A DNA stretch of 64,000 bases from Thermodesulfobacteriota bacterium (lineage in GTDB: Bacteria; Desulfobacterota; Desulfobacteria; Desulfobacterales; SURF-7): positions 1 to 64,000 of the forward strand of contig JBMORA010000022.1 of assembly GCA_049320885.1 (NCBI GenBank). Direction: 5' to 3'. A program made the translations under genes and the position numbers. Of this stretch, positions 1 through 64,000 are shown in pieces. The stretch's first letter is position 1. Every line of letters begins with the position of its first letter. The notes beneath the pieces are model-generated. The model did no database searches and was not told the origin of the DNA. It worked only from the letters and a program-made list of their open reading frames with translations.

Positions 1-121
1 TATAAAAGTAGAGCAATTTTGTAATAGCTATATTAAAATAGATAATTACAACTCATTGCCGCATCATATTGATATAGATAGTATAGTAAATCTAAGTAAT
101 ATACTAAAAAAAGGAAAATGA
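1..121 (+). CDS. 3' end of an AT-rich gene running in from outside the window (partial)
   Basis: Frame 2 is open from base 2 to TGA 119-121 (IKVEQFCNSY...NILKKGK*), ending 3 nt before the ATG at 125; not in the ORF track. Confidence 0.6.
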   Translation, partial: IKVEQFCNSYIKIDNYNSLPHHIDIDSIVNLSNILKKGK

Positions 122-124
122 AAC

Positions 125-3121
125 ATGTCGGTACTTCAGGCAAATTTCAAGGTGTTGGCAAATCAGATTTTTCATTTTGAGCCTTCTACAGAGAAGATTG
201 GTCCACTAGCTTATATAAAAAGTGAATGTTTTCATAAACACCGTATATCATTGCCTGAATTTAAAAATAGCTCGTACCCAAGATATGCTGAAGTGACTCT
301 AAAGGATTATCTTAGAAATGAGAAACAATTGGGACCATACGAGAGGCAGTTATTAAATGGAATATTATTAGATCCGGCCAAATTGATTTTAATAGCTGGA
401 GCTATAGGGAGTGGAAAAACATCTACGATTAAATATATAATTCATCATTATAGTATATTTAGAAAAAGAGTTGGTGTTTTGGATTTTAATAATCTGCAGT
501 TAGAACCTAAAAACCTTTTAGATAAATTATCGTACGAGGTAAGAATACTTAATCCGAGCTATATCTATTTAAACAATAATATTTTGGCTACAGATCTCGG
601 TGCGTTAGAAAGGCAAGGTATAGATAGGAAAGAAATGCGAATAAAATTGCAAGAGAATTTTTCCGATTCTATATATGAAAGTATAGTGGAGATGTTTCAA
701 CAAACCATAGATTATAAAAATACATTAAAAAATAAATCAAGAGCTACTTTGCTATTTAAATTTGCAAAGACGCCAAATGAACTTGTGTTTGATATTATAG
801 ATCTAATGCTACAGTTAGTATCGGGTAGTATACCGCTTGGTAACTGTATCAAAACTATTCCTTTTAGAAGCATACTCTCAAAAGTAAATGATGAAATATT
901 GCTAAATGGAGGGCTTAGAAAAGAAAATTTCAATTCTGATTTAGCACGAATTAAAAACGTAATTAATTCCAAATTGAGCCCGAGGGATAAAATCAAATTC
1001 TGGTTTTCCTTAATTGATATAATAGGGCAACTGCTCGATAATAAAAAGAATTACTTGTTTTGTATCGTTGATAATATCGATCCACTATCGGCATATCTAC
1101 AGCACGAACTTCATGATATTTTATTGAATATCGTTGAAAGGGCAACTTTTAAAATTGTTGTACCTGCGCGTTTTTCTACGTTTAAAATCTTAAATAAGGC
1201 TAGAGGGTATAACTGGTATCCTCATCATGGGCCTTCCCCAATCGAAGTAATTACTATTAGATTAGCGTATTTTATATCAACGCCAGAAGATTTTAGTGCA
1301 TACAAGACAATAGAGCAAAAAAATATTAAATCAATTTCTTTAATAAGAGCTTTTGATATATTGTTACGTATGCATCGTGGTTCGGGCGCTTTTAGATCTT
1401 TAAGCAGGATGATGGAAGCAATAGCAGGTGATAGCATTCGAAAAGCATATGATGCTATAAGAGAATTGTTTTTAGATGAGACATTAAAGTATTCATATTC
1501 AGAAATTGAATACTTAACCGATGAAGTTAATAAAATATTATCGAAATATTTATATCGATCTCTTATTGAAAAAATCGGTTATGTAATTGAAAAAGAGATG
1601 GTTGAAATTTCTCGTGAAGCCTATATCCCTGGAGTAGAAAGTCGAATAATAGATGAAAAAGCAAAAGAAAATTCTTGCAGATTAATGATGGTAATAACTT
1701 CTATTATTGATAATACATTTTCATCTGTAAAAAATATTACTATTAAAATATCAACAGAGGCTTTTAAAAAAATATTGAATATTGAGGAATCAGGTTATCA
1801 GGCAAAAACACGTATCCGGGCAGGTTGTTATACAGCATCAAAAATAGCTAAATCTCGTGGCTTATCGACAGAAATACTTAAAAAATTTACTGAAATTATG
1901 CGAAGTACGATTGAAATAGAGATGAAATCTGTTTTAAAGATGCAATATTCTAATTATTTTGGGATAAATGAAATAGAAGAATTTTCTGGCTTTATTTCAG
2001 CATCTTTAATAATTGAGGAAGAAAACATTGATAAAATATTTGAAGATCATGATTTCGATCCTGATAACATAGCCTTTAAGTGGTTTGATGAGTGGGATGA
2101 ATCAAAAATATGCAGAAAAATATTATCTGTAAATTCACCGTTAAACGCTGTTCGAGCTTTAATTAAGACAAGTGCCCATGATATTTTCCACAATTCTCTT
2201 GATGGTGAATTATGTTTATCAAAATTACGAATATTATATACCCTTGTTTATGATAGGGATCACAGCAAAACTGTACGGTTTTTTTTAGATGACCTTGAAA
2301 AATATTTTATACCCGAAGATAAAATATTACACGCAATTAATGATTTGATTAACTCCGAAACTAGAATTATATGGATAAACAAACAATTTGCGTATAAAGA
2401 TATCCAGGAACTGTATGAAGATGGAAACCTAAATGTTACATTAACTAGAAGGGGCTGGGGTTACTATAGTCAAGTATTAAAAGAACTAACATATTTGCAG
2501 GTTGTATTTATAGAAAGGAAAAGAACATCATCACAGCACTTCTCTTTTAGTGAAAGAGTTAATCTATGTCTTCTTGGTATTAGTGATCTTTATGAATTAG
2601 AAATAGAGAAAATTGAAAATAGAATAAAATTTTTAAATAAAAAAGGATATCAAAAAGAAAGAATAAAATCAGAAAGTCTTCCAATTGGGCTTATATCATT
2701 AGATATCGCAACAAGACTTGGGATAAATGTCGGTAAAACATTATTCCGCCACTTTCAAAATGTAATAAATAATCCAAGGCATAGCGATGCTGCAAGTCAA
2801 ATCGAAGAGCTTGAGGGTACCAGAAAAGCACTTTACAAATGGCTTATTTTTATTGAAACCGCTAAAGGAAAATTAAGCTCACTATATAGCGATCAATCTG
2901 GATTAAATCTTGATGAAGCTAATTATGCGTCTTTCTTATGGAAAGCAAGATATTTTGATCTTGTTGAAGAAAGGAATGTTGACTGGAATATAGAATATAT
3001 ACAAAGAGATAAGGTAATATCAGAAATAAAAAATATACTTAATGACCAAAAATTTTGGCACCCAGATTTATCAAAAGATGAATTCTCGCCAGAGGGTTCG
3101 GCGGTTGACCCCGTCATATGA
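125..3121 (+). CDS. Large P-loop NTPase (KAP/STAND/ORC-CDC6-like architecture), possible defence protein
   Basis: 998-aa ORF; Walker A GAIGSGKT, Walker B LFCIVDNID about 215 aa later, VVPARFSTF and AGDSIR motifs; strongly AT-rich. Confidence 0.75.
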   Translation: MSVLQANFKVLANQIFHFEPSTEKIGPLAYIKSECFHKHRISLPEFKNSSYPRYAEVTLKDYLRNEKQLGPYERQLLNGILLDPAKLILIAGAIGSGKTSTIKYIIHHYSIFRKRVGVLDFNNLQLEPKNLLDKLSYEVRILNPSYIYLNNNILATDLGALERQGIDRKEMRIKLQENFSDSIYESIVEMFQQTIDYKNTLKNKSRATLLFKFAKTPNELVFDIIDLMLQLVSGSIPLGNCIKTIPFRSILSKVNDEILLNGGLRKENFNSDLARIKNVINSKLSPRDKIKFWFSLIDIIGQLLDNKKNYLFCIVDNIDPLSAYLQHELHDILLNIVERATFKIVVPARFSTFKILNKARGYNWYPHHGPSPIEVITIRLAYFISTPEDFSAYKTIEQKNIKSISLIRAFDILLRMHRGSGAFRSLSRMMEAIAGDSIRKAYDAIRELFLDETLKYSYSEIEYLTDEVNKILSKYLYRSLIEKIGYVIEKEMVEISREAYIPGVESRIIDEKAKENSCRLMMVITSIIDNTFSSVKNITIKISTEAFKKILNIEESGYQAKTRIRAGCYTASKIAKSRGLSTEILKKFTEIMRSTIEIEMKSVLKMQYSNYFGINEIEEFSGFISASLIIEEENIDKIFEDHDFDPDNIAFKWFDEWDESKICRKILSVNSPLNAVRALIKTSAHDIFHNSLDGELCLSKLRILYTLVYDRDHSKTVRFFLDDLEKYFIPEDKILHAINDLINSETRIIWINKQFAYKDIQELYEDGNLNVTLTRRGWGYYSQVLKELTYLQVVFIERKRTSSQHFSFSERVNLCLLGISDLYELEIEKIENRIKFLNKKGYQKERIKSESLPIGLISLDIATRLGINVGKTLFRHFQNVINNPRHSDAASQIEELEGTRKALYKWLIFIETAKGKLSSLYSDQSGLNLDEANYASFLWKARYFDLVEERNVDWNIEYIQRDKVISEIKNILNDQKFWHPDLSKDEFSPEGSAVDPVI

Positions 3122-3448
3122 ACAACCTGAATACTCGGTTAAGCTATAAGTCGGTTTATCATTCGGGGGAACCATTCCCTCTTCGTTCTATCGTCGAAGC
3201 CGGGGCCGTGGGCAGGGGGTAAGCGTCAATTTAACCCCATCTATACTTCGGACCGCGAATTTGTCATGATCGATCCAAAAAATAAAAACAGAAAAACAGG
3301 GGACAGGCACAATATGCATAAAAAACTTGACGATCCACGTGCGTTGCGATATTCATGAAACGGAATGTTGATAGCTGGATTCCAAATGCTGAAGAAAAAC
3401 GCAAAAAAACAAGTTGATACCATAAGCCAATCAACAGGGAGGCAACTC

Positions 3449-4390
3449 ATGCCCAGAAGCGCACGCATTGTGATTCCGGATGAACCGGCGGTGTATCATG
3501 TGATGTCCCGGACGGCTCTTGCGGGATATCCGCTTGCGGATGTGGAAAAGGATTTCCTGATGGATCTGATCCGGCGCCTGGGCCGGGCGTATTTTGCCGA
3601 AGTGTTCGGCTTTTGCATCATGGGCAACCATTTCCATATGTTGGTGCGCATGTTTCCGGAGAAAACCGTTTCCGACGAGGAGGTCCGGAAACGCTATGAG
3701 CTTCTGTACGGCAAAGACAAGATCTGCCTGGACGGCCAGATTCCGTTCTTGAAACAGAAATGGACCAGCCTTTCGGAATTCTGCAAGGAACTCAAGCAGA
3801 CCTTTTCCCGCTTTTACAACAAACGCCACCAGCGACGGGGATTCTTCTGGGGCGAACGCTTCAAAAGCCTGATCGTGGAAAAAGGCGAAACCCTGATCAA
3901 CTGCCTGGCCTATATCGACCTCAATCCGGTGCGCGCCGGTCTGGTGGAAAGACCCGAACAATACCGCTGGAACTCCATCGGTTACCACGCCCAGCAGAAA
4001 AACAAGGGCGGTTTTCTTTCCCTGGATTTCGGCTTGAAAGAATTCGGCGTGCTGGACGCCGGGGAGCGCCTGCGGCTGTATCGCAAATTCATGTACGAAG
4101 CAGGAGCCATAAAGAAGGGTGAAGGTAGAAGGGTTAAGGGTGAAAGAAGGCAAGGGATTGGGGAGAAAACGGTGGAGAAGGAACGGAAGAAAGGCTTTCG
4201 GATCACCCGCGTGGACCGGTTCCGGTACCGCACCCGGTATTTTTCGGATTCCGGCATCATCGGCTCCAAGGAATTCGTGCGCCGGCAGTATGCGCTGATC
4301 AAGGAATTGTTCCAGTATGAAAGAGAAAAGCAGCCGAAACCCATATCGGGATTGAAGGGATTATATTCCTTGAAACGGCTGACGGAATGA
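3449..4390 (+). mobile_element. REP-associated tyrosine transposase (RAYT; IS200/Y1 HUH family), intact
   Basis: MPRxAR N-terminus, YHVMSR, HUH motif MGNHFHML, FWGERFKS, catalytic YIDLNPVRAGLV, YRWNS; RBS GGGAGG before ATG 3449. Confidence 0.9.
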
Positions 4391-4516
4391 TGAAATTCAT
4401 TCCGGCGCGGCAGCCTGCTCCCCGGAATCCTTTACAATAAATGGATACTTTACAATCCATATCCATGTTGATACACTTTTCGCTATTGACCATATTTCAC
4501 AATTCTGGAGTTTTTC

Positions 4517-4765
4517 ATGAAAGATAAAAAGCTGCTTGAGCGCATTGTGATGGACCCTAAAATCATGGTTGGGAAGCCTGTCATACGTGGAACAAGGTTG
4601 GCAGTGGATTTTATTCTAAATCTTTTGGCTCACGGGATGACTGAGGCTGATATATTATCTGAATATAAAGGGATTAAGCCAGAAGATATTCAGGCTTGTT
4701 TGCTTTTTGCAACGATGTCTCTTAAAAATACCGAGTTCATGCCGCTAATGGCGGAGCCGGGATGA
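4517..4765 (+). CDS. DUF433 family antitoxin
   Basis: RIVMDPKIMVGKPVIRGTRLAV...G.T..DIL.EY..I..EDIQACL signature; RBS GGAG. Confidence 0.85.
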   Translation: MKDKKLLERIVMDPKIMVGKPVIRGTRLAVDFILNLLAHGMTEADILSEYKGIKPEDIQACLLFATMSLKNTEFMPLMAEPG

Positions 4766-4869
4766 TGATCCTTCATGTTCTTTCCTGCCTGCTTGAGAGA
4801 TATTCGGAAAAGCTTCCAAACGCCTTTGTCGTGGCCACAGAAAAACAAGTCCGTTTTGCTCGAAAATAA
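4762..4869 (+). pseudogene. Internally deleted DUF5615-like (PIN-like) toxin
   Basis: ATG overlaps the DUF433 stop (ATGA); the 35-aa frame ends LLERYSEKLPNAFVVATEKQVRFARK*, resembling the C-terminus of DUF433 partner toxins; the N-terminal catalytic part is absent. Confidence 0.6.
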
Positions 4870-4899
4870 GGAACGAAAATCCTTGGATCAAACTACGCA

Positions 4900-5076
4900 G
4901 ACCGTTTCCGGTGTCGCACCCGGTATTTTTCGGATTCCGGCATCATCGGCTCCAAGGAATTCGTGCGCCGGCAGTTTGCTCTGATCAAGGAATTGTTCCA
5001 GTATGAAAGAGAAAAGCAGCCGAAACCCATATCGGGATTGAAGGGATTATATTCCTTGAAACGGCTTACGGAATGA
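4900..5076 (+). pseudogene. RAYT 3'-end fragment (copy 2)
   Basis: Near-identical to 4214-4390, ending at the same GGAATGA stop. Confidence 0.9.
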
Positions 5077-5099
5077 ACCGACCCGCCGGGTAACAAACT

Positions 5100-5489
5100 T
5101 CAACTCAGGATATCCACAAAACGGGACGCCTTGATTTCCGGATCGTTTATGATCAAGGGTAAGCCAAGATATCTTGCTGTTGCTGCAATGAGACGATCAT
5201 GGAGTTCGGGGATATCATCGATATCGCAGGCGGTTTTTAAGATCTCCAGACTCAACGGTTCAAACTGGTAGTTCCTGCTTTCCAGAAGGGTTTCGATGTG
5301 GAGCAATCCGATATCGATTCTGCTTTTCTCAAAAAGATAAATCACTTCCATCAATACGATCGCAGGAATGATGATAGTCGTTTCTCCCCGATCTGCGGAT
5401 AGATATGCTTGATGGGCTCTATTGTTGATTACTTTTTTGCCCATCATAAACTTTACCAGCGCTTGAGTGTCGGTGACAAAACTATCCAT
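5100..5489 (-). CDS. PIN-domain (VapC-like) toxin
   Basis: FVTDTQAL, IVLMEV, ELHDRLIAATA, PLIIND motifs. Confidence 0.85.
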   Translation of the reverse strand: MDSFVTDTQALVKFMMGKKVINNRAHQAYLSADRGETTIIIPAIVLMEVIYLFEKSRIDIGLLHIETLLESRNYQFEPLSLEILKTACDIDDIPELHDRLIAATARYLGLPLIINDPEIKASRFVDILS

Positions 5490-5730
5490 TGCCGAATTCC
5501 TGATCGACGTGTTCCCAAGTGTATCGCTTAAATTGCTTCAGGTCGGAAAAATCAATAGGCTGGTTCCTCAAAATGCCTTCAAGCTTAATTACTTTTTTTT
5601 CTGCCATATTCTTTTGATGCCGCATAACATCGATAAAATTTGCGATGGTATCTAATTCCTTCCCGGAAAAACCAACCAGTTTGTGATAGATTTCATGTTT
5701 TTTGATGGCTTCCTTGTTCATTTTTCGCAT
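5482..5730 (-). CDS. Putative antitoxin (DUF2281-like) of the PIN toxin
   Basis: Small ORF upstream of and overlapping the PIN gene; KLEGIL motif. Confidence 0.65.
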   Translation of the reverse strand: MRKMNKEAIKKHEIYHKLVGFSGKELDTIANFIDVMRHQKNMAEKKVIKLEGILRNQPIDFSDLKQFKRYTWEHVDQEFGNG

Positions 5731-5875
5731 CCTTTGTGTCTATTCTTCAAAAAGGGCGACTAAACCGTTGATCCGTTTTATCAAAAAAATGATCAGCGCC
5801 CTGTTTTTATAATTCTGTTAATCAAATTTATTATTCAATATAATAAAACCTTTCGGTTACGAGCTCAAGCAAAAA

Positions 5876-6513
5876 GAACAGAAATGGACCACCTGTCGGA
5901 ATTCTGCAAGGAACTCAAACAGACTTTTTCCCGGTTTTACAACAAACGCCACCAGCGCCGGGGATTCTTCTGGGGCGAGCGTTTCAAGAGCCTGATCGCG
6001 GAAAAAGGCGAGACCCTGATCAACTGTCTGGCCTATATCGACCTCAACCCGGTGCGCGCCGGTCTGGTGGAAAGACCCGAGCAATACCGCTGGAACTCCA
6101 TCGGTTATCACGCCCAGCAGAAAAACAAGGGCGCTTTTCTTTCCCTGGATTTCGGCCTGAAAGAATTCGGCGTGCTGGACGCCGGGGAGCGCCTGCGGCT
6201 GTACCGCAAATTCATGTACGAAGCTGGAGCCATAAAGAAGGGTGAAGATAGAAGGGTGAAGGGTGGAAAAAAGAAAGGAATCGGTGAGAACACGGTGGAG
6301 AAGGAGCGGAAGAAAGGCTTTCGGATCACCCGCGTGGACCGGTTCCGGTATCGCACCCGGTATTTTTCGGATTCCGGCATCATCGGTTCCAAGGAATTCG
6401 TGCGCCGGCAGTATGCGCTGATCAAGGAATTGTTCCAGTATGAAAGAGAAAAGCAGCCGAAACCCATATCGGGATTGAAGGGATTATATTCCTTGAAACG
6501 GCTGACGGAATGA
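5876..6513 (+). pseudogene. RAYT 3' two-thirds (copy 3), 5'-truncated
   Basis: Highly similar to about 3752-4390; lacks the HUH motif; a 1-nt deletion (GGACCAGCC to GGACCACC) puts ATG 5884 in frame. Confidence 0.9.
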
Positions 6514-6537
6514 ACCGACCCGCCGGGTAACAAACCT

Positions 6538-6637
6538 CAAGTCAAAATATCCACAAAACGGGATGCCTTCATTTCCGGATCGTTTGTGATCAAGGGTAGG
6601 TATAGGTATCTTGCTGTTGCCGCGATGAGACTATCAT
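6538..6637 (-). pseudogene. 3' remnant of a second PIN toxin paralogous to 5100-5489
   Basis: Translates DSLIAATARYLYLPLITNDPEMKASRFVDILT* versus DRLIAATARYLGLPLIINDPEIKASRFVDILS*. Confidence 0.85.
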
Positions 6638-6654
6638 TGAGGGGATACTCCAGC

Positions 6655-6969
6655 TCATGCGGCATTCACCGGTTGGATTTGCGCCAATTCTTTACTGTAA
6701 CGCTGTTCCAAATCCCACAGGTCCCAGGTATGTTGGGCATTCAGCCAGAATTGCGGTGAATTGCCAAATAAGCGAGACAATCTCAACGCCATCGCCGGGC
6801 TGACGGAGCGTCTTTCCCGTAAAATTTCATTAATTGTCTGGCGTGATACACCTAATGCGTTTGCCATGGAAGTCGTGTTCAGGTTATAGTCCGGCATGAA
6901 ATCTTCTCGCAGCATTTCACCGGGATGAGTCGGCCTGATTTCACGTTTTGCCGTATTGGGTATAGCCAT
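6655..6969 (-). CDS. higA: HigA family addiction-module antidote
   Basis: PTHPGEMLREDF...ALGVSRQTINEIL...SPAMALRLSRLFGNSPQFWLNAQ; start moved to ATG 6969. Confidence 0.9.
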   Translation of the reverse strand: MAIPNTAKREIRPTHPGEMLREDFMPDYNLNTTSMANALGVSRQTINEILRERRSVSPAMALRLSRLFGNSPQFWLNAQHTWDLWDLEQRYSKELAQIQPVNAA

Positions 6970-6979
6970 GGGTTTGTCC

Positions 6980-7056
6980 TCAATGATAATCGGTAATCTC
7001 AACATCGTAGGCATCGCCGTCGATGAAACGGAAACAGAAGCAAACGATTTTATCAT
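6980..7056 (-). pseudogene. higB: HigB toxin with a large internal frameshifting deletion
   Basis: MIKSFA start joined out of frame to CFRFIDGDAYDVEITDYH*, the typical HigB C-terminus, directly upstream of higA. Confidence 0.85.
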
Positions 7057-7062
7057 GAAGGC

Positions 7063-7091
7063 GCTGTAAACAATCACGTGACAGTTGTCAA
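7063..7091 (-). promoter_or_regulatory. sigma70 promoter of higBA (leaderless) with a palindromic operator
   Basis: TTGACA-17-TACAGC, 6 nt before the higB ATG; TCACGTGA palindrome in the spacer. Confidence 0.6.
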
Positions 7092-7097
7092 GTTGGT

Positions 7098-7225
7098 AAA
7101 AAACAGGACAGGCTGAATATGCACAAAATTTTTGATGATTCATATGCCGGATGAACCGGCGGTGTATCATGTGATGTCCCGGACGGTCGGATACCTTTTC
7201 TGAAACATAAATGAACCAGCCTCTC
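7098..7225 (+). pseudogene. Degenerate RAYT 5' remnant (copy 4) including its upstream end motif
   Basis: 7098-7142 resembles 3292-3337; 7147-7186 matches 3476-3515; 7181-7225 resembles 3730-3774. Confidence 0.8.
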
Positions 7226-7436
7226 CAGCGAGCAACATCATGCCCTCCCACAATCACGTTTCTTCAATTGTCTAAATGGATTGAGGGTGGATATCAATCA
7301 TAGCGCCCAAGCTGTCCCCATCCTATGAGGCATGGGAGGGATTGTTTCAAAATTACCTTGATATTATTACATCCATATCTTAAAATAAGTTATATAATAT
7401 TACAATATAGACGATTAATAGCTTCGGAGATATGAC

Positions 7437-8780
7437 ATGTTCTGGAGGAACATGAATGCATTCTTGTCTGAATGGAAAACCCGGAAGAACCGTAAGCCGT
7501 TGGTAATCAGGGGCGCCCGTCAGGTCGGGAAAACCTCCAGCGTTCATCGGTTCGGCAGAACGTCCTTTGAAACGTATATTTACATCAACCTTGAGTTAGA
7601 AGACCATGCCGGGCTCTTCAGCAAAATGCAACCTGTCACAGACCTGCTCCAAATCATTCAGTTGAAGTTCAATACCAAGGTCTCGCCCGGCACCACGCTC
7701 CTTTTCATTGACGAGGTGCAGAACTCAGCGATCGCCATGAACCAGCTTCGCTATTTCCACGAGGAAATACCGGAGCTTCACGTGGTTGCAGCTGGTTCCC
7801 TGCTTGAAGTCAAATTGAAGTCAGAGGGATTTGCTTTCCCGGTCGGCCGTGTAGAGTACTACTACCTTCACCCGGTAACGTTCGATGAGTTTCTTTCCGC
7901 CCAGGGAGAGGCAGAGGCATTGAGCTACCTGTCTTCGGTCAAGGCCGATACGCTCATCCCTGGGGAAATTCACGATATGATGCTGAAAAAGTTTCATACC
8001 TATCTCCTTGTGGGGGGCATGCCGGAAGCGGTCGCACGGTATGCGGAAACCAAGTCGTTCATCGATGTCGATCCGATATACGAATCAATCCTCACCGGTT
8101 TGCGGGACGATGTCTCCAAGTATGCAAGTGCGGCAAAGACAAAATACATCCAACATATCATCGAACATGCCTCGAAATATGTCGGTCAACAGATCAAATA
8201 TGAGCGGTTCGGGGGATCCAATTTCCGCAGCAGGGAGATGAGTGCGGCCTTTGATGTGTGCGGGAAGGCCATGCTCATCAGCCGGGTATTTGCGTCAAAG
8301 TCGAAACAGATGCCGCTGGTGGCTAATCTGAAAAAGTCCCCCAAGCTGGTGCATCTCGATGCCGGCCTGGTCAATTACCAGATCGGCATGCGAAGCGAGA
8401 TCGCCAGGATGGATGATATCAATGTCATCTATCATGGCCAGATTGCCGAGCAGATCGTTGGCCAGACCTTGTTGGCAATGAACACCGGCAGGCATGCGAA
8501 CTTGCATTATTGGTACCGGGAACAAAAGAGCGCTACATCAGAGGTGGATTATTTAATACCCATGAATAACCGCCTCATCCCTATAGAGGTCAAGTCCGGC
8601 AAGACCGGGACACTGCGCTCTCTGCTTAATTTCATGGATGAGAGCGGAAGCGAACTTGCCGTCAGGGTATACTCAGGGAATATGCAAACAGAAAAGATTA
8701 CCACGCCCGGCAAGAAAAAATTTATGCTCTTTTCCATGCCATTCTATCTGCTGTTCCGAATTCGGGGGCTTTTGGAATGA
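7437..8780 (+). CDS. AAA_14 ATPase with C-terminal DUF4143 (PD-(D/E)XK-like) domain
   Basis: GARQVGKT, LFIDEVQ, AAGS, GGMPE, PKL..LDAGL, EVDY...PIEVKSG; TTGATA-17-TAAAAT promoter at 7358-7386. Confidence 0.9.
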   Translation: MFWRNMNAFLSEWKTRKNRKPLVIRGARQVGKTSSVHRFGRTSFETYIYINLELEDHAGLFSKMQPVTDLLQIIQLKFNTKVSPGTTLLFIDEVQNSAIAMNQLRYFHEEIPELHVVAAGSLLEVKLKSEGFAFPVGRVEYYYLHPVTFDEFLSAQGEAEALSYLSSVKADTLIPGEIHDMMLKKFHTYLLVGGMPEAVARYAETKSFIDVDPIYESILTGLRDDVSKYASAAKTKYIQHIIEHASKYVGQQIKYERFGGSNFRSREMSAAFDVCGKAMLISRVFASKSKQMPLVANLKKSPKLVHLDAGLVNYQIGMRSEIARMDDINVIYHGQIAEQIVGQTLLAMNTGRHANLHYWYREQKSATSEVDYLIPMNNRLIPIEVKSGKTGTLRSLLNFMDESGSELAVRVYSGNMQTEKITTPGKKKFMLFSMPFYLLFRIRGLLE

Positions 8781-8841
8781 ATTTATTAAGGTAAGGTGCG
8801 GACCGGTTCCGATAGGATTGTGGAATGAGTCCTGATGGGTG

Positions 8842-8887
8842 TTGTTGTAATTGACAACAAAAAATGGTGTTGTTATTATAACCAACA
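8842..8887 (+). promoter_or_regulatory. sigma70 promoter (leaderless) overlapped by TGTTG..CAACA inverted repeats
   Basis: TTGACA 8851-8856, 17 nt, TATTAT 8874-8879, ATG 8887; TTGTTGT-aattg-ACAACAA inverted repeat plus a second TGTTG/CAACA pair. Confidence 0.65.
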
Positions 8888-9183
8888 TGAAAGTCGTTGA
8901 ACTAATTCGCCAACGTATTGTTTATGATGGAAACAAGTTCGCGGAGCTCATACTATGGCATCTTGAAAAGCCATTGGCGGCATCCCGGCACCCCTTCAAG
9001 TACCGCTTGGCGTACGTTGTTAACGGAATATGCGTTTTGCGGTACGACAACGAGGGAGGGAAAGGGGATCATCGACATTGGGGTGATAACGAAGCCGGTT
9101 ACAAATTTACTACCCCGCAAAAATTGTTGGCGGATTTCCAACACGATATTGAGAGGTGGAACCATGAAAACTGTGATTCTTGA
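8887..9183 (+). CDS. DUF6516 family putative toxin
   Basis: HPFKYRLAYV...VLRYDNEGGKGDHRH motif. Confidence 0.75.
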   Translation: MKVVELIRQRIVYDGNKFAELILWHLEKPLAASRHPFKYRLAYVVNGICVLRYDNEGGKGDHRHWGDNEAGYKFTTPQKLLADFQHDIERWNHENCDS

Positions 9184-9511
9184 TGTTCGTCCTCCCAAAG
9201 AGGCCATGGGTGACTTCAACCAGGCCTGGGAATCGAAAAAGCAGCAGAAGTCGGCGCGCATCAGTTTTGCATCGCCCGAGTTGCTGTGGAAAGTTCTGAC
9301 TGCAAAACGGTGGGAACTGTTGAAGGCGCTTTGCGGCGTCGGCCCGGTTTCTATTCGGGAAGCCGCGCGACGTGTAAAACGAGATGTCAAAGGTGTCCAT
9401 GGAGACGTCACGGCCCTTCTCAATGCCGGGCTGCTTGATCGTACGGAAAGCGGTGCCATCGAGTTCCCGTATGCTGCCGTAAAAGTCGAGTTTTTGTTGC
9501 AGGCTGCTTAA
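9164..9511 (+). CDS. HVO_A0114-like winged-HTH DNA-binding protein, putative antitoxin
   Basis: ISFAS.E.LWKVLT.KRWELL...GPVSIREAARRV.RDVK.VHGDV..L; overlaps the upstream gene; RBS GAGG. Confidence 0.75.
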   Translation: MKTVILDVRPPKEAMGDFNQAWESKKQQKSARISFASPELLWKVLTAKRWELLKALCGVGPVSIREAARRVKRDVKGVHGDVTALLNAGLLDRTESGAIEFPYAAVKVEFLLQAA

Positions 9512-9568
9512 TGAGATTACTATCATAACAAATGCAAAATAAAGAAACAGCTTCTGAAATCAATAATA

Positions 9569-10018
9569 ATGAAAAGATTTATTATTCTCATAGGGATGAT
9601 GATGCTGTTGATACTTGGGATTACAATTGAACCGGAAGCCCAAAAAGCGATTTCCGACGAATGGCGTCAAGATAGATGGTGTGGACAAAAACTTACCGAC
9701 TCAGTGCGTGCTGAAATTCCCGGATGTGAGGATGCATTTTGTGTTAATATTTCGGACTGTTCAAAAATATGCGCTTGCTTACTTTCATCGGATACTGGTG
9801 ATTCTCGGATTACATATACAAGGAGAGGGGAAGTCGTTCTGCATTGGAATACTATCATATACCCTCCTGCTATCGCTTCGGCATTAAGAGTTGATTCCGC
9901 CGATCTGAATGGTGATGGAAAAGAAGAATTAGTGATAGCCACGATGAGTTCCGCCGCAGGAAAAAATTGTTTTTCCTTGCGCCCTTCGCAGCTTGGCGTG
10001 AGCTCATCGGTCTGCTGA
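9569..10018 (+). CDS. Hypothetical exported protein, probably 3'-truncated
   Basis: Signal-peptide-like N-terminus; DLNGDGKEEL (FG-GAP-like) motif; the last about 20 codons read through a hairpin/repeat element. Confidence 0.5.
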   Translation: MKRFIILIGMMMLLILGITIEPEAQKAISDEWRQDRWCGQKLTDSVRAEIPGCEDAFCVNISDCSKICACLLSSDTGDSRITYTRRGEVVLHWNTIIYPPAIASALRVDSADLNGDGKEELVIATMSSAAGKNCFSLRPSQLGVSSSVC

Positions 10019-10043
10019 CAAAAGGCACCGGTTCCTTGCGCAG

Positions 10044-10457
10044 TCAGGAATACCAATTTTCCATTACCACGTCACGAAAAGCGGCAAAATCCTGAATATT
10101 CCGGGTGACCAATACCAGCGCGTTGGTTATGGAAATGGCGGCTATTTGACCGTCGATGAAAGATGGCGTCAGGCCTTGGGCGGTCAATTTCGCGCGCTCA
10201 GCGGCATGCCATTCAGCCGCCTTGCCATCATAGGGGAGAATCGGCAGATTGGGTTTGATGACATCGTTCAGAAACCTTTCAATGAACGCTTTTTTTCTGG
10301 AAGCGGGCAGTCGTTCGCACCCGAATTTCAGTTCATGCCATACCGGGGCAGCGATAGCGATGTCATGTTGATGCGTTTCCAGCAATTGCAATACGCGCTT
10401 GTCCGGTGAGGTCTTAATGGATTCCGAAATCACGTTCGTATCCAGTAGATATTTCAT
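10044..10457 (-). CDS. vapC: VapC family PIN toxin
   Basis: MKYLLDTNVISE, EL.FG, DGQIAAI, LVTRN..DF. Confidence 0.9.
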   Translation of the reverse strand: MKYLLDTNVISESIKTSPDKRVLQLLETHQHDIAIAAPVWHELKFGCERLPASRKKAFIERFLNDVIKPNLPILPYDGKAAEWHAAERAKLTAQGLTPSFIDGQIAAISITNALVLVTRNIQDFAAFRDVVMENWYS

Positions 10458-10744
10458 TCCAGAAAGGACTCCTTTCTTCCCCGGGTGTGGTCACGAAGGT
10501 TTTCGAAATCGGAATCCGATATGTCAAGGGGTTCCGTTGCCATGGTTTTGCGGAACTCCGAAAGTGTTTTCCAGAACCCTGTTTTGCGATTCTGCAGGTT
10601 TTCATATACTTGTATGGAAAGCAACACCGCCACCGGTTTTCCATGGCGGGTCAATTTCACCGGCATACCGGTTTCAACGTTATGGATAATGGCCGGGAGC
10701 CTGTTTTTCGCCTCGGCGATGGAAAATTCCTCCTTGATCGGCAT
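10454..10744 (-). CDS. Phd/YefM family antitoxin
   Basis: SIAEAKNRL..II..VE.G.PV.LTRHGKPVAVLLS; ATGA overlap with vapC. Confidence 0.9.
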   Translation of the reverse strand: MPIKEEFSIAEAKNRLPAIIHNVETGMPVKLTRHGKPVAVLLSIQVYENLQNRKTGFWKTLSEFRKTMATEPLDISDSDFENLRDHTRGRKESFLE

Positions 10745-10776
10745 GGTGCCTCCTTTGTGTTATAGGGGATGAGAAT

Positions 10777-10805
10777 ATTATGGCCATTATTGTGGCCATA
10801 ATCAA
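10777..10805 (-). promoter_or_regulatory. phd-vapC promoter with a perfect 10-bp inverted-repeat operator
   Basis: TTGATT-17-CATAAT on the minus strand; ATTATGGCCA-N6-TGGCCATAAT at 10777-10802. Confidence 0.7.
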
Positions 10806-11011
10806 CAAAAAAGAGAGTCCTTCGCGGTCAGCAGAAAAGCGGCCATTCCATTACGTACCGTTTGGTGTATATGGTTAATGGAAAATATGTCTCAGATTTT
10901 CTGAACGGCTCTGTAAAAAAAAAGGGGTGTCAACGCGATGTTGGCCCCCTCGGCTGGTTCAGTGAAGCCATTCAAGAAATGATCGGAAGCGCGATCGGAA
11001 CCGGCAGGTTG

Positions 11012-11350
11012 CTAACAGGCCACGTATCCGAAGTACTTCGCGAACATGCCAAAATAGTCACCGGTCACGATTTCGTATGGTAACAATTGGATGATTTTCC
11101 CGGTCAACGTGTTGTTGTCCTTGTTTTCGCATATGTTTTTAACACCCTTCGTATCTTCTGTTCCTTTCTGCATGGTACGGTTTTCCCCGGTTGACAGCAC
11201 CGGATCGTCACCGATCGATTCCACATAAGCGTCTTCCGGCGTATCCGCGGGAAGCGATTTTTCAGCAAGCGCTGAGTGAAATGCAACAAGAACGGACATC
11301 ATCATCGATACGATGGTGAGAACGGCGTAATGTCGCGTTATGATTTTCAT
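11012..11350 (-). CDS. Hypothetical exported protein (possibly truncated)
   Basis: RBS GGAGG, signal-peptide-like N-terminus; no recognisable domain. Confidence 0.45.
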   Translation of the reverse strand: MKIITRHYAVLTIVSMMMSVLVAFHSALAEKSLPADTPEDAYVESIGDDPVLSTGENRTMQKGTEDTKGVKNICENKDNNTLTGKIIQLLPYEIVTGDYFGMFAKYFGYVAC

Positions 11351-11625
11351 GTGTTATACCTCCAGTCTCCTCAACATTTCCCTTTGATGGAATGGATCAT
11401 TGCCGGGATCGGGAAAAACGCGAGGCGCGCCAGTATTATAAATAGGGCGCTTCGACCCATTGACACTCGCCACGGAATTGGATCAATCCCGAATCGACAA
11501 CACGATAAGTATTCTTACGATAAGCCTGGTTGTCAAGCGATGCATCTTTATATTGATTGAGGGATGGTTATGGTTTACATTGCAGATGAACTTTAAAATC
11601 ATCATGAAATTTTAAATATGTACTT

Positions 11626-12873
11626 ATGTTCTGGCGATATCTTGAAAAAGAAATAACCAGCTGGGAGAAAAAGCCGTACGTGCAGATTCTTTTCGGTGCG
11701 CGGCAGACCGGCAAATCCACTTTGCTGAAAAAGGTGTTGTCCGGGCCGGCCATGTGGATCGACCTGTCGGACCCGGGGGAGCGCAGCCGCTATCTGGCGC
11801 GGCCCGGGGACTTTATCGCGGAATGCAAGGCGTTGCCCAAAACCGGCACGCCTAGTCTGATTGTCATTGATGAAGCCCAGGCTGTCCCGGCTTTGTTTGG
11901 TGCGGTGCAGACCCTGTATGATGCGGACAAAACACGATGGCGGTTTGTTCTTTGCGGCAGTTCCGCCCGGAAGCTCCGCCTGACCGGAGCCAACCTGTTG
12001 CCCGGCAGGGCCGTGTATCAGCATCTCTATCCCCTGACTGTTGTTGAACGGCCATTTGGTGAAACGGACGCCGGCATCATGCATTCAGTCGAATTTCCCA
12101 CGCTGGCATCTGCCGGCCGCCCGTCCAAAGGACTTTTTCCGGCGGTTGCTTTGGAGAAACGGCTGGCGTTCGGCGAATTGCCGGGGATTGCGGTGGCTGC
12201 TGAAACAGACCGGGCGGCGCTGCTGAAATCATATGCCCTGATTTATCTGGAAGAAGAAATCCGGCGGGAGGGCTTGGTGAGGGATTGGGGCGCGTTCGTG
12301 CGGTTCCTTACCCTTGCAGCTGCCGAATCCGGAGGGATCATCAATTTTTCGGCGTTGTCCCGCGAATCCGGGGTATCCATGCCCACCATAAAATCCTATT
12401 ATCAGCTTTTGGAAGACATGTTTATCGGTTTTAAAGTCCCTGCATTTTCCAAAAGCCCCCGGAAATACCTGCTTTCCACTCCGAAATTTTTCTTCTTCGA
12501 CTTGGGGGTGCGTCATGCGGCCGCAGGCGTAAATCCCGGATATGAAATTATTAAGTCCCAGGCAGGAACCCTGTTTGAGCAATGGGTCGGCCAGGAACTA
12601 TGGAAAAGGCTCGGCTATTTGCAACAAGGCCGGCTTTTTCATTTCAGAACAAGAGGCGGCGCTGAAATCGATTTCATCATGGAAATGGAAGGCAACTACA
12701 TTCCCATTGGGGTCAAATGGACGGAACGCCCCGCCGGAACCAACGCCCGCCATCTCATTACCTTTATACAGGATATGGGCGATAAAGCATCCATGGGGTA
12801 CATTATATGCAGGTGCGCCAGACCCATGCAGATTCATGAGAATGTCATGGCCGTGCCCTACTGGTGCATATGA
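11626..12873 (+). CDS. AAA_14 ATPase with DUF4143 domain
   Basis: GARQTGKST, IVIDEAQ, CGSS, GELP, PKFFFFDLGV, AEIDF...IPIGVK. Confidence 0.9.
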   Translation: MFWRYLEKEITSWEKKPYVQILFGARQTGKSTLLKKVLSGPAMWIDLSDPGERSRYLARPGDFIAECKALPKTGTPSLIVIDEAQAVPALFGAVQTLYDADKTRWRFVLCGSSARKLRLTGANLLPGRAVYQHLYPLTVVERPFGETDAGIMHSVEFPTLASAGRPSKGLFPAVALEKRLAFGELPGIAVAAETDRAALLKSYALIYLEEEIRREGLVRDWGAFVRFLTLAAAESGGIINFSALSRESGVSMPTIKSYYQLLEDMFIGFKVPAFSKSPRKYLLSTPKFFFFDLGVRHAAAGVNPGYEIIKSQAGTLFEQWVGQELWKRLGYLQQGRLFHFRTRGGAEIDFIMEMEGNYIPIGVKWTERPAGTNARHLITFIQDMGDKASMGYIICRCARPMQIHENVMAVPYWCI

Positions 12874-12897
12874 CAAGGCATTGCTGATAAAACCGTC

Positions 12898-13680
12898 ATG
12901 GCCGACTGTTCACAATTGTTTTTCTGGAATGGACTGGCATTGTTTATCGGGAGCCTGCGGGATAACCGCACCCACCGGCATCATGCCATCCAGCTCTGCA
13001 TCGCGTTGAACGAACCGTTTCGGCTGGTCCGGGAAACCGGTTCCGGGCACTACCGGGCGGCCATCATCGCCTCGGATGTGGCCCACCGGTTCCAGGGGGA
13101 CGGCGGCCGGCATATTCTCCTGCTGGTCGAACCGGAATCGACCGCGGGGCGCCACCTGACCCATGGGCTGTTGGAAACAACGGCCATTGTCGACCTGGAA
13201 TCCCTTTTTGATGCGCGCCAATTGGAGCGGATGGTCCCTCCGGCAGACAGCGGGCCGTCCCTCTGCCGCCTGGCGAGTCACCTCCGCGACTACATCCTGG
13301 ATACCCTGGGCTTTGAACAACGAGCGCCGGTCGCGATGGACCCCCGGATTCAAAAAGCAGTGATGCGGATGCGGGCCATGGAAACCAAGAAGATGCCGGC
13401 CAGGGAACTGGCGGCGGAACTGGCCATCTCGGAATCGCGCCTGATTCACCTCTTTACGGAACAGATCGGCATCCCCATCCGGCCCTATCTGCGCTGGCTG
13501 AGGCTGATCGAGGCCGTGAAAACCATCTTGACCGGAAGGTCCTTGACCGAGGCGGCCCATGCGGCCGGATTCGCCGATTCCGCCCACCTCAGCCGCACCT
13601 TCCGTCTGATGTTCGGTTTTTCGCCGTCCGATATTTTGAAAAATGACCGGTTTGTTCAAGCCGTTTCCTGCGCTTGCTGA
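12898..13680 (+). CDS. AraC family transcriptional regulator
   Basis: C-terminal double HTH: LAISESRLIHLF...SLTEAAHAAGFADSAHLSRTFR.MFG.SPS. Confidence 0.9.
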   Translation: MADCSQLFFWNGLALFIGSLRDNRTHRHHAIQLCIALNEPFRLVRETGSGHYRAAIIASDVAHRFQGDGGRHILLLVEPESTAGRHLTHGLLETTAIVDLESLFDARQLERMVPPADSGPSLCRLASHLRDYILDTLGFEQRAPVAMDPRIQKAVMRMRAMETKKMPARELAAELAISESRLIHLFTEQIGIPIRPYLRWLRLIEAVKTILTGRSLTEAAHAAGFADSAHLSRTFRLMFGFSPSDILKNDRFVQAVSCAC

Positions 13681-13711
13681 TAAAAAGGAGGAAACTTCAG
13701 CAGGAGGGCTT

Positions 13712-14443
13712 ATGAAAGTGACGACCTATTTGCAGGAAACCGGAATTCTGGATTTTCATCATCCCGTCTTCGAGCGGCTGGGCGACGACCGGGGCTGGCC
13801 GGGGCTGGATGATTTTCATAAAATCCAGGCGGTGCATGGTTTTGTTCAAAACGAGATCGCCTTCGGATACAACGAATCGGACGATATGCGCGCCTCGGCG
13901 ATCCTGAAGGATGGATATGGGCAATGCAACACCAAGACAACGCTTGCCATGGCCCTGTTCCGCAAGCTGGGCATTCCCTGCCGGTGCCATGGTTTCCTGG
14001 TGGACAAATCCGTCCAGCGCGGGGTGATCAACGGCGTTTTGTACCGGCTGGCCCCGCGGCGGATCATCCACAGCTGGACGGAAATCCATTTCCAGGACCG
14101 CTGGATCAATCTGGAGGGGTTCATCCTGGATAAAGGCTACCTGCAATGCCTGCAGCAGCGATTTCAAGGCATCCAAGGGCCGTTTTGCGGATACGGGGTG
14201 GCCGTCAACAACCTGCAAAACCCGCCCATAATCTGGCAGGGCGAGCATACCTATATTCAACATGAAAGCATTGTGGCGGATTTGGGCGTGTTTGATTCGC
14301 CGGATCTTTTCTATCGGCAGCACGGCGCCAATCTTGCGGGAATGCGCCGGCTGCTGTTCAAACAGGTTGTCCGGCACATGATGAATCGAAATGTCCGGCG
14401 GATTCGCGAATCCGGAAAGGAGACACCATGCATCAGAACCTGA
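13712..14443 (+). CDS. Transglutaminase-like protein
   Basis: GYGQCNTK...LFRKLGIPCR, HSWTE, WINLEG; RBS GGAGG before ATG 13712. Confidence 0.85.
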   Translation: MKVTTYLQETGILDFHHPVFERLGDDRGWPGLDDFHKIQAVHGFVQNEIAFGYNESDDMRASAILKDGYGQCNTKTTLAMALFRKLGIPCRCHGFLVDKSVQRGVINGVLYRLAPRRIIHSWTEIHFQDRWINLEGFILDKGYLQCLQQRFQGIQGPFCGYGVAVNNLQNPPIIWQGEHTYIQHESIVADLGVFDSPDLFYRQHGANLAGMRRLLFKQVVRHMMNRNVRRIRESGKETPCIRT

Positions 14444-15252
14444 CGGAACAAATTCAGACCCTTTTGGGTCAGCGGCAGATCCCGGTCATGGGCGCGGCGC
14501 CGGCGGAGGCCTTGAATCGGAAAGCGCCGGCGGGCTTCCGGCCGGCGGATTTTCTGGCGGATGCGGCCAGCGTGCTGATACTGGCAAAGCCCCTGCCCGT
14601 TTCCGTTTTCACGACCCCGCCGGCGACCCGCAACCGGTTTTATATCACGGCATTCAGCGCCTACTATCGCGCCCTGGATGATGCGGCCCTGCAGATCTGC
14701 CTGCTGCTGGAAGAAGCCGGGTATCCTTCCCTGCCGATCCCTTCCTACAGCCCCATACGCTTTCACGAAGGCGAGCCCAAAGGCCTGATGAGCCTGAAAC
14801 ATGCGGCGGCGGAAGCCGGCCTGGGAAAACTCGGCAAGAACACCCTGCTGATTCATCCCCAGTATGGCAATGTATTGCGCCTGGGAGGACTCGTCACCAC
14901 CCTGGAATGGGCGGCGGCCGACAGGGCGGATCTTTCAGGAATCTGTCCGGAGGGCTGCCGGCAATGCGTGAAAAGCTGCCCGGTGGGAGCCCTGGATTCC
15001 GGCAGCATCGACAAGTTGAGGTGCATGGCCCATTGCCTGGAGCATGTCCTCATGCCGCCCAAGCTTCTCCTGCGGCCCCTGAAATGGGTGATAGCGAAAA
15101 GTTCCGGGCTGACCCGCTTCATGGAAGTATTGACCCTGAATTTCTTTGCCCATTACGGCATCGAATGCACGGCTTGTCTCAAGGCATGTCCGCATTTTCC
15201 GGCCACGCGAAGCTCCGCCGGACCGGTGTCGCTGGGGGAGCCGGCAGTGTAA
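14428..15252 (+). CDS. QueG/reductive-dehalogenase-like 4Fe-4S protein
   Basis: SLKHAAAEAGLGKLGKNTLLIHPQYG..LRLG, CxxxCxxCxxxCP and CxxCxxxCP motifs. Confidence 0.8.
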   Translation: MHQNLTEQIQTLLGQRQIPVMGAAPAEALNRKAPAGFRPADFLADAASVLILAKPLPVSVFTTPPATRNRFYITAFSAYYRALDDAALQICLLLEEAGYPSLPIPSYSPIRFHEGEPKGLMSLKHAAAEAGLGKLGKNTLLIHPQYGNVLRLGGLVTTLEWAAADRADLSGICPEGCRQCVKSCPVGALDSGSIDKLRCMAHCLEHVLMPPKLLLRPLKWVIAKSSGLTRFMEVLTLNFFAHYGIECTACLKACPHFPATRSSAGPVSLGEPAV

Positions 15253-15340
15253 GACGGGAGCGGGATAATCTCTGGCGCCAGTTCATCGCCATTGACACAT
15301 TCCTATCCGCCGTTTTATGAAAACATCATACATGGTGTGA

Positions 15341-15586
15341 GAGGTAATTCACGGATTTTCAAAACAACAACTGCAAGGATTTTTACGTGAAACCCAACGC
15401 CTTCTCAAATGAAACGGGGTTTTGGCAATTGTCGAAATCGAAAAGAAAGAAACTTCATTCGGGCCTCCTTTGGATTTGAGGTATTCCCCGGAAGAATTGA
15501 GAGACATAATCCCCATGGCCCCTCTGGGCGCCATCCAGGTGGGCGAGCATTTCTATATGCAACTGTTTCGAAATGCGGACAAATAA
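15341..15586 (+). pseudogene. 3' fragment of a class I SAM-dependent methyltransferase with an internal stop
   Basis: VIHGFSKQQLQGFLRETQRLLK*NGVLAIVEIEKKETSFGPP...HFYMQLF; TGA 15410-15412 falls in the RLLKPxG motif; no start codon or motif I. Confidence 0.65.
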
Positions 15587-15759
15587 GAGGAGAGTCGGCC
15601 GGTGCGCTGTAATTTTGACTGGGGTTTTGGAAGAAACGATGAGGCATGAGGCCGCTAGTTTCGGCAGCAAATCAAAAAAAAGGTAGGCCGGATATAATTG
15701 CGACAATGTGTCAAAAGTGTAGACCTGACCCCAAATAAAAGCGTGAGCCAAGGAGGAAG

Positions 15760-16503
15760 ATGACGACGCTGGTGGCAGGCGCAAGCGGCGCGACCGGACG
15801 GCTGCTGGTGGAAGAGCTGCTTAACCGTGGACAAGATGTCAGGGCGATTGTGCGCTCGCCGGATAAACTGAGCGCGACGCACAGGAATCATGGTCGATTG
15901 TTGTTGATCGAAGCAGGCGTTCTGGAAATCGGCGATGCGGAAATGGCCCGGCATGTCGATGGTTGCGACGCCGTGGCCTCGTGCCTGGGGCATAACCTGA
16001 ACGGGAAGGGCATTTACGGCCAGCCGCGCAGGCTGGTGACCGATGCCGTCCGGCGCTTGTGCCATGCCATCAAGGCCAACAAGCCGGAAAAGCCGGTCAG
16101 GTTCGTCCTCATGAATACGGCGGGCAACAGCAACCGCGACCTCAACGAAACCCCCTCACGGATGGAACGGTGCGCCATGGGGCTGATTCGTCTGCTGCTT
16201 CCGCCCCATGCGGACAATGAACAGGCCGCGGATTATCTGCGGATCGAAATCGGCCGAAACGATGCGGAGATCCAGTGGGCCGTTGTCCGTCCCGATACCT
16301 TGATCGATGAGAACAGGGTCATCGAGTATGAGGTGTATCCCTCGCCCACCAGAAGTGCGCTCTTCAATCCCGGCAGGACCAGCCGAATCAATGTCGGTCG
16401 CTTCATGGCCGATCTGATTACCGACGATGCCGCCTGGAAGCAATGGCAGGGGCGGATGCCCGTGATATACAACAGAGAAATCCGAATTCAAGGAAAGGGG
16501 TAA
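15760..16503 (+). CDS. NAD(P)-binding oxidoreductase (atypical SDR)
   Basis: LVAGASGATG Rossmann motif, WAVVRP; RBS GGAGG. Confidence 0.85.
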   Translation: MTTLVAGASGATGRLLVEELLNRGQDVRAIVRSPDKLSATHRNHGRLLLIEAGVLEIGDAEMARHVDGCDAVASCLGHNLNGKGIYGQPRRLVTDAVRRLCHAIKANKPEKPVRFVLMNTAGNSNRDLNETPSRMERCAMGLIRLLLPPHADNEQAADYLRIEIGRNDAEIQWAVVRPDTLIDENRVIEYEVYPSPTRSALFNPGRTSRINVGRFMADLITDDAAWKQWQGRMPVIYNREIRIQGKG

Positions 16504-16506
16504 CCG

Positions 16507-16872
16507 ATGAAGCCGATCACCATGATCTATATCCTCAACGCGACTCTCCTGCTTCTTCATGAGATCGAATCGGCATATGAAAAGGAATGGGAAATCCTGA
16601 AGCTGCCGGGCAACATCACCGGCTTTCTTCTCCTCCATATTCCGATTGTTCTGATTCTTTTTTACGGCCTGCTGGAGATCGAGGCGCTTTCCGCCATCGG
16701 ATTATGGCTGGGCATCTTGCTGGGGATCGGCGGGATCATCCCCCTGATCGTGCACAAACTAGTTGTCAAACGGCCCGGCCGGTTCGACCTGGCCATATCG
16801 AATGCCATCATCTATCTCAATAGCATCTGCGGGATTGCGTTGATCGTTTATTCCGTCCGCTATTTCCGTTGA
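16507..16872 (+). CDS. Small membrane protein (HExE motif, DUF6713-like)
   Basis: Four hydrophobic segments; LLHEIESAY.KEW.ILKLPG. Confidence 0.7.
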   Translation: MKPITMIYILNATLLLLHEIESAYEKEWEILKLPGNITGFLLLHIPIVLILFYGLLEIEALSAIGLWLGILLGIGGIIPLIVHKLVVKRPGRFDLAISNAIIYLNSICGIALIVYSVRYFR

Positions 16873-16942
16873 TGGCGTCTGTGAAAAGGTCGAGGCGTTT
16901 TAGCGCCAAGTCGTCTTTATTTGACTGTTTATTCTGAAAGAT

Positions 16943-16970
16943 TGTAACCTTTTTAATCGGGCTATCGTCT
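16943..16970 (+). promoter_or_regulatory. ECF sigma-type promoter
   Basis: TGTAACC-N16-CGTCT, 33 nt upstream of the operon encoding the ECF sigma factor. Confidence 0.65.
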
Positions 16971-17003
16971 TACGGGTAAACAATCAAAAAAGGAGAAAAC
17001 ACC

Positions 17004-17270
17004 ATGTCAAACAAGCAAGATATTCAAATCGCTTTAAGCGCTGCCGTTGCAGTCAACTGTATTCCGTGTTTTGAACATATATTTGAAAAAGCCAAAGAAG
17101 TAGGACTTGAAACCGAAGAAATCCAGCATGTCGTTACAATTGCCACCAAGGTCAAAAATGGTGCGCATGTATTTTTAAAAAACAATATTGATGATATGTT
17201 AGGTGTTGAAACAAATGATATCCAGGAAAGCTGTTGCGGTTCTTCAGCCAGAGAGGCGTGTAGTTGCTAA
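17004..17270 (+). CDS. Carboxymuconolactone decarboxylase/AhpD-like small protein with a Cys-rich tail
   Basis: IALSAAVAVNCIPC.EH...A.EVGL..EEI; C-terminal SCCG...CSC; RBS AAGGAG. Confidence 0.75.
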   Translation: MSNKQDIQIALSAAVAVNCIPCFEHIFEKAKEVGLETEEIQHVVTIATKVKNGAHVFLKNNIDDMLGVETNDIQESCCGSSAREACSC

Positions 17271-17822
17271 ATGAATGATTACTGGGATATTTATGAAATC
17301 TATTGCGAGCGTGTCCGCAGGTTTATAATTTTGACCGTGAAAGATACCTGGGTAGCGGAAGACTTGCTTCAGGAAACATTTATCAGGGTGCAAAAAAATC
17401 TGACCCAGTTAAATGATAGTGGGAAGCTTAAATCCTGGATATTCCGTATTGCGTACAATTTGTGCCAAGACCATTTTAGGCAATCCAAACGAATATCCAA
17501 CCGGGAAGAACCGGTCATGCAAATTGAGATCTTACCTCATTACACTTCAGCTCAGAAAATGCTGGAACAGCAGCAGATGTCAGCGTGCGTCCAAGAGCAG
17601 ACAAAACTGCTGCCTGAATCCCTGCGGACACCCTTGCTCCTTTTCGAGATTTTGGAATTCAAGCAGCAGGAAATTGCCGAAATTTTAAATATCAGTGTTG
17701 AAAACACAAAAGTCCGCTTGCATCGGGCACGCAAGCAGATGAGAGCGATCCTGAATGAAAAATGCCGTTTTGAAAAAGATGAACGAAATGTCCTGGTTTG
17801 TGAACCGCGGCTGAAGAAGTAG
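17271..17822 (+). CDS. ECF RNA polymerase sigma factor
   Basis: AEDLLQETFIR, SWIFRIAYNLCQD, EIAEILNIS.ENTKVRLHRAR. Confidence 0.9.
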   Translation: MNDYWDIYEIYCERVRRFIILTVKDTWVAEDLLQETFIRVQKNLTQLNDSGKLKSWIFRIAYNLCQDHFRQSKRISNREEPVMQIEILPHYTSAQKMLEQQQMSACVQEQTKLLPESLRTPLLLFEILEFKQQEIAEILNISVENTKVRLHRARKQMRAILNEKCRFEKDERNVLVCEPRLKK

Positions 17823-17902
17823 TTTATTAACATATTCAAAACCAATTCTCGTTGATGCGGTGTGTTGTGAGTATCCATGTTTGTGGCGGGATTCTGATAC
17901 AT

Positions 17903-18697
17903 TTAAACAATCTCCATCGAAATCATGGTTATGTCGTCATGATGTAGGTTGTTTCCCGTATATCGAAGCAATGCTTTGAGAACTTCGGATTTGAGCTCAG
18001 AAAGAGTGGCCTTGGCATTTGCGTCAAGGATATCTTTAAGGCGAGTGAATCCAAAACTTTCACCCGTAGGGTTGGGTGCGTCGATAAGGCCATCACTATA
18101 AACAAAAAGTCGGTCTCCAGCAGCCATCGGAATCGTCAACTGCCCATATCGAGTATCCGAAGAGACAGCAAGGGGTATATTCAAGGGCCGGCCTTCGGCT
18201 TTACCTTTATTACTTGGAGGTTTGGCATAAATCCATGCCTTGTCGGTTACTCGTCGGTATAGAACAGGTGGGTGTCCGGCATAAGAAACCCTCGCTTCAC
18301 TTTCCTGACTGTAATACGCGACAACTGCCGCGGTAGTCATTGCATCCAGGCTCCGGCTGATAATTCGTTGGTTCACTTCACCAAGGATGACTCGACTGTC
18401 CGGCTCTCACATATGAGCTTTCAAAGAGTTGTAGACGTACTGGCTTACTTCCGAGACAGTCTCGCCATGGCCGGTAACATCAGCGATCGCCAGCCGGGTA
18501 ATTATGCCGCCCCTGCATACTCCAAAGAAATAGATATCTCCACCCTTACCTCCCTCACAGGGCGCAGAATAGATAGAACCGATGACCTTCCCGGCAGAGA
18601 CTTCGAGGTCCTGGCTTCGGATGCCTCCCCATAAATCCTTACACTCAAGCCGGCACTGCGAGTTAACAACCTGAAATGGTGATTCTTCTTTGTGCAT
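17903..18697 (-). pseudogene. PP2C/SpoIIE-family phosphatase interrupted by a single in-frame TGA (pseudogene or recoded)
   Basis: GGDIY, IADVTGHG, AGHPP, YSDGL.D and HDDIT all lie in one frame; the only interruption is TGA at 18407-18409. Confidence 0.8.
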
Positions 18698-18787
18698 TGG
18701 CCTTATCCTTTCCTGGAATTGAGACTACAATTGTGAGCTGGTTATCCTGCTCGGTCATCGAAGAGATAACAATTCCGTTTTCAAGCC

Positions 18788-20278
18788 TCAAATCGCACGG
18801 AAGCGTCTCACCATGTCGTTCAGCTGAGTGGCGAGTTGCATCAGTTCCTTGATGCTGGTGTTCACCTTGGCGCTCCTGTCCGCCATGCTTCCAGCAGCCT
18901 CATTGGCCTTGGAAATATCTTTCGATATCTCTTCGGCGACAAGGGTATTCTGCATCATACTGGTATTGATTTCCGAAATCCCCTGGGTCGCCTGGGTCAC
19001 ACTCCCGGCTATCTCTCGTGTAGTTGCGGACTGCTCCTCCACCGATGAGGAGATGATTACCACGAAATTGTTCAACTCATCGATCACTTCGGAAATTTTG
19101 ACAATTTTGTCCACGGTTTCCGACGTGACATTTTGCATGTCTTTGATCTGCTGTTTTATCTGCTGGGTCGCATTCGAAGTTTGCTTTGCCAATTCCTTGA
19201 TTTCATTGGCTACAACAGAGAATCCCTTCCCCGCCTCCCCTGCCCGGGCCGCCTCAATCGTCGCGTTGAGCGCCAACAAATTCGTTTGTTCAGAAATATC
19301 CTTGATGGTCTCGGTTATCTTGCCAACCTCTATCGCCGTCTCGCCCAGTTTTCGAACCAGTTTGGAGATCGCCTTTGACTGGGAAACGGTATTGAGGGCC
19401 ACCTCCTGGGTACGACTCGTATTTTCGGCGACTTCATGAATCGTGCTGGTCATCTGTTCAACTGACAAGGCTACCATGTTCGCATTATTGGACAACTGCT
19501 CCATGGAGGTCGCTACGGTTTTTGTATTGCCGCTGAACTGTTCGTATGACCTTACAACATTTTTGGAGATGCTTGACATCTCACCGGCTCCACCTGACAT
19601 CTGCTCAGATAGGTCGGATAGCCCAATGGAGGATTGATTTAAAAATTCAGCATTTTTCTGAATCTCCAGAATGGCCTCCTGCAGCTGGGATTTGCTTGCT
19701 GTCAGCTCGACTTCCCGCCTCTTCAACTGTTTTCGAATCCCATTCATGTAAGTGCCGATATAGGTGAGCCAGCCCAAACCCAGGGTACAGATGACCCATT
19801 GCACAATATTCTGGGTAAGATTGAAATTCGGGGGAGGCGACAGGATGTTCAGCAAAATCACTACGCCATAGCCAATCACCGCATTCAGCGATACGAAAAT
19901 AAAACCGAACATGTTGAGTTGAAAAGCACCAAAGAGGATTGTCAACAAGTATAAAACCATGACAGCCCCTCGGATTTCTTGAATAAAATACATGAAATAA
20001 CTGATATAAAAAAGACCCGCGGAAATTTGAAACGCTGTAAGGCTGGGATCCTTGAATCCCCTGTTCATACCGCTCCGGATAATGATAAAAAACAGGGACT
20101 GAACGGAAACAAGAAGCCCGAAGAAAAGAACTCGTTGATGGATTGACATGGCCACCAAGCCTGCCTGCATGGCAACGACGATCACGATGGCGCAAACGCC
20201 AAAAAAGGCATTGGCCATGAACAGGCGCTTGATTCGAAATGCCTGTTTCCTGTCATCTCTTGGAATTATTGAAAACAT
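18788..20278 (-). CDS. Methyl-accepting chemotaxis protein with a multi-TM N-terminal sensor
   Basis: [37 protein letters not shown]; about six N-terminal TM segments; RBS GGAG before ATG 20278. Confidence 0.9.
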
Positions 20279-20656
20279 GATCTCTCCAAATTTCGTCATA
20301 TGATGCCAACCATCGGTTGGAAGAGAACGCTCATGCAAAGGAGAAACGGGTTGACTCCAGAGGAATCGTGCTCTTTTTTTCCGAATTGTTTTACAGAAAC
20401 GATGGTTGAGGTTTTGATCTTCGCAGATGTTATGGGCGCTGTACTATCACGCTGTGATAATTTTTAAAGATTGTATTCGAAAACGATATATTTATCAAGA
20501 ACGGAAAACGCAGGATAGCTTGCCAGAGGGCATACGTCTCCAACCCAACAAAAAGGATGCACAAAGCTTCTGCCATTCCGCACGTTACCAGCCCGGTAAT
20601 TCCGTTCGAGGGGATGGGCAGAAATAGCCAAGTTCATTCGCGGTTTTCAGGCGTCA

Positions 20657-21274
20657 TCAGGAAGGGACGATGGTACTGTTGTCCGCCTTGACGTAAGTGC
20701 TGGAGTTGAGGGGGTGCCTGCCTTCAATGCCGCTATAGAAATCACGGATGGTCGCCATATCCGACTCAATGTCTCCCGTGGGTATGACTGCGGGGCCGAT
20801 TCCCCCGGTCTTCCTGCCATAGTCCAGGTAACCCAGCACGATGGGAACACCGGCCCCATTGGCAATGTGATAAAATCCGGTTTTCCAGTACATGACCCTG
20901 CGGCGGGTCCCCGACGGGGGAATGATCATGACCAGTTCATCCGTTTCCTGAAATTTGCTGATGGACTGGGTCACCACGTTGTTCGATTTTGAACGGTCGA
21001 CGGGAATGGCGCCCAACCATCTGAAAAAAGGCCCCATGGGCCAGCGGAACCACTCCGCCTTCATCATGATGAGGGGTTTAATGCGGAAAAGGAATGCTAG
21101 GCAGACCGTATACAGAAAATCCCAGTTTGACGTATGAGGCGCGGCAATGATGACATACCGGGGGATGTCGGGTTTTTGCCCTTGGGATTGCCATCCGGCG
21201 ATTTTGAAAATGACGATGGCCAAACACCGCATCAGCGGCCTGACGACGGGCGTGTCATGAACAGTATACGGCAT
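20657..21274 (-). CDS. Lysophospholipid acyltransferase (PlsC-like)
   Basis: HTSNWD (HxxxxD), GAIPVDR, PSGTR, WKTGFY. Confidence 0.85.
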   Translation of the reverse strand: MPYTVHDTPVVRPLMRCLAIVIFKIAGWQSQGQKPDIPRYVIIAAPHTSNWDFLYTVCLAFLFRIKPLIMMKAEWFRWPMGPFFRWLGAIPVDRSKSNNVVTQSISKFQETDELVMIIPPSGTRRRVMYWKTGFYHIANGAGVPIVLGYLDYGRKTGGIGPAVIPTGDIESDMATIRDFYSGIEGRHPLNSSTYVKADNSTIVPS

Positions 21275-21384
21275 GATGCATAATTCCTTTCACTGCTTTC
21301 TTCAGTAAAACTGCTTATACATCATCCGTAAGGAATTTAATCTCCTTAAAACAACCGCAAAAGGATTATTACAATACTTTTACA

Positions 21385-21603
21385 TTACCTGGGGCGGATA
21401 AGGATGACGCCGTCATCGCTTCCGCCATTCATTTGCTGACGATTGCCCAGGATGAGGCCGCAATAGGCAAGATACGGGAGATCGCCGTCAATGGAGTCGG
21501 CAAGGTTAGGGATACGGCTGGCGGGGCCTTGGGAATTTTTGGTCATCCCCGGGGTTTTGATCTCCTGGTAAGCGGAAGTTTGCATACGATCAGCAGTACT
21601 CAT
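21385..21603 (-). CDS. Hypothetical small protein (72 aa)
   Basis: Strong RBS AAAGGAG before ATG 21603; no recognisable domain. Confidence 0.45.
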   Translation of the reverse strand: MSTADRMQTSAYQEIKTPGMTKNSQGPASRIPNLADSIDGDLPYLAYCGLILGNRQQMNGGSDDGVILIRPR

Positions 21604-21898
21604 TTTTTCTCCTTTATGCGATACGCTAACATATGTTATCATGAAGCCAGCTCGAATAGCCGACAAAAATGAACTTCCTGCCAGTTTTTGATATAAACGT
21701 AGAAAAATCCAACAAAACCCCCAAAAATCCATTAACACAATATTACTATTTTTCAATTCTTTATGGAAAGATCAAACTCTTTGGCTGCTTGATTGCGCAT
21801 AAATTACGCACTTATCGAGCCGGTTTGATGATTGTTGGAAATTACTATAAGGAAGCGGGTTTTATATTCGGATGGCTTAAAAAGAAACCCTCCAAAAA

Positions 21899-21934
21899 TG
21901 AAAAAGGGCTGACCGGTAGGTCAACCCTTTTTCA
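21899..21934. terminator. Intrinsic (bidirectional-type) terminator downstream of the tRNA pair
   Basis: TGAAAAAGGGCTGACC-ggta-GGTCAACCCTTTTTCA. Confidence 0.75.
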
Positions 21935-21975
21935 TTGTGCTTATATTTTCAAGGGGGTTACCCTTGTTGTCCCTG

Positions 21976-22053
21976 TGGCGTCCCCAAGGGGATTTGAACC
22001 CCTGTTGCCGGCGTGAAAGGCCGGTGTCCTGGACCAGGCTAGACGATGGGGAC
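21976..22053 (-). tRNA. tRNA-Glu (TTC)
   Basis: Reverse complement folds as a cloverleaf: GTCCCCA...anticodon loop CT-TTC-AC...GGTTCAAATCC...GGGGACG-CCA. Confidence 0.95.
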
Positions 22054-22074
22054 CGGTGCACGGCATCGCTTAGA

Positions 22075-22147
22075 TGGGCCGTGTTGGACTCGAACCAACG
22101 ACTCTCTGCTTAAAAGGCAGATACTCTACCGTCTGAGTTAACGGCCC
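22075..22147 (-). tRNA. tRNA-Lys (TTT)
   Basis: GGGCCGT...loop CT-TTT-AA...GGTTCGAGTCC...ACGGCCCA; CCA not encoded. Confidence 0.95.
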
Positions 22148-22160
22148 TTAAAACAAAAAG

Positions 22161-22189
22161 CTTCTAACGGTTAATTGGAACCTTGTCAA
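22161..22189 (-). promoter_or_regulatory. sigma70 promoter of the tRNA-Lys/Glu operon
   Basis: TTGACA-17-TAGAAG, 13 nt upstream of tRNA-Lys. Confidence 0.6.
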
Positions 22190-22283
22190 TAAAAAAATGC
22201 GGGCTGGAACCCGGTATATTCCCGGATCATGAAAAATCGCCTGGAATATCAAGGCGGAGTGGCGGAAAGGGTGCAGGGTTTTT

Positions 22284-23234
22284 CTATGCATGGTCCGGCC
22301 CCTGATCCGGCAGGGGGAAACAGTCGCCGTAATGAATGGCCCGGCGGCTGCCGTCCGGGCTTTCCAGGATCAGGGCCCCGTTTTGATCCACGTCCACGGC
22401 CAGGCCGCTGTATTGATCCGTGGCGGTGACGATCCGCACCGGTTTGCCGATGGTCATGGCCATGGATTTCCACTCGTCGATGATGCCGGCAAGGTCATCG
22501 CCCCGCAGTTTGGTTTCCAGGGCGTCCAGAAAGGCGGCCAGGAGCCGGCGCCGGGGCACGGAATGACCGGTTTCTTTCCGGATGGAAGTGGCCCGGGGTT
22601 CGTCCGGCGTGGGATCGTTGTTGACGTTGATGCCGATGCCGATGTTGAGGAAGGCGATGCCGCCGGCCTCCAGCCCCAATTCCGAAAGCATGCCGCTGAT
22701 TTTCCGGCCCTGGATCAGGATATCGTTGGGCCATTTGACCTCGGCCGGCAGGTTGTACAACTGTCTCAGCAGGCGGGCGAGGACCGCCGAGGCGGCGAAA
22801 TTGACCCGGAAAGCGAATTGCGGGGCCATCCGGGGCCGTGCGATGATGGTCAGGTACAGGCCGCCCGGATCCGAAAGCCAGACCCGCCCCAGGCGGCCGC
22901 GGCCTTTGTGCTGGCGGTCGGCGGTGACTGCGGTGAAATCCGGGCAGCCGTCCCGGGCCAGCCTGCGGGCGATGTCCATGGTGGATTCGGCCACGGGATA
23001 GCAATGCATCCGGTGCTCCCTGCCGGGAAATTCCCAGGGAAACAGGCTGTCTTCCGGGGCCGCCAGGCAATATCCGCCGGGGCCGGCCTGGATGTCGTGG
23101 CCCCGGCCGGATAATTCCCGGATCAGTTCCGTAACGGTTTCCCGGTCCAGGCCGAGCCGGGCGCAGAGGGCCTCCAGCGGCAGGCCCGGTTTTTCCATGT
23201 GCAGCAGACGCAGGAGCGCGGAGGACGCTGTCAT
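22284..23234 (-). CDS. birA: Biotin--[acetyl-CoA-carboxylase] ligase with an N-terminal HTH
   Basis: STMD, Q.KGRGRLGR.W.S, KWPNDI, KISGML, GIGINVN; ATG overlaps the xth stop. Confidence 0.9.
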   Translation of the reverse strand: MTASSALLRLLHMEKPGLPLEALCARLGLDRETVTELIRELSGRGHDIQAGPGGYCLAAPEDSLFPWEFPGREHRMHCYPVAESTMDIARRLARDGCPDFTAVTADRQHKGRGRLGRVWLSDPGGLYLTIIARPRMAPQFAFRVNFAASAVLARLLRQLYNLPAEVKWPNDILIQGRKISGMLSELGLEAGGIAFLNIGIGINVNNDPTPDEPRATSIRKETGHSVPRRRLLAAFLDALETKLRGDDLAGIIDEWKSMAMTIGKPVRIVTATDQYSGLAVDVDQNGALILESPDGSRRAIHYGDCFPLPDQGPDHA

Positions 23235-24022
23235 GGGATCTCCAGGACGATTCCGACCGGGCAATGGTCCGACCCGTGGATGGTGTTGTCGATGAAGGTA
23301 TCCCGGACCCAGCCGTTTTCGATCATGTCCCGGGTGACGAAAACATAATCGATCCGCCAGCCCACATTGTTGGTCCGGGCGTTGAAGCGGTATGTCCACC
23401 AGGAATATTGGACCGTGTCCGGGTTGAAATGCCGGAAGGTGTCCACATAGCCGTCGGCGACGATTTTATCCAGCCAGTCGCGTTCGATTCTCAAAAAGCC
23501 GGAATATTTTTCATTGGCCTTGGGATTTTTCAGGTCGATTTCATTGTGGGCCGTGTTGTAATCGCCGGTGATGACGAGGCTGCGCCCCTGTTGTTTATAG
23601 GTATCGGCATGGGCGAAAAAGTCCCGATAAAAATCCAGCTTGTAGGCCAGGCGCTCGTCGCTCATCTGGCCGTTGGGGAAATAGATGTTGAAGAACAGGA
23701 AATCCCCGAAATCCATTTCCAGGATGCGGCCTTCCTGGTCGAAGAGGGGGTTGCCGGTTCCATGGCGGACCGCCAGCGGCTTGATCCGGGAATAGGTCGC
23801 GACCCCGCTGTAGCCTTTTTTGGTGGCGGCGAAGGACCAATAGGAGTCATAGCCGGGGATGGATTTCAGGTCCTCGGTGAGCTGGGCTTCCTGGAGTTTG
23901 GTTTCCTGGATGGCCACGATATCCGCATCCAGGGCCGCAATGGACGCCAGAAAATCCTTTTTCATGACCGCCCGGAGTCCGTTGACGTTCCAGGAAACGA
24001 GTTTGACGGTTTTGGTTGCCAT
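23231..24022 (-). CDS. xth: Exodeoxyribonuclease III
   Basis: SWNVNGLRA, QETK, GYSGV, GDYN.AH, GWRIDY, GSDHCP. Confidence 0.95.
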   Translation of the reverse strand: MATKTVKLVSWNVNGLRAVMKKDFLASIAALDADIVAIQETKLQEAQLTEDLKSIPGYDSYWSFAATKKGYSGVATYSRIKPLAVRHGTGNPLFDQEGRILEMDFGDFLFFNIYFPNGQMSDERLAYKLDFYRDFFAHADTYKQQGRSLVITGDYNTAHNEIDLKNPKANEKYSGFLRIERDWLDKIVADGYVDTFRHFNPDTVQYSWWTYRFNARTNNVGWRIDYVFVTRDMIENGWVRDTFIDNTIHGSDHCPVGIVLEIP

Positions 24023-24026
24023 GGGG

Positions 24027-25265
24027 TTACCTGCCGATGCTCGATAAGGCCCTGATCCGTTCCAGGACCGGCGGATGGGAATAATGCAGAAACACGTAAA
24101 ACGGATGCGGAAGCAGATTCGACAAATTCCGGGCCGACAGCTTTTTCAGGGCGGTTGCCAGGCTTTCCGGATCATGGGTGGTCTCCGCGGCGAACCGGTC
24201 GGCCGCGTATTCGTTGCGCCGGGAAATCCATTGGGCCAGCAGGCCGGCGGCGAAATCGATGGGGGTGTACAGCAGGCTGAAAAATATCAGGCCGGCGTAG
24301 ACGGACGGCCGGGTCATGTGAAAGGCGGCGAAAAGGTCCGGATCGGAGATGAAAAAGGACAACAGGTAAAAGACCAGCCCCATCTGCAGGATGCCGAAGG
24401 CCAGCATGCCCGGAATATGCTTTTTCCGGTAATGGCCCATCTCGTGGGCCAGGACGGCCACCAGCTCCGCCACGGAGTGCTGGGCCACGAGGGTGTCGTA
24501 GAGCACGATGCGCTTGTTACGGCCGAAACCGGCAAAGAAGGCATTGGATTTGCTGGAGCGCTTGGAGCCGTCCATGACAAAGACGTTTTGCAGGGGGAAC
24601 CGGATGGACCGGGCATAGGAAAAAATGGCGGTTTTCAATTCCCCGTCTTCAATGGGCTTGAATTGGTTGAACAGGGGCATGATCCAGGTGGGCGCGATGA
24701 ACTGGACGGCCAGCATGAACAGGGTCACCGCGCCCCAGCAGTACAGCCAAGCGGCTGTACCGGCGAATTCGAAAAAGGCCAGCACCGCTGCCAGCAGGGG
24801 CGTGCCCAGCAGCAGGCCGAGGAGGAGACCCTTGAACAGGTCGGCGACAAAGGTCTTCCCGGTGGTTTTGTTGAAGCCGAACCGTTCTTCGATAACGAAG
24901 GTGTCGTAAACCCGGAAGGGCAGGGAAAGCAGGGCTCTGGCCAGAATCAGCGCGCCCATGTAGAGGAGGCCGGTTACGATGGGGCCCTGGCCCCAGGCCC
25001 TGGCCCAGTCATCTAGGACGGCGAAGCCGTTGCCGAACCAGAACAGGATCAGCACCAGCAGATGGAAGGTGTCCGTTATCCAGCCGAAGCGGGTGTTGAC
25101 CAGGAGATAGGCCTGGGATTTGCGGTATTGCTCTTCATTATAGATCCCGGCAAAGGCTTCCGGCAGCTCCGGGCGCAGGCGCGACAAATTCAGGATATCC
25201 GCCAGCAGCGCCAATGCAAAATTGGCCGCCAGGGCCGCCAGAATGATCAGGCCGATGCCGTTCAT
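24027..25265 (-). CDS. M48 family (Ste24-like) membrane zinc metallopeptidase
   Basis: DGSKRS.KSNAFF, AVLAHEMGH, EYAAD, YSHPP..ERI. Confidence 0.9.
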   Translation of the reverse strand: MNGIGLIILAALAANFALALLADILNLSRLRPELPEAFAGIYNEEQYRKSQAYLLVNTRFGWITDTFHLLVLILFWFGNGFAVLDDWARAWGQGPIVTGLLYMGALILARALLSLPFRVYDTFVIEERFGFNKTTGKTFVADLFKGLLLGLLLGTPLLAAVLAFFEFAGTAAWLYCWGAVTLFMLAVQFIAPTWIMPLFNQFKPIEDGELKTAIFSYARSIRFPLQNVFVMDGSKRSSKSNAFFAGFGRNKRIVLYDTLVAQHSVAELVAVLAHEMGHYRKKHIPGMLAFGILQMGLVFYLLSFFISDPDLFAAFHMTRPSVYAGLIFFSLLYTPIDFAAGLLAQWISRRNEYAADRFAAETTHDPESLATALKKLSARNLSNLLPHPFYVFLHYSHPPVLERIRALSSIGR

Positions 25266-25305
25266 TTATGGAGAGAGTTGCCTGGACAACGTCTGATACA
25301 GAACC

Positions 25306-25590
25306 TCAATCACCGTTGATTTTATCGCGGAGTTTTCCGGAGCAGGTGAATGTCACGACTCGTCGCGGATCCAGCATCATATCATCTCCTGTGGCGGGAT
25401 TTCTTCCCCGGCGCTCCTTTTTCGCTTTGACATTGAATTTTCCGAAGCCGCTGATCATCATGGGGGAGCCGCTTTCCAGTGTCTTTTTAATGAGTTCGAG
25501 CAACGTTTCGGTCACTTCGGCCGATCTGTTTCTGGAATAACCAAGCGTTTCCTGAATCGCATCGATGATATGGTTTTTTGTAAGCGTCAT
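25306..25590 (-). CDS. ihfA: Integration host factor subunit alpha
   Basis: MTLTK, ISGFGKF.V..K.ER.GRNPATG...RRVVTF..S.KLR. Confidence 0.9.
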   Translation of the reverse strand: MTLTKNHIIDAIQETLGYSRNRSAEVTETLLELIKKTLESGSPMMISGFGKFNVKAKKERRGRNPATGDDMMLDPRRVVTFTCSGKLRDKINGD

Positions 25591-25763
25591 GAATTCATTG
25601 CTCCTCTGTCCGATAAGTTGCCAGTCAGGGCACGGAAGCCGCCGGGCTGACCGCCGGGTTGTGTGTTTATTGCACGAATCGCAACCGATCCCGCCGTTGT
25701 ACCGCTGAAAACGTCCGATTAGCTGTAACTACTGATGCCCATGCGTTTTGTCAAGTAGATATG

Positions 25764-26273
25764 TTAATTTTTTGGACAAACCTCATTTTTTCGGGATACC
25801 GAAAGGAAACAAAACGCTCCGGCGGAACCAAGGGCCGCGGCAAGCAGGTCCGCCCAATCGAAGGTCCCCTTCCGGAAAAAGGATGCGGTATTTTCCAGGA
25901 AGGGGAGGCTGTCGAACCAGGCCGGAATTCGGTCGGCCAGGGCGGCCCCGTACCGTTGGCCGATTTCGAAGGCGGCATCCACGGCAAACCAGGCGGCTGC
26001 CGCGGCGAGATAGCCCTTTTTGCCCCGGGCGATGAAAGCGCCGGTGACGGCGGTGAATGCAAAGGCATGGGCAAAGGCCGGCAGATTCCGCCCGAGGCCG
26101 CCGAACAGGTTCGGGACCTGCTCATGAAGGCGGATTTCCCGGGGGCCGCGGCGGACAAAATAGGCGGCCTCCGGGGGCCGGTCCGCCAGATATACCAGGG
26201 CGCCCGTTGCCAGCACGATCATGCCGACAACCACCTGGAGCCAGTTGATGGGGCGCTCGGGGGATGGGGTCAT
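25764..26273 (-). CDS. Hypothetical membrane protein
   Basis: Hydrophobic segments; FEIGQ and GTFD..DL motifs; ATG overlaps the HDOD stop. Confidence 0.65.
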   Translation of the reverse strand: MTPSPERPINWLQVVVGMIVLATGALVYLADRPPEAAYFVRRGPREIRLHEQVPNLFGGLGRNLPAFAHAFAFTAVTGAFIARGKKGYLAAAAAWFAVDAAFEIGQRYGAALADRIPAWFDSLPFLENTASFFRKGTFDWADLLAAALGSAGAFCFLSVSRKNEVCPKN

Positions 26274-27316
26274 GTTCCGATTTGTTCCGGCACCAGAAGG
26301 TCGGTGATTTCCGTTATCCGGGAGTCGATTTGTTCCGCGATGGTTTTCAGGAGCGGTAGGGGCATATCGACCTGCCGCCATGCCAGCGGGTCCATCTGGG
26401 GAACGAAGGTCTCGCCGCTGGTGCCGGTTTCCAGCGCGTTGGCGATCACATCCGCCAGGTGGATCACCGCGGTTTCCACCGGATAGGCACTGTGCTCCGG
26501 TGAATGATGGTACCGGATCATCTGTTCCAGTTCCCCGGGCAATTTCCATTTTTTCATCAGCATGCCGCCCATCCTGGCATGATCAAACCCCAGAATCTCG
26601 GTTTCCGCATGATGCAGCAGCAGGGAATACCGGGCGGCGAAATGGAGGGCCGCCTGGGCATGATCCGCCAGATGGCGATACAGGATCAGCCGGCCGAGAT
26701 CATGGAGCAACCCGGCCACGAAAAAGCGTTCCCGGTTGGGGAAGCCTTTGTTTTCGGCAATGACGCGGGCGATGATTCCGCAGGCGATGCTGTGCTTCCA
26801 GAAAGACGGCATGTCCACCAGTTCGATGGGGATGGTCCGGAAGGCGTTGACAACGGAAGTCCCCAGGCACAGGGCGTACAGGTCGTTGACGCCGATGATG
26901 GCGACCGCCTGGGATACCGTGCCGATTTCCGCCCGGAATCCGTAAAACGGGCTGTTGACGATTTTCAGCAGCCGGGCGGAAAGGGCCGGATCCTGGAGGA
27001 TCACCCGGGCGAAATCATCGGTTGAACTCCTTTCGTCGCTCATCAGTTCGATGAGCCGGCTGAAAATATGCGGCAGGGAGGGCAGGGTGATCCGGCCCTG
27101 GAGCAGGTGGTTCAGGTCCGGTTTCTCAAGGGTTCCGGCGGAGCCGGCGTCTGGTTTCGCCGGTTTTTTGGCGTTGCGCCTGCGCATGCGGGCAGCGGCC
27201 GCGTTACGCGCCAAACAAACGGCGAAAAGCGCCTGCACCCCTTCATGGGAAAGGACGTTGTGGCGGAACCGCCTGAGCTCAAGCTCCCTGGTATTTTCGA
27301 GATCCGGTGAATCCAT
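26270..27316 (-). CDS. HDOD domain protein
   Basis: LPSLP, DPALSARLLKIVNSPFYG, FWKHS, AGLLHDLG, DHA..G..L..KWKLP. Confidence 0.9.
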   Translation of the reverse strand: MDSPDLENTRELELRRFRHNVLSHEGVQALFAVCLARNAAAARMRRRNAKKPAKPDAGSAGTLEKPDLNHLLQGRITLPSLPHIFSRLIELMSDERSSTDDFARVILQDPALSARLLKIVNSPFYGFRAEIGTVSQAVAIIGVNDLYALCLGTSVVNAFRTIPIELVDMPSFWKHSIACGIIARVIAENKGFPNRERFFVAGLLHDLGRLILYRHLADHAQAALHFAARYSLLLHHAETEILGFDHARMGGMLMKKWKLPGELEQMIRYHHSPEHSAYPVETAVIHLADVIANALETGTSGETFVPQMDPLAWRQVDMPLPLLKTIAEQIDSRITEITDLLVPEQIGT

Positions 27317-27322
27317 CGGCGG

Positions 27323-27880
27323 TTATTTCTTCTTGATTTTACCCAGCAAACCCCCGAGCCAGTCCTTGAACCCATCTCCGAGGGAGGGGTCCTGAACGAC
27401 CAGCAGGCATTCGGCCTTTTTATCCGATTCCATGCTTTCGGCCCGGACGGTGTAGGTTCCGGCCGGTATGGGCGGCTGGGATACGACGACGTACATTTCC
27501 ATCTGTTCGTTCAGTTCCGTATCCGCCCGCAGGATTTCGGTGATCTTGACCAGTTTGGCCACTTCGGCGGTGAATCCGCCGTCCGCGCCGACCACTGCCT
27601 CCGCTATGGGGATATTTACGGTTTCGTCGCCCTTTTTTACCCCCACCAGGGCAACGAACACCGAATCACCGGGATGAAATCCCTGGCCCTGGAAGACCAG
27701 CCGGGTGTCGTTGAGCAGCCGCGCGATTCCCAGGCGGATGGAAGGCGGATCCACGATCAGCTGCGGTTCGGCGATGTCCGGTTTGAATTGCATGGGGGTT
27801 GCGGCGCAGCCCATGAACAGGCAGGCAAGGATGGCAAGAAGCAGGATTCCGGCGTTCGTCTTGTTTGTCGTCATGTGCAT
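27323..27880 (-). CDS. Hypothetical lipoprotein
   Basis: Lipobox-like LFMGC after a hydrophobic stretch; RBS AGGAG. Confidence 0.7.
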   Translation of the reverse strand: MHMTTNKTNAGILLLAILACLFMGCAATPMQFKPDIAEPQLIVDPPSIRLGIARLLNDTRLVFQGQGFHPGDSVFVALVGVKKGDETVNIPIAEAVVGADGGFTAEVAKLVKITEILRADTELNEQMEMYVVVSQPPIPAGTYTVRAESMESDKKAECLLVVQDPSLGDGFKDWLGGLLGKIKKK

Positions 27881-27953
27881 TCTCCTAATTACAAATATGA
27901 AATGATGGTTGCGTTTTTCATCAGCAAACCGATTCTTCCCGGAACTGTCCGCC

Positions 27954-29135
27954 TCAATCGCTCAGCCAGCCGGTGATGACTTTGGTTTCCCCGCCGGGCA
28001 GGCATTGCTGGAGATAGACCTCCTTGATGCCGTAGCGGCAGGAAGGGTCGCCGGGATTGAAGGGCTTGTAGGACACCGAGGCCGCGATCCCCGTTAAATT
28101 CTGGATGCTTTCCAGGGCGGCGATGAATTTTTCGCGGGTCAGATCCGGTCCGGTGCGGTTCAGGCCTTCCACCAGCACTTCGGCGTAGCCGATGCCGGCG
28201 ATCAGGGAAACACCCCAGGTGGCCTGCTTGTCGCCGAATTCCGCAAGGGCGTTTTTATACTTTTCGATGGCGGCCTTGTTTTCGTACTGAACATAATTGT
28301 CCGTGATCATCCCCTCGATCAGGCCTTTGCTCAGTTTGTGCATCTGGGGGAAATCCCCGAACATGCTGCCGGACATCCATTGGGGCGCGAGCCCCATCTG
28401 TTTGGCCAGGGTGAGGAGGCGCAGGGATTTGAACGGATCCATCCAGAGGATCACCACCTCCGGTTCGGCCTTGCGCAGTTCCAGGGTGGCGGGGTTCATG
28501 TTGGTTTCGTTGCGGTCCACCGGCACGGCGGCGGTCAGCTCGAGACCGTACTCCGCGAGGGCTTTCCGGGCGCCGTCGAGTCCGTTCTGGCCGAAGGGAT
28601 CGTTCAGATAGACGATGGCGATGCGTTTTTTGCCGAGAACCTTGACGGCATGCCGGCACAGCACCTTGGCCGAGAAGGTATAATGCGGGTAGAGCGCGAA
28701 AATCGTTTTCACCGGCGGCGTCACCCAGACTTCCGAGCCGGACAAGGGCCCGACCCAGGGGACGTTCCGGTTGATCAGGTAGTCCTTGACGGCCATGCCG
28801 GTGGCCGTGCCCACCCCGCCCACCCAGGCGAAAATGCCCACGGTCTCCTGGAGTTGTTTGACGCCGGCCTTGGTTTTGGCCGGGTTATAGCTGTCGTCGA
28901 GGGGATGATAGACGATTTTGCGGCCGTGAATCCCTCCGGCCTTGTTGACCATTTTGAAAACGATATCGGCTCCATAGACGCAGTCGGCCCAGAGTTTGGC
29001 CGGTCCGCTGAGGGGGCCGAACTGGCCGATGTGGATTTCGGTGTCGGTCACGCCTTCTTCGGCGCCCAGATGAATCGGCATTCCAATGATCAGCAGCAGG
29101 GCCCACAGGATCAGCAACGGTTTCCTTGCGTTCAT
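27954..29135 (-). CDS. Branched-chain amino acid-type (LivJ-like) periplasmic solute-binding protein
   Basis: Signal peptide; GVTDTEIHIG..GPLSGPA, N.AGGIHGRKI, DD.YNP. Confidence 0.9.
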   Translation of the reverse strand: MNARKPLLILWALLLIIGMPIHLGAEEGVTDTEIHIGQFGPLSGPAKLWADCVYGADIVFKMVNKAGGIHGRKIVYHPLDDSYNPAKTKAGVKQLQETVGIFAWVGGVGTATGMAVKDYLINRNVPWVGPLSGSEVWVTPPVKTIFALYPHYTFSAKVLCRHAVKVLGKKRIAIVYLNDPFGQNGLDGARKALAEYGLELTAAVPVDRNETNMNPATLELRKAEPEVVILWMDPFKSLRLLTLAKQMGLAPQWMSGSMFGDFPQMHKLSKGLIEGMITDNYVQYENKAAIEKYKNALAEFGDKQATWGVSLIAGIGYAEVLVEGLNRTGPDLTREKFIAALESIQNLTGIAASVSYKPFNPGDPSCRYGIKEVYLQQCLPGGETKVITGWLSD

Positions 29136-29162
29136 GTTTTTCCCCCTCCTTGTGATGATTTG

Positions 29163-31262
29163 TCAGATTTTAAAGCGTTGAACCGCTTCCTTCAGGGTCG
29201 TCGCCAGCTGGGAAAGATTGTTGGCGCTGGTGTCGATGCGGGAACTGGTGCGGGTCATCTCGCCGGCGCCTTGGTTGACTCCCGCTATTTCCCTGGCGAT
29301 CTGCTCCGCCACGGCCGAGCTCTGGGAGACGTTCTTGTTGACTTCCTGGACCCCCCTGGCCGCCTGGGTGATATTGTCGGCGATCTCCTTTGTCGTGGCC
29401 GATTGTTCCTCGATGGCGCCGGCGATGCTGGACACAATTTCATCCACCACATGGATGACGCTGGAGATATCATTGATCTGCGAAATGCTGATGTCGGTGG
29501 TCTGCTGGATTTTCTGGATTTTATCGCGGATCTGTCCGGCGGCTCCCGCTGTCTGTCGGGCCAGTTCCTTGATTTCGTTCGCCACCACGGCAAAGCCCTT
29601 GCCGGATTCGCCGGCCCGGGCCGCCTCGATGGTGGCATTCAGGGCCAGCAGCTTGGTCTGTTCCGATATCTCGTTGATGGCTTCCGTGATCTGACCGATT
29701 TCAGAGGCCGCGCGGCCGAGTTCATCCACCTGGTCGGTGGTTTTTTTGGATTTGGCGACGGCCTGCTCCGTGATGCCCCGCGCGTTTTCCGAGTTTCGCG
29801 CGATTTCATTGATGGTGGCGGTCATCTGTTCGGAAGCGGCGGCCACCATCTCGATATTGGTGGAGGTCTGTTCCGTGGCCGCGGCCACCGACCCCATGTT
29901 GGTGCTCATTTCCTCGGCGGCGGCGGCCACATTGTCGGACTGCTGGGAAGAATCCCGGGCAATCTGGGCCATGCTGCCGGAAAGCGCCGACAAGGCTTCC
30001 GAGGATGAATCCAGATGGTGGGTATTGTCCACGATTTTCCGGATCATTTCCTGAAGGTTTTCGATGAACACGTTGAACCAGCTGGCCAGGGCGCCCAATT
30101 CATCGTTGCCCCCGGCCGGAAGCCGATAGGTCAGGTCGCCGTCGCCCCGGGCGATATCCTTCAGTCCTTCCACGACCTTTAAAATGGGGGCGGTGATGGA
30201 GACGGAGAAGAAAAAGGACGCCGGCAGGACAATCACCAGCAGGCAGAACAGGGCGATGGTGACCAGCAGCTTGACGATCTGCCAGGTGTTGTTCCGGCTC
30301 ATGTCCTTGGAGAGCAGGGAGCTGAAGGCGCCGATGCAACCGGACGGATCGTGGAGGGGCAGGACAGCTTGGAAATAGCTGCCTTCCGGCAGGCCGATGT
30401 CGGTGTAGACCGGTTCCATCGCTTCCATGGATACGGCGCCGGCGTGCCGGGCGAATTCGGCCAGGTTCAGGCGGGAATAGGTCTGCATGGTGCCGGCGGC
30501 GAGGCCGTCGCGGTTGAACAGATTGATCTGGGTGCGGGAAAGCTCGGCCACGCGGCGGAGGAAGGCTTCGTCCAGGCGGCGCATGGCCACGGCAAATCCG
30601 ATCTGTTCCGGTTTGAGTTTTTCCGTTTTGGAATCGAAGACCATCGCGGTCACCGGAACATAGGCGACGAGCTGGATGAAACCGTCGGCGGCCTGGAAAT
30701 GGAAGCGGTTGAAGAGGGCGTCGTCGATGGTCTCCCGGGAGACGATCTGGACAATCTCCTCCCGTCGTTGCCATTTGATCGCGTCTTCCGATTCCTCGGC
30801 CCGGAGGACGGCGGCCTGAAATCCGGGGGCCGGAGCGTTTTCCGGAAAGCCGAGGAGGGCCTCGCCCCCTTCGAAGATCGCAAAGGCCGACAAATCGCCG
30901 TCGCGGTCGTATATCGCCGCTTTCCAGATGTGGTTGGGAAGAGCCACCCGGTATAAATCCTTGGCGGTTTCGGTATAGGAATCCCGGACCAGGGAGGAAT
31001 CCTCCGTCTGTTTTTCTTCCAGGATGAATTGAATGCGGCTGCCCATGTTGTTGATCGTGGCCATTTGCCGGGTGTCGGCCACCAGTTTTTCGCCGACGGC
31101 CGTCAGATCCCGGCGGAGAATCCGCATGGAATGGCTGAGCTGCTCCCGGGCCGCCGTGCGGTTTTGACGGGCGATCAGGATCGCGGCGGCAACCGTTGTC
31201 GCGATGGTGATCAGAAAGGCAATGGCCAAGGAGCCGAGAACGATTTTGGTTTTTACTTTCAT
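29163..31262 (-). CDS. Methyl-accepting chemotaxis protein (large periplasmic domain, HAMP)
   Basis: Two TM segments, GDLT..L...[29 protein letters not shown]. Confidence 0.9.
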
Positions 31263-31335
31263 GGTGGATACAATAATAATGAGACAAGAATTTGGAATCG
31301 AGGGAATCCGTCACTAGCGAAAAAAGAATACCATA

Positions 31336-32187
31336 TCATTTTCCTGATTGCAAATCCGGATTTTCCGGCCGGACGGATTCCGGCATGGCCCGGGCAAGGG
31401 TCAGCACATCGACCTGTTCGGCATGGTGCTTGACGAGAACGCCGGCGCATTCGTTGACCGTTGCGCCGGTGGTATAGACATCATCCACCAGCAGGATCCG
31501 GCGGCCGCTGATTCGTTCCGGCGCCGTTACCCGGAAGGCGTTGCGGATGTTGGCGGACCGGTCCGCCCGGCCCAGCCCCGTCTGGGGGGATGTGGGTTTG
31601 ATCCGGACCAGGATGTCCCGGGCTATCCGGAAAGGCCTTGCGGCGGGGGCTGCTTCCCCGGTGAAGCGCGGCCATTCCCGGATCAGCAGAAAGCTCTGAT
31701 TGAAACCGCGTTTTCTGAATTTGCTGTCATGCAGCGGAACGGGCAGGACCCAATCGATGTCGCCGGACCGGAAATGATCGGTGAAGGTTGCATACAGCAG
31801 CCGGCCGAGGGGGCCGGCCAACTGGATATTCCCGCCGTATTTCAGGCGATGGATGGCGTTCATCAGCGGGCCGCTGTAATGCCCGCAGGCCCGGGCCCGG
31901 CGGAAATGCTTCGGCGTCATGGCGCAATCCTGGCAGAGATGGTCCTCCCCCTCCCGGCTCTTGAAGGACAGCCCGCACATGGAGCAAAGGGGGGATTGAA
32001 CGGGGTTGTACCCGGCGCGGCAGGCGGTGCACAGATAATCGGCCGTCAGTGGACCGAAATCCGTCGGCAACGGGTTCCCAGGCCGCGGGGCCGGTTCTCC
32101 GCGGTAGAGTTCCCCGCATGCCAGGCACCGGTTCGGGAAAAAAAATTCCCGCGCGGCCCCGGCAATGCGGATCAGGGTTTTTCGCAT
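31336..32187 (-). CDS. comF: ComF family protein
   Basis: N-terminal CxxC zinc ribbons, PVPLH..RGFNQS, LLVDDVYTTGAT. Confidence 0.9.
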   Translation of the reverse strand: MRKTLIRIAGAAREFFFPNRCLACGELYRGEPAPRPGNPLPTDFGPLTADYLCTACRAGYNPVQSPLCSMCGLSFKSREGEDHLCQDCAMTPKHFRRARACGHYSGPLMNAIHRLKYGGNIQLAGPLGRLLYATFTDHFRSGDIDWVLPVPLHDSKFRKRGFNQSFLLIREWPRFTGEAAPAARPFRIARDILVRIKPTSPQTGLGRADRSANIRNAFRVTAPERISGRRILLVDDVYTTGATVNECAGVLVKHHAEQVDVLTLARAMPESVRPENPDLQSGK

Positions 32188-32190
32188 GGA

Positions 32191-33414
32191 TCATCCCATA
32201 TGGGTGACAAGGGCCCGGGCGAATTCCGAGCATTTGACCTCGGTGGCGCCCTCCATCTGCCGGGCCAGGTCATAGGTTACGATGCCGGACCGGATGACGG
32301 CCTGCAATCCCCGGCGGATCCGTTCGGCGGCCGGGCCCCAGCCCATGTAGTCCAGCATCATGGCGCCGGACAGGATCAGGGAACTCGGGTTCACCTTGTC
32401 CAGGCCGGCGTATTTCGGCGCAGTGCCGTGGGTCGCCTCGAAACAGGCGCAGGTGTCGCCGATATTGGCGCCGGGGGCCATCCCCAGGCCGCCCACCTGG
32501 GCCGCCAGGGCGTCGGAGAGATAATCGCCGTTCAGGTTCGGCGTTGCGATGACGGAGTACTCCTCCGGCCGCAGCAGGACCTGCTGGAACAGCATGTCGG
32601 CGATCCGGTCCTTGATAATGACCTTGCCTTCCGGAGGCCGGCCCTGATGGTGTTCATTCAATTCCGCTTCCGTCACGGTTCGGTCGCTGAATTTTTCCCC
32701 GGCGACTTCATAGCCCCAGGTACGGAAGGCGCCCTCGGTATATTTCATGATATTGCCCTTGTGCATCAGGGTGACGCTGGGCAGGCGGTTTTCAAGGGCG
32801 TAGGATATGGCCGCGGCCACCAGCCGCTTGGTATTGGCTTCGCTCATGGGCTTGATGCCGATGCCGGCGCGGGGCGGCAGGGCCGCTCCCATCCGCTGCT
32901 CCAGAAAAGCGATCACGTTTTCCGCCTCGGCGGTGCCCGCGCCCCATTCGATGCCGGCATAGAGGTCTTCCGTATTTTCCCGGAAAACGACCATGTCGAT
33001 TTTTTGGGGGTTCTTCATGGGGCTGGGCACGGGATCGATATAGCGCACCGGCCGCACGCAGGCGTAAAGGTCCAGTTTTTGGCGGATGGTCACATTCAGA
33101 CTGCGGATTCCCTTGCCCACCGGTGTGGTCAGGGGGCCTTTGATGGCCACCACATGGTCCTGAATGGCGGTAAGGGCCGACTCCGGCAGATAGTCGCCGG
33201 TTTTCCGGAAGCCTTTTTCGCCGACATCCAGGGAAAGCCATTCGATGCGCTTCCGGCCGTTGAAAGCGGCCGCGACGGCCGCGTCGATGACCAGACGGGC
33301 GGCGTTCCAGATATCCGGACCGATCCCGTCTCCCTCGATGAAGGGGATGATCGGCTGATCCGGAACCGTGAGGGTTCCATGGGCGGTTTTGGTGATTTTG
33401 GCTGGCTGGGTCAT
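32191..33414 (-). CDS. icd: NADP-dependent isocitrate dehydrogenase
   Basis: [60 protein letters not shown]. Confidence 0.95.
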
Positions 33415-33485
33415 GACATCTTCCTTTCTCGTCTCGCCGGATCGGCGCAGTACTAATATATTTGGATATGATACCGGATGAACCG

Positions 33486-34259
33486 TCATTGTTGTTTACC
33501 GGACGGACGCTCCTGGAACCGATGCCGCAAGGCTTCGTACATCAGGATGGCGCCGGCGACCGATGCATTCAGGGAATTGACCGCGCCCATCTGGGGGATG
33601 GCCACCAGCTGGTCGCAATGTTTCCGGACAAGCGGGCGCAGCCCCTTGTCTTCCCCGCCGACGATCAGGGCCAGAGGGCCTTTCAGATCCCAACGGAAGA
33701 TGCTGCTTTCGGCCCGGGCGTCGGCGCCGATGAGCCAGATGGCATTTTGCCGGAGCAGCCGCATGAAGTCCACCAGGTTGGTGACCCGGGCCAGGAGCGC
33801 ATGCTCCATTGCTCCGGCGGAAGCCTTGGATACGGAGGGGGTCGGCGCGGCGGCCCGGTCCTTGGGAATCACCACCCCCGCGGCTCCCAGGCAGACCGCC
33901 GATCGAATCAGCGCCCCCAGGTTGTGGGGATCCTGGACGCTGTCGATTAAAAGAAGGAAGTGTTCCCGGGGGTGTTGCAGATACCCGTGGACGATCTCGT
34001 CTTCGTCCGTCAGCGGGAAGGAGCCGGCCAGGGCCGCGACGCCCTGGTGCTTGTCCGATCCGCTCTTTTTCCGCAGCGCCTCCGCCGACAGGGTTCGAAG
34101 GGGAACTCCCTTTGCGTCGGCGAGTTCCCTGACCGGCTCCAGCCGGTGATGCGGGGCATTCGCGGCGATGTAGATTTCGCTGATGGCTCTCCGCCCCGCT
34201 TTCAGGGCTTCCTGGACCGGGTGAAGACCGTAGAGAATTTCCCAATTCGTTTTTTGCAT
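33486..34259 (-). CDS. rlmB: 23S rRNA (guanosine-2'-O)-methyltransferase RlmB
   Basis: [32 protein letters not shown]. Confidence 0.9.
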
Positions 34260-34302
34260 ATCGGTTTTCAGTCGTTGTCGCTGTCGGTGCGGTCCGCGGC
34301 GC

Positions 34303-34929
34303 TCATTCCCCGCCTCGATTCCCATGCCGCCGGATGATGTCCGTAAGTTCCTCAATGGCTTCCGGCAGATGGTCGTTGATCACAATGTAGTGATACAGAT
34401 CCTTTCTGGCCATTTCTTCCCGGGAATTCCTGAGCCGTTTTTCGATGACCTCCTTGGAATCGGTTCCCCTGCCGGCCAGCCGCCGGGCCAGAATCTCCGG
34501 CGATGGGGGCATGATGAAAATGGTGATGCATCCGGGATAGCGCCGCATGATTTGCTGCGCTCCCTGAACATCGATGTCCAGCAGGATGTCGTTTCCGCGG
34601 GCAAGCCGCTGCTCCAGAAAAAGAGCGGACGTGCCGTAATAATTTCCGTGCACTTCCGCCCACTCCGCCCATTGATCCGATTCAATCCGCCGCTGAAACT
34701 CATCCGGGGAGATGAAAAAATAATCCCGGCCGTGCTCTTCTCCCTTGCGGGGCGTCCGGGTGGTGTAGGAGATGGAATACTTCAGATCCGGCAACCGCTT
34801 CAGCACTTCCCGGCACAGGGTTGTTTTCCCCGCGCCGGAGGGGGCCGAGACCACGAAGAGACAGCCTTCCCGCCCGCCGGTCATGCGGATGTCGCCCCTG
34901 GATTGCGGTATGCTTTGTTTCCCGTTCAT
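34303..34929 (-). CDS. gmk: Guanylate kinase (start may be 34884)
   Basis: SAPSGAGKTT, SYTTR.PR.GE..GRDYFF, GNYYGT, DIDVQGA. Confidence 0.95.
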   Translation of the reverse strand: MNGKQSIPQSRGDIRMTGGREGCLFVVSAPSGAGKTTLCREVLKRLPDLKYSISYTTRTPRKGEEHGRDYFFISPDEFQRRIESDQWAEWAEVHGNYYGTSALFLEQRLARGNDILLDIDVQGAQQIMRRYPGCITIFIMPPSPEILARRLAGRGTDSKEVIEKRLRNSREEMARKDLYHYIVINDHLPEAIEELTDIIRRHGNRGGE

Positions 34930-34935
34930 GATCCG

Positions 34936-35190
34936 TCACGCGGTTTCCTTGATGGTGGCAAGGCGCTGGGAGATGGTTTCCGCCTGGATGGCGGACAGGA
35001 TGATGTGGTTGCTGTCGGTGACGATGATGGAGCGGGTGCGCCTGCCGTAGGTGGCGTCAATCAGGCGTTTGTCCTCCTTGGCCTCATCCTTCAACCGTTT
35101 CATCGGTGCGGAATTGGGGGATACGATGGCGATCACCCGCTCGGCGACGACCGTGCTGCCGAATCCGATATTCAATAAGGTTTGTTCCAT
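34936..35190 (-). CDS. remA: DUF370/RemA family protein
   Basis: LNIGFG..V...[13 protein letters not shown]...[12 protein letters not shown]; conserved yicC-remA-gmk order. Confidence 0.85.
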
Positions 35191-35229
35191 GGCCCTCCCT
35201 TTCCCCGCTACCCGCCGCCGGCGGCGACA

Positions 35230-36111
35230 TCACTCGATGTTTTGAACCTGTTCACGAATTTTTTCAAGCTCTGTTTTCAGCGCGACAATGGTGTGGGATA
35301 TCTCCACCTTGCCGCTTTTGGAACCCATGGTGTTGAATTCCCGGTTCAATTCCTGGAGCAGAAAATTCAATGGCCGTCCGGCCGGTTCTTCCGCGTCCAT
35401 GAGGTGCCGAAACTGCGTCAAATGACTTCTGGCCCGCACGATTTCCTCGGAAATGTCGCTGCGATCCGCCAGAAAGGCGGCCTCCTGGGCAAGCCGCGTC
35501 GGATCGATTTCGATCTGTCCCTGGGTCAGGACGGTGATCCGCTCCTTCAATTTTTCCTGGTAATGGGGCAACAGCTGCGAGGCCGCCTGTTCGATGCCCT
35601 GGAGGCTCCGCTCGATGGCGGCCAGCCGGTCCTCGAAATCCTTGCGGAGGAATCCGCCTTCCTTTTGGCGCATGTCGTTCAGGGTGGCGAGGGCTTCGTC
35701 CAGGCAGCAGGATATCATCGGCCGGATGCTTTCCAGATCTTTTTCCACGTCGGCCGGTTTGAACAAGCCTTCACAGGCGAGCAGGTGGTCTATCCGGAGG
35801 TCGCCCTTCAGATCCAGGGAGGATTTCAAACGGCCCAGGGCCCGATGGTATGCTCGGGCCCGGGCTTCGTCGGTCTCGAAGGCAATGGCCTGGGCCGATT
35901 CATCCTGAATCCGAAAGCGGACCTCCACCCGCCCCCTGCTCAGGGCCGCGCCGATCCGGGTGCGGATGAAATCCTCCAGTCCTTCGTAGCCGTGGGGAAG
36001 GCGCAGCAGCAGGTCAAGGCTTTTCCCGTTGTAGGAACGGATTTCGGTGGATACGGTGATCCGGCCGGTTGTCGTTTCCGCTTTGGCGTATGCGGTCATG
36101 CTCTGAATCAT
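35230..36111 (-). CDS. yicC: YicC/YloC family endoribonuclease
   Basis: MIQSMTAY, RGRVE, DISEE..R..SH, GR.LNFLLQELNREFNT.GSK, REQVQNIE. Confidence 0.9.
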   Translation of the reverse strand: MIQSMTAYAKAETTTGRITVSTEIRSYNGKSLDLLLRLPHGYEGLEDFIRTRIGAALSRGRVEVRFRIQDESAQAIAFETDEARARAYHRALGRLKSSLDLKGDLRIDHLLACEGLFKPADVEKDLESIRPMISCCLDEALATLNDMRQKEGGFLRKDFEDRLAAIERSLQGIEQAASQLLPHYQEKLKERITVLTQGQIEIDPTRLAQEAAFLADRSDISEEIVRARSHLTQFRHLMDAEEPAGRPLNFLLQELNREFNTMGSKSGKVEISHTIVALKTELEKIREQVQNIE

Positions 36112-36674
36112 GGCGTCTCCCGGCTGCCGGCGCCGGAGTTGCCGGCCGGCAGGAGTTGAAGATCGAAACGGTATTTTTTCCGGACCGCTTCCAGGAAGGT
36201 GGTTATGCCGGTGTCGGCGTAATCCGGATAGGTCCAGGGCAGCTTCTGGAAGGCTTTTTTCTGATACAGCAGGGTCAGGTCGGCATAGATCCCCTCGCCC
36301 AAATAAATCCGGTGGGAATAGTTTTTCCCGCTGGCCAGAACAAAGCGCTCCATGACCAGGTAGCCCGGGTCGATATTCACCCGGCGTTTCCCGTCACCGG
36401 CCAGTTGCTGTTCCATCCGGTTGGTGGCCAGCTTGACGGCGGGAAGCTCTTCCTGCCGGATCGGATTTTTGAATGCCAGCATGCGCCGGAAAAGCGGTTT
36501 CCCCATTTCCGGCGCATAATAATCGGTGTAATCAAAACCGAGCCACGAGCTGGCGAGGTCCACCGGGCCGAACCGTTGGACGAGCGCCTTTCCGGCGATT
36601 CCATAAAGCGATTTGTCGGCCATCAACAGACTGATGACCAGTTTCGCGGAGGGAGGAAGTTGGGGAAGGCTCAT
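36108..36674 (-). CDS. DUF4416 family protein
   Basis: FDYTDYY..EMG, RRVNIDPGY, HRIYL..GIYADLTL, PWTYPDY. Confidence 0.8.
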   Translation of the reverse strand: MSLPQLPPSAKLVISLLMADKSLYGIAGKALVQRFGPVDLASSWLGFDYTDYYAPEMGKPLFRRMLAFKNPIRQEELPAVKLATNRMEQQLAGDGKRRVNIDPGYLVMERFVLASGKNYSHRIYLGEGIYADLTLLYQKKAFQKLPWTYPDYADTGITTFLEAVRKKYRFDLQLLPAGNSGAGSRETP

Positions 36675-36719
36675 GGCTGCCGCATTATGGGTAACGAAAT
36701 CCTTAAGGTTATTAGGGGA

Positions 36720-36893
36720 TTATTGCCGGATCGGTTTGGCCTCTTCCACCAGCATGATGGGAATGCCGTCGCGGATTTCATACAACAACCGGCAGTGTTC
36801 GCAAATCAATCCGTTCCCCTCTTCATTTGGACGGATATCTCCCTTGCATTTGGGGCAAGCGAGAATGTCGAGCAATTCTTTACGGATGGTCAT
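36720..36893 (-). CDS. Trm112-like (UPF0434) protein
   Basis: LLDILACPKCKG...C..C.L.YEIRDGIPIML.EEA; RBS AAGGAG. Confidence 0.9.
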   Translation of the reverse strand: MTIRKELLDILACPKCKGDIRPNEEGNGLICEHCRLLYEIRDGIPIMLVEEAKPIRQ

Positions 36894-37210
36894 GAAACGC
36901 TCCTTAGAAATAAAAGTGACACCGGAAACCTGTTCCCCTATAACAAAGATGCCGTCCGCATGCAAAACAAAACCGCCCCCGGGCGGAAGCGGTGATGGCC
37001 GGCCGGCTGTAAAATTTCTTGACAACCGGAAGGAAATATGAGCTAATGGATATATCATTAAATACAATATTTTGAGTGAGACACAGTCTTCAGGCGCCGG
37101 CACAAACGATCCCCGAATGGAGCGTGAAATTGTCTCTTGCAGGTTGGGTTCTCGCTACTCCGCACCTGTTTCATCCGTAAGTACAATTGTGCATTGAAGG
37201 ATCATGATTC

Positions 37211-37402
37211 ATGGATAACAGAGGGGTTTCTTCGGACAATGGGGGCAGGCGCTCGAACCTGGAGCGGCGGGTTGTGGCCTGTTGGGACTATTCCCCTGAA
37301 CGAAGAACCGATAACGACCGGCGAAGCGGGTTCGACCGGAGAAAAAACCGGTATGAAAATGTCGGTGAAATCGAGCGCCGCAGCCTGGCCGATATTCTGT
37401 AA
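37211..37402 (+). CDS. Small protein with repeated (D/E)RR motifs
   Basis: GGRRSNLERR...PERRTDNDRRSGFDRR...ERR; GAAGGA upstream. Confidence 0.65.
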   Translation: MDNRGVSSDNGGRRSNLERRVVACWDYSPERRTDNDRRSGFDRRKNRYENVGEIERRSLADIL

Positions 37403-37503
37403 GCCGCAGCCCATGTCCCTCCCGAATCCATCCCGCCCCCTTCTTCCCCGGAACCACCGGCGCCATCCCTTCCGGCAACCCATGGCCGTACGGAGATGAT
37501 TCC

Positions 37504-39192
37504 TTGAAGCTCTTGAGAATTTCAGGCCGGATTGTATGGTTCACCGTGCTGCTGATTGCCGTCGGGGGAGCCTCCGCCGAAACGAAGCCCCCCCTTCGGA
37601 ACGGAGGGAAGCCGGACCCGGATTTGGCATACCGGATCCGTCATCTGGAAATGCTGATGCGCTCCATCGACCGCGCGGCGGAAGATGTCCAGGCAATGCA
37701 ACGGCGGATGAAAGAAGGCGACGGCGTCGGTCGTGAGCATGAATTCCGAAAACAAATCCAGGAGCTGAGTGACAAGCAGGCCGGCCTGGAGGACGATTTC
37801 CGCCGTCTGGCCGCCGATGTCGATGAGATCAAAGTGGAGGATGTCCGGGCGGAAAAGAAGTTCGACTGGCAGAAGGAAATCGTGCAGTTGATCACCCCGC
37901 TGCTGCGAGAAGTCAATAAGATTACGGAGCGTCCGCGACAGATAGAGGAGCTGCGGGACAAGATTGCCTCCCATGGGGTCGAGCTGGCGCGGATCGAAAT
38001 GGCGCTCAATAATGTGGCGCGGTTGATACCCGCAGCGCAGAATGAGGCGCTGGAAGCCAGGCTGAAGGAATATCTCCGCTTCTGGCAAGGCCGGGAGGAG
38101 GAGATCCGGACGCGGATGGATATTGACCGGCGCGAACTTGCGCGTTATCTGGGGCAAGAGAAGACGGTCTCCGAATCCGTTTGGGATTTCTTCCGGCTGT
38201 TTTTCAAAAGCCGGGGCAGAAATCTGATCTGCGCGTTTTTGGTATTGTTCCTGATCTGGTTCGGGTTGTATTTTTTCTACAAGCCGATCCGGAAATACAG
38301 CCCGTTTCATCACCCGGAGCGATCCGTTTATACGCGTGTCTTTGACGCCACCTATTTTACGGCGGCCACTGTCCTGGCAGTGGCGGGATGCCTGACGACC
38401 CTGTATTTTTTCCATGACTGGGTATTGCTTTCCATAGCGGTTCTGTTTCTCCTGGGAATCGCCTGGGCCTCCAAGCAAGCCATACCCCATGTGTTGGACC
38501 AGTTGCGGATGATGCTGAACCTGGGACCCGTGCGGGAAGGGGAAGTCCTGGTGTACCGTGGTTTGCTCTTTGAGGTGCGTGCCCTGAACCTCTATTCCCT
38601 GCTGGAGAACAGGGCGCTCCAGGGCGGCCTTGTCCGGGTTCCCATCCGGGAACTGATCGATCACCGGTCCCGGCCTCAGCTCGACGATGAGCCCTGGTTC
38701 CCGAGTCAAACCGGTGACTGGGTGCACCTGTCGGACGGCGGATACGGCCAGGTGGTGGTGCAAACCCCGGAAACGGTCATGATCCGGCAGCCGGGCGGGG
38801 AGGCGGTTTTTTACCGAACCGGCGATTACCTGGCCTTTCGTCCCGTGAATCTGTCAAGGGGATTCCGGTTGTGGATCGCTTTTTCCCTGGGGTATGAAAC
38901 CATTTCAGGGGTCAACAAGGACATCCCGCGGGTTTTTGAAAAGGAGCTGCCGTCGATGTTGGCGGAACGGGGATACGGGGCCCAGGCCTTTCAGGGTGTT
39001 GCCGTTGTCTTCCGGAGAGCCGGGAGGAGTTCGTTGGATCTGCTGATCATGGCGGATTTCACCGGCGCCGCGGCTTGCGACTACAAAGTGCTGCCATCCA
39101 CCATCACCGGGATGTGCCTGGATATCTGCAACCGCCATCAGTGGCGGCCGCCCTTCCATCAGGTCCGCATCCATGGAAGGGAGCCGGAATAG
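37504..39192 (+). CDS. MscS-like mechanosensitive channel with a large N-terminal coiled-coil region
   Basis: Signal peptide, coiled coil, three TM segments, then LNLGPVREGE...V..LNLYS.L.N beta domain; TTG start after GGAG. Confidence 0.7.
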   Translation: MKLLRISGRIVWFTVLLIAVGGASAETKPPLRNGGKPDPDLAYRIRHLEMLMRSIDRAAEDVQAMQRRMKEGDGVGREHEFRKQIQELSDKQAGLEDDFRRLAADVDEIKVEDVRAEKKFDWQKEIVQLITPLLREVNKITERPRQIEELRDKIASHGVELARIEMALNNVARLIPAAQNEALEARLKEYLRFWQGREEEIRTRMDIDRRELARYLGQEKTVSESVWDFFRLFFKSRGRNLICAFLVLFLIWFGLYFFYKPIRKYSPFHHPERSVYTRVFDATYFTAATVLAVAGCLTTLYFFHDWVLLSIAVLFLLGIAWASKQAIPHVLDQLRMMLNLGPVREGEVLVYRGLLFEVRALNLYSLLENRALQGGLVRVPIRELIDHRSRPQLDDEPWFPSQTGDWVHLSDGGYGQVVVQTPETVMIRQPGGEAVFYRTGDYLAFRPVNLSRGFRLWIAFSLGYETISGVNKDIPRVFEKELPSMLAERGYGAQAFQGVAVVFRRAGRSSLDLLIMADFTGAAACDYKVLPSTITGMCLDICNRHQWRPPFHQVRIHGREPE

Positions 39193-39351
39193 TGAATGGT
39201 CGCTCATTCCCCTTTTCCCCCGGAGACAGCCGCTGTTCATTTCTGGATGTATCAATAAAAAACTAATTGATATAAATAGTTATTCTTTTGCATGGGGCTT
39301 TCAGCCAGGGCCGGATGCTTTTTGCTTGACTTCCCCGGGCCAGAGTTGGTA

Positions 39352-39373
39352 AATGAATGAGTATTCATTCATT
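39352..39373. promoter_or_regulatory. FadR(TetR)-type operator at the TetR gene promoter
   Basis: AATGAATGA-gtat-TCATTCATT, overlapping the -10 region of a TTGACT (39326) promoter. Confidence 0.8.
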
Positions 39374-39389
39374 CGGAGCGATAGCGACC

Positions 39390-40016
39390 ATGCCGGAAGC
39401 CGAGAATAAAATCAATCACAGCAAGGCAAGAGCCGACAAATATCATCGAATTTTGGAGGCGGCCATTCAGGTTTTTGCGGAGCAGGGCTTTTTCCATTCC
39501 ACCGTTTCCCAGATTGCCAAGGAGGCGGGTGTCGCCGACGGAACCATCTATCTGTATTTCAAAAATAAAGATGATATCCTGCTGCAGTTTTTCAATTACA
39601 AGACCAAGCAGGTCTTCAACCAGTTCCGGGAAGCGGTGGACCAGGCGGATAATGCCAAGGACAAGCTGCGGAATTTGATCCGCTGTCATCTGAAGGAATT
39701 TCAGCGGGATCGGAACATGGCCATCGTTTTCCAGGCCGAAGCCCGGCAGGGAAGGCATATCGAGCGCTATATCAAGGATTTGACCAAAATGTATCTGGAC
39801 CTGATCGGTGAAATCGTTGAAATGGGCCAGGAGGAAGGGGCCATGCGGAAGGAATTGTATTTGAGCCTGGTGAAGCGATATATCCTGGGCGCGGTGGATG
39901 AAGTCATCAACACCTGGGTCAACGCCGGGGGGGCATATGACCTGGTTTCCATGGCCGACCCGCTGGTGGAGCTGTTTTTACGAGGCATTGGAAGCAACGG
40001 AACATCCGCTACATAA
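39390..40016 (+). CDS. fadR: TetR family regulator, FadR/YsiA-like
   Basis: ILEAAIQVFAEQGFF.STVSQIAKEAGVADGTIYLYFKNKDDIL; heads a fatty-acid oxidation cluster; start set to ATG 39390 downstream of the operator. Confidence 0.8.
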   Translation: MPEAENKINHSKARADKYHRILEAAIQVFAEQGFFHSTVSQIAKEAGVADGTIYLYFKNKDDILLQFFNYKTKQVFNQFREAVDQADNAKDKLRNLIRCHLKEFQRDRNMAIVFQAEARQGRHIERYIKDLTKMYLDLIGEIVEMGQEEGAMRKELYLSLVKRYILGAVDEVINTWVNAGGAYDLVSMADPLVELFLRGIGSNGTSAT

Positions 40017-40071
40017 ACCATAAGGGGATCATCAAGGGTAAGAAACATTTTCGAGAAAAGGAGAAAACGAA

Positions 40072-41880
40072 ATGGCACAGCTGATTGCAGATCGCAGGGA
40101 TGTCGATTTTGTGTTGTATGAACAATTCCAGGTCGACGAATTGAGCAAGAACGAAGTCTATGAGGAATTCAACAAGAAAACCATCGACCTGATCGTTTCG
40201 GAAGCCAGGAATCTGGCGGTCAAGGAAATCCTGCCGACCCAGAAAATCGGGGATGAGGAAGGAGTGACCTTCGAAAACGGGGCCGTGACGGTGCCGGAGC
40301 CGTTCCAGCGGGTCTGGGAACTGTTCAAGGATGGGGAATGGCTGGCCATGCCGGAAGATGTTGAATACGGCGGGCAGGGAATGCCCCGGGCCGTTTCCAT
40401 GGCGGCCAGCGATTATCTGGTGGGGGCCAATTACGCCTTCATGATGTACCCGGGCCTGACCCACGGCGCCGGAAAACTGGTGGAGACCTTCGGCACGGAA
40501 GAGCAGAAACGGATTTACCTCAAAAACATGTATACGGGTAAATGGACCGGCACCATGCTGCTCACGGAGCCGGAAGCCGGATCGGATGTGGGCAATCTGA
40601 GCACCACGGCGGTGAAAAATGCCGACGGCACCTATTCCATCACCGGCAACAAGATTTTCATCTCCGGCGGCGATCATGACCTGGCGGAGAACATCATTCA
40701 TCCGGTTCTGGCCAGAATCGAAGGCGCTCCGGCCGGCACCAAGGGGATCTCCCTGTTTCTCGTGCCCAAATTCCGGGTCAACCCGGACGGCAGCATAGGG
40801 GAATTCAACGACGTGGTCTGCACCGGCATCGAGGAAAAGATGGGCATTCACGGAAATGCGACCTGCTCCCTGACTCTCGGCGGCAAGGGGCAGTGCATCG
40901 GCACCCTGCTGGGAGAAGAGAACAAAGGCATGCGCGCCATGTTCCTGATGATGAACGAGGCCAGGCTGCTGGTGGGACTCCAGGGATTCACCTGTGCATC
41001 CAATTCCTATCTGTACGCCCTGAATTATGCCCGGGAGCGCCTGCAGGGGCGACATCTGCTGAAGATGCTGGAAAAGGACGCTCCGCCGGTGGCCATCATC
41101 CAGCATCCGGATGTCCGGCGCATGTTGATGAACATGAAAGTCTACGTGGAGGCCATGCGCAGCCTGCTGTATTATGTCGCGTATTGCGAAGACAGGGCCA
41201 AGACCTCTGCCGATCCGGAAGAAAAGGACAAATGGCACGGACTGGTGGAAGTCCTGACGCCCGTGGCAAAGGGGTATGTCACCGACCGTTCCTTCGAGGT
41301 ATGCAGCACCGGCATGCAGGTGTACGGCGGATACGGCTATATCAAGGAATATCCCATGGAACAGCTGCTCCGGGATTGCCGCATCACCATGATTTACGAG
41401 GGGACCAACGGCATCCAGGCCATGGACCTCCTCGGCCGCAAGCTGGGGATGAAAAAAGGCAAATACGTGATGGATCTGTTCGGGGAGGTTCAGAAAACCA
41501 TCGGGGCCGCGAAGAAAACCGCCGGGCTGGAAGAATTGGCCGAAAAGGTGGAGAACTCCCTGAACAAGCTCGGCGAAGTCGCCATGCACATGGGGAAAAC
41601 CGCCATGAGCGAGAAGGTGCTCACCGCCTTTGCCTTCGCCCATCCGTTCTTGGAGGTCACGGGAGATGTGGTCATGTCCTGGATGCTGCTCTGGCGGGCC
41701 GTGGCCGCCAAGGCCAACCTGGCGAAAAAACCCAAGGATGCCGCTTTCTACAACGGCCAGGTAAAGTCCCTGGAATATTTTGTCCACACGGTGTTGCCCG
41801 TCACCGGTGGAAAAATGAAAGCGATCCTGTCGACGAACGGGGCTGCCGTTGATATCGAGGATGTTTCATTCGGCGGGTAG
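40072..41880 (+). CDS. Acyl-CoA dehydrogenase
   Basis: GTMLLTEPEAGSDVG, GNKIFISGG, KMGIHG, MMNEARL, YGGYGY, IYEGTNGIQA. Confidence 0.95.
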   Translation: MAQLIADRRDVDFVLYEQFQVDELSKNEVYEEFNKKTIDLIVSEARNLAVKEILPTQKIGDEEGVTFENGAVTVPEPFQRVWELFKDGEWLAMPEDVEYGGQGMPRAVSMAASDYLVGANYAFMMYPGLTHGAGKLVETFGTEEQKRIYLKNMYTGKWTGTMLLTEPEAGSDVGNLSTTAVKNADGTYSITGNKIFISGGDHDLAENIIHPVLARIEGAPAGTKGISLFLVPKFRVNPDGSIGEFNDVVCTGIEEKMGIHGNATCSLTLGGKGQCIGTLLGEENKGMRAMFLMMNEARLLVGLQGFTCASNSYLYALNYARERLQGRHLLKMLEKDAPPVAIIQHPDVRRMLMNMKVYVEAMRSLLYYVAYCEDRAKTSADPEEKDKWHGLVEVLTPVAKGYVTDRSFEVCSTGMQVYGGYGYIKEYPMEQLLRDCRITMIYEGTNGIQAMDLLGRKLGMKKGKYVMDLFGEVQKTIGAAKKTAGLEELAEKVENSLNKLGEVAMHMGKTAMSEKVLTAFAFAHPFLEVTGDVVMSWMLLWRAVAAKANLAKKPKDAAFYNGQVKSLEYFVHTVLPVTGGKMKAILSTNGAAVDIEDVSFGG

Positions 41881-41925
41881 ATGAAAATCCGGATAACAAC
41901 GAAGGATGGATGGCTGTGATACGAG

Positions 41926-41962
41926 AACGGGGCTCCGGTTCATGCGGTGCCCCGTTTTTTTC
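41926..41962 (+). terminator. Intrinsic terminator
   Basis: AACGGGGC...GCCCCGTT followed by a T-run. Confidence 0.6.
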
Positions 41963-42030
41963 TTGACGGACCGGGGTTACTTGATTAAAACGATACTTTA
42001 CTCCGATTAGATGAATGAGCGCTCATTCAT
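41963..42030 (+). promoter_or_regulatory. sigma70 promoter plus a perfect FadR-type operator
   Basis: TTGACG-17-TAAAAC (41963-41991); ATGAATGAGCGCTCATTCAT (42011-42030). Confidence 0.8.
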
Positions 42031-42135
42031 TTACGGCCACCCACGGAGAAAAGGTTTTCAGGCCGGCGGAACCGGATATCCGGACAGCCGGTTGACCATA
42101 TTCACCCAAAACTTGATGGAAAAAGGAAACCAGAG

Positions 42136-44202
42136 ATGCAACCCGTATTGATTTCACCATCCAACTACACCCTGTTGGGCATTCCCACATGGATTTTCTC
42201 GTTGCTGATCCCGGTTGTGGGCGTCGGATTGTTCACTTATATCATGGCCAAGCGTATCGCCCCGCTGGTGAAGGCGGCTCCCGACAATCGCTTCGACCAT
42301 ATCCCGGAACGTCTGATCAATGTGGCCAAAATCTGGCTGGCCCAATGGCGGCAACCCCGCTACATGACCGCCGGGGTATTGCATATTCTGATTTTTGCCG
42401 GCTTCCTGTCCCTGGGGCTGCGGTCCTCCCAGCTGGTCATTGTCGGCCTGAAAGAGGGCTTCGTCTTTCCCGGCATGGAGGGCCTGCCGGGTCAGATCTA
42501 CAATGTGGTGAAGGATTATGCCGCCACCTGGGTGCTGCTGGCCTGTATCGTGGCCGCCGTCCGGCGCGGAGTCTTCCGGCCGGAGCGCTACGAAGTCCCG
42601 GCCAAATACGGTCACGACCATACCGCCGAGGCCGTGTTCGTGCTGGGCGTGATTTCCACCCTGATGATCTCCGAAAGTCTTTTCGAGGCCAGCCAGGTGG
42701 CGGCCCAGTTCCAGAGCAGCGGTCACGCGGAGTTTCTGGCCCCGGCCACCTTGGTCTGGGTGTTCAAAACCATGCTCCTGGACACGCCGGTTGATAGACT
42801 GCAGACCATTCACATCCTGTCCTATTATATCCATGACCTGACCTTTTTCTTTTTCCTCTGTTTTCTGCCCATGGGCAAGCATTTCCATGTCATCACGTCG
42901 CTGTTCAACGTGTTTTTCATGCGGGTCAAGACCGGCAACATCAAGCCGGTCCAATACGGGATCACCGATGAGGAACTGGACAAGGTGGAATCCTTCGGCG
43001 TGAAGAAGCTGGAAGACTTCACCTGGAAGCATCTGCTGGATTTCTATACCTGCGCCGACTGCGGGCGGTGCTCGGACAACTGTCCGGCCAACGCCGTGGG
43101 ACGGCCTTTGTCGCCGCGTTTTATCTCCATCAAGGGCCGCGATAAAATCTTCCAGAATTATCCCTTGCGGGGGCCGTTCCTGAAAAGCCAGCCGTTGATC
43201 GGTGACATCTATGAAGAGGATGAAATTTGGTCTTGCACGACCTGCGGCGCCTGCGAACAGGAATGCCCCATCGGCATCGAATACATCGATAAGATCGTCG
43301 ACATGCGGCGCGGCATGGTGGACGAGGGCATGGTGCCCCAATCCCTGCAAAAACCGCTGGGTGCCATCGGCAAGCGCGGCAATCCCTGGGGAAAGATGGA
43401 AAAGAAACGGGCGGACTGGGCTACGGAGAAGGAATTCGCCGCCCAGATCCCCGTCAAGATGGTGGATGAGGGGGACAAGGCCGATACCCTTTATTTCGTG
43501 GACAGCATCAGCTCTTTTGATGACCGGATGCAGAAGATCGCCCAGGCCACGGCCAGGGTCCTGAACGCTTCCGGAGTGGATTTCGGCATCCTGGGCAAAA
43601 GCGAAAAAGACAGCGGTCACGAAGTCAGAAGATTCGGCGAGGAAATGCTGTTCCAGGACCTCAAGGGACACAACACGGAGTTGATTCTGGAAAGCGGGGC
43701 CCAAAAAATCGTCACCGCCGATCCCCATGCCTTGAACGCTCTCCGCAATGATTATCCCGGTCTGCCGCCGGTGGAACACATCAGCCAGGTGATCGTCCGC
43801 AGTGTCCAGTCCGGAAAACTGCGGCTCCGGATGGTGGAAGACGCATCGAAAGTGTATACCTATCATGACCCCTGTTATCTCGGCCGGCACAACAAGATCT
43901 ATGAGGATCCCCGCCAGGCCCTGGATGCCATCGAGGGCCTCCGCCGGGTGGAGATGCTGCGCAGCCGGGATCGCTCCTTCTGTTGCGGCGGCGGCGGACT
44001 GATGCTGTTCTATGAGCCGGAGGAAGAAGAACGCATGGGGGTCCTGCGGGTGAAAATGGCGGCCAAGGCCGGTGCCAACGTGATTGTCACCGCCTGTCCG
44101 TTCTGTCTGGTCAACATGGAGGATGCGATCAAGGTCGCGGGACTGGAAGGCAAAATGGAAGCCATTGATTTGTCGGAGCTGGTGGCCCGACACATCATGT
44201 AA
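42136..44202 (+). CDS. fadF: Membrane Fe-S oxidoreductase, FadF/ETF:menaquinone oxidoreductase-like (CCG domains)
   Basis: N-terminal TM domain with His residues, CADCGRC...CP, CTTCGAC...CP, YHDPCYLGRHN, CCGGGG, TACPFC; adjacent to etfBA. Confidence 0.85.
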   Translation: MQPVLISPSNYTLLGIPTWIFSLLIPVVGVGLFTYIMAKRIAPLVKAAPDNRFDHIPERLINVAKIWLAQWRQPRYMTAGVLHILIFAGFLSLGLRSSQLVIVGLKEGFVFPGMEGLPGQIYNVVKDYAATWVLLACIVAAVRRGVFRPERYEVPAKYGHDHTAEAVFVLGVISTLMISESLFEASQVAAQFQSSGHAEFLAPATLVWVFKTMLLDTPVDRLQTIHILSYYIHDLTFFFFLCFLPMGKHFHVITSLFNVFFMRVKTGNIKPVQYGITDEELDKVESFGVKKLEDFTWKHLLDFYTCADCGRCSDNCPANAVGRPLSPRFISIKGRDKIFQNYPLRGPFLKSQPLIGDIYEEDEIWSCTTCGACEQECPIGIEYIDKIVDMRRGMVDEGMVPQSLQKPLGAIGKRGNPWGKMEKKRADWATEKEFAAQIPVKMVDEGDKADTLYFVDSISSFDDRMQKIAQATARVLNASGVDFGILGKSEKDSGHEVRRFGEEMLFQDLKGHNTELILESGAQKIVTADPHALNALRNDYPGLPPVEHISQVIVRSVQSGKLRLRMVEDASKVYTYHDPCYLGRHNKIYEDPRQALDAIEGLRRVEMLRSRDRSFCCGGGGLMLFYEPEEEERMGVLRVKMAAKAGANVIVTACPFCLVNMEDAIKVAGLEGKMEAIDLSELVARHIM

Positions 44203-44295
44203 TCCGGGAGGAAATACGGTCAATTTTGTTCCGCAGGTTCGGGGCGGACTGCAAAGGCCTGCGAAATCGGTATCCACATAACAACAGCTGGGAGG

Positions 44296-45093
44296 ATGAA
44301 CATGGAAATTTTGGTATGTGTCAAGAGGGTTCCAGATACCTCGGAAAATGAGATCTCAGTCAGCGGCGATGGCAAGGACATCGAACGTGACGATCTGGTT
44401 TACTCGGTCAATGAATGGGACAATTATGCGGTGGAGGAGGCCATTCAGATCACGGATCGCGTCGGCGGCAATGTCACGGTTGTCACCATCGGCGACGATG
44501 ATTCCGAAGAAATCCTGAGAAGAGAAATGGCCATGGGCGCCCATAACGGGATTCTGCTCAAGGACGACGCCTTCAACGGGTCCGACGGCAAAGGGATCGC
44601 CACCATTCTGAAGGCAGCGGCGGAAAAGGGAAAATATGACCTGATTCTGACCGGCGCCCAGGCGGATGCGGGCGCCGCCCAGGTGGGCGGCATGCTGGCG
44701 GCCATGATGGACCTGCCCTATGCCTCGCTGGTGAACAAAATCGAGATCATTGACGACAAAAAGCTCAAAATCGGGCGGGAAATCGAGGGCGGCAACCAGG
44801 AAATGAACGAGATCGGCCTGCCTTGCGTGCTTTCCATCCAGACCGGCATCAACGAACCCCGCTATGTCGGTATCCGCGGCATCCGCAAGGTCGCTTCCGT
44901 GGAGATCCCCACCTACGGGGCCGGCGATCTGGGCATTGCCGCCGGCGCTGTCGGCGCCGCCGGTGCAAAAGTGAAGAAAATCGACTATTTCGTGCCGGCC
45001 CTGGGCGCGGGCGCTGAAATGCTCGAGGGCAGCAACGAAGAGATCATTGCCAAACTGATTGAACTCTTGAAGGCCAAAGGAGGACTGAAATAA
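44296..45093 (+). CDS. etfB: Electron transfer flavoprotein beta subunit
   Basis: ILVCVKRVPD, N.WD.YAVEEA, REIEGG, NEPRY. Confidence 0.95.
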   Translation: MNMEILVCVKRVPDTSENEISVSGDGKDIERDDLVYSVNEWDNYAVEEAIQITDRVGGNVTVVTIGDDDSEEILRREMAMGAHNGILLKDDAFNGSDGKGIATILKAAAEKGKYDLILTGAQADAGAAQVGGMLAAMMDLPYASLVNKIEIIDDKKLKIGREIEGGNQEMNEIGLPCVLSIQTGINEPRYVGIRGIRKVASVEIPTYGAGDLGIAAGAVGAAGAKVKKIDYFVPALGAGAEMLEGSNEEIIAKLIELLKAKGGLK

Positions 45094-46061
45094 TGGCTCA
45101 ACTATTCGCATACATCACGCATAAGGGATCCGTGGCCGATGATTCCGCCTTGGAACTGGTAAGCGCTGCCAAAAAGATCGACGCGGCGGCGAAGATCACC
45201 GCTGTCGTAACCGGTCAGGGAGCGGATTTGGACGCGGTCTGCCAGGCCATGACCGCTTCGTATTCAGAAGTCTGGAAAGTCGATAGCGCCGCCCTCGCCT
45301 ATCCCAACGCCGAAGCGGTGCGCAAGGCGCTGGTGAACATCCTGCCGGCGGGCAGCATCCTGCTGATTCCCCACGATACGTTCGGTATGGATCTCGGGCC
45401 GGGACTGTCCATCAAACTGAATGCCGGTTTTGTCGCGGATGTGGTCGGCATTGAAGGACTGGACGGCAATACGTTGAAGCTGGTACGGCAGGAATTCGGC
45501 GGACAGGTGAGCACCCATGTGGCTTGCGATATCGCGGGCGGCGCGGTCATCAGCCTGCGGCCGGGTTCCTTTCAGGCGGATGAAAGCAAGTCCGCCGGCG
45601 GGCAGGTGGTGGACAAGTCCGGCAGCGCGGGCGATCTCACCGTGGGCCGGAAATTCCTGGAAGTGGTGGCCGCCGAAGTGGGGGATGTGGACATCACCAA
45701 ATCCGAGGTGCTCGTTTCCATCGGCCGCGGTATCGAGGATGTGGAGAACATTGCCATCGCCCAGGAATTGGCCGAGGCCATGGGCGCGGTGGTTTCCTGC
45801 TCCCGTCCCATCGTGGACGCCAAGTGGATGGAAAAATCACGCCAGGTGGGTACTTCCGGTCAGACCGTCAAGCCGAAAGTCTATATGGCCATGGGTATCA
45901 GCGGCTCCTTCCAGCATCTGGGCGGTATCAAGGGCAATCCTTTTATCGTGGCGGTCAATAAAAACCCCAAGGCGCCCATTTTTCAGGTCGCGGACGTGGG
46001 TATCGTCGCCAATATCCTGGAATTCATGCCTGAATTGACGGAGAAGATCAAGGAAATGTAA
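45093..46061 (+). CDS. etfA: Electron transfer flavoprotein alpha subunit
   Basis: VSIGRG, SRPIVD, QVGTSGQTV.P..Y.A.GISGS.QH..G, APIF.VAD.GIV. Confidence 0.95.
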   Translation: MAQLFAYITHKGSVADDSALELVSAAKKIDAAAKITAVVTGQGADLDAVCQAMTASYSEVWKVDSAALAYPNAEAVRKALVNILPAGSILLIPHDTFGMDLGPGLSIKLNAGFVADVVGIEGLDGNTLKLVRQEFGGQVSTHVACDIAGGAVISLRPGSFQADESKSAGGQVVDKSGSAGDLTVGRKFLEVVAAEVGDVDITKSEVLVSIGRGIEDVENIAIAQELAEAMGAVVSCSRPIVDAKWMEKSRQVGTSGQTVKPKVYMAMGISGSFQHLGGIKGNPFIVAVNKNPKAPIFQVADVGIVANILEFMPELTEKIKEM

Positions 46062-46096
46062 TCCGCTGCGCAGCGGAACATTGCCGGTTTTGCATG

Positions 46097-46128
46097 GGCG
46101 GCTCCCATGGGCGGGGGCCGCCTTTTTT
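46097..46128 (+). terminator. Intrinsic terminator after etfA
   Basis: GGCGGCTCCC...GGGGGCCGCC-TTTTTT. Confidence 0.7.
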
Positions 46129-46606
46129 ATAGGGTCGCGAGATCGCCGGTGAGGATGCAGGCGAAGGTATCCTCACCCGCCGCGAATTTACAGACGGCTG
46201 ATTCTTGCGGATACTCCAGCGGAGTTTCCGATGTCTCCGGCAGGCCGAGCTCGAAGGATTGATCCTCGGGCAGCAGAAAGCTCAGCAGGCGTCCGGAAAT
46301 GGTGTTGACCAACTCGGCAATGGCGTCCAGTTCCACGGTTTCCGTCAATTCCGCATTGTCCGTCCAGCCGTAAAGATTTTTCGTGATTTCAACTGCCAGG
46401 GTGGCTGGAATGATCATCAGCATGGAGCCCTTGAGCGGACTGATCACGGGAATGCTGCACCAGTAGGATCGCGGCGGCACGGCTGCGGAGGATTTCGATA
46501 AGTCCCCGGGCGGCTGGTTCCACAGTACGACCTGGGTGAAAATCATGGTTTCGAACGTTTCCGAAACCGCCTGGAGCAGTTTTGGACAGACCGAAGCGGT
46601 GGTCAT
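46127..46606 (-). CDS. cheX: CheX/CheC-like phosphatase
   Basis: AVSETFETM, DAIAELVNTISG (ExxN), FELGLP; last gene of the che operon. Confidence 0.7.
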   Translation of the reverse strand: MTTASVCPKLLQAVSETFETMIFTQVVLWNQPPGDLSKSSAAVPPRSYWCSIPVISPLKGSMLMIIPATLAVEITKNLYGWTDNAELTETVELDAIAELVNTISGRLLSFLLPEDQSFELGLPETSETPLEYPQESAVCKFAAGEDTFACILTGDLATL

Positions 46607-46992
46607 GGTCGTTCCTCCCTCTGGTGCCCCAGCATCCCAAGGGCTTCTGAAATGCTTGCGGGGGATACGGGTTTATTCAGCACGGCGGCGGCATGCAGGG
46701 CGGTAAGTTCCGCGACTTTCTTGGGGTTGGCCGCGCTGGTGATGATCAGCACCGGTATTTCATGGAGCCGGGGAGAGGACTTGATGCGTTTCAGCAGTTC
46801 CTCTCCGTTCATTTCCGGCATATTCAGATCCGAAACCACCAGGTCCACCGGCTTTTCTTTCAATAGTTGCAGGGCCACGCGGCCGTTTTCGGCCTCCAGG
46901 AATTCACAAGCCTGGCAACCCGAAATTTCCAGACACCGCCGGATAAACATCCGGGCCATTCCAGAGTCGTCGGCGATCAGAATGCATTTCAT
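46603..46992 (-). CDS. cheY: CheY-like response regulator
   Basis: ILIADDS, SDLNMPEMNG, ITS, KP. Confidence 0.85.
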   Translation of the reverse strand: MKCILIADDSGMARMFIRRCLEISGCQACEFLEAENGRVALQLLKEKPVDLVVSDLNMPEMNGEELLKRIKSSPRLHEIPVLIITSAANPKKVAELTALHAAAVLNKPVSPASISEALGMLGHQREERP

Positions 46993-47864
46993 GGCTCACC
47001 GTCCTTTCCAGCGCCGAATAATGCCGTCCGGGTTTTGTCGAACTCGATCATCACGGTCATCATGAGGTTGTCCATTCCGGAGGTGGTGATGGCGATGTAT
47101 TTCGTATAATTCTGGTCCAGGGTATATCCCAGGGTGTCGGTTCCGGTCCCGGTTCCGCCCATCATGGCCACCATGTCCGCCAGATGGATCACATACACCA
47201 GGGGGCGATGGGCCTCTTCCGCTTCCGCGGGTTTGTGATGATGGCGGATGGCGGCCTGGAGGTTGGCCGGTAGTTTCCAGTGTTTGGCCAGCTCCGCGCC
47301 GATGATGCAATGATTGGCCCCCACCATGGCCTCCTCGGCTTCCAGGTAGTCCCTGACTTCCTCCTTTTCCAATTTTTTGAGCATTTCCGCTGGCAGCCCG
47401 GTGAGGAATTTGGAAAGAACCGATTTGCCGATGTCGTGCAGAATCCCCGCCGTATACGCCACCCCGGCCAGAATTTTTTCATGGGCATAACCGGACAATT
47501 CGTTGGCGGCGATGGCGGTCCTGAGACCGTGGGCCCAGAGTTCGCCTTTTTGACTCTCGTATCCGAGCAGGGGGCGGTTGAATACCTGCGGGGAAGCGAG
47601 GTTCATGGCCAGCGCAACCACCGATTTTTCACCGACATAGGGCAGGGCGTGGGCAACGCTTGAAATCTCCTGGCGGAGGCCGAAAGCCGCGGAATTCACC
47701 AATTCGAGGATTTTCGCGGTCAGGGCTGAATCCGTTACGACGATCTTGGCCACATCCTGGATGCTGTGGTCCGGATCGGCGATGATTTCAAGGAGCCGCA
47801 TGGAACTGGAGGACAACAGCGGCATCTGATGAGCCTTTTGAATTATTTCATTCAGTTTGGACAT
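46989..47864 (-). CDS. HDOD domain protein
   Basis: D.ALTAKILELVNSAAFG, LWAH, AGILHDIGK, HWKLP. Confidence 0.9.
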   Translation of the reverse strand: MSKLNEIIQKAHQMPLLSSSSMRLLEIIADPDHSIQDVAKIVVTDSALTAKILELVNSAAFGLRQEISSVAHALPYVGEKSVVALAMNLASPQVFNRPLLGYESQKGELWAHGLRTAIAANELSGYAHEKILAGVAYTAGILHDIGKSVLSKFLTGLPAEMLKKLEKEEVRDYLEAEEAMVGANHCIIGAELAKHWKLPANLQAAIRHHHKPAEAEEAHRPLVYVIHLADMVAMMGGTGTGTDTLGYTLDQNYTKYIAITTSGMDNLMMTVMIEFDKTRTALFGAGKDGEP

Positions 47865-47949
47865 AATGGGTACCTCTGTCTGGCCGGGTTACGGTTGGTC
47901 GCGCCGACAAACGTCGCTATACACGGCGGTTTCCGCATGGTCATGGGCA

Positions 47950-48321
47950 TTATATTCGTTCCAGGCATTTCAGGATATGCTCTTCAAATTTTTTCTTATC
48001 AATGGGTTTGGGCTGGAAAAAAGTGGCCCCGGTTTTCAGGAACTCGGATATTTCCTTGACGCCCACAAAAGCCGACATGATGATGACGGGCATTTCATGA
48101 TAGTGGCGATCATTGCGAACCGCCTGGATCAGTTGCTTGCCGTCCATTTCCGGCATCATGATATCCGTGATCAACAGGCTGAAATCACCGTTGGCCTGCA
48201 AGGTTTCCAGCGCATGACGGCCGTTGGGGCTGATGAAGGGAATCAGACCCATCTTGGATACGATGGCGTTGACCAGTTTTTGGGTGATGGGATCGTCTTC
48301 CGCGATCAGAATTTTTTTCAT
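47950..48321 (-). CDS. Single-domain response regulator
   Basis: ILIAEDD, TDIMMPEMDG, MSA, KP. Confidence 0.9.
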   Translation of the reverse strand: MKKILIAEDDPITQKLVNAIVSKMGLIPFISPNGRHALETLQANGDFSLLITDIMMPEMDGKQLIQAVRNDRHYHEMPVIIMSAFVGVKEISEFLKTGATFFQPKPIDKKKFEEHILKCLERI

Positions 48322-48373
48322 GTGTCATTCTCCCGGTCCATGAGTATCGGTACCATATATAGAGGCTTGCATT

Positions 48374-48862
48374 TCAGAGTTCCCAGTCTTTCCTGCCTGG
48401 GGATGAGATCACGATTCTGCCGGTATCCACAAAAACCGCCACCGTTCGGCTGATCTGGCCGCCCGTGTCTTCCGCGATGGGTCCCATACCCCGTTGCCAG
48501 AGGGTCTTTTTAATCGCCAGAACATTGCGGTCGCCGATATTGAACAGGTTGTTGGGATCCATGACCTTGGCTCCGCCGGTCAGCTTGACGAGATAGCCTT
48601 TCCCGGCGGCATTGCCGCTGATTTTTCCCATCAGATTGATCAGGGCCGGGATCCCGGTATCGGCAAAGTACCCTGGTCTTTCCTTGGAACGTTCGGGATT
48701 GGTTTTGGATTCCGGCAGGGCCACATGCACCATCCCCACGGTCCGCGTGGGCGGATGCAATAAAACCACGGAAACACAGGAGCCGAGCGCCATGGTTTTC
48801 ACGACATCGCCCGCAGTGTTGCTTGCGCCAAATTCACCGACACCGATCATGATTGTTTTCAT
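48374..48862 (-). CDS. cheD: Chemoreceptor glutamine deamidase CheD
   Basis: ALGSCV, GMVHVALP, FADT, GGA, IG.RN, DTGG..SRT. Confidence 0.9.
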   Translation of the reverse strand: MKTIMIGVGEFGASNTAGDVVKTMALGSCVSVVLLHPPTRTVGMVHVALPESKTNPERSKERPGYFADTGIPALINLMGKISGNAAGKGYLVKLTGGAKVMDPNNLFNIGDRNVLAIKKTLWQRGMGPIAEDTGGQISRTVAVFVDTGRIVISSPGRKDWEL

Positions 48863-48867
48863 ATGGA

Positions 48868-49917
48868 TTATCCTGCGAGCAATTCCAGAACCGTTGAAGC
48901 AATATCACCCAGAGGGACCAGTTTTTCAGCGCCGCCGCGCTTGTGAGCCTCCATGGGCATACCGAAAACGACACAGGTGGCCTCATCCTGGGCCAGGGTT
49001 CTTGCGCCGGCCTTGCGCATGGCCAGCATCCCATCGGCCCCGTCATGCCCCATTCCGGTGAGCATGACCCCGATGGCGTTGGCGCCGACATATTCCGCCG
49101 CCGATTGCATCAGCACCTCCACGGAAGGGCAGTGGCCGCAAACGGGCGGGCCGGGCTTGATCACCGTTTCGTAAATTCCGCCGGAACGCCGGATACTCAT
49201 CTGCAGCGCTCCTGGAGCGATCAAGACCCTTCCCGGCATGATCCGATCCCCATTTTCCGCCTCCTTTACATCCATCTGGCAGAGACTGTTCATTCGTTCC
49301 GAAAACATCCGCGTAAAACCGGGCGGCATGTGCTGGACAATGACCACCCCCGGTGTCGCCACCGGAAACTGGGTGATGACCTCGCGGATGGCCTCGGTGC
49401 CGCCGGTCGAGGCGCCGATGACGATGATCTTGTCCGTGGATTTTTCCAGCGCCTTGCTGGCGGACAAGACCTGTTTCCCGGCTGGAAAGCGTTTCCGCTT
49501 CCAATGGGAGACATTGGCCGTGGAGGCGATTTTCACCTTGGTGCGCAGTTCCATGAGCATGGCGTTCAAACCGCGCGCCACGTCGGCCGACGGTTTGGTC
49601 ACGAAATCCACGGCGCCCGCGTCCAGGGCGTCCAGGGTGATCCGGGCGCCTTTTTCGGTGAGGGCGCTGACCATGACGACCGGCAGCGGATACTGCGGCA
49701 TGAGCTTGCGCAGAAATTCGACCCCGTCCATGCGCGGCATTTCCACATCCAGGGTGAGCACATCCGGTTTAAGGGTCACGATTTTATCCCGGGCGATATA
49801 GGGATCGGAAGCGGTCCCCACCACCTCGATTCCGGGGTCCATGGCCAGACCTTTTGACAGAATATCGCGGACCAGGGCGGAGTCATCCACAACCAGGACA
49901 CGGATGGTTTTTGACAT
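48868..49917 (-). CDS. cheB: Chemotaxis methylesterase CheB
   Basis: REC domain plus IGASTGG, QHMP, LTGMG.DGA. Confidence 0.95.
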   Translation of the reverse strand: MSKTIRVLVVDDSALVRDILSKGLAMDPGIEVVGTASDPYIARDKIVTLKPDVLTLDVEMPRMDGVEFLRKLMPQYPLPVVMVSALTEKGARITLDALDAGAVDFVTKPSADVARGLNAMLMELRTKVKIASTANVSHWKRKRFPAGKQVLSASKALEKSTDKIIVIGASTGGTEAIREVITQFPVATPGVVIVQHMPPGFTRMFSERMNSLCQMDVKEAENGDRIMPGRVLIAPGALQMSIRRSGGIYETVIKPGPPVCGHCPSVEVLMQSAAEYVGANAIGVMLTGMGHDGADGMLAMRKAGARTLAQDEATCVVFGMPMEAHKRGGAEKLVPLGDIASTVLELLAG

Positions 49918-50810
49918 CAGGCGCCTCCTCCTTTACGGTAAATCGCAGGCCGGATATAGGCATAGGGACAGGCATCGTTGCGCAGGGTTTCGGAGTGTCC
50001 GATAAACAGATATCCTCCCGGAGCCGTCATCTCGAAAAACCGGTTGACCAGCGCGTTGCGGGTGGGTTGGTCGAAATAAATCATGACATTGCGGCAGGAA
50101 ATGAGATGAAACGGCTTCCGGAAGGGAAACTGCTCCTTCATCAGATTCAAGCGCCGGAAGGTGATCTCTTTTTTCAGTATTTCGCTGACCTGAAATGTCC
50201 CGTCGCCCGCGTCGCGGAAGTATTTTTGCTTCAAGGACGGCGGCACCATTTTCAGCCGTTCTTCCGGATAGACGCCTGCCTTGGCGGCGCTGAGGGCCGC
50301 GGCGGAGATATCCGTGGCCAATATTCCGGCGTTCCAGTTTTTGTAATCCAGGCCGAAATGTTCCAGCATCGTGATCATGAAGGTGTAGGGTTCGTCGCCG
50401 AAGGAGCAGCCCGCGCACCAGACGCGCAGGTCGTTGGAGCGTTCTTTTTTGAGCCGGGCGGTGGTTTCCGGCAGAATGACGGTCCGGAAAAAATCGAAAT
50501 GGTCCTGTTCGCGGAAAAAGAAGGTATGGTTGGTGGAGATGCGGTTGATGAGCTCCCCCAGGGCCTGGCCGCTGGCATCGGTGCGGACGTAATGGAAATA
50601 CTGATCGAAGGTGGCGAACTGTTTCTGGCGCAGGAATTTTTGCAGTCTTCCCACCACCAGGGAGCGTTTCTGCTCCGTCAGATTGATGCCGAAATTTTCG
50701 TACACCAGATGGCGGATGGCATGGAATTCGGTGTCGCTGATCTGGACGCTGCCGAAGGCCGCCGATGCCGGGGGGAAACAGGGGTCTGTCCGGTTTGTCG
50801 CTGCCGTCAT
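49917..50810 (-). CDS. cheR: Chemotaxis methyltransferase CheR
   Basis: STNHTFFFRE, WCAGCS.GDEPY, ATDIS, CRNVMIYFD, GHSE. Confidence 0.95.
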   Translation of the reverse strand: MTAATNRTDPCFPPASAAFGSVQISDTEFHAIRHLVYENFGINLTEQKRSLVVGRLQKFLRQKQFATFDQYFHYVRTDASGQALGELINRISTNHTFFFREQDHFDFFRTVILPETTARLKKERSNDLRVWCAGCSFGDEPYTFMITMLEHFGLDYKNWNAGILATDISAAALSAAKAGVYPEERLKMVPPSLKQKYFRDAGDGTFQVSEILKKEITFRRLNLMKEQFPFRKPFHLISCRNVMIYFDQPTRNALVNRFFEMTAPGGYLFIGHSETLRNDACPYAYIRPAIYRKGGGA

Positions 50811-50823
50811 GATATCGTTTTCT

Positions 50824-51342
50824 CTATCCGTGGTTTCCGAAATGATCCAACGCCGGGTACCAGTCCGAAGCCCGGACCGCCTCCACCTTGGCCAGCATGA
50901 TTTCACCCGTGCCCGTGTGAAAAACGATCTTCCGGGCGCGTTCGCCGCCCACATCCCGGCTGGTGATGCCGATATTCATTTTTGCCAGAATCTCCAGGCC
51001 GACACGGACATTCTCCTCGCTGACGCCGGGTGCGTAGCCGGCGGCTTGCCGGTTGACCGCGCCGCCGTAGAAATGGGTTTCCAGATCCGGGATCTCGGAG
51101 CCGGTTTCGAGAAACATGCTGGTCAGCGCCGCCAGGGCCGGGGCCGCGAAAACGGCGGTGGAAAGACCTCTCTCCCGAACCGGGCGGATATAATGTCCCA
51201 TGCCGCCGAGGTTTCTGCGCCTGTCATACATGGTCACGACGATGCCGGAAGCCGCCACGGAACGTAGTTGCGTCGGTTCCGCGGGGACATAGACATATCC
51301 GGGTTTGACGAAATGGTCTTGCAGCAGGACGTCGCGGCTCAT
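50824..51342 (-). CDS. CheD-like protein lacking the catalytic Cys
   Basis: CheD-fold motifs (PG, GGM.HY, GGA, N, DVGG.RARKI.F.T.TG) but AASGI in place of LGSCV. Confidence 0.8.
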   Translation of the reverse strand: MSRDVLLQDHFVKPGYVYVPAEPTQLRSVAASGIVVTMYDRRRNLGGMGHYIRPVRERGLSTAVFAAPALAALTSMFLETGSEIPDLETHFYGGAVNRQAAGYAPGVSEENVRVGLEILAKMNIGITSRDVGGERARKIVFHTGTGEIMLAKVEAVRASDWYPALDHFGNHG

Positions 51343-51371
51343 ATTCCAGGAGAAATCCTTTTCGTTATCGA

Positions 51372-53105
51372 TCAGTATTTACCGAATTCCGCATCATCCA
51401 GGGCGATGACTTCTTCCGGTCTGATTTCCCGGTTTACCCCTTTGTGCTGCGCCGGCCGGCCCCATTCCACCGGTGTCTCGGCAGCCGGCGGCGGCGGTGC
51501 GACAGGTTGCGGGGCCTTTGCCGTACCCAACCGGAAGCGCGACAGCAGGCGACGGACATTGGCGGCCTGGGAAGACAGTTCCTGGGCCGCGGCGGATGTT
51601 TCCTCGGCGTTGGCGGTATTTTGCTGGGTGACGCTGTCGATCTGGGAAAGGCCTTTGTTTACCTGGGATATCCCCTGGGCTTGTTCATTGCTGGCGGCGG
51701 CGATTTCCCCCACCAGATCCGCCACCCGGGTGATGGCGTCGTTGATCTCCGTCAGGGCGATGCGGGTTTTATCGGCGATTTGATTGCCGGCGGTCACCTT
51801 GGTTACGGAGCCTTCAATAAGCTGGGCCGTCTCCTGGGCCGCCTTGGCGCTACGGGCCGCGAGGCTGCGGACTTCCTGGGCCACCACGGCGAAGCCTTTG
51901 CCGTGTTTGCCGGCCCGGGCCGCTTCCACCGCCGCATTCAGGGCCAGAAGATTGGTCTGGAAGGCGATATCGTCAATGGCTTTGATGATTTTGGCGACCT
52001 CCCTGGCGGACTGGCTGATGCCTTCCATGGCGCCGACCATTTCCTCGACCTGCAACACGCCGTTTTTGGCCGCGTTGCGGGCGGTGACGGCCAGCTGGTT
52101 CGCCTGGGATGAATTTTCGGCGTTGGTCTTGGTCTGGGAGCCGATTTCCGTCATGGAGCTGGTGATTTCTTCCAGGGCCGCCGCCTGTTCGGTGGCTCCC
52201 TGGGAGAGGGAATGGCTGGAGTCCGAAACCTGGCTGGAACCGGCATCCACCTGCTCGGCGGCGGAAAACAATTCGCCGACAATGGCCTGGAGGCTTTCCA
52301 GCATGCTTTTCAAGGATTTTCCCAGCATGTCCTTGTCCGAGGCTGCCCGTACCGTGTGCCGGAGATTGCCTTTGGCGATTTCATCGGCGGCCTGGGCTTT
52401 GTCCCGCAATTCCAACACCAGCTGGTTCAGCGCGGACCCCATTCGGCCGATTTCATCCTCCCCGGCGTCGAATTCAACTTGAAGATTGCCGATGCGCAGT
52501 TCGTCGGCATTCCGGGAAGCGCCGCGGATGGGACGTATCAGAATCGGCCGGAAGCTGAAGAAAAGAACGAGCACCAGCAGGAAATTCAGGACCACGACTT
52601 CGGCGATGATGCGGAGGACGAGCCGGTTGAGCGCTTCCATCATAAAGCGCTCGGTAAAAAAGACTTCCAGGCCGCCTAATTTTTCCTTACCCTTCAGGAT
52701 TTCTTTTTTGTAGACGAGGAATTCTCCCTTCGGGGTTTCCTTGTTGTCCACGATGCTCCAGTCTTCGTCGTTCCGGCGCTTGCCGTGCAGCACGGCTTTG
52801 CCGTCGACATCCCGCACCAGAACCGCATATATGCGCTTTTCCAGCATTTCCGATTTCAGCAGCATGCTCACCGCTTGATCATCCATCTCATACAGCGGCG
52901 ACACCAGGCTGATGGCCATGCGCTCCATGGCCATCCGGGAAATCATTTCCAGCTCCTCGGTCATGCTCCGCCGGGTGGTGTAGTAGTTTATCAACGCAAA
53001 TCCCAGCAGGATGATGGTGGAGGTGGAAATCAGAATCAGGCTGATTTTCGCCTGGATGCTTTTTTTCATGAGCCTGCCGAAAGGAGGGAAAAATCTCATA
53101 TCCAC
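51372..53105 (-). CDS. Methyl-accepting chemotaxis protein with a C-terminal pentapeptide
   Basis: [20 protein letters not shown]; ends EFGKY. Confidence 0.9.
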
Positions 53106-53117
53106 CTCTTATAGTGA

Positions 53118-55364
53118 TCAGTACTTGCCGAATTCCTCATCGTCCAAGGCGATGAACGGTTCCGCGGACGATCCGGCGGCTTGACCGGCACCCCCCATCG
53201 GACGGCCCCATGCGGAGGCATTCCCGGCCGGCAGTTGCCTTGCCTCCGGGGATGTCCGGACCTCGGTATTCCGACGCTGGAAAGCGGCGGGCTCTTTGTT
53301 GACCCGAAAGATGCTCAACAAACTTCGGACCTTGGCCGCCTGGGAAGAAAGTTCCTCCGCCGCCGAAGAAGTTTCCTCCGCGCTGGCGGTATTCCGCTGG
53401 GTGACATTGTCGATCTGGGCCAGTCCCAGGGAAACCTGCGAAATGGCCTGGGCCTGCTCATTGCTGGCGGCGGCGATTTCTCCCACCAAGTCCGCCACCC
53501 GGTTGATGCCGGTATGGATTTTCGATAAGGCATTGCCGGTTTTTTCCGCAATGGCATTGCCGTCTTGTACTTTTCGCGCCGAAGCTTCGATGAGTTGGGC
53601 CGTTTCCTGGGCCGCCTTGGCGCTTCTCGCCGCCAGGCTGCGGACTTCCTGGGCGACGACGGCGAAACCCTTGCCGTGTTTTCCGGCCCGGGCCGCCTCC
53701 ACGGCGGCGTTCAAAGCCAGGAGATTGGTCTGAAAGGCGATGCCGTCGATGGTTTTGATGATTTTGGAAATTTCCCTGCTGGAGTCGCTGATGGCGTTCA
53801 TGGCCACCGACATGGCGCGCATCTGGTCAACGCCGTCGATGGAATCCTGTTTGGCCGCTACGGCCAGTTGGTTGGCCTGGGCGGCGTTCTCCGCGTTGGT
53901 TTTGGTCTGGGAACCGATTTCCGTCATGGAACTGGTGATTTCTTCCAGGGAGGCGGCCTGTTCCGTGGCCCCTTGGGAGAGAGCCTGGCTGGAATCGGAT
54001 ATCTGACTGGAACCGGTATCGACCTGATCGGCGGCCATCTGGATATTGACGATGGTGTCATTCATCTTCAGGAGCATGGTTTCAAGGGCTTTCCCCAGGA
54101 TGTCTTCCGTTGAACTCACGTTCACGGACTGCTGCAGATCCCCTTCGGAAATGGCGATGGCCACGGCGGCTTTGCGTTTCAGTTCGTCCACCACCGCATT
54201 CAAAGCCGCCCCCATCTCACCGATTTCGTCCTTGCCGGCGGGAAGTTTTTCCGACAGGACTCCCTTTTCCAGTTTTCCGGCGAACTCCTTCACCTTCAGA
54301 ATCGGCCGGGAGAGCGAATTGGAAAAAACATAGGCCATGGGCAGGAGCAGCACGATACAGAAAACGGAGATGCCGATGAGTACTTTCACCATTTGGACGG
54401 TATTGGACCTGGCGATGTTCTGGGAATAGAGGACGGAGACGGCGGCGATGCAGCCTTTTTGTGAGTAAAACGGGAGAATCCCCTGGAAATAGCTTTCCCC
54501 GCCGATATCCATGTCGGCATAGGCCGGTTCCTGCCGGTTCAATTGCCAGGAATTATCCGCTGCCGGGAAAAGCGCGAGGTCGAGTTTGTTATGTTCCGGG
54601 ATGGTGCCGCTGCTGAAGCCTTTGGTGGAAAAAATATTGACGGCGGTGTCCGTCAGGTCGGCCATCTGCCGGACGAATTCATCCCCCAGGCGCAGATCCG
54701 CGATAATCGTGCCGATCTTGACCGGTTCCAGATTGTTGGTTTTCTGGTTGTATTCCATGGCCATGGACGGCGCGGAACCCACTATCGACAGGAGTCCGTC
54801 GATGATTTCAAAACCGTCGCCGCCTTCCGGATATCTGGGGTCGATCCCTTCGACCGTTTCCACGGTTTTCCAGGCGTCGATTTCCGGTTTGGCGCCGGTT
54901 TTCACGACAGCCGTCCGGAAGGATTTCTTGCCGTCGCCGAATTGGGGAAATCCCAGCCTGCTCTCCTGGCCCTTGATGAGGATGAAGGCCACCAGATCTC
55001 CTTCGGTGTCATAGGCGCGGACCCGCGCCACGTTGCTGGAGATGGCCACATTGTACAGGGTATTGCTGATCTCGATATAGGTATTCTCGGACAGCATGGT
55101 GTCGCCGCTTTTTTTATTGTCCGTCACCAGTTGGATTTTGGCGCCCATGTCGTCCAAGGAGGCCATTTGCCGGGTATCGATGGCCAATTTGCCTTGGAGA
55201 GAGGCAATGCGTTCGCGAATGATTTTGAAAGACCGGTTCAGATCTTCCCGGGAGGCTTCCCGGTTCTGTCTGCTGATCAGAAAAGAAACGGCCACGGTGG
55301 AGAGAAAGGAGACGACCACCAGCATGCTGGCGGCGCTGAACAGGATTTTGTTTTTCAGTTTCAT
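53118..55364 (-). CDS. Methyl-accepting chemotaxis protein with a C-terminal pentapeptide
   Basis: Large periplasmic domain, [20 protein letters not shown]; ends EFGKY. Confidence 0.9.
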   Translation of the reverse strand: MKLKNKILFSAASMLVVVSFLSTVAVSFLISRQNREASREDLNRSFKIIRERIASLQGKLAIDTRQMASLDDMGAKIQLVTDNKKSGDTMLSENTYIEISNTLYNVAISSNVARVRAYDTEGDLVAFILIKGQESRLGFPQFGDGKKSFRTAVVKTGAKPEIDAWKTVETVEGIDPRYPEGGDGFEIIDGLLSIVGSAPSMAMEYNQKTNNLEPVKIGTIIADLRLGDEFVRQMADLTDTAVNIFSTKGFSSGTIPEHNKLDLALFPAADNSWQLNRQEPAYADMDIGGESYFQGILPFYSQKGCIAAVSVLYSQNIARSNTVQMVKVLIGISVFCIVLLLPMAYVFSNSLSRPILKVKEFAGKLEKGVLSEKLPAGKDEIGEMGAALNAVVDELKRKAAVAIAISEGDLQQSVNVSSTEDILGKALETMLLKMNDTIVNIQMAADQVDTGSSQISDSSQALSQGATEQAASLEEITSSMTEIGSQTKTNAENAAQANQLAVAAKQDSIDGVDQMRAMSVAMNAISDSSREISKIIKTIDGIAFQTNLLALNAAVEAARAGKHGKGFAVVAQEVRSLAARSAKAAQETAQLIEASARKVQDGNAIAEKTGNALSKIHTGINRVADLVGEIAAASNEQAQAISQVSLGLAQIDNVTQRNTASAEETSSAAEELSSQAAKVRSLLSIFRVNKEPAAFQRRNTEVRTSPEARQLPAGNASAWGRPMGGAGQAAGSSAEPFIALDDEEFGKY

Positions 55365-55441
55365 GCGAATGCGATGACCTCCGGTTGCGACGGAAATGGT
55401 CCGGTTGGGGAAGCGGTGCCGGGCAAGGTGATGGAACGCAC

Positions 55442-55954
55442 CTAGTCGATGGTCGCTGTCACCTGATTCAGTTCTTCATCATACAGCAATTTCCCTGCAT
55501 CCAGGAGGATCTTTACTTTTTCGTCGGCCTTGCCCATGCCTTTGATGAATCGGCTTCCGGCGCTCCGGCTGATTTTGGGAGGTGGATCCACCTGATCTTC
55601 CGGAATGTCGATGACGTCGCTGACCTTGTCCACCACCATGCCGATGGCGGTGTCCTTGATATTGATCACGACGATGCAAGTGCGGTCGTCGTATTCGCGG
55701 GGGCTCATTTTAAAACGCGTGCGCACATCCATGACCGGGATGACCTGTCCCCGCAAATTGATGACGCCTTTGACAAAATCCGGCATGTCCGGAACCTCGG
55801 TGATTTTCTGCATGCCGATTACTTCAATGACATGCATGATTTCAATGCCGTACTCCTCTTCGCCCACCTGAAAGGTGAAATACCGGTTTTTCTGGGTATC
55901 TTCGTCATCTTCATCAAACAGGTCGTCTTCGATGTTGCTCATGTCTTTAGCCAT
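55442..55954 (-). CDS. cheW: Chemotaxis adaptor CheW
   Basis: YFTF.VG.EEYGI, IT.VP..P.FVKGVINLRG.VIPV.D.R. Confidence 0.95.
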   Translation of the reverse strand: MAKDMSNIEDDLFDEDDEDTQKNRYFTFQVGEEEYGIEIMHVIEVIGMQKITEVPDMPDFVKGVINLRGQVIPVMDVRTRFKMSPREYDDRTCIVVINIKDTAIGMVVDKVSDVIDIPEDQVDPPPKISRSAGSRFIKGMGKADEKVKILLDAGKLLYDEELNQVTATID

Positions 55955-56024
55955 GGAACTCCCCCCTGCTGCATGTAATGGTTGTGCTGTATCCGTCAAG
56001 ACCCGGCGCCGGATTCCGAAACAT

Positions 56025-58301
56025 CTATGCGGCCGCCAGGCTTTGGGCTTTTTGGACCAGGCCCCCGATATCCAGGATCAGGCTGATTTCGCCGTCACCC
56101 AGGATCGTGCAACCGGACAGTCCTTTGACGCTGCCGATATAGTTGGACAGGCCTTTGATCACAGCCTGCTGCTCGCCGATGATTTCATCAATCAATATGG
56201 CCGCCGAGTCACCGCGATGTTCGACGATCACCACCAGGCCTCCCGCCAGTTCCTTGCATTCGGTTTCGATGCGGTGCAATTCATGGAGACGGACCACCGG
56301 CACGAGTTCTTCGCGCACCTTGACCAGCTCCTGGCCGTCCATGGTGACGGTGATTTTATCCTTTTCCACCTGGATGGATTCCCGGATGGAAAGCAGCGGA
56401 ATGGTGTAGCGGGCGTTTCCCACCCGCACCAGCATGCCGTCTATGATGGCAAGGGTAAGGGGAATACGCAGGGCGATGACGGTGCCGAAACCGGGTTGGC
56501 TGCGGATATCGATGTGCCCCTTGATTTTTTCGATGTTCTTTTTCACCACGTCCATGCCCACTCCCCGGCCGGAAACGTCGGTGACTTTGTCGGCGGTCGA
56601 GAAGCCGGGGTGAAAAATGAAATCATAGACCTGCGAATCTTCCAGGTGGCTGCCGTCGTCCTTCAGCAACCCTTTTTCCATCGCTTTGTTGACGATTTTT
56701 CGTCGGTCCAGTCCCCGGCCGTCATCCTTGATGCTGATCCAGATTTCGCCGCCTTCATGCTTGGCTTCCAGAACCACCTCGCCGGTTTCGTCTTTACCCT
56801 GGGCCAGCCTTTCCTGGGGCGATTCCAATCCATGATCGATGGCGTTTCTGACCAGGTGGACAAGCGGGTCGGCGATGAGCTCGGAAACGGTTTTATCGAT
56901 TTCGGTTTCTTCTCCCAGCAGTTCCAGATTGACTTTTTTCTGGGCTTTCACCGAGAGATCATGAACCAGCCGGATCATTTTCCGGAAAACCCCGGAGACC
57001 GGAATCATGCGGACCGACAGGGTGATGTCCTGGAGGTCCCGGACAATTTTATTCAGATGGATGGAGGCGCGTTCGAGGTTTTCGAATTCATAGCCTTTCA
57101 GATCCGGATTGCGCGTCACCATGGCTTCGGCGATGACCAGCTCTCCCACCAGATTGATCAGCTGATCGAGCTTGGCGAGATTGACGCGGATATCCTGCCT
57201 GGCGATGGAGCGGCCTTTGCTGGCAATGGCTTCCGGGGATTCTTCCCGGTTTTGCGCCGGAGGTTCTTCTTTTACCGGAAACTCGGTTTTTTCCCGGAGA
57301 AGGAAGAGGGCTTCCGGCTGTCGAACCTCGGGCCGGACCTCAGGAGCGGCGACCGGTGTTTCCTGCCTGGTGGCGATGATGTCCTCCAGCAGATCCAGCA
57401 GTACGGCGCTGTTGGAAATGGAGCCGGTGCCGCCTTTGGAAATGTCCGCCATGGCCTGGTTGAATATGTCCACCATATACAGCATGGTCTGAATGGTGGA
57501 AGGATCGACCTGGAGAAGCCCCTCCTTGAGGTTGTCCATTACGGTTTCGGTTTTATGGGCCAGTTTTTCCAGATCCGCGAAACCGGAGAATCCGCAATTG
57601 CCCTTGAAGCTGTGCAGAGAGCGGAAGGCCTCCTGGATGGTCTCCTTGTTGTCCGGCTCCTCCTGTAATTTCAGCATGGATTCTTCCACCACTTCCAGTT
57701 GCTCCAGGGCTTCCTCCACGAAACGTTCCATCATCTCCGGGGTGAGCAGCAACTGGTTCAGGGCTCCGTCGGCGTCGGCGGTTGTTTCGATGGTCGGCTC
57801 CGTCGCCTGGATTTCGGCCGCTGGAGCCGTTTCGGGATGCTTCCCCCGGGGTGGCGGTTGTACGCTTATGACTTCCCCCGGCTTTGACTGAATGCAGGCT
57901 TTCAGCCCGTCGATGATGGCCCGGGCTTCGGCTTCGAAGCCGGTATCCGACCCGGTGGATTCAATTTGATCCAGGAAGGAATTGACAATGTCGCAGGTCC
58001 GGCAAAGCACATCGGTGTTGCGCCGGTCCATCTCCAGTTTGCCGCTGCGGATCATATCCAGGAGGGTCTCCGCTTCATGGGTGACCTTGACCACTTCATT
58101 GAATTGCAGAAACCCGGCTGTCCCCTTGATGGAATGAAACAGACGGAAGATCAGGTTGGTGGTTTCCATATCCGGGGCGTTCCCGGGGGTGGAGGTCCTG
58201 CCGAGTTCAATCAGTCGTGGTTCGACTTCTTCTATCATTTCACGGCTTTCTGTGATAAAGGACAGGATGTTTTCATCGATGATGGGGTTCATGTCGGACA
58301 C
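56025..58301 (-). CDS. cheA: Chemotaxis histidine kinase CheA with two Hpt domains
   Basis: FRLFHSIKG and FRSLHSFKG, IRV...KLD.L.NLVGELV, HLVRNAIDHG, SGRGVGMDVV, P5 domain; GTG start after AAGGAG. Confidence 0.95.
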   Translation of the reverse strand: MSDMNPIIDENILSFITESREMIEEVEPRLIELGRTSTPGNAPDMETTNLIFRLFHSIKGTAGFLQFNEVVKVTHEAETLLDMIRSGKLEMDRRNTDVLCRTCDIVNSFLDQIESTGSDTGFEAEARAIIDGLKACIQSKPGEVISVQPPPRGKHPETAPAAEIQATEPTIETTADADGALNQLLLTPEMMERFVEEALEQLEVVEESMLKLQEEPDNKETIQEAFRSLHSFKGNCGFSGFADLEKLAHKTETVMDNLKEGLLQVDPSTIQTMLYMVDIFNQAMADISKGGTGSISNSAVLLDLLEDIIATRQETPVAAPEVRPEVRQPEALFLLREKTEFPVKEEPPAQNREESPEAIASKGRSIARQDIRVNLAKLDQLINLVGELVIAEAMVTRNPDLKGYEFENLERASIHLNKIVRDLQDITLSVRMIPVSGVFRKMIRLVHDLSVKAQKKVNLELLGEETEIDKTVSELIADPLVHLVRNAIDHGLESPQERLAQGKDETGEVVLEAKHEGGEIWISIKDDGRGLDRRKIVNKAMEKGLLKDDGSHLEDSQVYDFIFHPGFSTADKVTDVSGRGVGMDVVKKNIEKIKGHIDIRSQPGFGTVIALRIPLTLAIIDGMLVRVGNARYTIPLLSIRESIQVEKDKITVTMDGQELVKVREELVPVVRLHELHRIETECKELAGGLVVIVEHRGDSAAILIDEIIGEQQAVIKGLSNYIGSVKGLSGCTILGDGEISLILDIGGLVQKAQSLAAA

Positions 58302-58662
58302 GACTCAACTCCTTTTCGCCCAAGGCGGCTGGCAAATGTCGGTAAGCGAGAAATGGATGAAATTTTCGTGAAATGCCAAGATTCACATGTCCGTCTTTGA
58401 AGACGTCGATTCAACCGGCGATGTCGGAAGGGGGCATCCTCATGAGTAGTCAGTCGGTGCTGCTGAAAATACGTTGTAAAGGATTTACCGCGGTTAACGC
58501 GAACGAACTGCAAAAGAAGAATCGTGATGATGCCGTCTTCCGGTTCTCAATCTGTGACGATGTGCCAATATAACATACTTTTTCCGGTTTCAAAAGAAAA
58601 TTTTACGGATCGTTTTTTGCGGGCCGGAATGGCCGCTGGAAGAAGCGTTTCCCAGATGAAGC

Positions 58663-60354
58663 TTATCCCTGGGGGTCGGGGCGGCGTGATCGCATCCGTC
58701 TGTTGTCCAGGCGGATGACGGTGTCCGGTTCGGAAAGGGGTTCATCCCTTCGTTGCATGGCATTTCGAACCGACATGAAATCGTTTTCGTGCAGCAGAAA
58801 GGCGTCCACGACATCCGGATCGAAATGCCGTCCGCGTTCGGCCAGCAATATTTCCTTGGCCTTTTGGTGGGTATAGGCTTTTTTGTAGATGCGGTCGGAA
58901 GTCAACGCGTCATACACATCGGCGAGAGCCACCAGCCGGGCCGAGAGGGGGATTTCCTCGCCCTTGAGGCCTTTCGGGTATCCGCTGCCGTCCCATTTTT
59001 CATGATGGTGATAGGAAATTTCTTTGCCGATGGTCAGAAAGGATTGGCCTTCTATCTGGGCCTCGGCGGCTTTCAGCGCATCTCCTCCCAGGGTGGTGTG
59101 TTGTTTGACGATTTCGAATTCTTTTTGGGTCAGTCTTTCCGGTTTGAGGAGAATGGCGTCCGGTATGCCAACTTTGCCGATGTCATGCAGAATGGAAGAT
59201 ATGTATAGATCTTCAATATATTCAGGGGTGATATAGTTCCGGTATTTTTCATTCCGGGACAGGGCCGTTGCAATGATGCGGGCGTATTCGCGGATTCTTT
59301 CCAGGTGGGTTCCGGTATTCTGATCCCGGTACTCGGCCAGTTTGGCCAGGCCGAGAATGGTCACCGCCCGCGCGTTTTGAAGGCTGCGATAGGATTCCAA
59401 CAGATCTCTTTCCAGTTTTTTCCGTTCCGTGATATCCCGGATTACCATCTGGTAGCCCAGTATTTTTTCGTCTTTTTGAATACATTTGGCGTTGCATTCA
59501 ACCTCCGCCAGGTTTTTGTCTTTTTTGATCACGCGGAACTGCAGATCCTTGACATCCTCTTTTTGGGAAAATCGCGCGGCGATATGCCGCCGGATGCGGG
59601 GCCAGTCTTCCGGATGCACGAATCGTTTGCTGCTGACGGAAAGGGTGGCATTTTCGTTGATTCCGGCCTCTTTGAAAAAGAGGGGATTGGCCATCTGGAT
59701 TTTGCCCCGCCCGTCCACCAGCAGGACAATATCCATCATGTTTTCATAAAGCTCTCGATATCTCAGGAGCGACTCTTCGAGTTGTTTGTTGGTGAAGTCG
59801 ATCTGGCTTCGCAAGCGGCTGATATGACCTCCGAGCAGGGAAAACCAGGCGAGAATGGCGGCAAGGAGGATCCATTGCAGCCATTCGATGCGCACGTCGA
59901 TAATGTCCGGGTGATGCCGGATCAACAGGGACAGGACGGCGGCGTATCCGACCACGGCATAGACCGACAAGATGATGAATTGGCGCTCCTTGAGCCGGAA
60001 GATGCCGAAAATGAATACAACCAGATACAGGGAAAGGACGAGGCCGCGGGCATGGTCCGTGAAATAGATCGCCACCGTGAGCCAGGAAACAGCCACGGCC
60101 GTTTGGGGCAATGTCAGGCTGGGCTCCTTGAACCGGCGATTCAAACCGGTTCGGAAGAGGGCATAGAACAGGCAGTTGGTAAGGAAAATGCCGGCCATGA
60201 AAAGCAACAGGGGTTTCAGTGTCATCCGAAAGCTGTCATGCCAATACAGATAGGCAATCAGCGCGATGACGAGCAGGTAGGAGGCGGAAGCCATGAGGAA
60301 TCGGCGGATCCGGATGGCTTGTTGCGGATGGTGTTTCGGTATGATGCTGAACAT
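58663..60354 (-). CDS. Membrane sensor-PAS-HD-GYP c-di-GMP phosphodiesterase
   Basis: About six TM segments, PAS (FVHPED, RDITERK), LHDIGK, HHEKWDGSGYP, ADVYDAL; start set to MFSIIP at 60354. Confidence 0.9.
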   Translation of the reverse strand: MFSIIPKHHPQQAIRIRRFLMASASYLLVIALIAYLYWHDSFRMTLKPLLLFMAGIFLTNCLFYALFRTGLNRRFKEPSLTLPQTAVAVSWLTVAIYFTDHARGLVLSLYLVVFIFGIFRLKERQFIILSVYAVVGYAAVLSLLIRHHPDIIDVRIEWLQWILLAAILAWFSLLGGHISRLRSQIDFTNKQLEESLLRYRELYENMMDIVLLVDGRGKIQMANPLFFKEAGINENATLSVSSKRFVHPEDWPRIRRHIAARFSQKEDVKDLQFRVIKKDKNLAEVECNAKCIQKDEKILGYQMVIRDITERKKLERDLLESYRSLQNARAVTILGLAKLAEYRDQNTGTHLERIREYARIIATALSRNEKYRNYITPEYIEDLYISSILHDIGKVGIPDAILLKPERLTQKEFEIVKQHTTLGGDALKAAEAQIEGQSFLTIGKEISYHHHEKWDGSGYPKGLKGEEIPLSARLVALADVYDALTSDRIYKKAYTHQKAKEILLAERGRHFDPDVVDAFLLHENDFMSVRNAMQRRDEPLSEPDTVIRLDNRRMRSRRPDPQG

Positions 60355-60534
60355 GATAATCCCATGCTCCGGTAACACGGATGGGGTCGTCTTGAAGAAA
60401 TTTACATTGACGAACAATGTTTGCACTTGTAAATATGCGCATTCTTTTATACGTAACTCCGAAGTCAGGTCAAGAAAAAAAGGGTAAACGGTCATCTCAA
60501 GTTGTTTGGGGCGGTACAACCAACAGGTGTCGAC

Positions 60535-62493
60535 ATGCTAGCGTATTTGGATCAGGGGAAGCGGCCTCTGTATAACAGCCGGATCATCGATACATACATT
60601 AAATTGATCAAGCGCAAGTACAGCTTCATCAACATATCGGATTTGCTGGAATATGCTCAGATGGAGCCCCACGAGGTGGCAGACCAGGGCCATTGGTTCA
60701 CCCAGGAGCAGATCAATTTGTTTTATGAACGCCTGGTGAAGTTGACCGGAACGGATGGCATCGCCCGGGAAGCGGGGCGTTTCGCGGTTTCTCCGGACGC
60801 CATCGGCGCCATGCGACAGTATATCCTCGGCATGATCGGTCCTGCAAAAGCCTATGAAATGATCGGGAAGGCTTCACAGAATTTTACGCGTTCCTCAATT
60901 TACTCGTCCCGCAAGCTTGCCGCCAACAAGGTGGAAATCAGTGTGAGCCAGAACGAGGGGGTGACGGAAAGAGCCTTTCAGTGTGAGAACCGGATGGGGT
61001 TTTTCGAAGCCCTGGCCATGGCCTTCACCAATAAATGGCCACGCATCGAACATCCGGAGTGCATGTTCCGCAACGGCCGGGTATGCCGGTATGTCATTAC
61101 CTGGGACAACCCGTTTTCCGCATCCTGGCGCAGGGTGATCAATTATATAGGGGTTGTTTTTTTCGGTCTTTGTCTTGCCTCGGGCCTCCTGGTCCCGGTG
61201 GAAAAGCTCCTGGCTGTTTATCCCCTGGCGCTGATCGGGGTTTTAACCATGGCCCTTCTGGCGCTGATCGGTGAGCGGCTGGAAAAAAACGAGTTGAAAA
61301 AAAGCATCAGCAACCTGAATGATTCCACGGACAAATTGCTGGAACAGATCGATATCAACTATAACCACGCACGCCTCATCAACGAGATCGGCCAGGCGAT
61401 CAGCAAACAGACCAATATCGAGGACGTACTCGCCAATGTGATTCAGATATCCGAGAAGCGGCTCGATTATGATCGGGGGCTGATCCTGATGGCCAACAAG
61501 GAAAAAACCCTGCTGAGTTTCCGCGCCGGATTCGGATATTCGGATGAGCAGCTGGAGTTTTTGAAAAAAACCAATTTCCATCTGGACCGTCCGGAATCCA
61601 GGGGGGTCTTTGTGGTCACGTTCCGGGAGCAGAAACCGTATTTGATAAACGATATCAATGCGATCGGAAAGACCTTGTCCCTGCGCAGCCTGGCGTTCGC
61701 CAAAAAACTCGGCAGTCAGTCTTTTATCTGCTGCCCCATCATCTGCGATGGAGAGCCCCTGGGCATTTTGGCGGTGGATAACCTCAAAACCAAGAGACCG
61801 CTGGTACAGAGCGACATGAACCTGCTCATGGGCATCGCCCCCATGATCGGCATCAGTATCCGCAACGCGGAGCTGTTGGATGCGCGGGTCAAGCAGATGC
61901 GCTCCATTTTACACGTCATGGCGGCGAGCATAGACGCGCGCGATCCGATGACCGCCGGTCATTCGGAAAAGGTGACCGAATATGCCATCGGCATCTGCAA
62001 CGAGCTGGGCCTGTCGAAGGATTATACCGAGGTGGTGGGAGTGGCGGCGTCGCTGCATGATTACGGTAAGATCGGCGTACCCGACTCCCTGCTGAAAAAA
62101 CAGGGCAGACTGACGGCGGAGGAATACGAAATCATCAAGACCCATGCCGCCAAAACCAGGGAAATCCTGACCCGTATTAATTTTGAAGGAATGCTGCGTC
62201 AGGTTCCGGATATCGCCGGCTGTCATCATGAAAAGCTGGATGGTAGTGGTTATCCCAATGGACTGAAAGGCGATGAGATTCCCCTCGGTGCCCAGATCAT
62301 CGCCGTGGCGGATTTTTTCGAGGCGATTACTTCCAATCGCCATTATCGGGCGCCGATGCCCATGGAGGAGGCTTTCCGGATGCTGAGACGGGAAGCGGAT
62401 CAGCATTTACAGAGCAAGATAGTGGAGGCTTTCATCCGCTATTTTATTCGGGAGAAAAATGAAAGACGGTTGCGCCTGGTTTCTTCCTTATAG
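60535..62493 (+). CDS. V4R/H-NOX-like sensor-TM-GAF-HD-GYP phosphodiesterase
   Basis: N-terminal C..G..EHPEC...G..CRY motif, two TM segments, GAF (CCPII..GE.LGIL.VDN), LHDYGK, HHEKLDGSGYP. Confidence 0.9.
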   Translation: MLAYLDQGKRPLYNSRIIDTYIKLIKRKYSFINISDLLEYAQMEPHEVADQGHWFTQEQINLFYERLVKLTGTDGIAREAGRFAVSPDAIGAMRQYILGMIGPAKAYEMIGKASQNFTRSSIYSSRKLAANKVEISVSQNEGVTERAFQCENRMGFFEALAMAFTNKWPRIEHPECMFRNGRVCRYVITWDNPFSASWRRVINYIGVVFFGLCLASGLLVPVEKLLAVYPLALIGVLTMALLALIGERLEKNELKKSISNLNDSTDKLLEQIDINYNHARLINEIGQAISKQTNIEDVLANVIQISEKRLDYDRGLILMANKEKTLLSFRAGFGYSDEQLEFLKKTNFHLDRPESRGVFVVTFREQKPYLINDINAIGKTLSLRSLAFAKKLGSQSFICCPIICDGEPLGILAVDNLKTKRPLVQSDMNLLMGIAPMIGISIRNAELLDARVKQMRSILHVMAASIDARDPMTAGHSEKVTEYAIGICNELGLSKDYTEVVGVAASLHDYGKIGVPDSLLKKQGRLTAEEYEIIKTHAAKTREILTRINFEGMLRQVPDIAGCHHEKLDGSGYPNGLKGDEIPLGAQIIAVADFFEAITSNRHYRAPMPMEEAFRMLRREADQHLQSKIVEAFIRYFIREKNERRLRLVSSL

Positions 62494-63321
62494 TTCCTGT
62501 CCTATCAGCGGTTTGTGCAGCGGTTTTTCACCCCGGCAGGAGATGATGGGGGTGTAGGTGAATCGTCGGGGATGGTGGAAGAAATTGGTGAACTCCTCAA
62601 AAAAATCATCGTATCCGCCTTCATACTCGCTGAAGGAATAACCCGAGTATTTTCCCGCCACCTCCACTTTTTTGGTCCAATTGAAAGCGTCCACCTGATT
62701 GAGTTCTCCGAAAATCAGATGGTGGGGGGCGAGATTGACATCAATGTTGGTAAAATCCATGTCATACAGAAAAGAATACAGTTTGATGCCCACATGGGGG
62801 TCGAAATCGGCTTGTTCCTGAAGGCAATTCATAATACCCCACAGCGATCGTTTCAGGCGGTCGGACAGGCCGAAATGATTCAGGCAGTTGTAATCCAGAT
62901 CAATCAGACATAGAATCCCGCCCGGCTTCAGGATTCTGGTGATGTTCGCCACAATTTGGGCGCTGGTGGAGCGGAAATATTCCAGAAAGAACCGGACCCA
63001 AATGAAATCGAAGGTCCCAAGATCGTCCAGGGAATCGTGAATATCGCGACAGACGTATTGAATGGTTTTGTGGGCGTATTGTTCCTTGGCGGTCCGGATC
63101 CGTTCCGGGGAAATATCAATTCCCACTGCCGCACCTCCCGGCTGGGCGACCTGGTTCAGCACATAGGTCGTCTTACCGTGTCCGCAGCCGATATCCGCCA
63201 CCCGCATTCCCGGCTTGAGGCCTGCCCATCTGGCCTGGGATATGGTTGTTTGATCATCGGTTTTAATTTCCAAACGGAGGGCTTCGTCCTTATTTTCCAT
63301 CAAATACGTGGGGTGAGACAT
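62488..63321 (-). CDS. Class I SAM-dependent methyltransferase
   Basis: VADIGCG.G, GIDIS, FDFIW.RF.LEY, LKPGG; RBS GAGG. Confidence 0.9.
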   Translation of the reverse strand: MSHPTYLMENKDEALRLEIKTDDQTTISQARWAGLKPGMRVADIGCGHGKTTYVLNQVAQPGGAAVGIDISPERIRTAKEQYAHKTIQYVCRDIHDSLDDLGTFDFIWVRFFLEYFRSTSAQIVANITRILKPGGILCLIDLDYNCLNHFGLSDRLKRSLWGIMNCLQEQADFDPHVGIKLYSFLYDMDFTNIDVNLAPHHLIFGELNQVDAFNWTKKVEVAGKYSGYSFSEYEGGYDDFFEEFTNFFHHPRRFTYTPIISCRGEKPLHKPLIGQEL

Positions 63322-63590
63322 AACAATCCTCTAACCGGGTGCGACGGAGTATGGAAAACCGTGTGTGCCCGTATACCAAAGCGTTGGGTTCAAGTCAATG
63401 TTCAATTGGGAACCGGGGAAAACGGCGGATTCGTAAGGGGCATCGGTCCGGGAATTCGGTCATTTTCGGGTCTGTCGTGCCGATGTTGGCCTGTAAACAT
63501 GCCTTGACTTGTGGTTCATGGAAATGATACTCTGTACCAAATCGATTGGGCCGGTACCACCGGACATGTGAATCACAAAAGGCCAGGAAG

Positions 63591-64000
63591 ATGATACGAA
63601 TAGGTTCTCCCGCTCCAGATGGCAAAGAGATGGATCCCGCCGCCATTTTCATTGCGAAACTCCAGTTGCTGATCATCATGTCAAAGGCGTTCATGAAAGG
63701 ATTCCCCCTGGGGAAATTCCGGCGGGAGGCGATCCTGAAAAATTCAGAAGATGTTTTTTACGCCTCGCTTCAGATGGAGGGGAAGGCTTTGACGGAAAAA
63801 ACCCAGGGCTCGAAGGCAAAACCGGATACCGACGGGGGAATGGACCGGTCGCACCTGTTCCTTCAGCGGGTGCAGTTGTTATGCGCCATGACCCGGGCCA
63901 TCGCCGAGGATCGTCTGGAGGGTGAATACAAAGTCAAGGCCCTCGAGGAAAACCTGGAGCATCTGTGCAAGGCCATCACCTTCAACGGTCAGGACAGCGA
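63591..64000 (+). CDS. Hypothetical protein with an internal duplication, runs off the window end (partial)
   Basis: Open frame from ATG 63591 (or 63630) to base 64000; AGGAAG upstream; absent from the ORF track because it has no stop. Confidence 0.65.
   Translation, partial: MIRIGSPAPDGKEMDPAAIFIAKLQLLIIMSKAFMKGFPLGKFRREAILKNSEDVFYASLQMEGKALTEKTQGSKAKPDTDGGMDRSHLFLQRVQLLCAMTRAIAEDRLEGEYKVKALEENLEHLCKAITFNGQDS

Follow-up and report, generated by a model that had tools for sequence, protein, structure and literature searches.

A head-to-tail array of TIRYT transposase copies and toxin-antitoxin genes in a Thermodesulfobacteriota genome

How does a transposase gene come to be followed, on the same strand, by three broken copies of itself with toxin-antitoxin (TA) genes in between? 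This arrangement lies near the left end of the stretch of DNA analyzed here (hereafter the window), the first 64,000 nucleotides of contig JBMORA010000022.1 from a Thermodesulfobacteriota bacterium. A preliminary description proposed a RAYT-anchored platform for gene accretion, functionally similar to an integron. On balance, we read the locus as a degenerate stack in which four copies of an IS-like element, the 'TIRtron', follow one another head to tail within a low-G+C TA/defence island.

Four transposase copies in a gene island

Downstream of an intact Y1/HUH 'RAYT-like' gene (3449-4390) come three remnants (4870/4900-5076, 5877-6513 and 7099-7320), the first two truncated at the 5' end, so that four copies lie head to tail on the plus strand with TA genes between them. 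The features of the array and its surroundings are listed below.

125..3121, plus strand: open reading frame for a P-loop protein of 998 aa, within a block of 30% G+C; left-hand context outside the array
3294..3321, plus strand: left terminal repeat (TIR-L) of copy 1, core GGGGACAG at 3299-3306 (PWM score 32.7)
3449..4390, plus strand: copy 1, intact TIRYT (RAYT-like Y1/HUH transposase), 313 aa (Pfam Y1_Tnp, E 5e-9)
4517..4765, plus strand: DUF433, antitoxin-like partner of DUF5615, intact (Pfam, E 5e-23)
4762..4869, plus strand: DUF5615 toxin-like remnant (blastn against L049, where a 108-aa DUF5615 is intact)
4870..5076, plus strand: copy 2, RAYT 3' remnant, about codons 239-313 (self-BLAST, alignments)
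5100..5730, minus strand: PIN toxin (5100-5489; Pfam PIN, E 1.4e-10) and 82-aa upstream partner (5482-5730)
5877..6513, plus strand: copy 3, RAYT remnant covering codons 102-313 (gene nt 305 up to the stop), 95% identical to copy 1
6537..6665, minus strand: PIN remnant, C-terminal 42 aa, paralogue of 5100-5489 (Pfam PIN, 20.4 bits, below cut-off)
6655..7091, minus strand: intact HigA (6655-6969; TIGR02607, 106 bits), higB stub (6980-7056) and conserved promoter/operator (7074-7091)
7099..7320, plus strand: copy 4, miniature TIRtron (PWM 18.9; blastn to L032, L030 and a C1 paralogue)
7437..12873, strand unassigned: further island cargo right of the array (Pfam/NCBIfam, PADLOC)

Self-BLAST and alignments confirmed the initial observation of one intact gene and three partial copies in the same orientation. 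Copy 1 matches copy 3 at 95.0% over 638 nt (3753-4390 and 5877-6513), copy 2 at 96.6% over 177 nt (4214-4390 and 4900-5076) and copy 4 at 97.7% over 43 nt (3473-3515 and 7144-7186). As had also been noted, the three copies that keep a 3' end (copies 1, 2 and 3) share the terminus ...ACGGAATGA at their stop and are each followed by TA genes, whose calls are backed by Pfam and NCBIfam. Between copy 1 and copies 2 and 3, divergence starts at the first base past the stop. Copies 2 and 3 match at 92.8% over 305 nt (4900-5204 and 6337-6641), and their homology therefore continues beyond the stop into the 3' end of the PIN gene; the 128 nt past the stop of copy 3 match the corresponding stretch after copy 2 at 87.5% identity.

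Two of the remnants had to be redrawn. Copy 2, first placed at 4900-5076, keeps its end but really starts at about 4870, near codon 239, where it is joined to the end of DUF5615 at the microhomology AAGGAACG (junction read base by base). Position 4900 is an identity step, with 4900-5076 being 97% identical to copy 1 and 4870-4899 diverged, and marks the edge of a conversion tract. Copy 4, described as a partial RAYT at 7098-7225, is indeed a remnant but extends over 7099-7320 as a composite miniature with its own left and right repeats: a TIR-L with its core at 7105, codons from the N-terminus (7144-7186), a piece of the middle of the gene (7181-7226), the terminal part of the 3' flank (7251-7309) and the right repeat TIR-R CTGTCCCC (7312-7319). 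The flank and TIR-R can be aligned with those of L033, L030 and L046. This 220-bp miniature retains both terminal repeats and has lost more than 80% of its interior. A contig from run X4 lacks 7070-7249.

The PIN toxin and its 82-aa partner, which belongs to no Pfam or NCBIfam family, are convergent with copy 2 and form the sole apparently intact TA pair in the array. Of the reported DUF433/DUF5615-like pair, DUF433 is intact (83% nucleotide identity with contig C71 of congener G002), while the DUF5615-like frame carries a 246-nt internal deletion relative to its G002 homologue. Similarly, the PIN remnant and HigA described after copy 3 stand, but higB is a stub with a 205-nt internal deletion, as seen by alignment to the HigBA of G002:C71. 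The cargo-like modules noted further right (AAA-DUF4143, DUF6516/HTH, Phd/VapC) were recovered as two AAA_14-DUF4143 genes (PADLOC PDC-S01), TumE (formerly DUF6516) with an HVO_A0114 HTH, and PIN/Phd, together with an FG-GAP fragment. On the left, the 998-aa P-loop protein has no Pfam or NCBIfam family, no DNA match in congeners G001 or G002, and a weak PADLOC mad8 match (E 3.8e-5). The island, which holds the PDC-S01 defence candidates, has a G+C content of 30-53% over 1-13 kb, compared to about 57-60% for most of the window past 22 kb; tRNA genes lie at 22 kb.

Repeats of this kind could have been mis-joined in a short-read metagenome assembly. The assembly comprises 68 contigs, several of which terminate inside RAYT copies, and the last 126 nt of copies 1 and 3 are identical, so that the ordering of the cargo blocks depends on read pairs. 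However, Logan contigs from run X1 match 4361-4943, 5069-6078 and 6506-7176 exactly, linking unique segments to the repeats. Contigs from three other studies (X2, X3, X4) span the junctions at about 4870-4900, 5076, 5877 and 6513, bridging DUF5615 to copy 2, copy 2 to PIN, the antitoxin to copy 3, and copy 3 to the PIN remnant and HigA at 90-100% identity. The DUF5615-RAYT junction is also present in G002. The array is thus not peculiar to one assembly, and an artefact is hardly credible.

The TIRYT family and its terminal repeats

The accretion proposal started from a single-copy RAYT of the REP type, a premise that fails here, as the copy 1 gene is a TIRYT within a TIRtron. Its product contains the HUH motif as H61-F-H63 and a predicted catalytic Tyr motif, YIDLNP, at residue 155. 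It scores 61 bits against NCBIfam REP_Tyr_transpos, under the 80-bit cut-off, and its predicted structure (pLDDT 79) has TnpA-REP (4er8) as best fold match (E 1e-6). No REP-like repeats flank copy 1, and no flanking 16-mer occurs more than four times in the genome. TIR-L (3300) is instead found about 150 nt upstream of the gene, and its core fits the published TIR motif consensus GGGGWSAS (Di Nocera 2013). In copy 1 and in 19 of 24 full copies at other loci, a GGGACAG core is found 75-167 nt ahead of the ATG; this 7-mer occurs only 434+483 times in 5.6 Mb.

The TIRtron unit measures about 1.1-1.4 kb and consists of the left repeat GGGGACAGG... and the TIRYT gene, to which complete copies add a 3' flank of about 240-290 nt terminating in the right repeat ...CCTGTCCCC. 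We found the right repeat at +85 to +290 in L033, L046, L047, L014 and L059. It is recognizable in 4-5 of the 24 full copies, and most of them thus do not fit a two-ended cut-and-paste unit, which counts against reading the array as a stack of such elements. The family is little studied: our literature search returned descriptive papers alone and no experimental work on TIRYT activity.

The genome of the window has 23 family matches, four of them full length, at 14 loci or more, and congeners G001 and G002 have 37 and 16. Paralogues within the genome share 63-77% protein identity, with 97.7% for the best nucleotide pair; identical copies, circle junctions and excision joints, which would point to current activity, were not seen, a further point against the stack. 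Both congeners, a Desulfosudis oleivorans MAG and an anammox MAG also contain stacks in which copies and fragments share one strand. In G001, G002 and the D. oleivorans loci the pieces are interleaved with variable TA genes, and sister copies have variable neighbours, both in line with the accretion proposal. Ten full copies in the D. oleivorans MAG loci (80-94% nucleotide identity) have in common a unit that runs from about -153 and ends about 17 nt past the stop, containing the left TIR and the gene. These ten sisters share no cargo and no common sequence past +248.

Gene conversion and deletion within the array

Differences between the copies are unevenly distributed. Copies 1 and 3 differ at 2 positions in their last 207 nt versus 30 in the first 431 nt, and between copies 2 and 3 there are 6 differences in the 177 nt of RAYT sequence versus 16 in the 128 nt of PIN sequence. 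G002 has a fragment at the same DUF5615 junction; copy 2 matches it at only 76%, against 97% for copies 1 and 3, and the G002 fragment is closer to its own neighbour (86%). These alignments indicate that the last 200 nt or so of the array copies have been homogenised by gene conversion.

Deletions have eroded three of the four toxin genes (DUF5615, higB and one PIN, the last down to 42 codons) and three of the four transposase copies. The cargo is thus decaying, not being added. Fragment edges vary in position or coincide with microhomology. Nevertheless, 7 of 21 fragment starts are clustered at codons 238-264, compared to 1.8 expected. This counts against a stack and could reflect an enzyme site instead of chance decay.

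Origin of the array

In four cases in other genomes, a resident copy breaks off precisely where the left repeat of the next copy has its outer edge, which argues that stacking is driven by the element. The anammox locus L038 contains the junctions A(1-238)/TIR-L-B and C(1-248)/TIR-L-D, copy(1-34)/TIR-L-copy is the junction at L032, and at L030 a 64-nt duplication begins at TIR-L. At L036, TIR-R is followed within 5-16 nt by a 5'-truncated copy, twice. We propose that the TIRtron would tend to land in or beside resident copies, giving rise to stacks. TA modules may lie between copies because one permissive island gathers elements of both kinds, and because a module that is costly to lose may persist between direct repeats whose recombination would otherwise remove it. 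Crossovers hidden in shared RAYT sequence would re-pair upstream and downstream neighbours, so that homology seems to stop at the stop codon. The cargo would then be a passenger of recombination, not captured by HUH chemistry.

Several observations instead speak for HUH-driven accretion, a sharper version of the preliminary proposal and a rather unlikely alternative, in which TIRYT uses the left repeat with a site at or just past the stop, or surrogate right ends downstream. In this scheme, 3'-adjacent DNA is co-mobilised or spliced in, and RAYT-plus-cargo units stack into a TA/defence cassette platform. Accretion of this kind accords with the scarcity of right repeats and with the homology unit that ends about 17 nt past the stop. 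In copy 1, in copies 2 and 3, and at L029 (there MazEF), the sequence turns foreign immediately at the stop, while L034, the sister locus of L029, keeps the usual flank. RAYT-3'-plus-cargo blocks also travel together: the RAYT-3'-PIN-3' segment occurs twice in the window, and the DUF433-DUF5615-RAYT' block is found beside different neighbours in G002:C71. PIN and Phd genes are enriched within 3 kb of RAYT pieces (3/23 vs 0.32 expected and 2/10 vs 0.14 expected), and TA genes are commoner 3' of the RAYT gene. These flank swaps, travelling blocks and enrichments all count against the stack. A clear TA/Fic gene lies within 1.5 kb of 10 of 34 annotated RAYT 3' ends (13 with HTH and NTase genes), by a hand count over loci that are not independent. 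Furthermore, the head-to-tail truncated tandems with left-repeat junctions resemble rolling-circle products, and the outermost repeats, TIR-L at 3300 and TIR-R at 7312, bracket the entire array. However, copy 4 owns a left repeat, so the repeat at 7312 need not be copy 1's, and the DUF5615-RAYT junction is a microhomology, not an element end. Shared blocks are 74-83% identical, a divergence similar to that of conserved genes in these genomes (69-80%), and the pattern of 3' identity is consistent with conversion. Accretion also fits poorly with the decaying toxins, the ten sisters without common cargo, and the anammox stack, which has no TA cargo between its copies. No recurrent attC-like site or motif bounds the cargo in the window, and the integron-like platform is thus not borne out; of the proposed accretion, recombination through RAYT homology is visible as gene conversion, and stacking by HUH cargo capture is rather unlikely.

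A passive history is distinctly unlikely. Here ordinary unequal crossing-over or replication slippage would have duplicated an ancestral RAYT-TA segment in tandem, decay would have followed, and the transposase, perhaps domesticated or inactive, would have had no part in forming the array. In its favour, the window directly displays no processes other than gene conversion and deletion, with one deletion junction at microhomology, and the divergence among paralogues shows that the copies are old. Random duplication, though, predicts neither the four junctions at left-repeat edges nor the two just past a right repeat, and a passive origin does not sit well with the two repeats kept by copy 4 or with a family spread over so many loci in this genome and more in G001. 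In a further, very improbable reading, a tyrosine recombinase inserts small integrative cassettes at the RAYT 3' end as their attachment site, each event leaving a duplicated 3' fragment, as at tRNA genes. The layout of full gene, cargo and 3' fragment of 58-75 codons does recur in the window, G002:C71, G002:C28 and G002:C68, and a XerD/integron-integrase-like gene lies directly upstream of the paralogue on contig C20. That gene falls below every NCBIfam cut-off on a 3-kb repeat contig of unplaced linkage, and no recombinase gene lies in or beside the array. Fragment starts also differ (codons 239, 242, 253, 255 and 263), and two are internal deletions that also keep the N-terminus.

Taken as a stack of TIRtrons, the array looks like a recombining, eroding pile-up of selfish elements in a gene island, not a purpose-built gene-collecting device. 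Its enzyme differs from the classical REP-associated RAYT, which is usually described as single-copy and acting on REP repeats, in being TIR-flanked, multi-copy in the genus and free of REP-like repeats. The TIRtron probably moves via a single-stranded intermediate, as in IS200/IS605, whereas accretion would liken TIRYT to IS91/ISCR and Helitron elements, in which read-through co-mobilises adjacent DNA.

Layout of the array and the island around it

Self-BLAST, repeat finding and alignments bore out the arrangement given in the preliminary description, in which one intact RAYT-like gene is followed by three remnants on the same strand. The copies are listed below with the genes behind them, whose order was taken from Pfam, NCBIfam and PADLOC.

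RAYT-like copies in the window and the genes that follow each of them
3449-4390, + strand: copy 1, the intact gene; then DUF433 and a DUF5615 remnant
4900-5076, + strand: copy 2, 96.6% match to 4214-4390; then a PIN gene and its 82-aa partner (minus strand)
5877-6513, + strand: copy 3, 95.0% match to 3753-4390; then a 42-codon PIN remnant, an intact HigA and a higB stub (all minus strand)
7144-7186, + strand: N-terminal piece of copy 4 (43 nt), 97.7% match to copy 1; then AAA_14-DUF4143 (PDC-S01), TumE with an HTH partner, PIN/Phd and a second AAA_14-DUF4143

The shared stop was likewise recovered, as all three copies that retain a 3' end terminate at ACGGAATGA. From the very first base past this stop, copy 1 no longer resembles the other two, and the likeness between copies 2 and 3 extends 128 nt beyond it, into the 3' end of the convergent PIN gene.

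The window forms the first 64 kb of a 137-kb contig in a 5.6-Mb assembly of 68 contigs. G+C content is 30% over 1-3000, 42–53% over 3–13 kb and roughly 57–60% in most of the window past 22 kb, and the low value of the array region relative to the rest of the window therefore places the array in a compositionally foreign island. An orthologue of the right flank (AraC/transglutaminase) occurs in the congener G001 with no array beside it; the left flank has no match in G001 or in the second congener, G002. A comparison of empty sites with loci of a D. oleivorans metagenome-assembled genome (MAG) was abandoned, as synteny there is rearranged and offers no clean empty sites. No known RNA family was found within 1–20 kb.

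Several other features mark this part of the genome. A tRNA-Glu and a tRNA-Lys (21976-22147) lie where G+C rises from 41–53% to ~60%, and the whole 1–22 kb stretch may be a mosaic island abutting tRNA genes. The 30% G+C block holds a 998-aa ORF (125-3121) with a Walker-A-like GAIGSGKTS near residue 95, which belongs to no Pfam or NCBIfam family, matches PADLOC mad8 weakly and has no DNA match in the two congeners; it may encode a foreign defence ATPase. The AAA_14-DUF4143 genes (7437-8780 and 11626-12873) match the PADLOC candidate defence family PDC-S01 with E-values of 1.6e-164 and 2.5e-67, and truncated DUF4143 genes also adjoin RAYT-like pieces on contigs C38 and C47 and at locus L029. The commonest 16-mers of the window's own genome occur 106 times and resemble a CRISPR repeat (TTCATCCCCGCGTGTGCGGGGAA), which probably reflects one or more large CRISPR arrays.

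The junctions of the array were compared with Logan contigs of four sequencing runs. Contigs of run X1, which may be the source sample, contain 94% of sampled words and match 4361-4943, 5069-6078 and 6506-7176 exactly. In three other studies, contigs span 4775-4934, 5020-5170, 5860-6009 and 7153-7303 (run X2) and 5662-5910 (run X3), or cover 6420-7069 joined to 7250-7322 (run X4). The individual junctions are therefore real, and an assembly artefact, which might be suspected from the identity of copies 1 and 3 over their last 126 nt, is scarcely credible. Because of that identity, the order of the cargo blocks rests on read pairs.

A Y1 transposase gene with terminal inverted repeats

The predicted product of copy 1 has H61-F-H63 as its HUH motif and, at residue 155, the tyrosine motif YIDLNP (Y155), and matches Pfam Y1_Tnp with 36.7 bits against a cut-off of 23. 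A structure model built on 23 homologues (pLDDT 79) has E. coli TnpA-REP 4er8 as its best fold match (Foldseek E 1e-6, TM 0.74 on target), followed by the TnpA proteins of IS608 and ISDra2 (E ~1e-4); solved structures searched by sequence with the family profile gave no match. Copy 1 thus has the HUH motif, the single tyrosine on the following helix and the IS200-like fold that define the Y1 HUH superfamily (PF01797). A TTGAC box conserved in the alignment of sister copies may belong to a sigma-70-like promoter upstream of copy 1; a consensus scan there did not list it.

Assignment to the classical RAYTs was rejected. The NCBIfam equivalog NF047646 scores 61.4 bits, below its cut-off of 80, and is matched at profile positions 66-145 only. 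No inverted REP pairs flank copy 1, and the commonest flanking 16-mer, found four times genome-wide, is itself RAYT coding sequence, so that the link to REPINs fails as well. Nor does the single-copy habit that the preliminary description attributed to RAYTs hold here: the window's genome has 23 matches, of which four are full length (63–77% protein identity), and several of its contigs end within such copies. There are 37 matches in G001 and 16 in G002, and 26 of the 41 genomes searched have at least one at E<=1e-10.

The ends of the element could be recognised only by comparing sister copies, as generic repeat finding around copy 1 returned short, chance-level inverted pairs. Ten full copies in the D. 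oleivorans MAG (80–94% nucleotide identity) share a unit that starts sharply ~153 nt before the ATG and ends at the stop plus ~17 conserved bases. Its left edge reads AAAAT-GGGGACAGG-N4-ATATG, and the core of this left terminal inverted repeat (TIR-L), GGGGACAG, lies at 3299-3306 in the window, ~150 nt upstream of copy 1. Of 24 full copies at other loci, 19 have the core GGGACAG, which the window has at 3300, 75–167 nt ahead of the gene; the 7-mer has just 434+483 occurrences in 5.6 Mb. A right repeat (TIR-R), the complement of the TIR-L core, follows 85–290 nt downstream in a minority of copies (loci L033, L046, L047, L014 and L059), and the window has one at 7312-7319. A position weight matrix (PWM) for the repeat gave 22 matches scoring >=14 in 5.6 Mb, with almost no solo TIRs. 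Four of the 22 lie at copies of the gene (the two best at 31–33, two more at 18.9–19.5), and one further match reaches 21.

For copy 1, no right repeat could be recognised; the one candidate, a degenerate CTGCTCCCC at 4411-4419, scores <7 with the PWM and was discarded. Hairpins at nt 766-790 and across the stop fold modestly in copy 1 and are not conserved in sister copies, and the TIR-L region folds weakly (-1.7 kcal/mol). A TIRtron is defined as a RAYT-like gene flanked by TIRs, many of which share GGGGWSAS, and the family fits this definition. The element thus belongs to the TIRYT/TIRtron kind, TIRYT being the transposase gene and TIRtron the unit with both repeats, and to the Y1 HUH superfamily, and does not belong to the REP-type RAYTs, the IS200/IS605 elements or the integrons.

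Copy 4 is a 220-bp miniature TIRtron with both ends. Its TIR-L core at 7105 (PWM 18.9) is followed by N-terminal codons, an internal piece that matches gene nt 281-326 of the paralogue on contig C1, and 59 nt whose homologue is the terminal part of the 3' flank in the MAG copies. Its TIR-R, CTGTCCCC at 7312-7319, is in register with those of loci L033, L030 and L046. An X4 contig from a related strain lacks 7070-7249, a 180-nt skip from 7069 to 7250 at which 10 nt fit either side, and precise excision was rejected as its explanation. As to current mobility, no joints at repeat boundaries were found in the X1 contigs.

Stacking, recombination and the neighbouring toxin-antitoxin genes

Same-strand stacks recur in other genomes. 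Mapped by tblastn and Pfam scans, locus L032 of the D. oleivorans MAG runs from a copy(1-34) through a full copy, HepT, BrnA, a second full copy, a fragment and BrnT to an internally deleted copy, DUF3368/UPF0175 and more fragments. In G002, contig C12 has the order copy, Phd/ParE, PIN, copy, and contig C28 has a truncated copy, TIR-R, a miniature and a further TIR-R. At locus L036, a TIR-R is followed within 5–16 nt by a 5'-truncated copy, twice. Locus L038, from a Candidatus Anammoxibacter MAG, holds four copies in a row with no toxin-antitoxin (TA) genes between them. Here codon 238 is the last one left of copy A and codon 248 the last of copy C, and both breaks coincide exactly with the A-rich outer border of the TIR-L that belongs to the following copy. 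A similar TIR-L junction follows codon 34 in L032, and a 64-nt duplication at L030 starts at TIR-L. These four junctions at the exact element end, spread over two phyla, argue that the stacking was done by the element. It may have proceeded by insertion into or beside a resident copy, or by end-initiated duplication or deletion. Purely passive duplication and decay, as the source of the whole arrangement, seems to us quite improbable.

Fragment starts cluster in codons 238-264, with 7 of 21 against 1.8 expected (binomial P 0.0014), in a tally that leaves out eleven contig-end fragments, and counts copy 2 and its G002 twin as one event. The cluster may mark a self-target of the enzyme; it may equally mark a deletion-prone K/E-rich linker, and short remnants are in any case the likeliest to persist and be noticed. 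Fragments that seemed to start at 'codon 256' had pointed to precise cleavage at gene nt 766, a reading that was rejected: several of these fragments lie at contig ends and are assembly breaks, base-level alignment places the starts at codons 239-263, and the step at nt 766 in copy 2 is the edge of a conversion tract. X4 contigs from a subsurface metagenome (3942->4211 and 6051->6368) carry RAYT variants with internal deletions whose right edges, at gene nt ~763-797, fall in the region of the cluster; the sides of the joints are 24–45 nt long, with low support. At locus L016 (contig C50 of the window's genome, 5539-7874), a TIRYT copy with stop codons and an internal deletion (codons 155-262) lies directly downstream of an XhoI-type restriction-modification pair.

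The 3' ends of the copies have a history of their own. Compared pairwise over the last 177 nt, copy 2 shares 97% identity with copies 1 and 3 and just 76% with the fragment that occupies the corresponding DUF5615 junction in G002. This G002 fragment, on contig C71, is closest to its own neighbouring full copy (86%), and a fragment on G002 contig C28 shows the same pattern (85% to its neighbour). The exception is a fragment on G002 contig C68, which is closest to the copy C12b of that genome (97%) and 93% identical to the copy at its own contig's end. Upstream of 4900, the similarity of copy 2 to copy 1 falls abruptly to a weak level, and its likeness to the G002 block is kept. Between copies 1 and 3 there are 30 differences over the first 431 aligned bases and 2 over the final 207; between copies 2 and 3, the RAYT part has 6 differences over 177 positions and the PIN part 16 over 128. 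Since the MAG paralogues have no extra conservation at the 3' end, selection is an unlikely cause of this likeness. The pattern of gene conversion indicates that recombination keeps the 3' ends alike across the array, and thereby supports the second half of the earlier proposal, recombination through RAYT homology. Crossovers inside the shared sequence leave no trace and its edges alone are visible, so the repeats seem to end at a common point.

Deletion has also shaped the remnants. The block comprising promoter, DUF433, DUF5615 and RAYT 3' end, which includes copy 2, is found in G002 on contig C71 with 80–83% identity and with different neighbours on both sides. DUF5615 is whole there, and the window's version lacks 246 nt; the join of its stop to RAYT codon ~239 sits at a shared motif, AAGGAACG. 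HigBA is common to the window and the same G002 contig (74% identity), the window's higB having lost 205 nt with the operator and HigA retained. Orthology of the window's island with C71 was nevertheless rejected, as the TA and RAYT modules match but the flanks do not. Three of the window's four toxins are deleted or truncated while their antitoxins persist, which is a signature of decay and not of recent gain.

TA genes are over-represented near TIRYT pieces in the window's genome: of the 23 PIN matches, 3 are no more than 3 kb away where 0.32 would be expected (P 0.004), as are 2 of the 10 Phd matches (0.14 expected, P 0.009), at loci that are few and not independent. By our own tally over three genome sets, a clear TA or Fic gene stands within 1.5 kb of 10 of 34 annotated 3' ends, or 13 of 34 if HTH-antitoxin-like and NTase genes are counted. 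Nine solo copies in the MAG have mostly housekeeping genes upstream; downstream, three have PIN+YoeB, MazEF or NTase and six have nothing similar.

On balance we favour, as somewhat probable, an IS-like TIRtron pile-up in a TA/defence island that was reshaped by recombination and deletion. An IS-like TIRtron family would have spread in the lineage with a tendency to pile up head to tail, and the array in the window would be one of these piles. By homologous recombination the copies would homogenise their 3' ends and re-sort the DNA between and behind them, and internal deletions, one of which has a short shared motif at its joint, would erode transposase copies and toxins alike. The excess of TA genes between copies may simply reflect the co-location of island residents, and modules that punish their own loss might also resist deletion between direct repeats. 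TA cassettes in chromosomal integrons offer an analogy for such loss-resistant modules.

We consider it unlikely that the enzyme itself captured and stacked 3' DNA by HUH activity. The duplication of a RAYT-3'+PIN block within the window and the presence of the DUF433 block in G002 would fit such capture, as would locus L029, where a 914-nt MazEF module begins at the first base past the stop and the sister locus L034 has 87 nt of the usual flank left ahead of the desaturase gene common to both. However, ten sister copies share no sequence past +248, no recurrent site bounds the cargo, and the shared blocks are 74–83% identical, about as diverged as conserved genes between the genomes (69–80%); the decay of three of four toxins also speaks against capture. 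A bolder variant, quite unlikely in our view, is that an active TIRYT cuts at TIR-L, at a second site at or near its own stop and perhaps also in linker codons 238-264, and stacks or splices 3' DNA as a recombinase-free, attC-free platform for shuffling TA and defence genes. Attachment sites served by a tyrosine recombinase are very improbable. An integrase-like gene does adjoin a paralogue on the 3-kb repeat contig C20: at locus L014 (G000:C20:60-932, in the window's own genome), a XerD/integron-integrase-like recombinase, below all NCBIfam cut-offs, lies directly upstream of the TIRtron paralogue. The 127-nt ends of C20 overlap the ends of at least eight other contigs, which makes it a repeat node in the assembly graph.

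Loci L029 and L034 also represent a synteny break with an element at both edges. L029 9041-12912 and L034 10001-12008 are contiguous in the window's genome (contig C9:69-5826) and lie on different long contigs in the MAG, where each block abuts a TIRYT copy and then the same desaturase gene (92–96% identical, one with a 287-nt deletion).

Whether RAYT-like enzymes still move DNA is a long-standing question, and this genus offers natural substrates for it: an intact enzyme gene, a 220-bp miniature with both repeats, exact TIR-L junctions and a possible self-target in the linker. The locus also presents a repeated gene as portable homology that homogenises itself and re-sorts neighbouring TA/defence modules, and some of the mosaicism of such islands may have arisen in this way. 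Should the bolder reading prove true, TIRtron arrays would shuffle these modules both inside a genome and from one genome to another, so that integrons would be joined by an HUH-based means of shuffling cassettes.

Relation to known mobile systems

Classical RAYTs, typically vertically inherited genes with one copy per genome and REP/REPIN flanks that recur in great number across it, resemble the element in their catalytic motifs and supply its best structural match (TnpA-REP 4er8), but here there is no REP/REPIN family, the gene is not single-copy and it scores below the NCBIfam equivalog cut-off. A tie between REPtrons and TA genes is on record, as hicAB replaces a REPtron locus in 24 E. coli strains, nearly all of clade B1, according to the main text of that study (PMC3333891).

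By motifs and length (NHFH, YIDLNP, ~94 residues from HUH to Tyr, 313 aa), the enzyme resembles subclasses 2.1/2.3 of TnpA-Y1 (Quentin et al. 2018, PMC6006769), which equal Bertels group 1 (PMC5581495). The main text of the former describes NH[YF]H, Y[IV]xLNP, a beta3-alphaC insertion, a long C-terminal tail and no REP, and gives subclass 2.3 a mean of 3.9 copies at 75% identity; in that of the latter, group 1 has the second-highest duplicate rate among RAYT groups. Likewise, no REPs were found here and there are several moderately diverged copies per genome. In contrast to those main-text descriptions, the W motif of copy 1 is W-G, not W-E/Q, its tail has no Bac_DnaA_C or HTH Pfam match, and the host belongs to Desulfobacterota, subclass 2.3 being named from Chromatiales/Alteromonadales. 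In the passages compared (PMC6006769, PMC5581495), there is no mention of arrays or TA neighbours.

With IS200/IS605 elements the family shares the Y1 HUH fold and a multi-copy habit with partial copies, and by this analogy TIRYTs probably move through single-stranded DNA. The ends, however, are inverted repeats and not subterminal hairpins, there is no tnpB, and the copies are 6–37% diverged (63–94% identity; best pair 97.7%) instead of near-identical; no target tetranucleotide was found, just an A-rich run before TIR-L. IS91/ISCR and Helitrons are similar in possible mechanism only, namely in head-to-tail tandems that include truncated members, in far ends that are weak or absent, and in flanking DNA that in some cases moves together with the gene. 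Their enzymes are Y2 or Rep-helicase proteins with ori/ter ends. Capture of the IS91/ISCR type would place one transposase+flank unit at unrelated sites, its origin end fixed and its far ends variable; we see two co-travelling blocks and a post-stop indel, and ten sister copies without shared cargo.

Integrons likewise hold small TA-rich modules in a same-orientation series beside one enzyme gene. Here, by contrast, there is no IntI, attI or attC, PIN/antitoxin and HigBA lie on the opposite strand, and modules are bounded by gene fragments, not sites; no recombinase was found within 1–14 kb, and there are no recurrent non-RAYT repeats.

The closest relatives are the published TIRtrons, with their Y1/HUH gene, a left repeat ~150 nt upstream and, in complete copies, its complement 85–290 nt downstream. 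A literature search on TIRYT/TIRtron returned descriptive papers only and no experimental study. In the main text of Di Nocera et al. 2013 (PMC3733652), TIRtrons have a RAYT-like gene with TIRs sharing GGGGWSAS instead of REPs, and TIRYTs occur at one to three genes per genome together with families of solo TIRs. Compared with that account, a genome here carries numerous diverged copies, which form stacks on one strand that include truncated and miniature members; the right repeat is absent from most copies, there are almost no solo TIRs, and TA modules stand between copies. Judged on the main-text parts of these papers, whose supplementary tables may list copy numbers of related taxa, what seems new is the genus-wide expansion, the head-to-tail stacks with repeat junctions, the miniature derivative, the concerted evolution of array members and their interleaving with TA genes.
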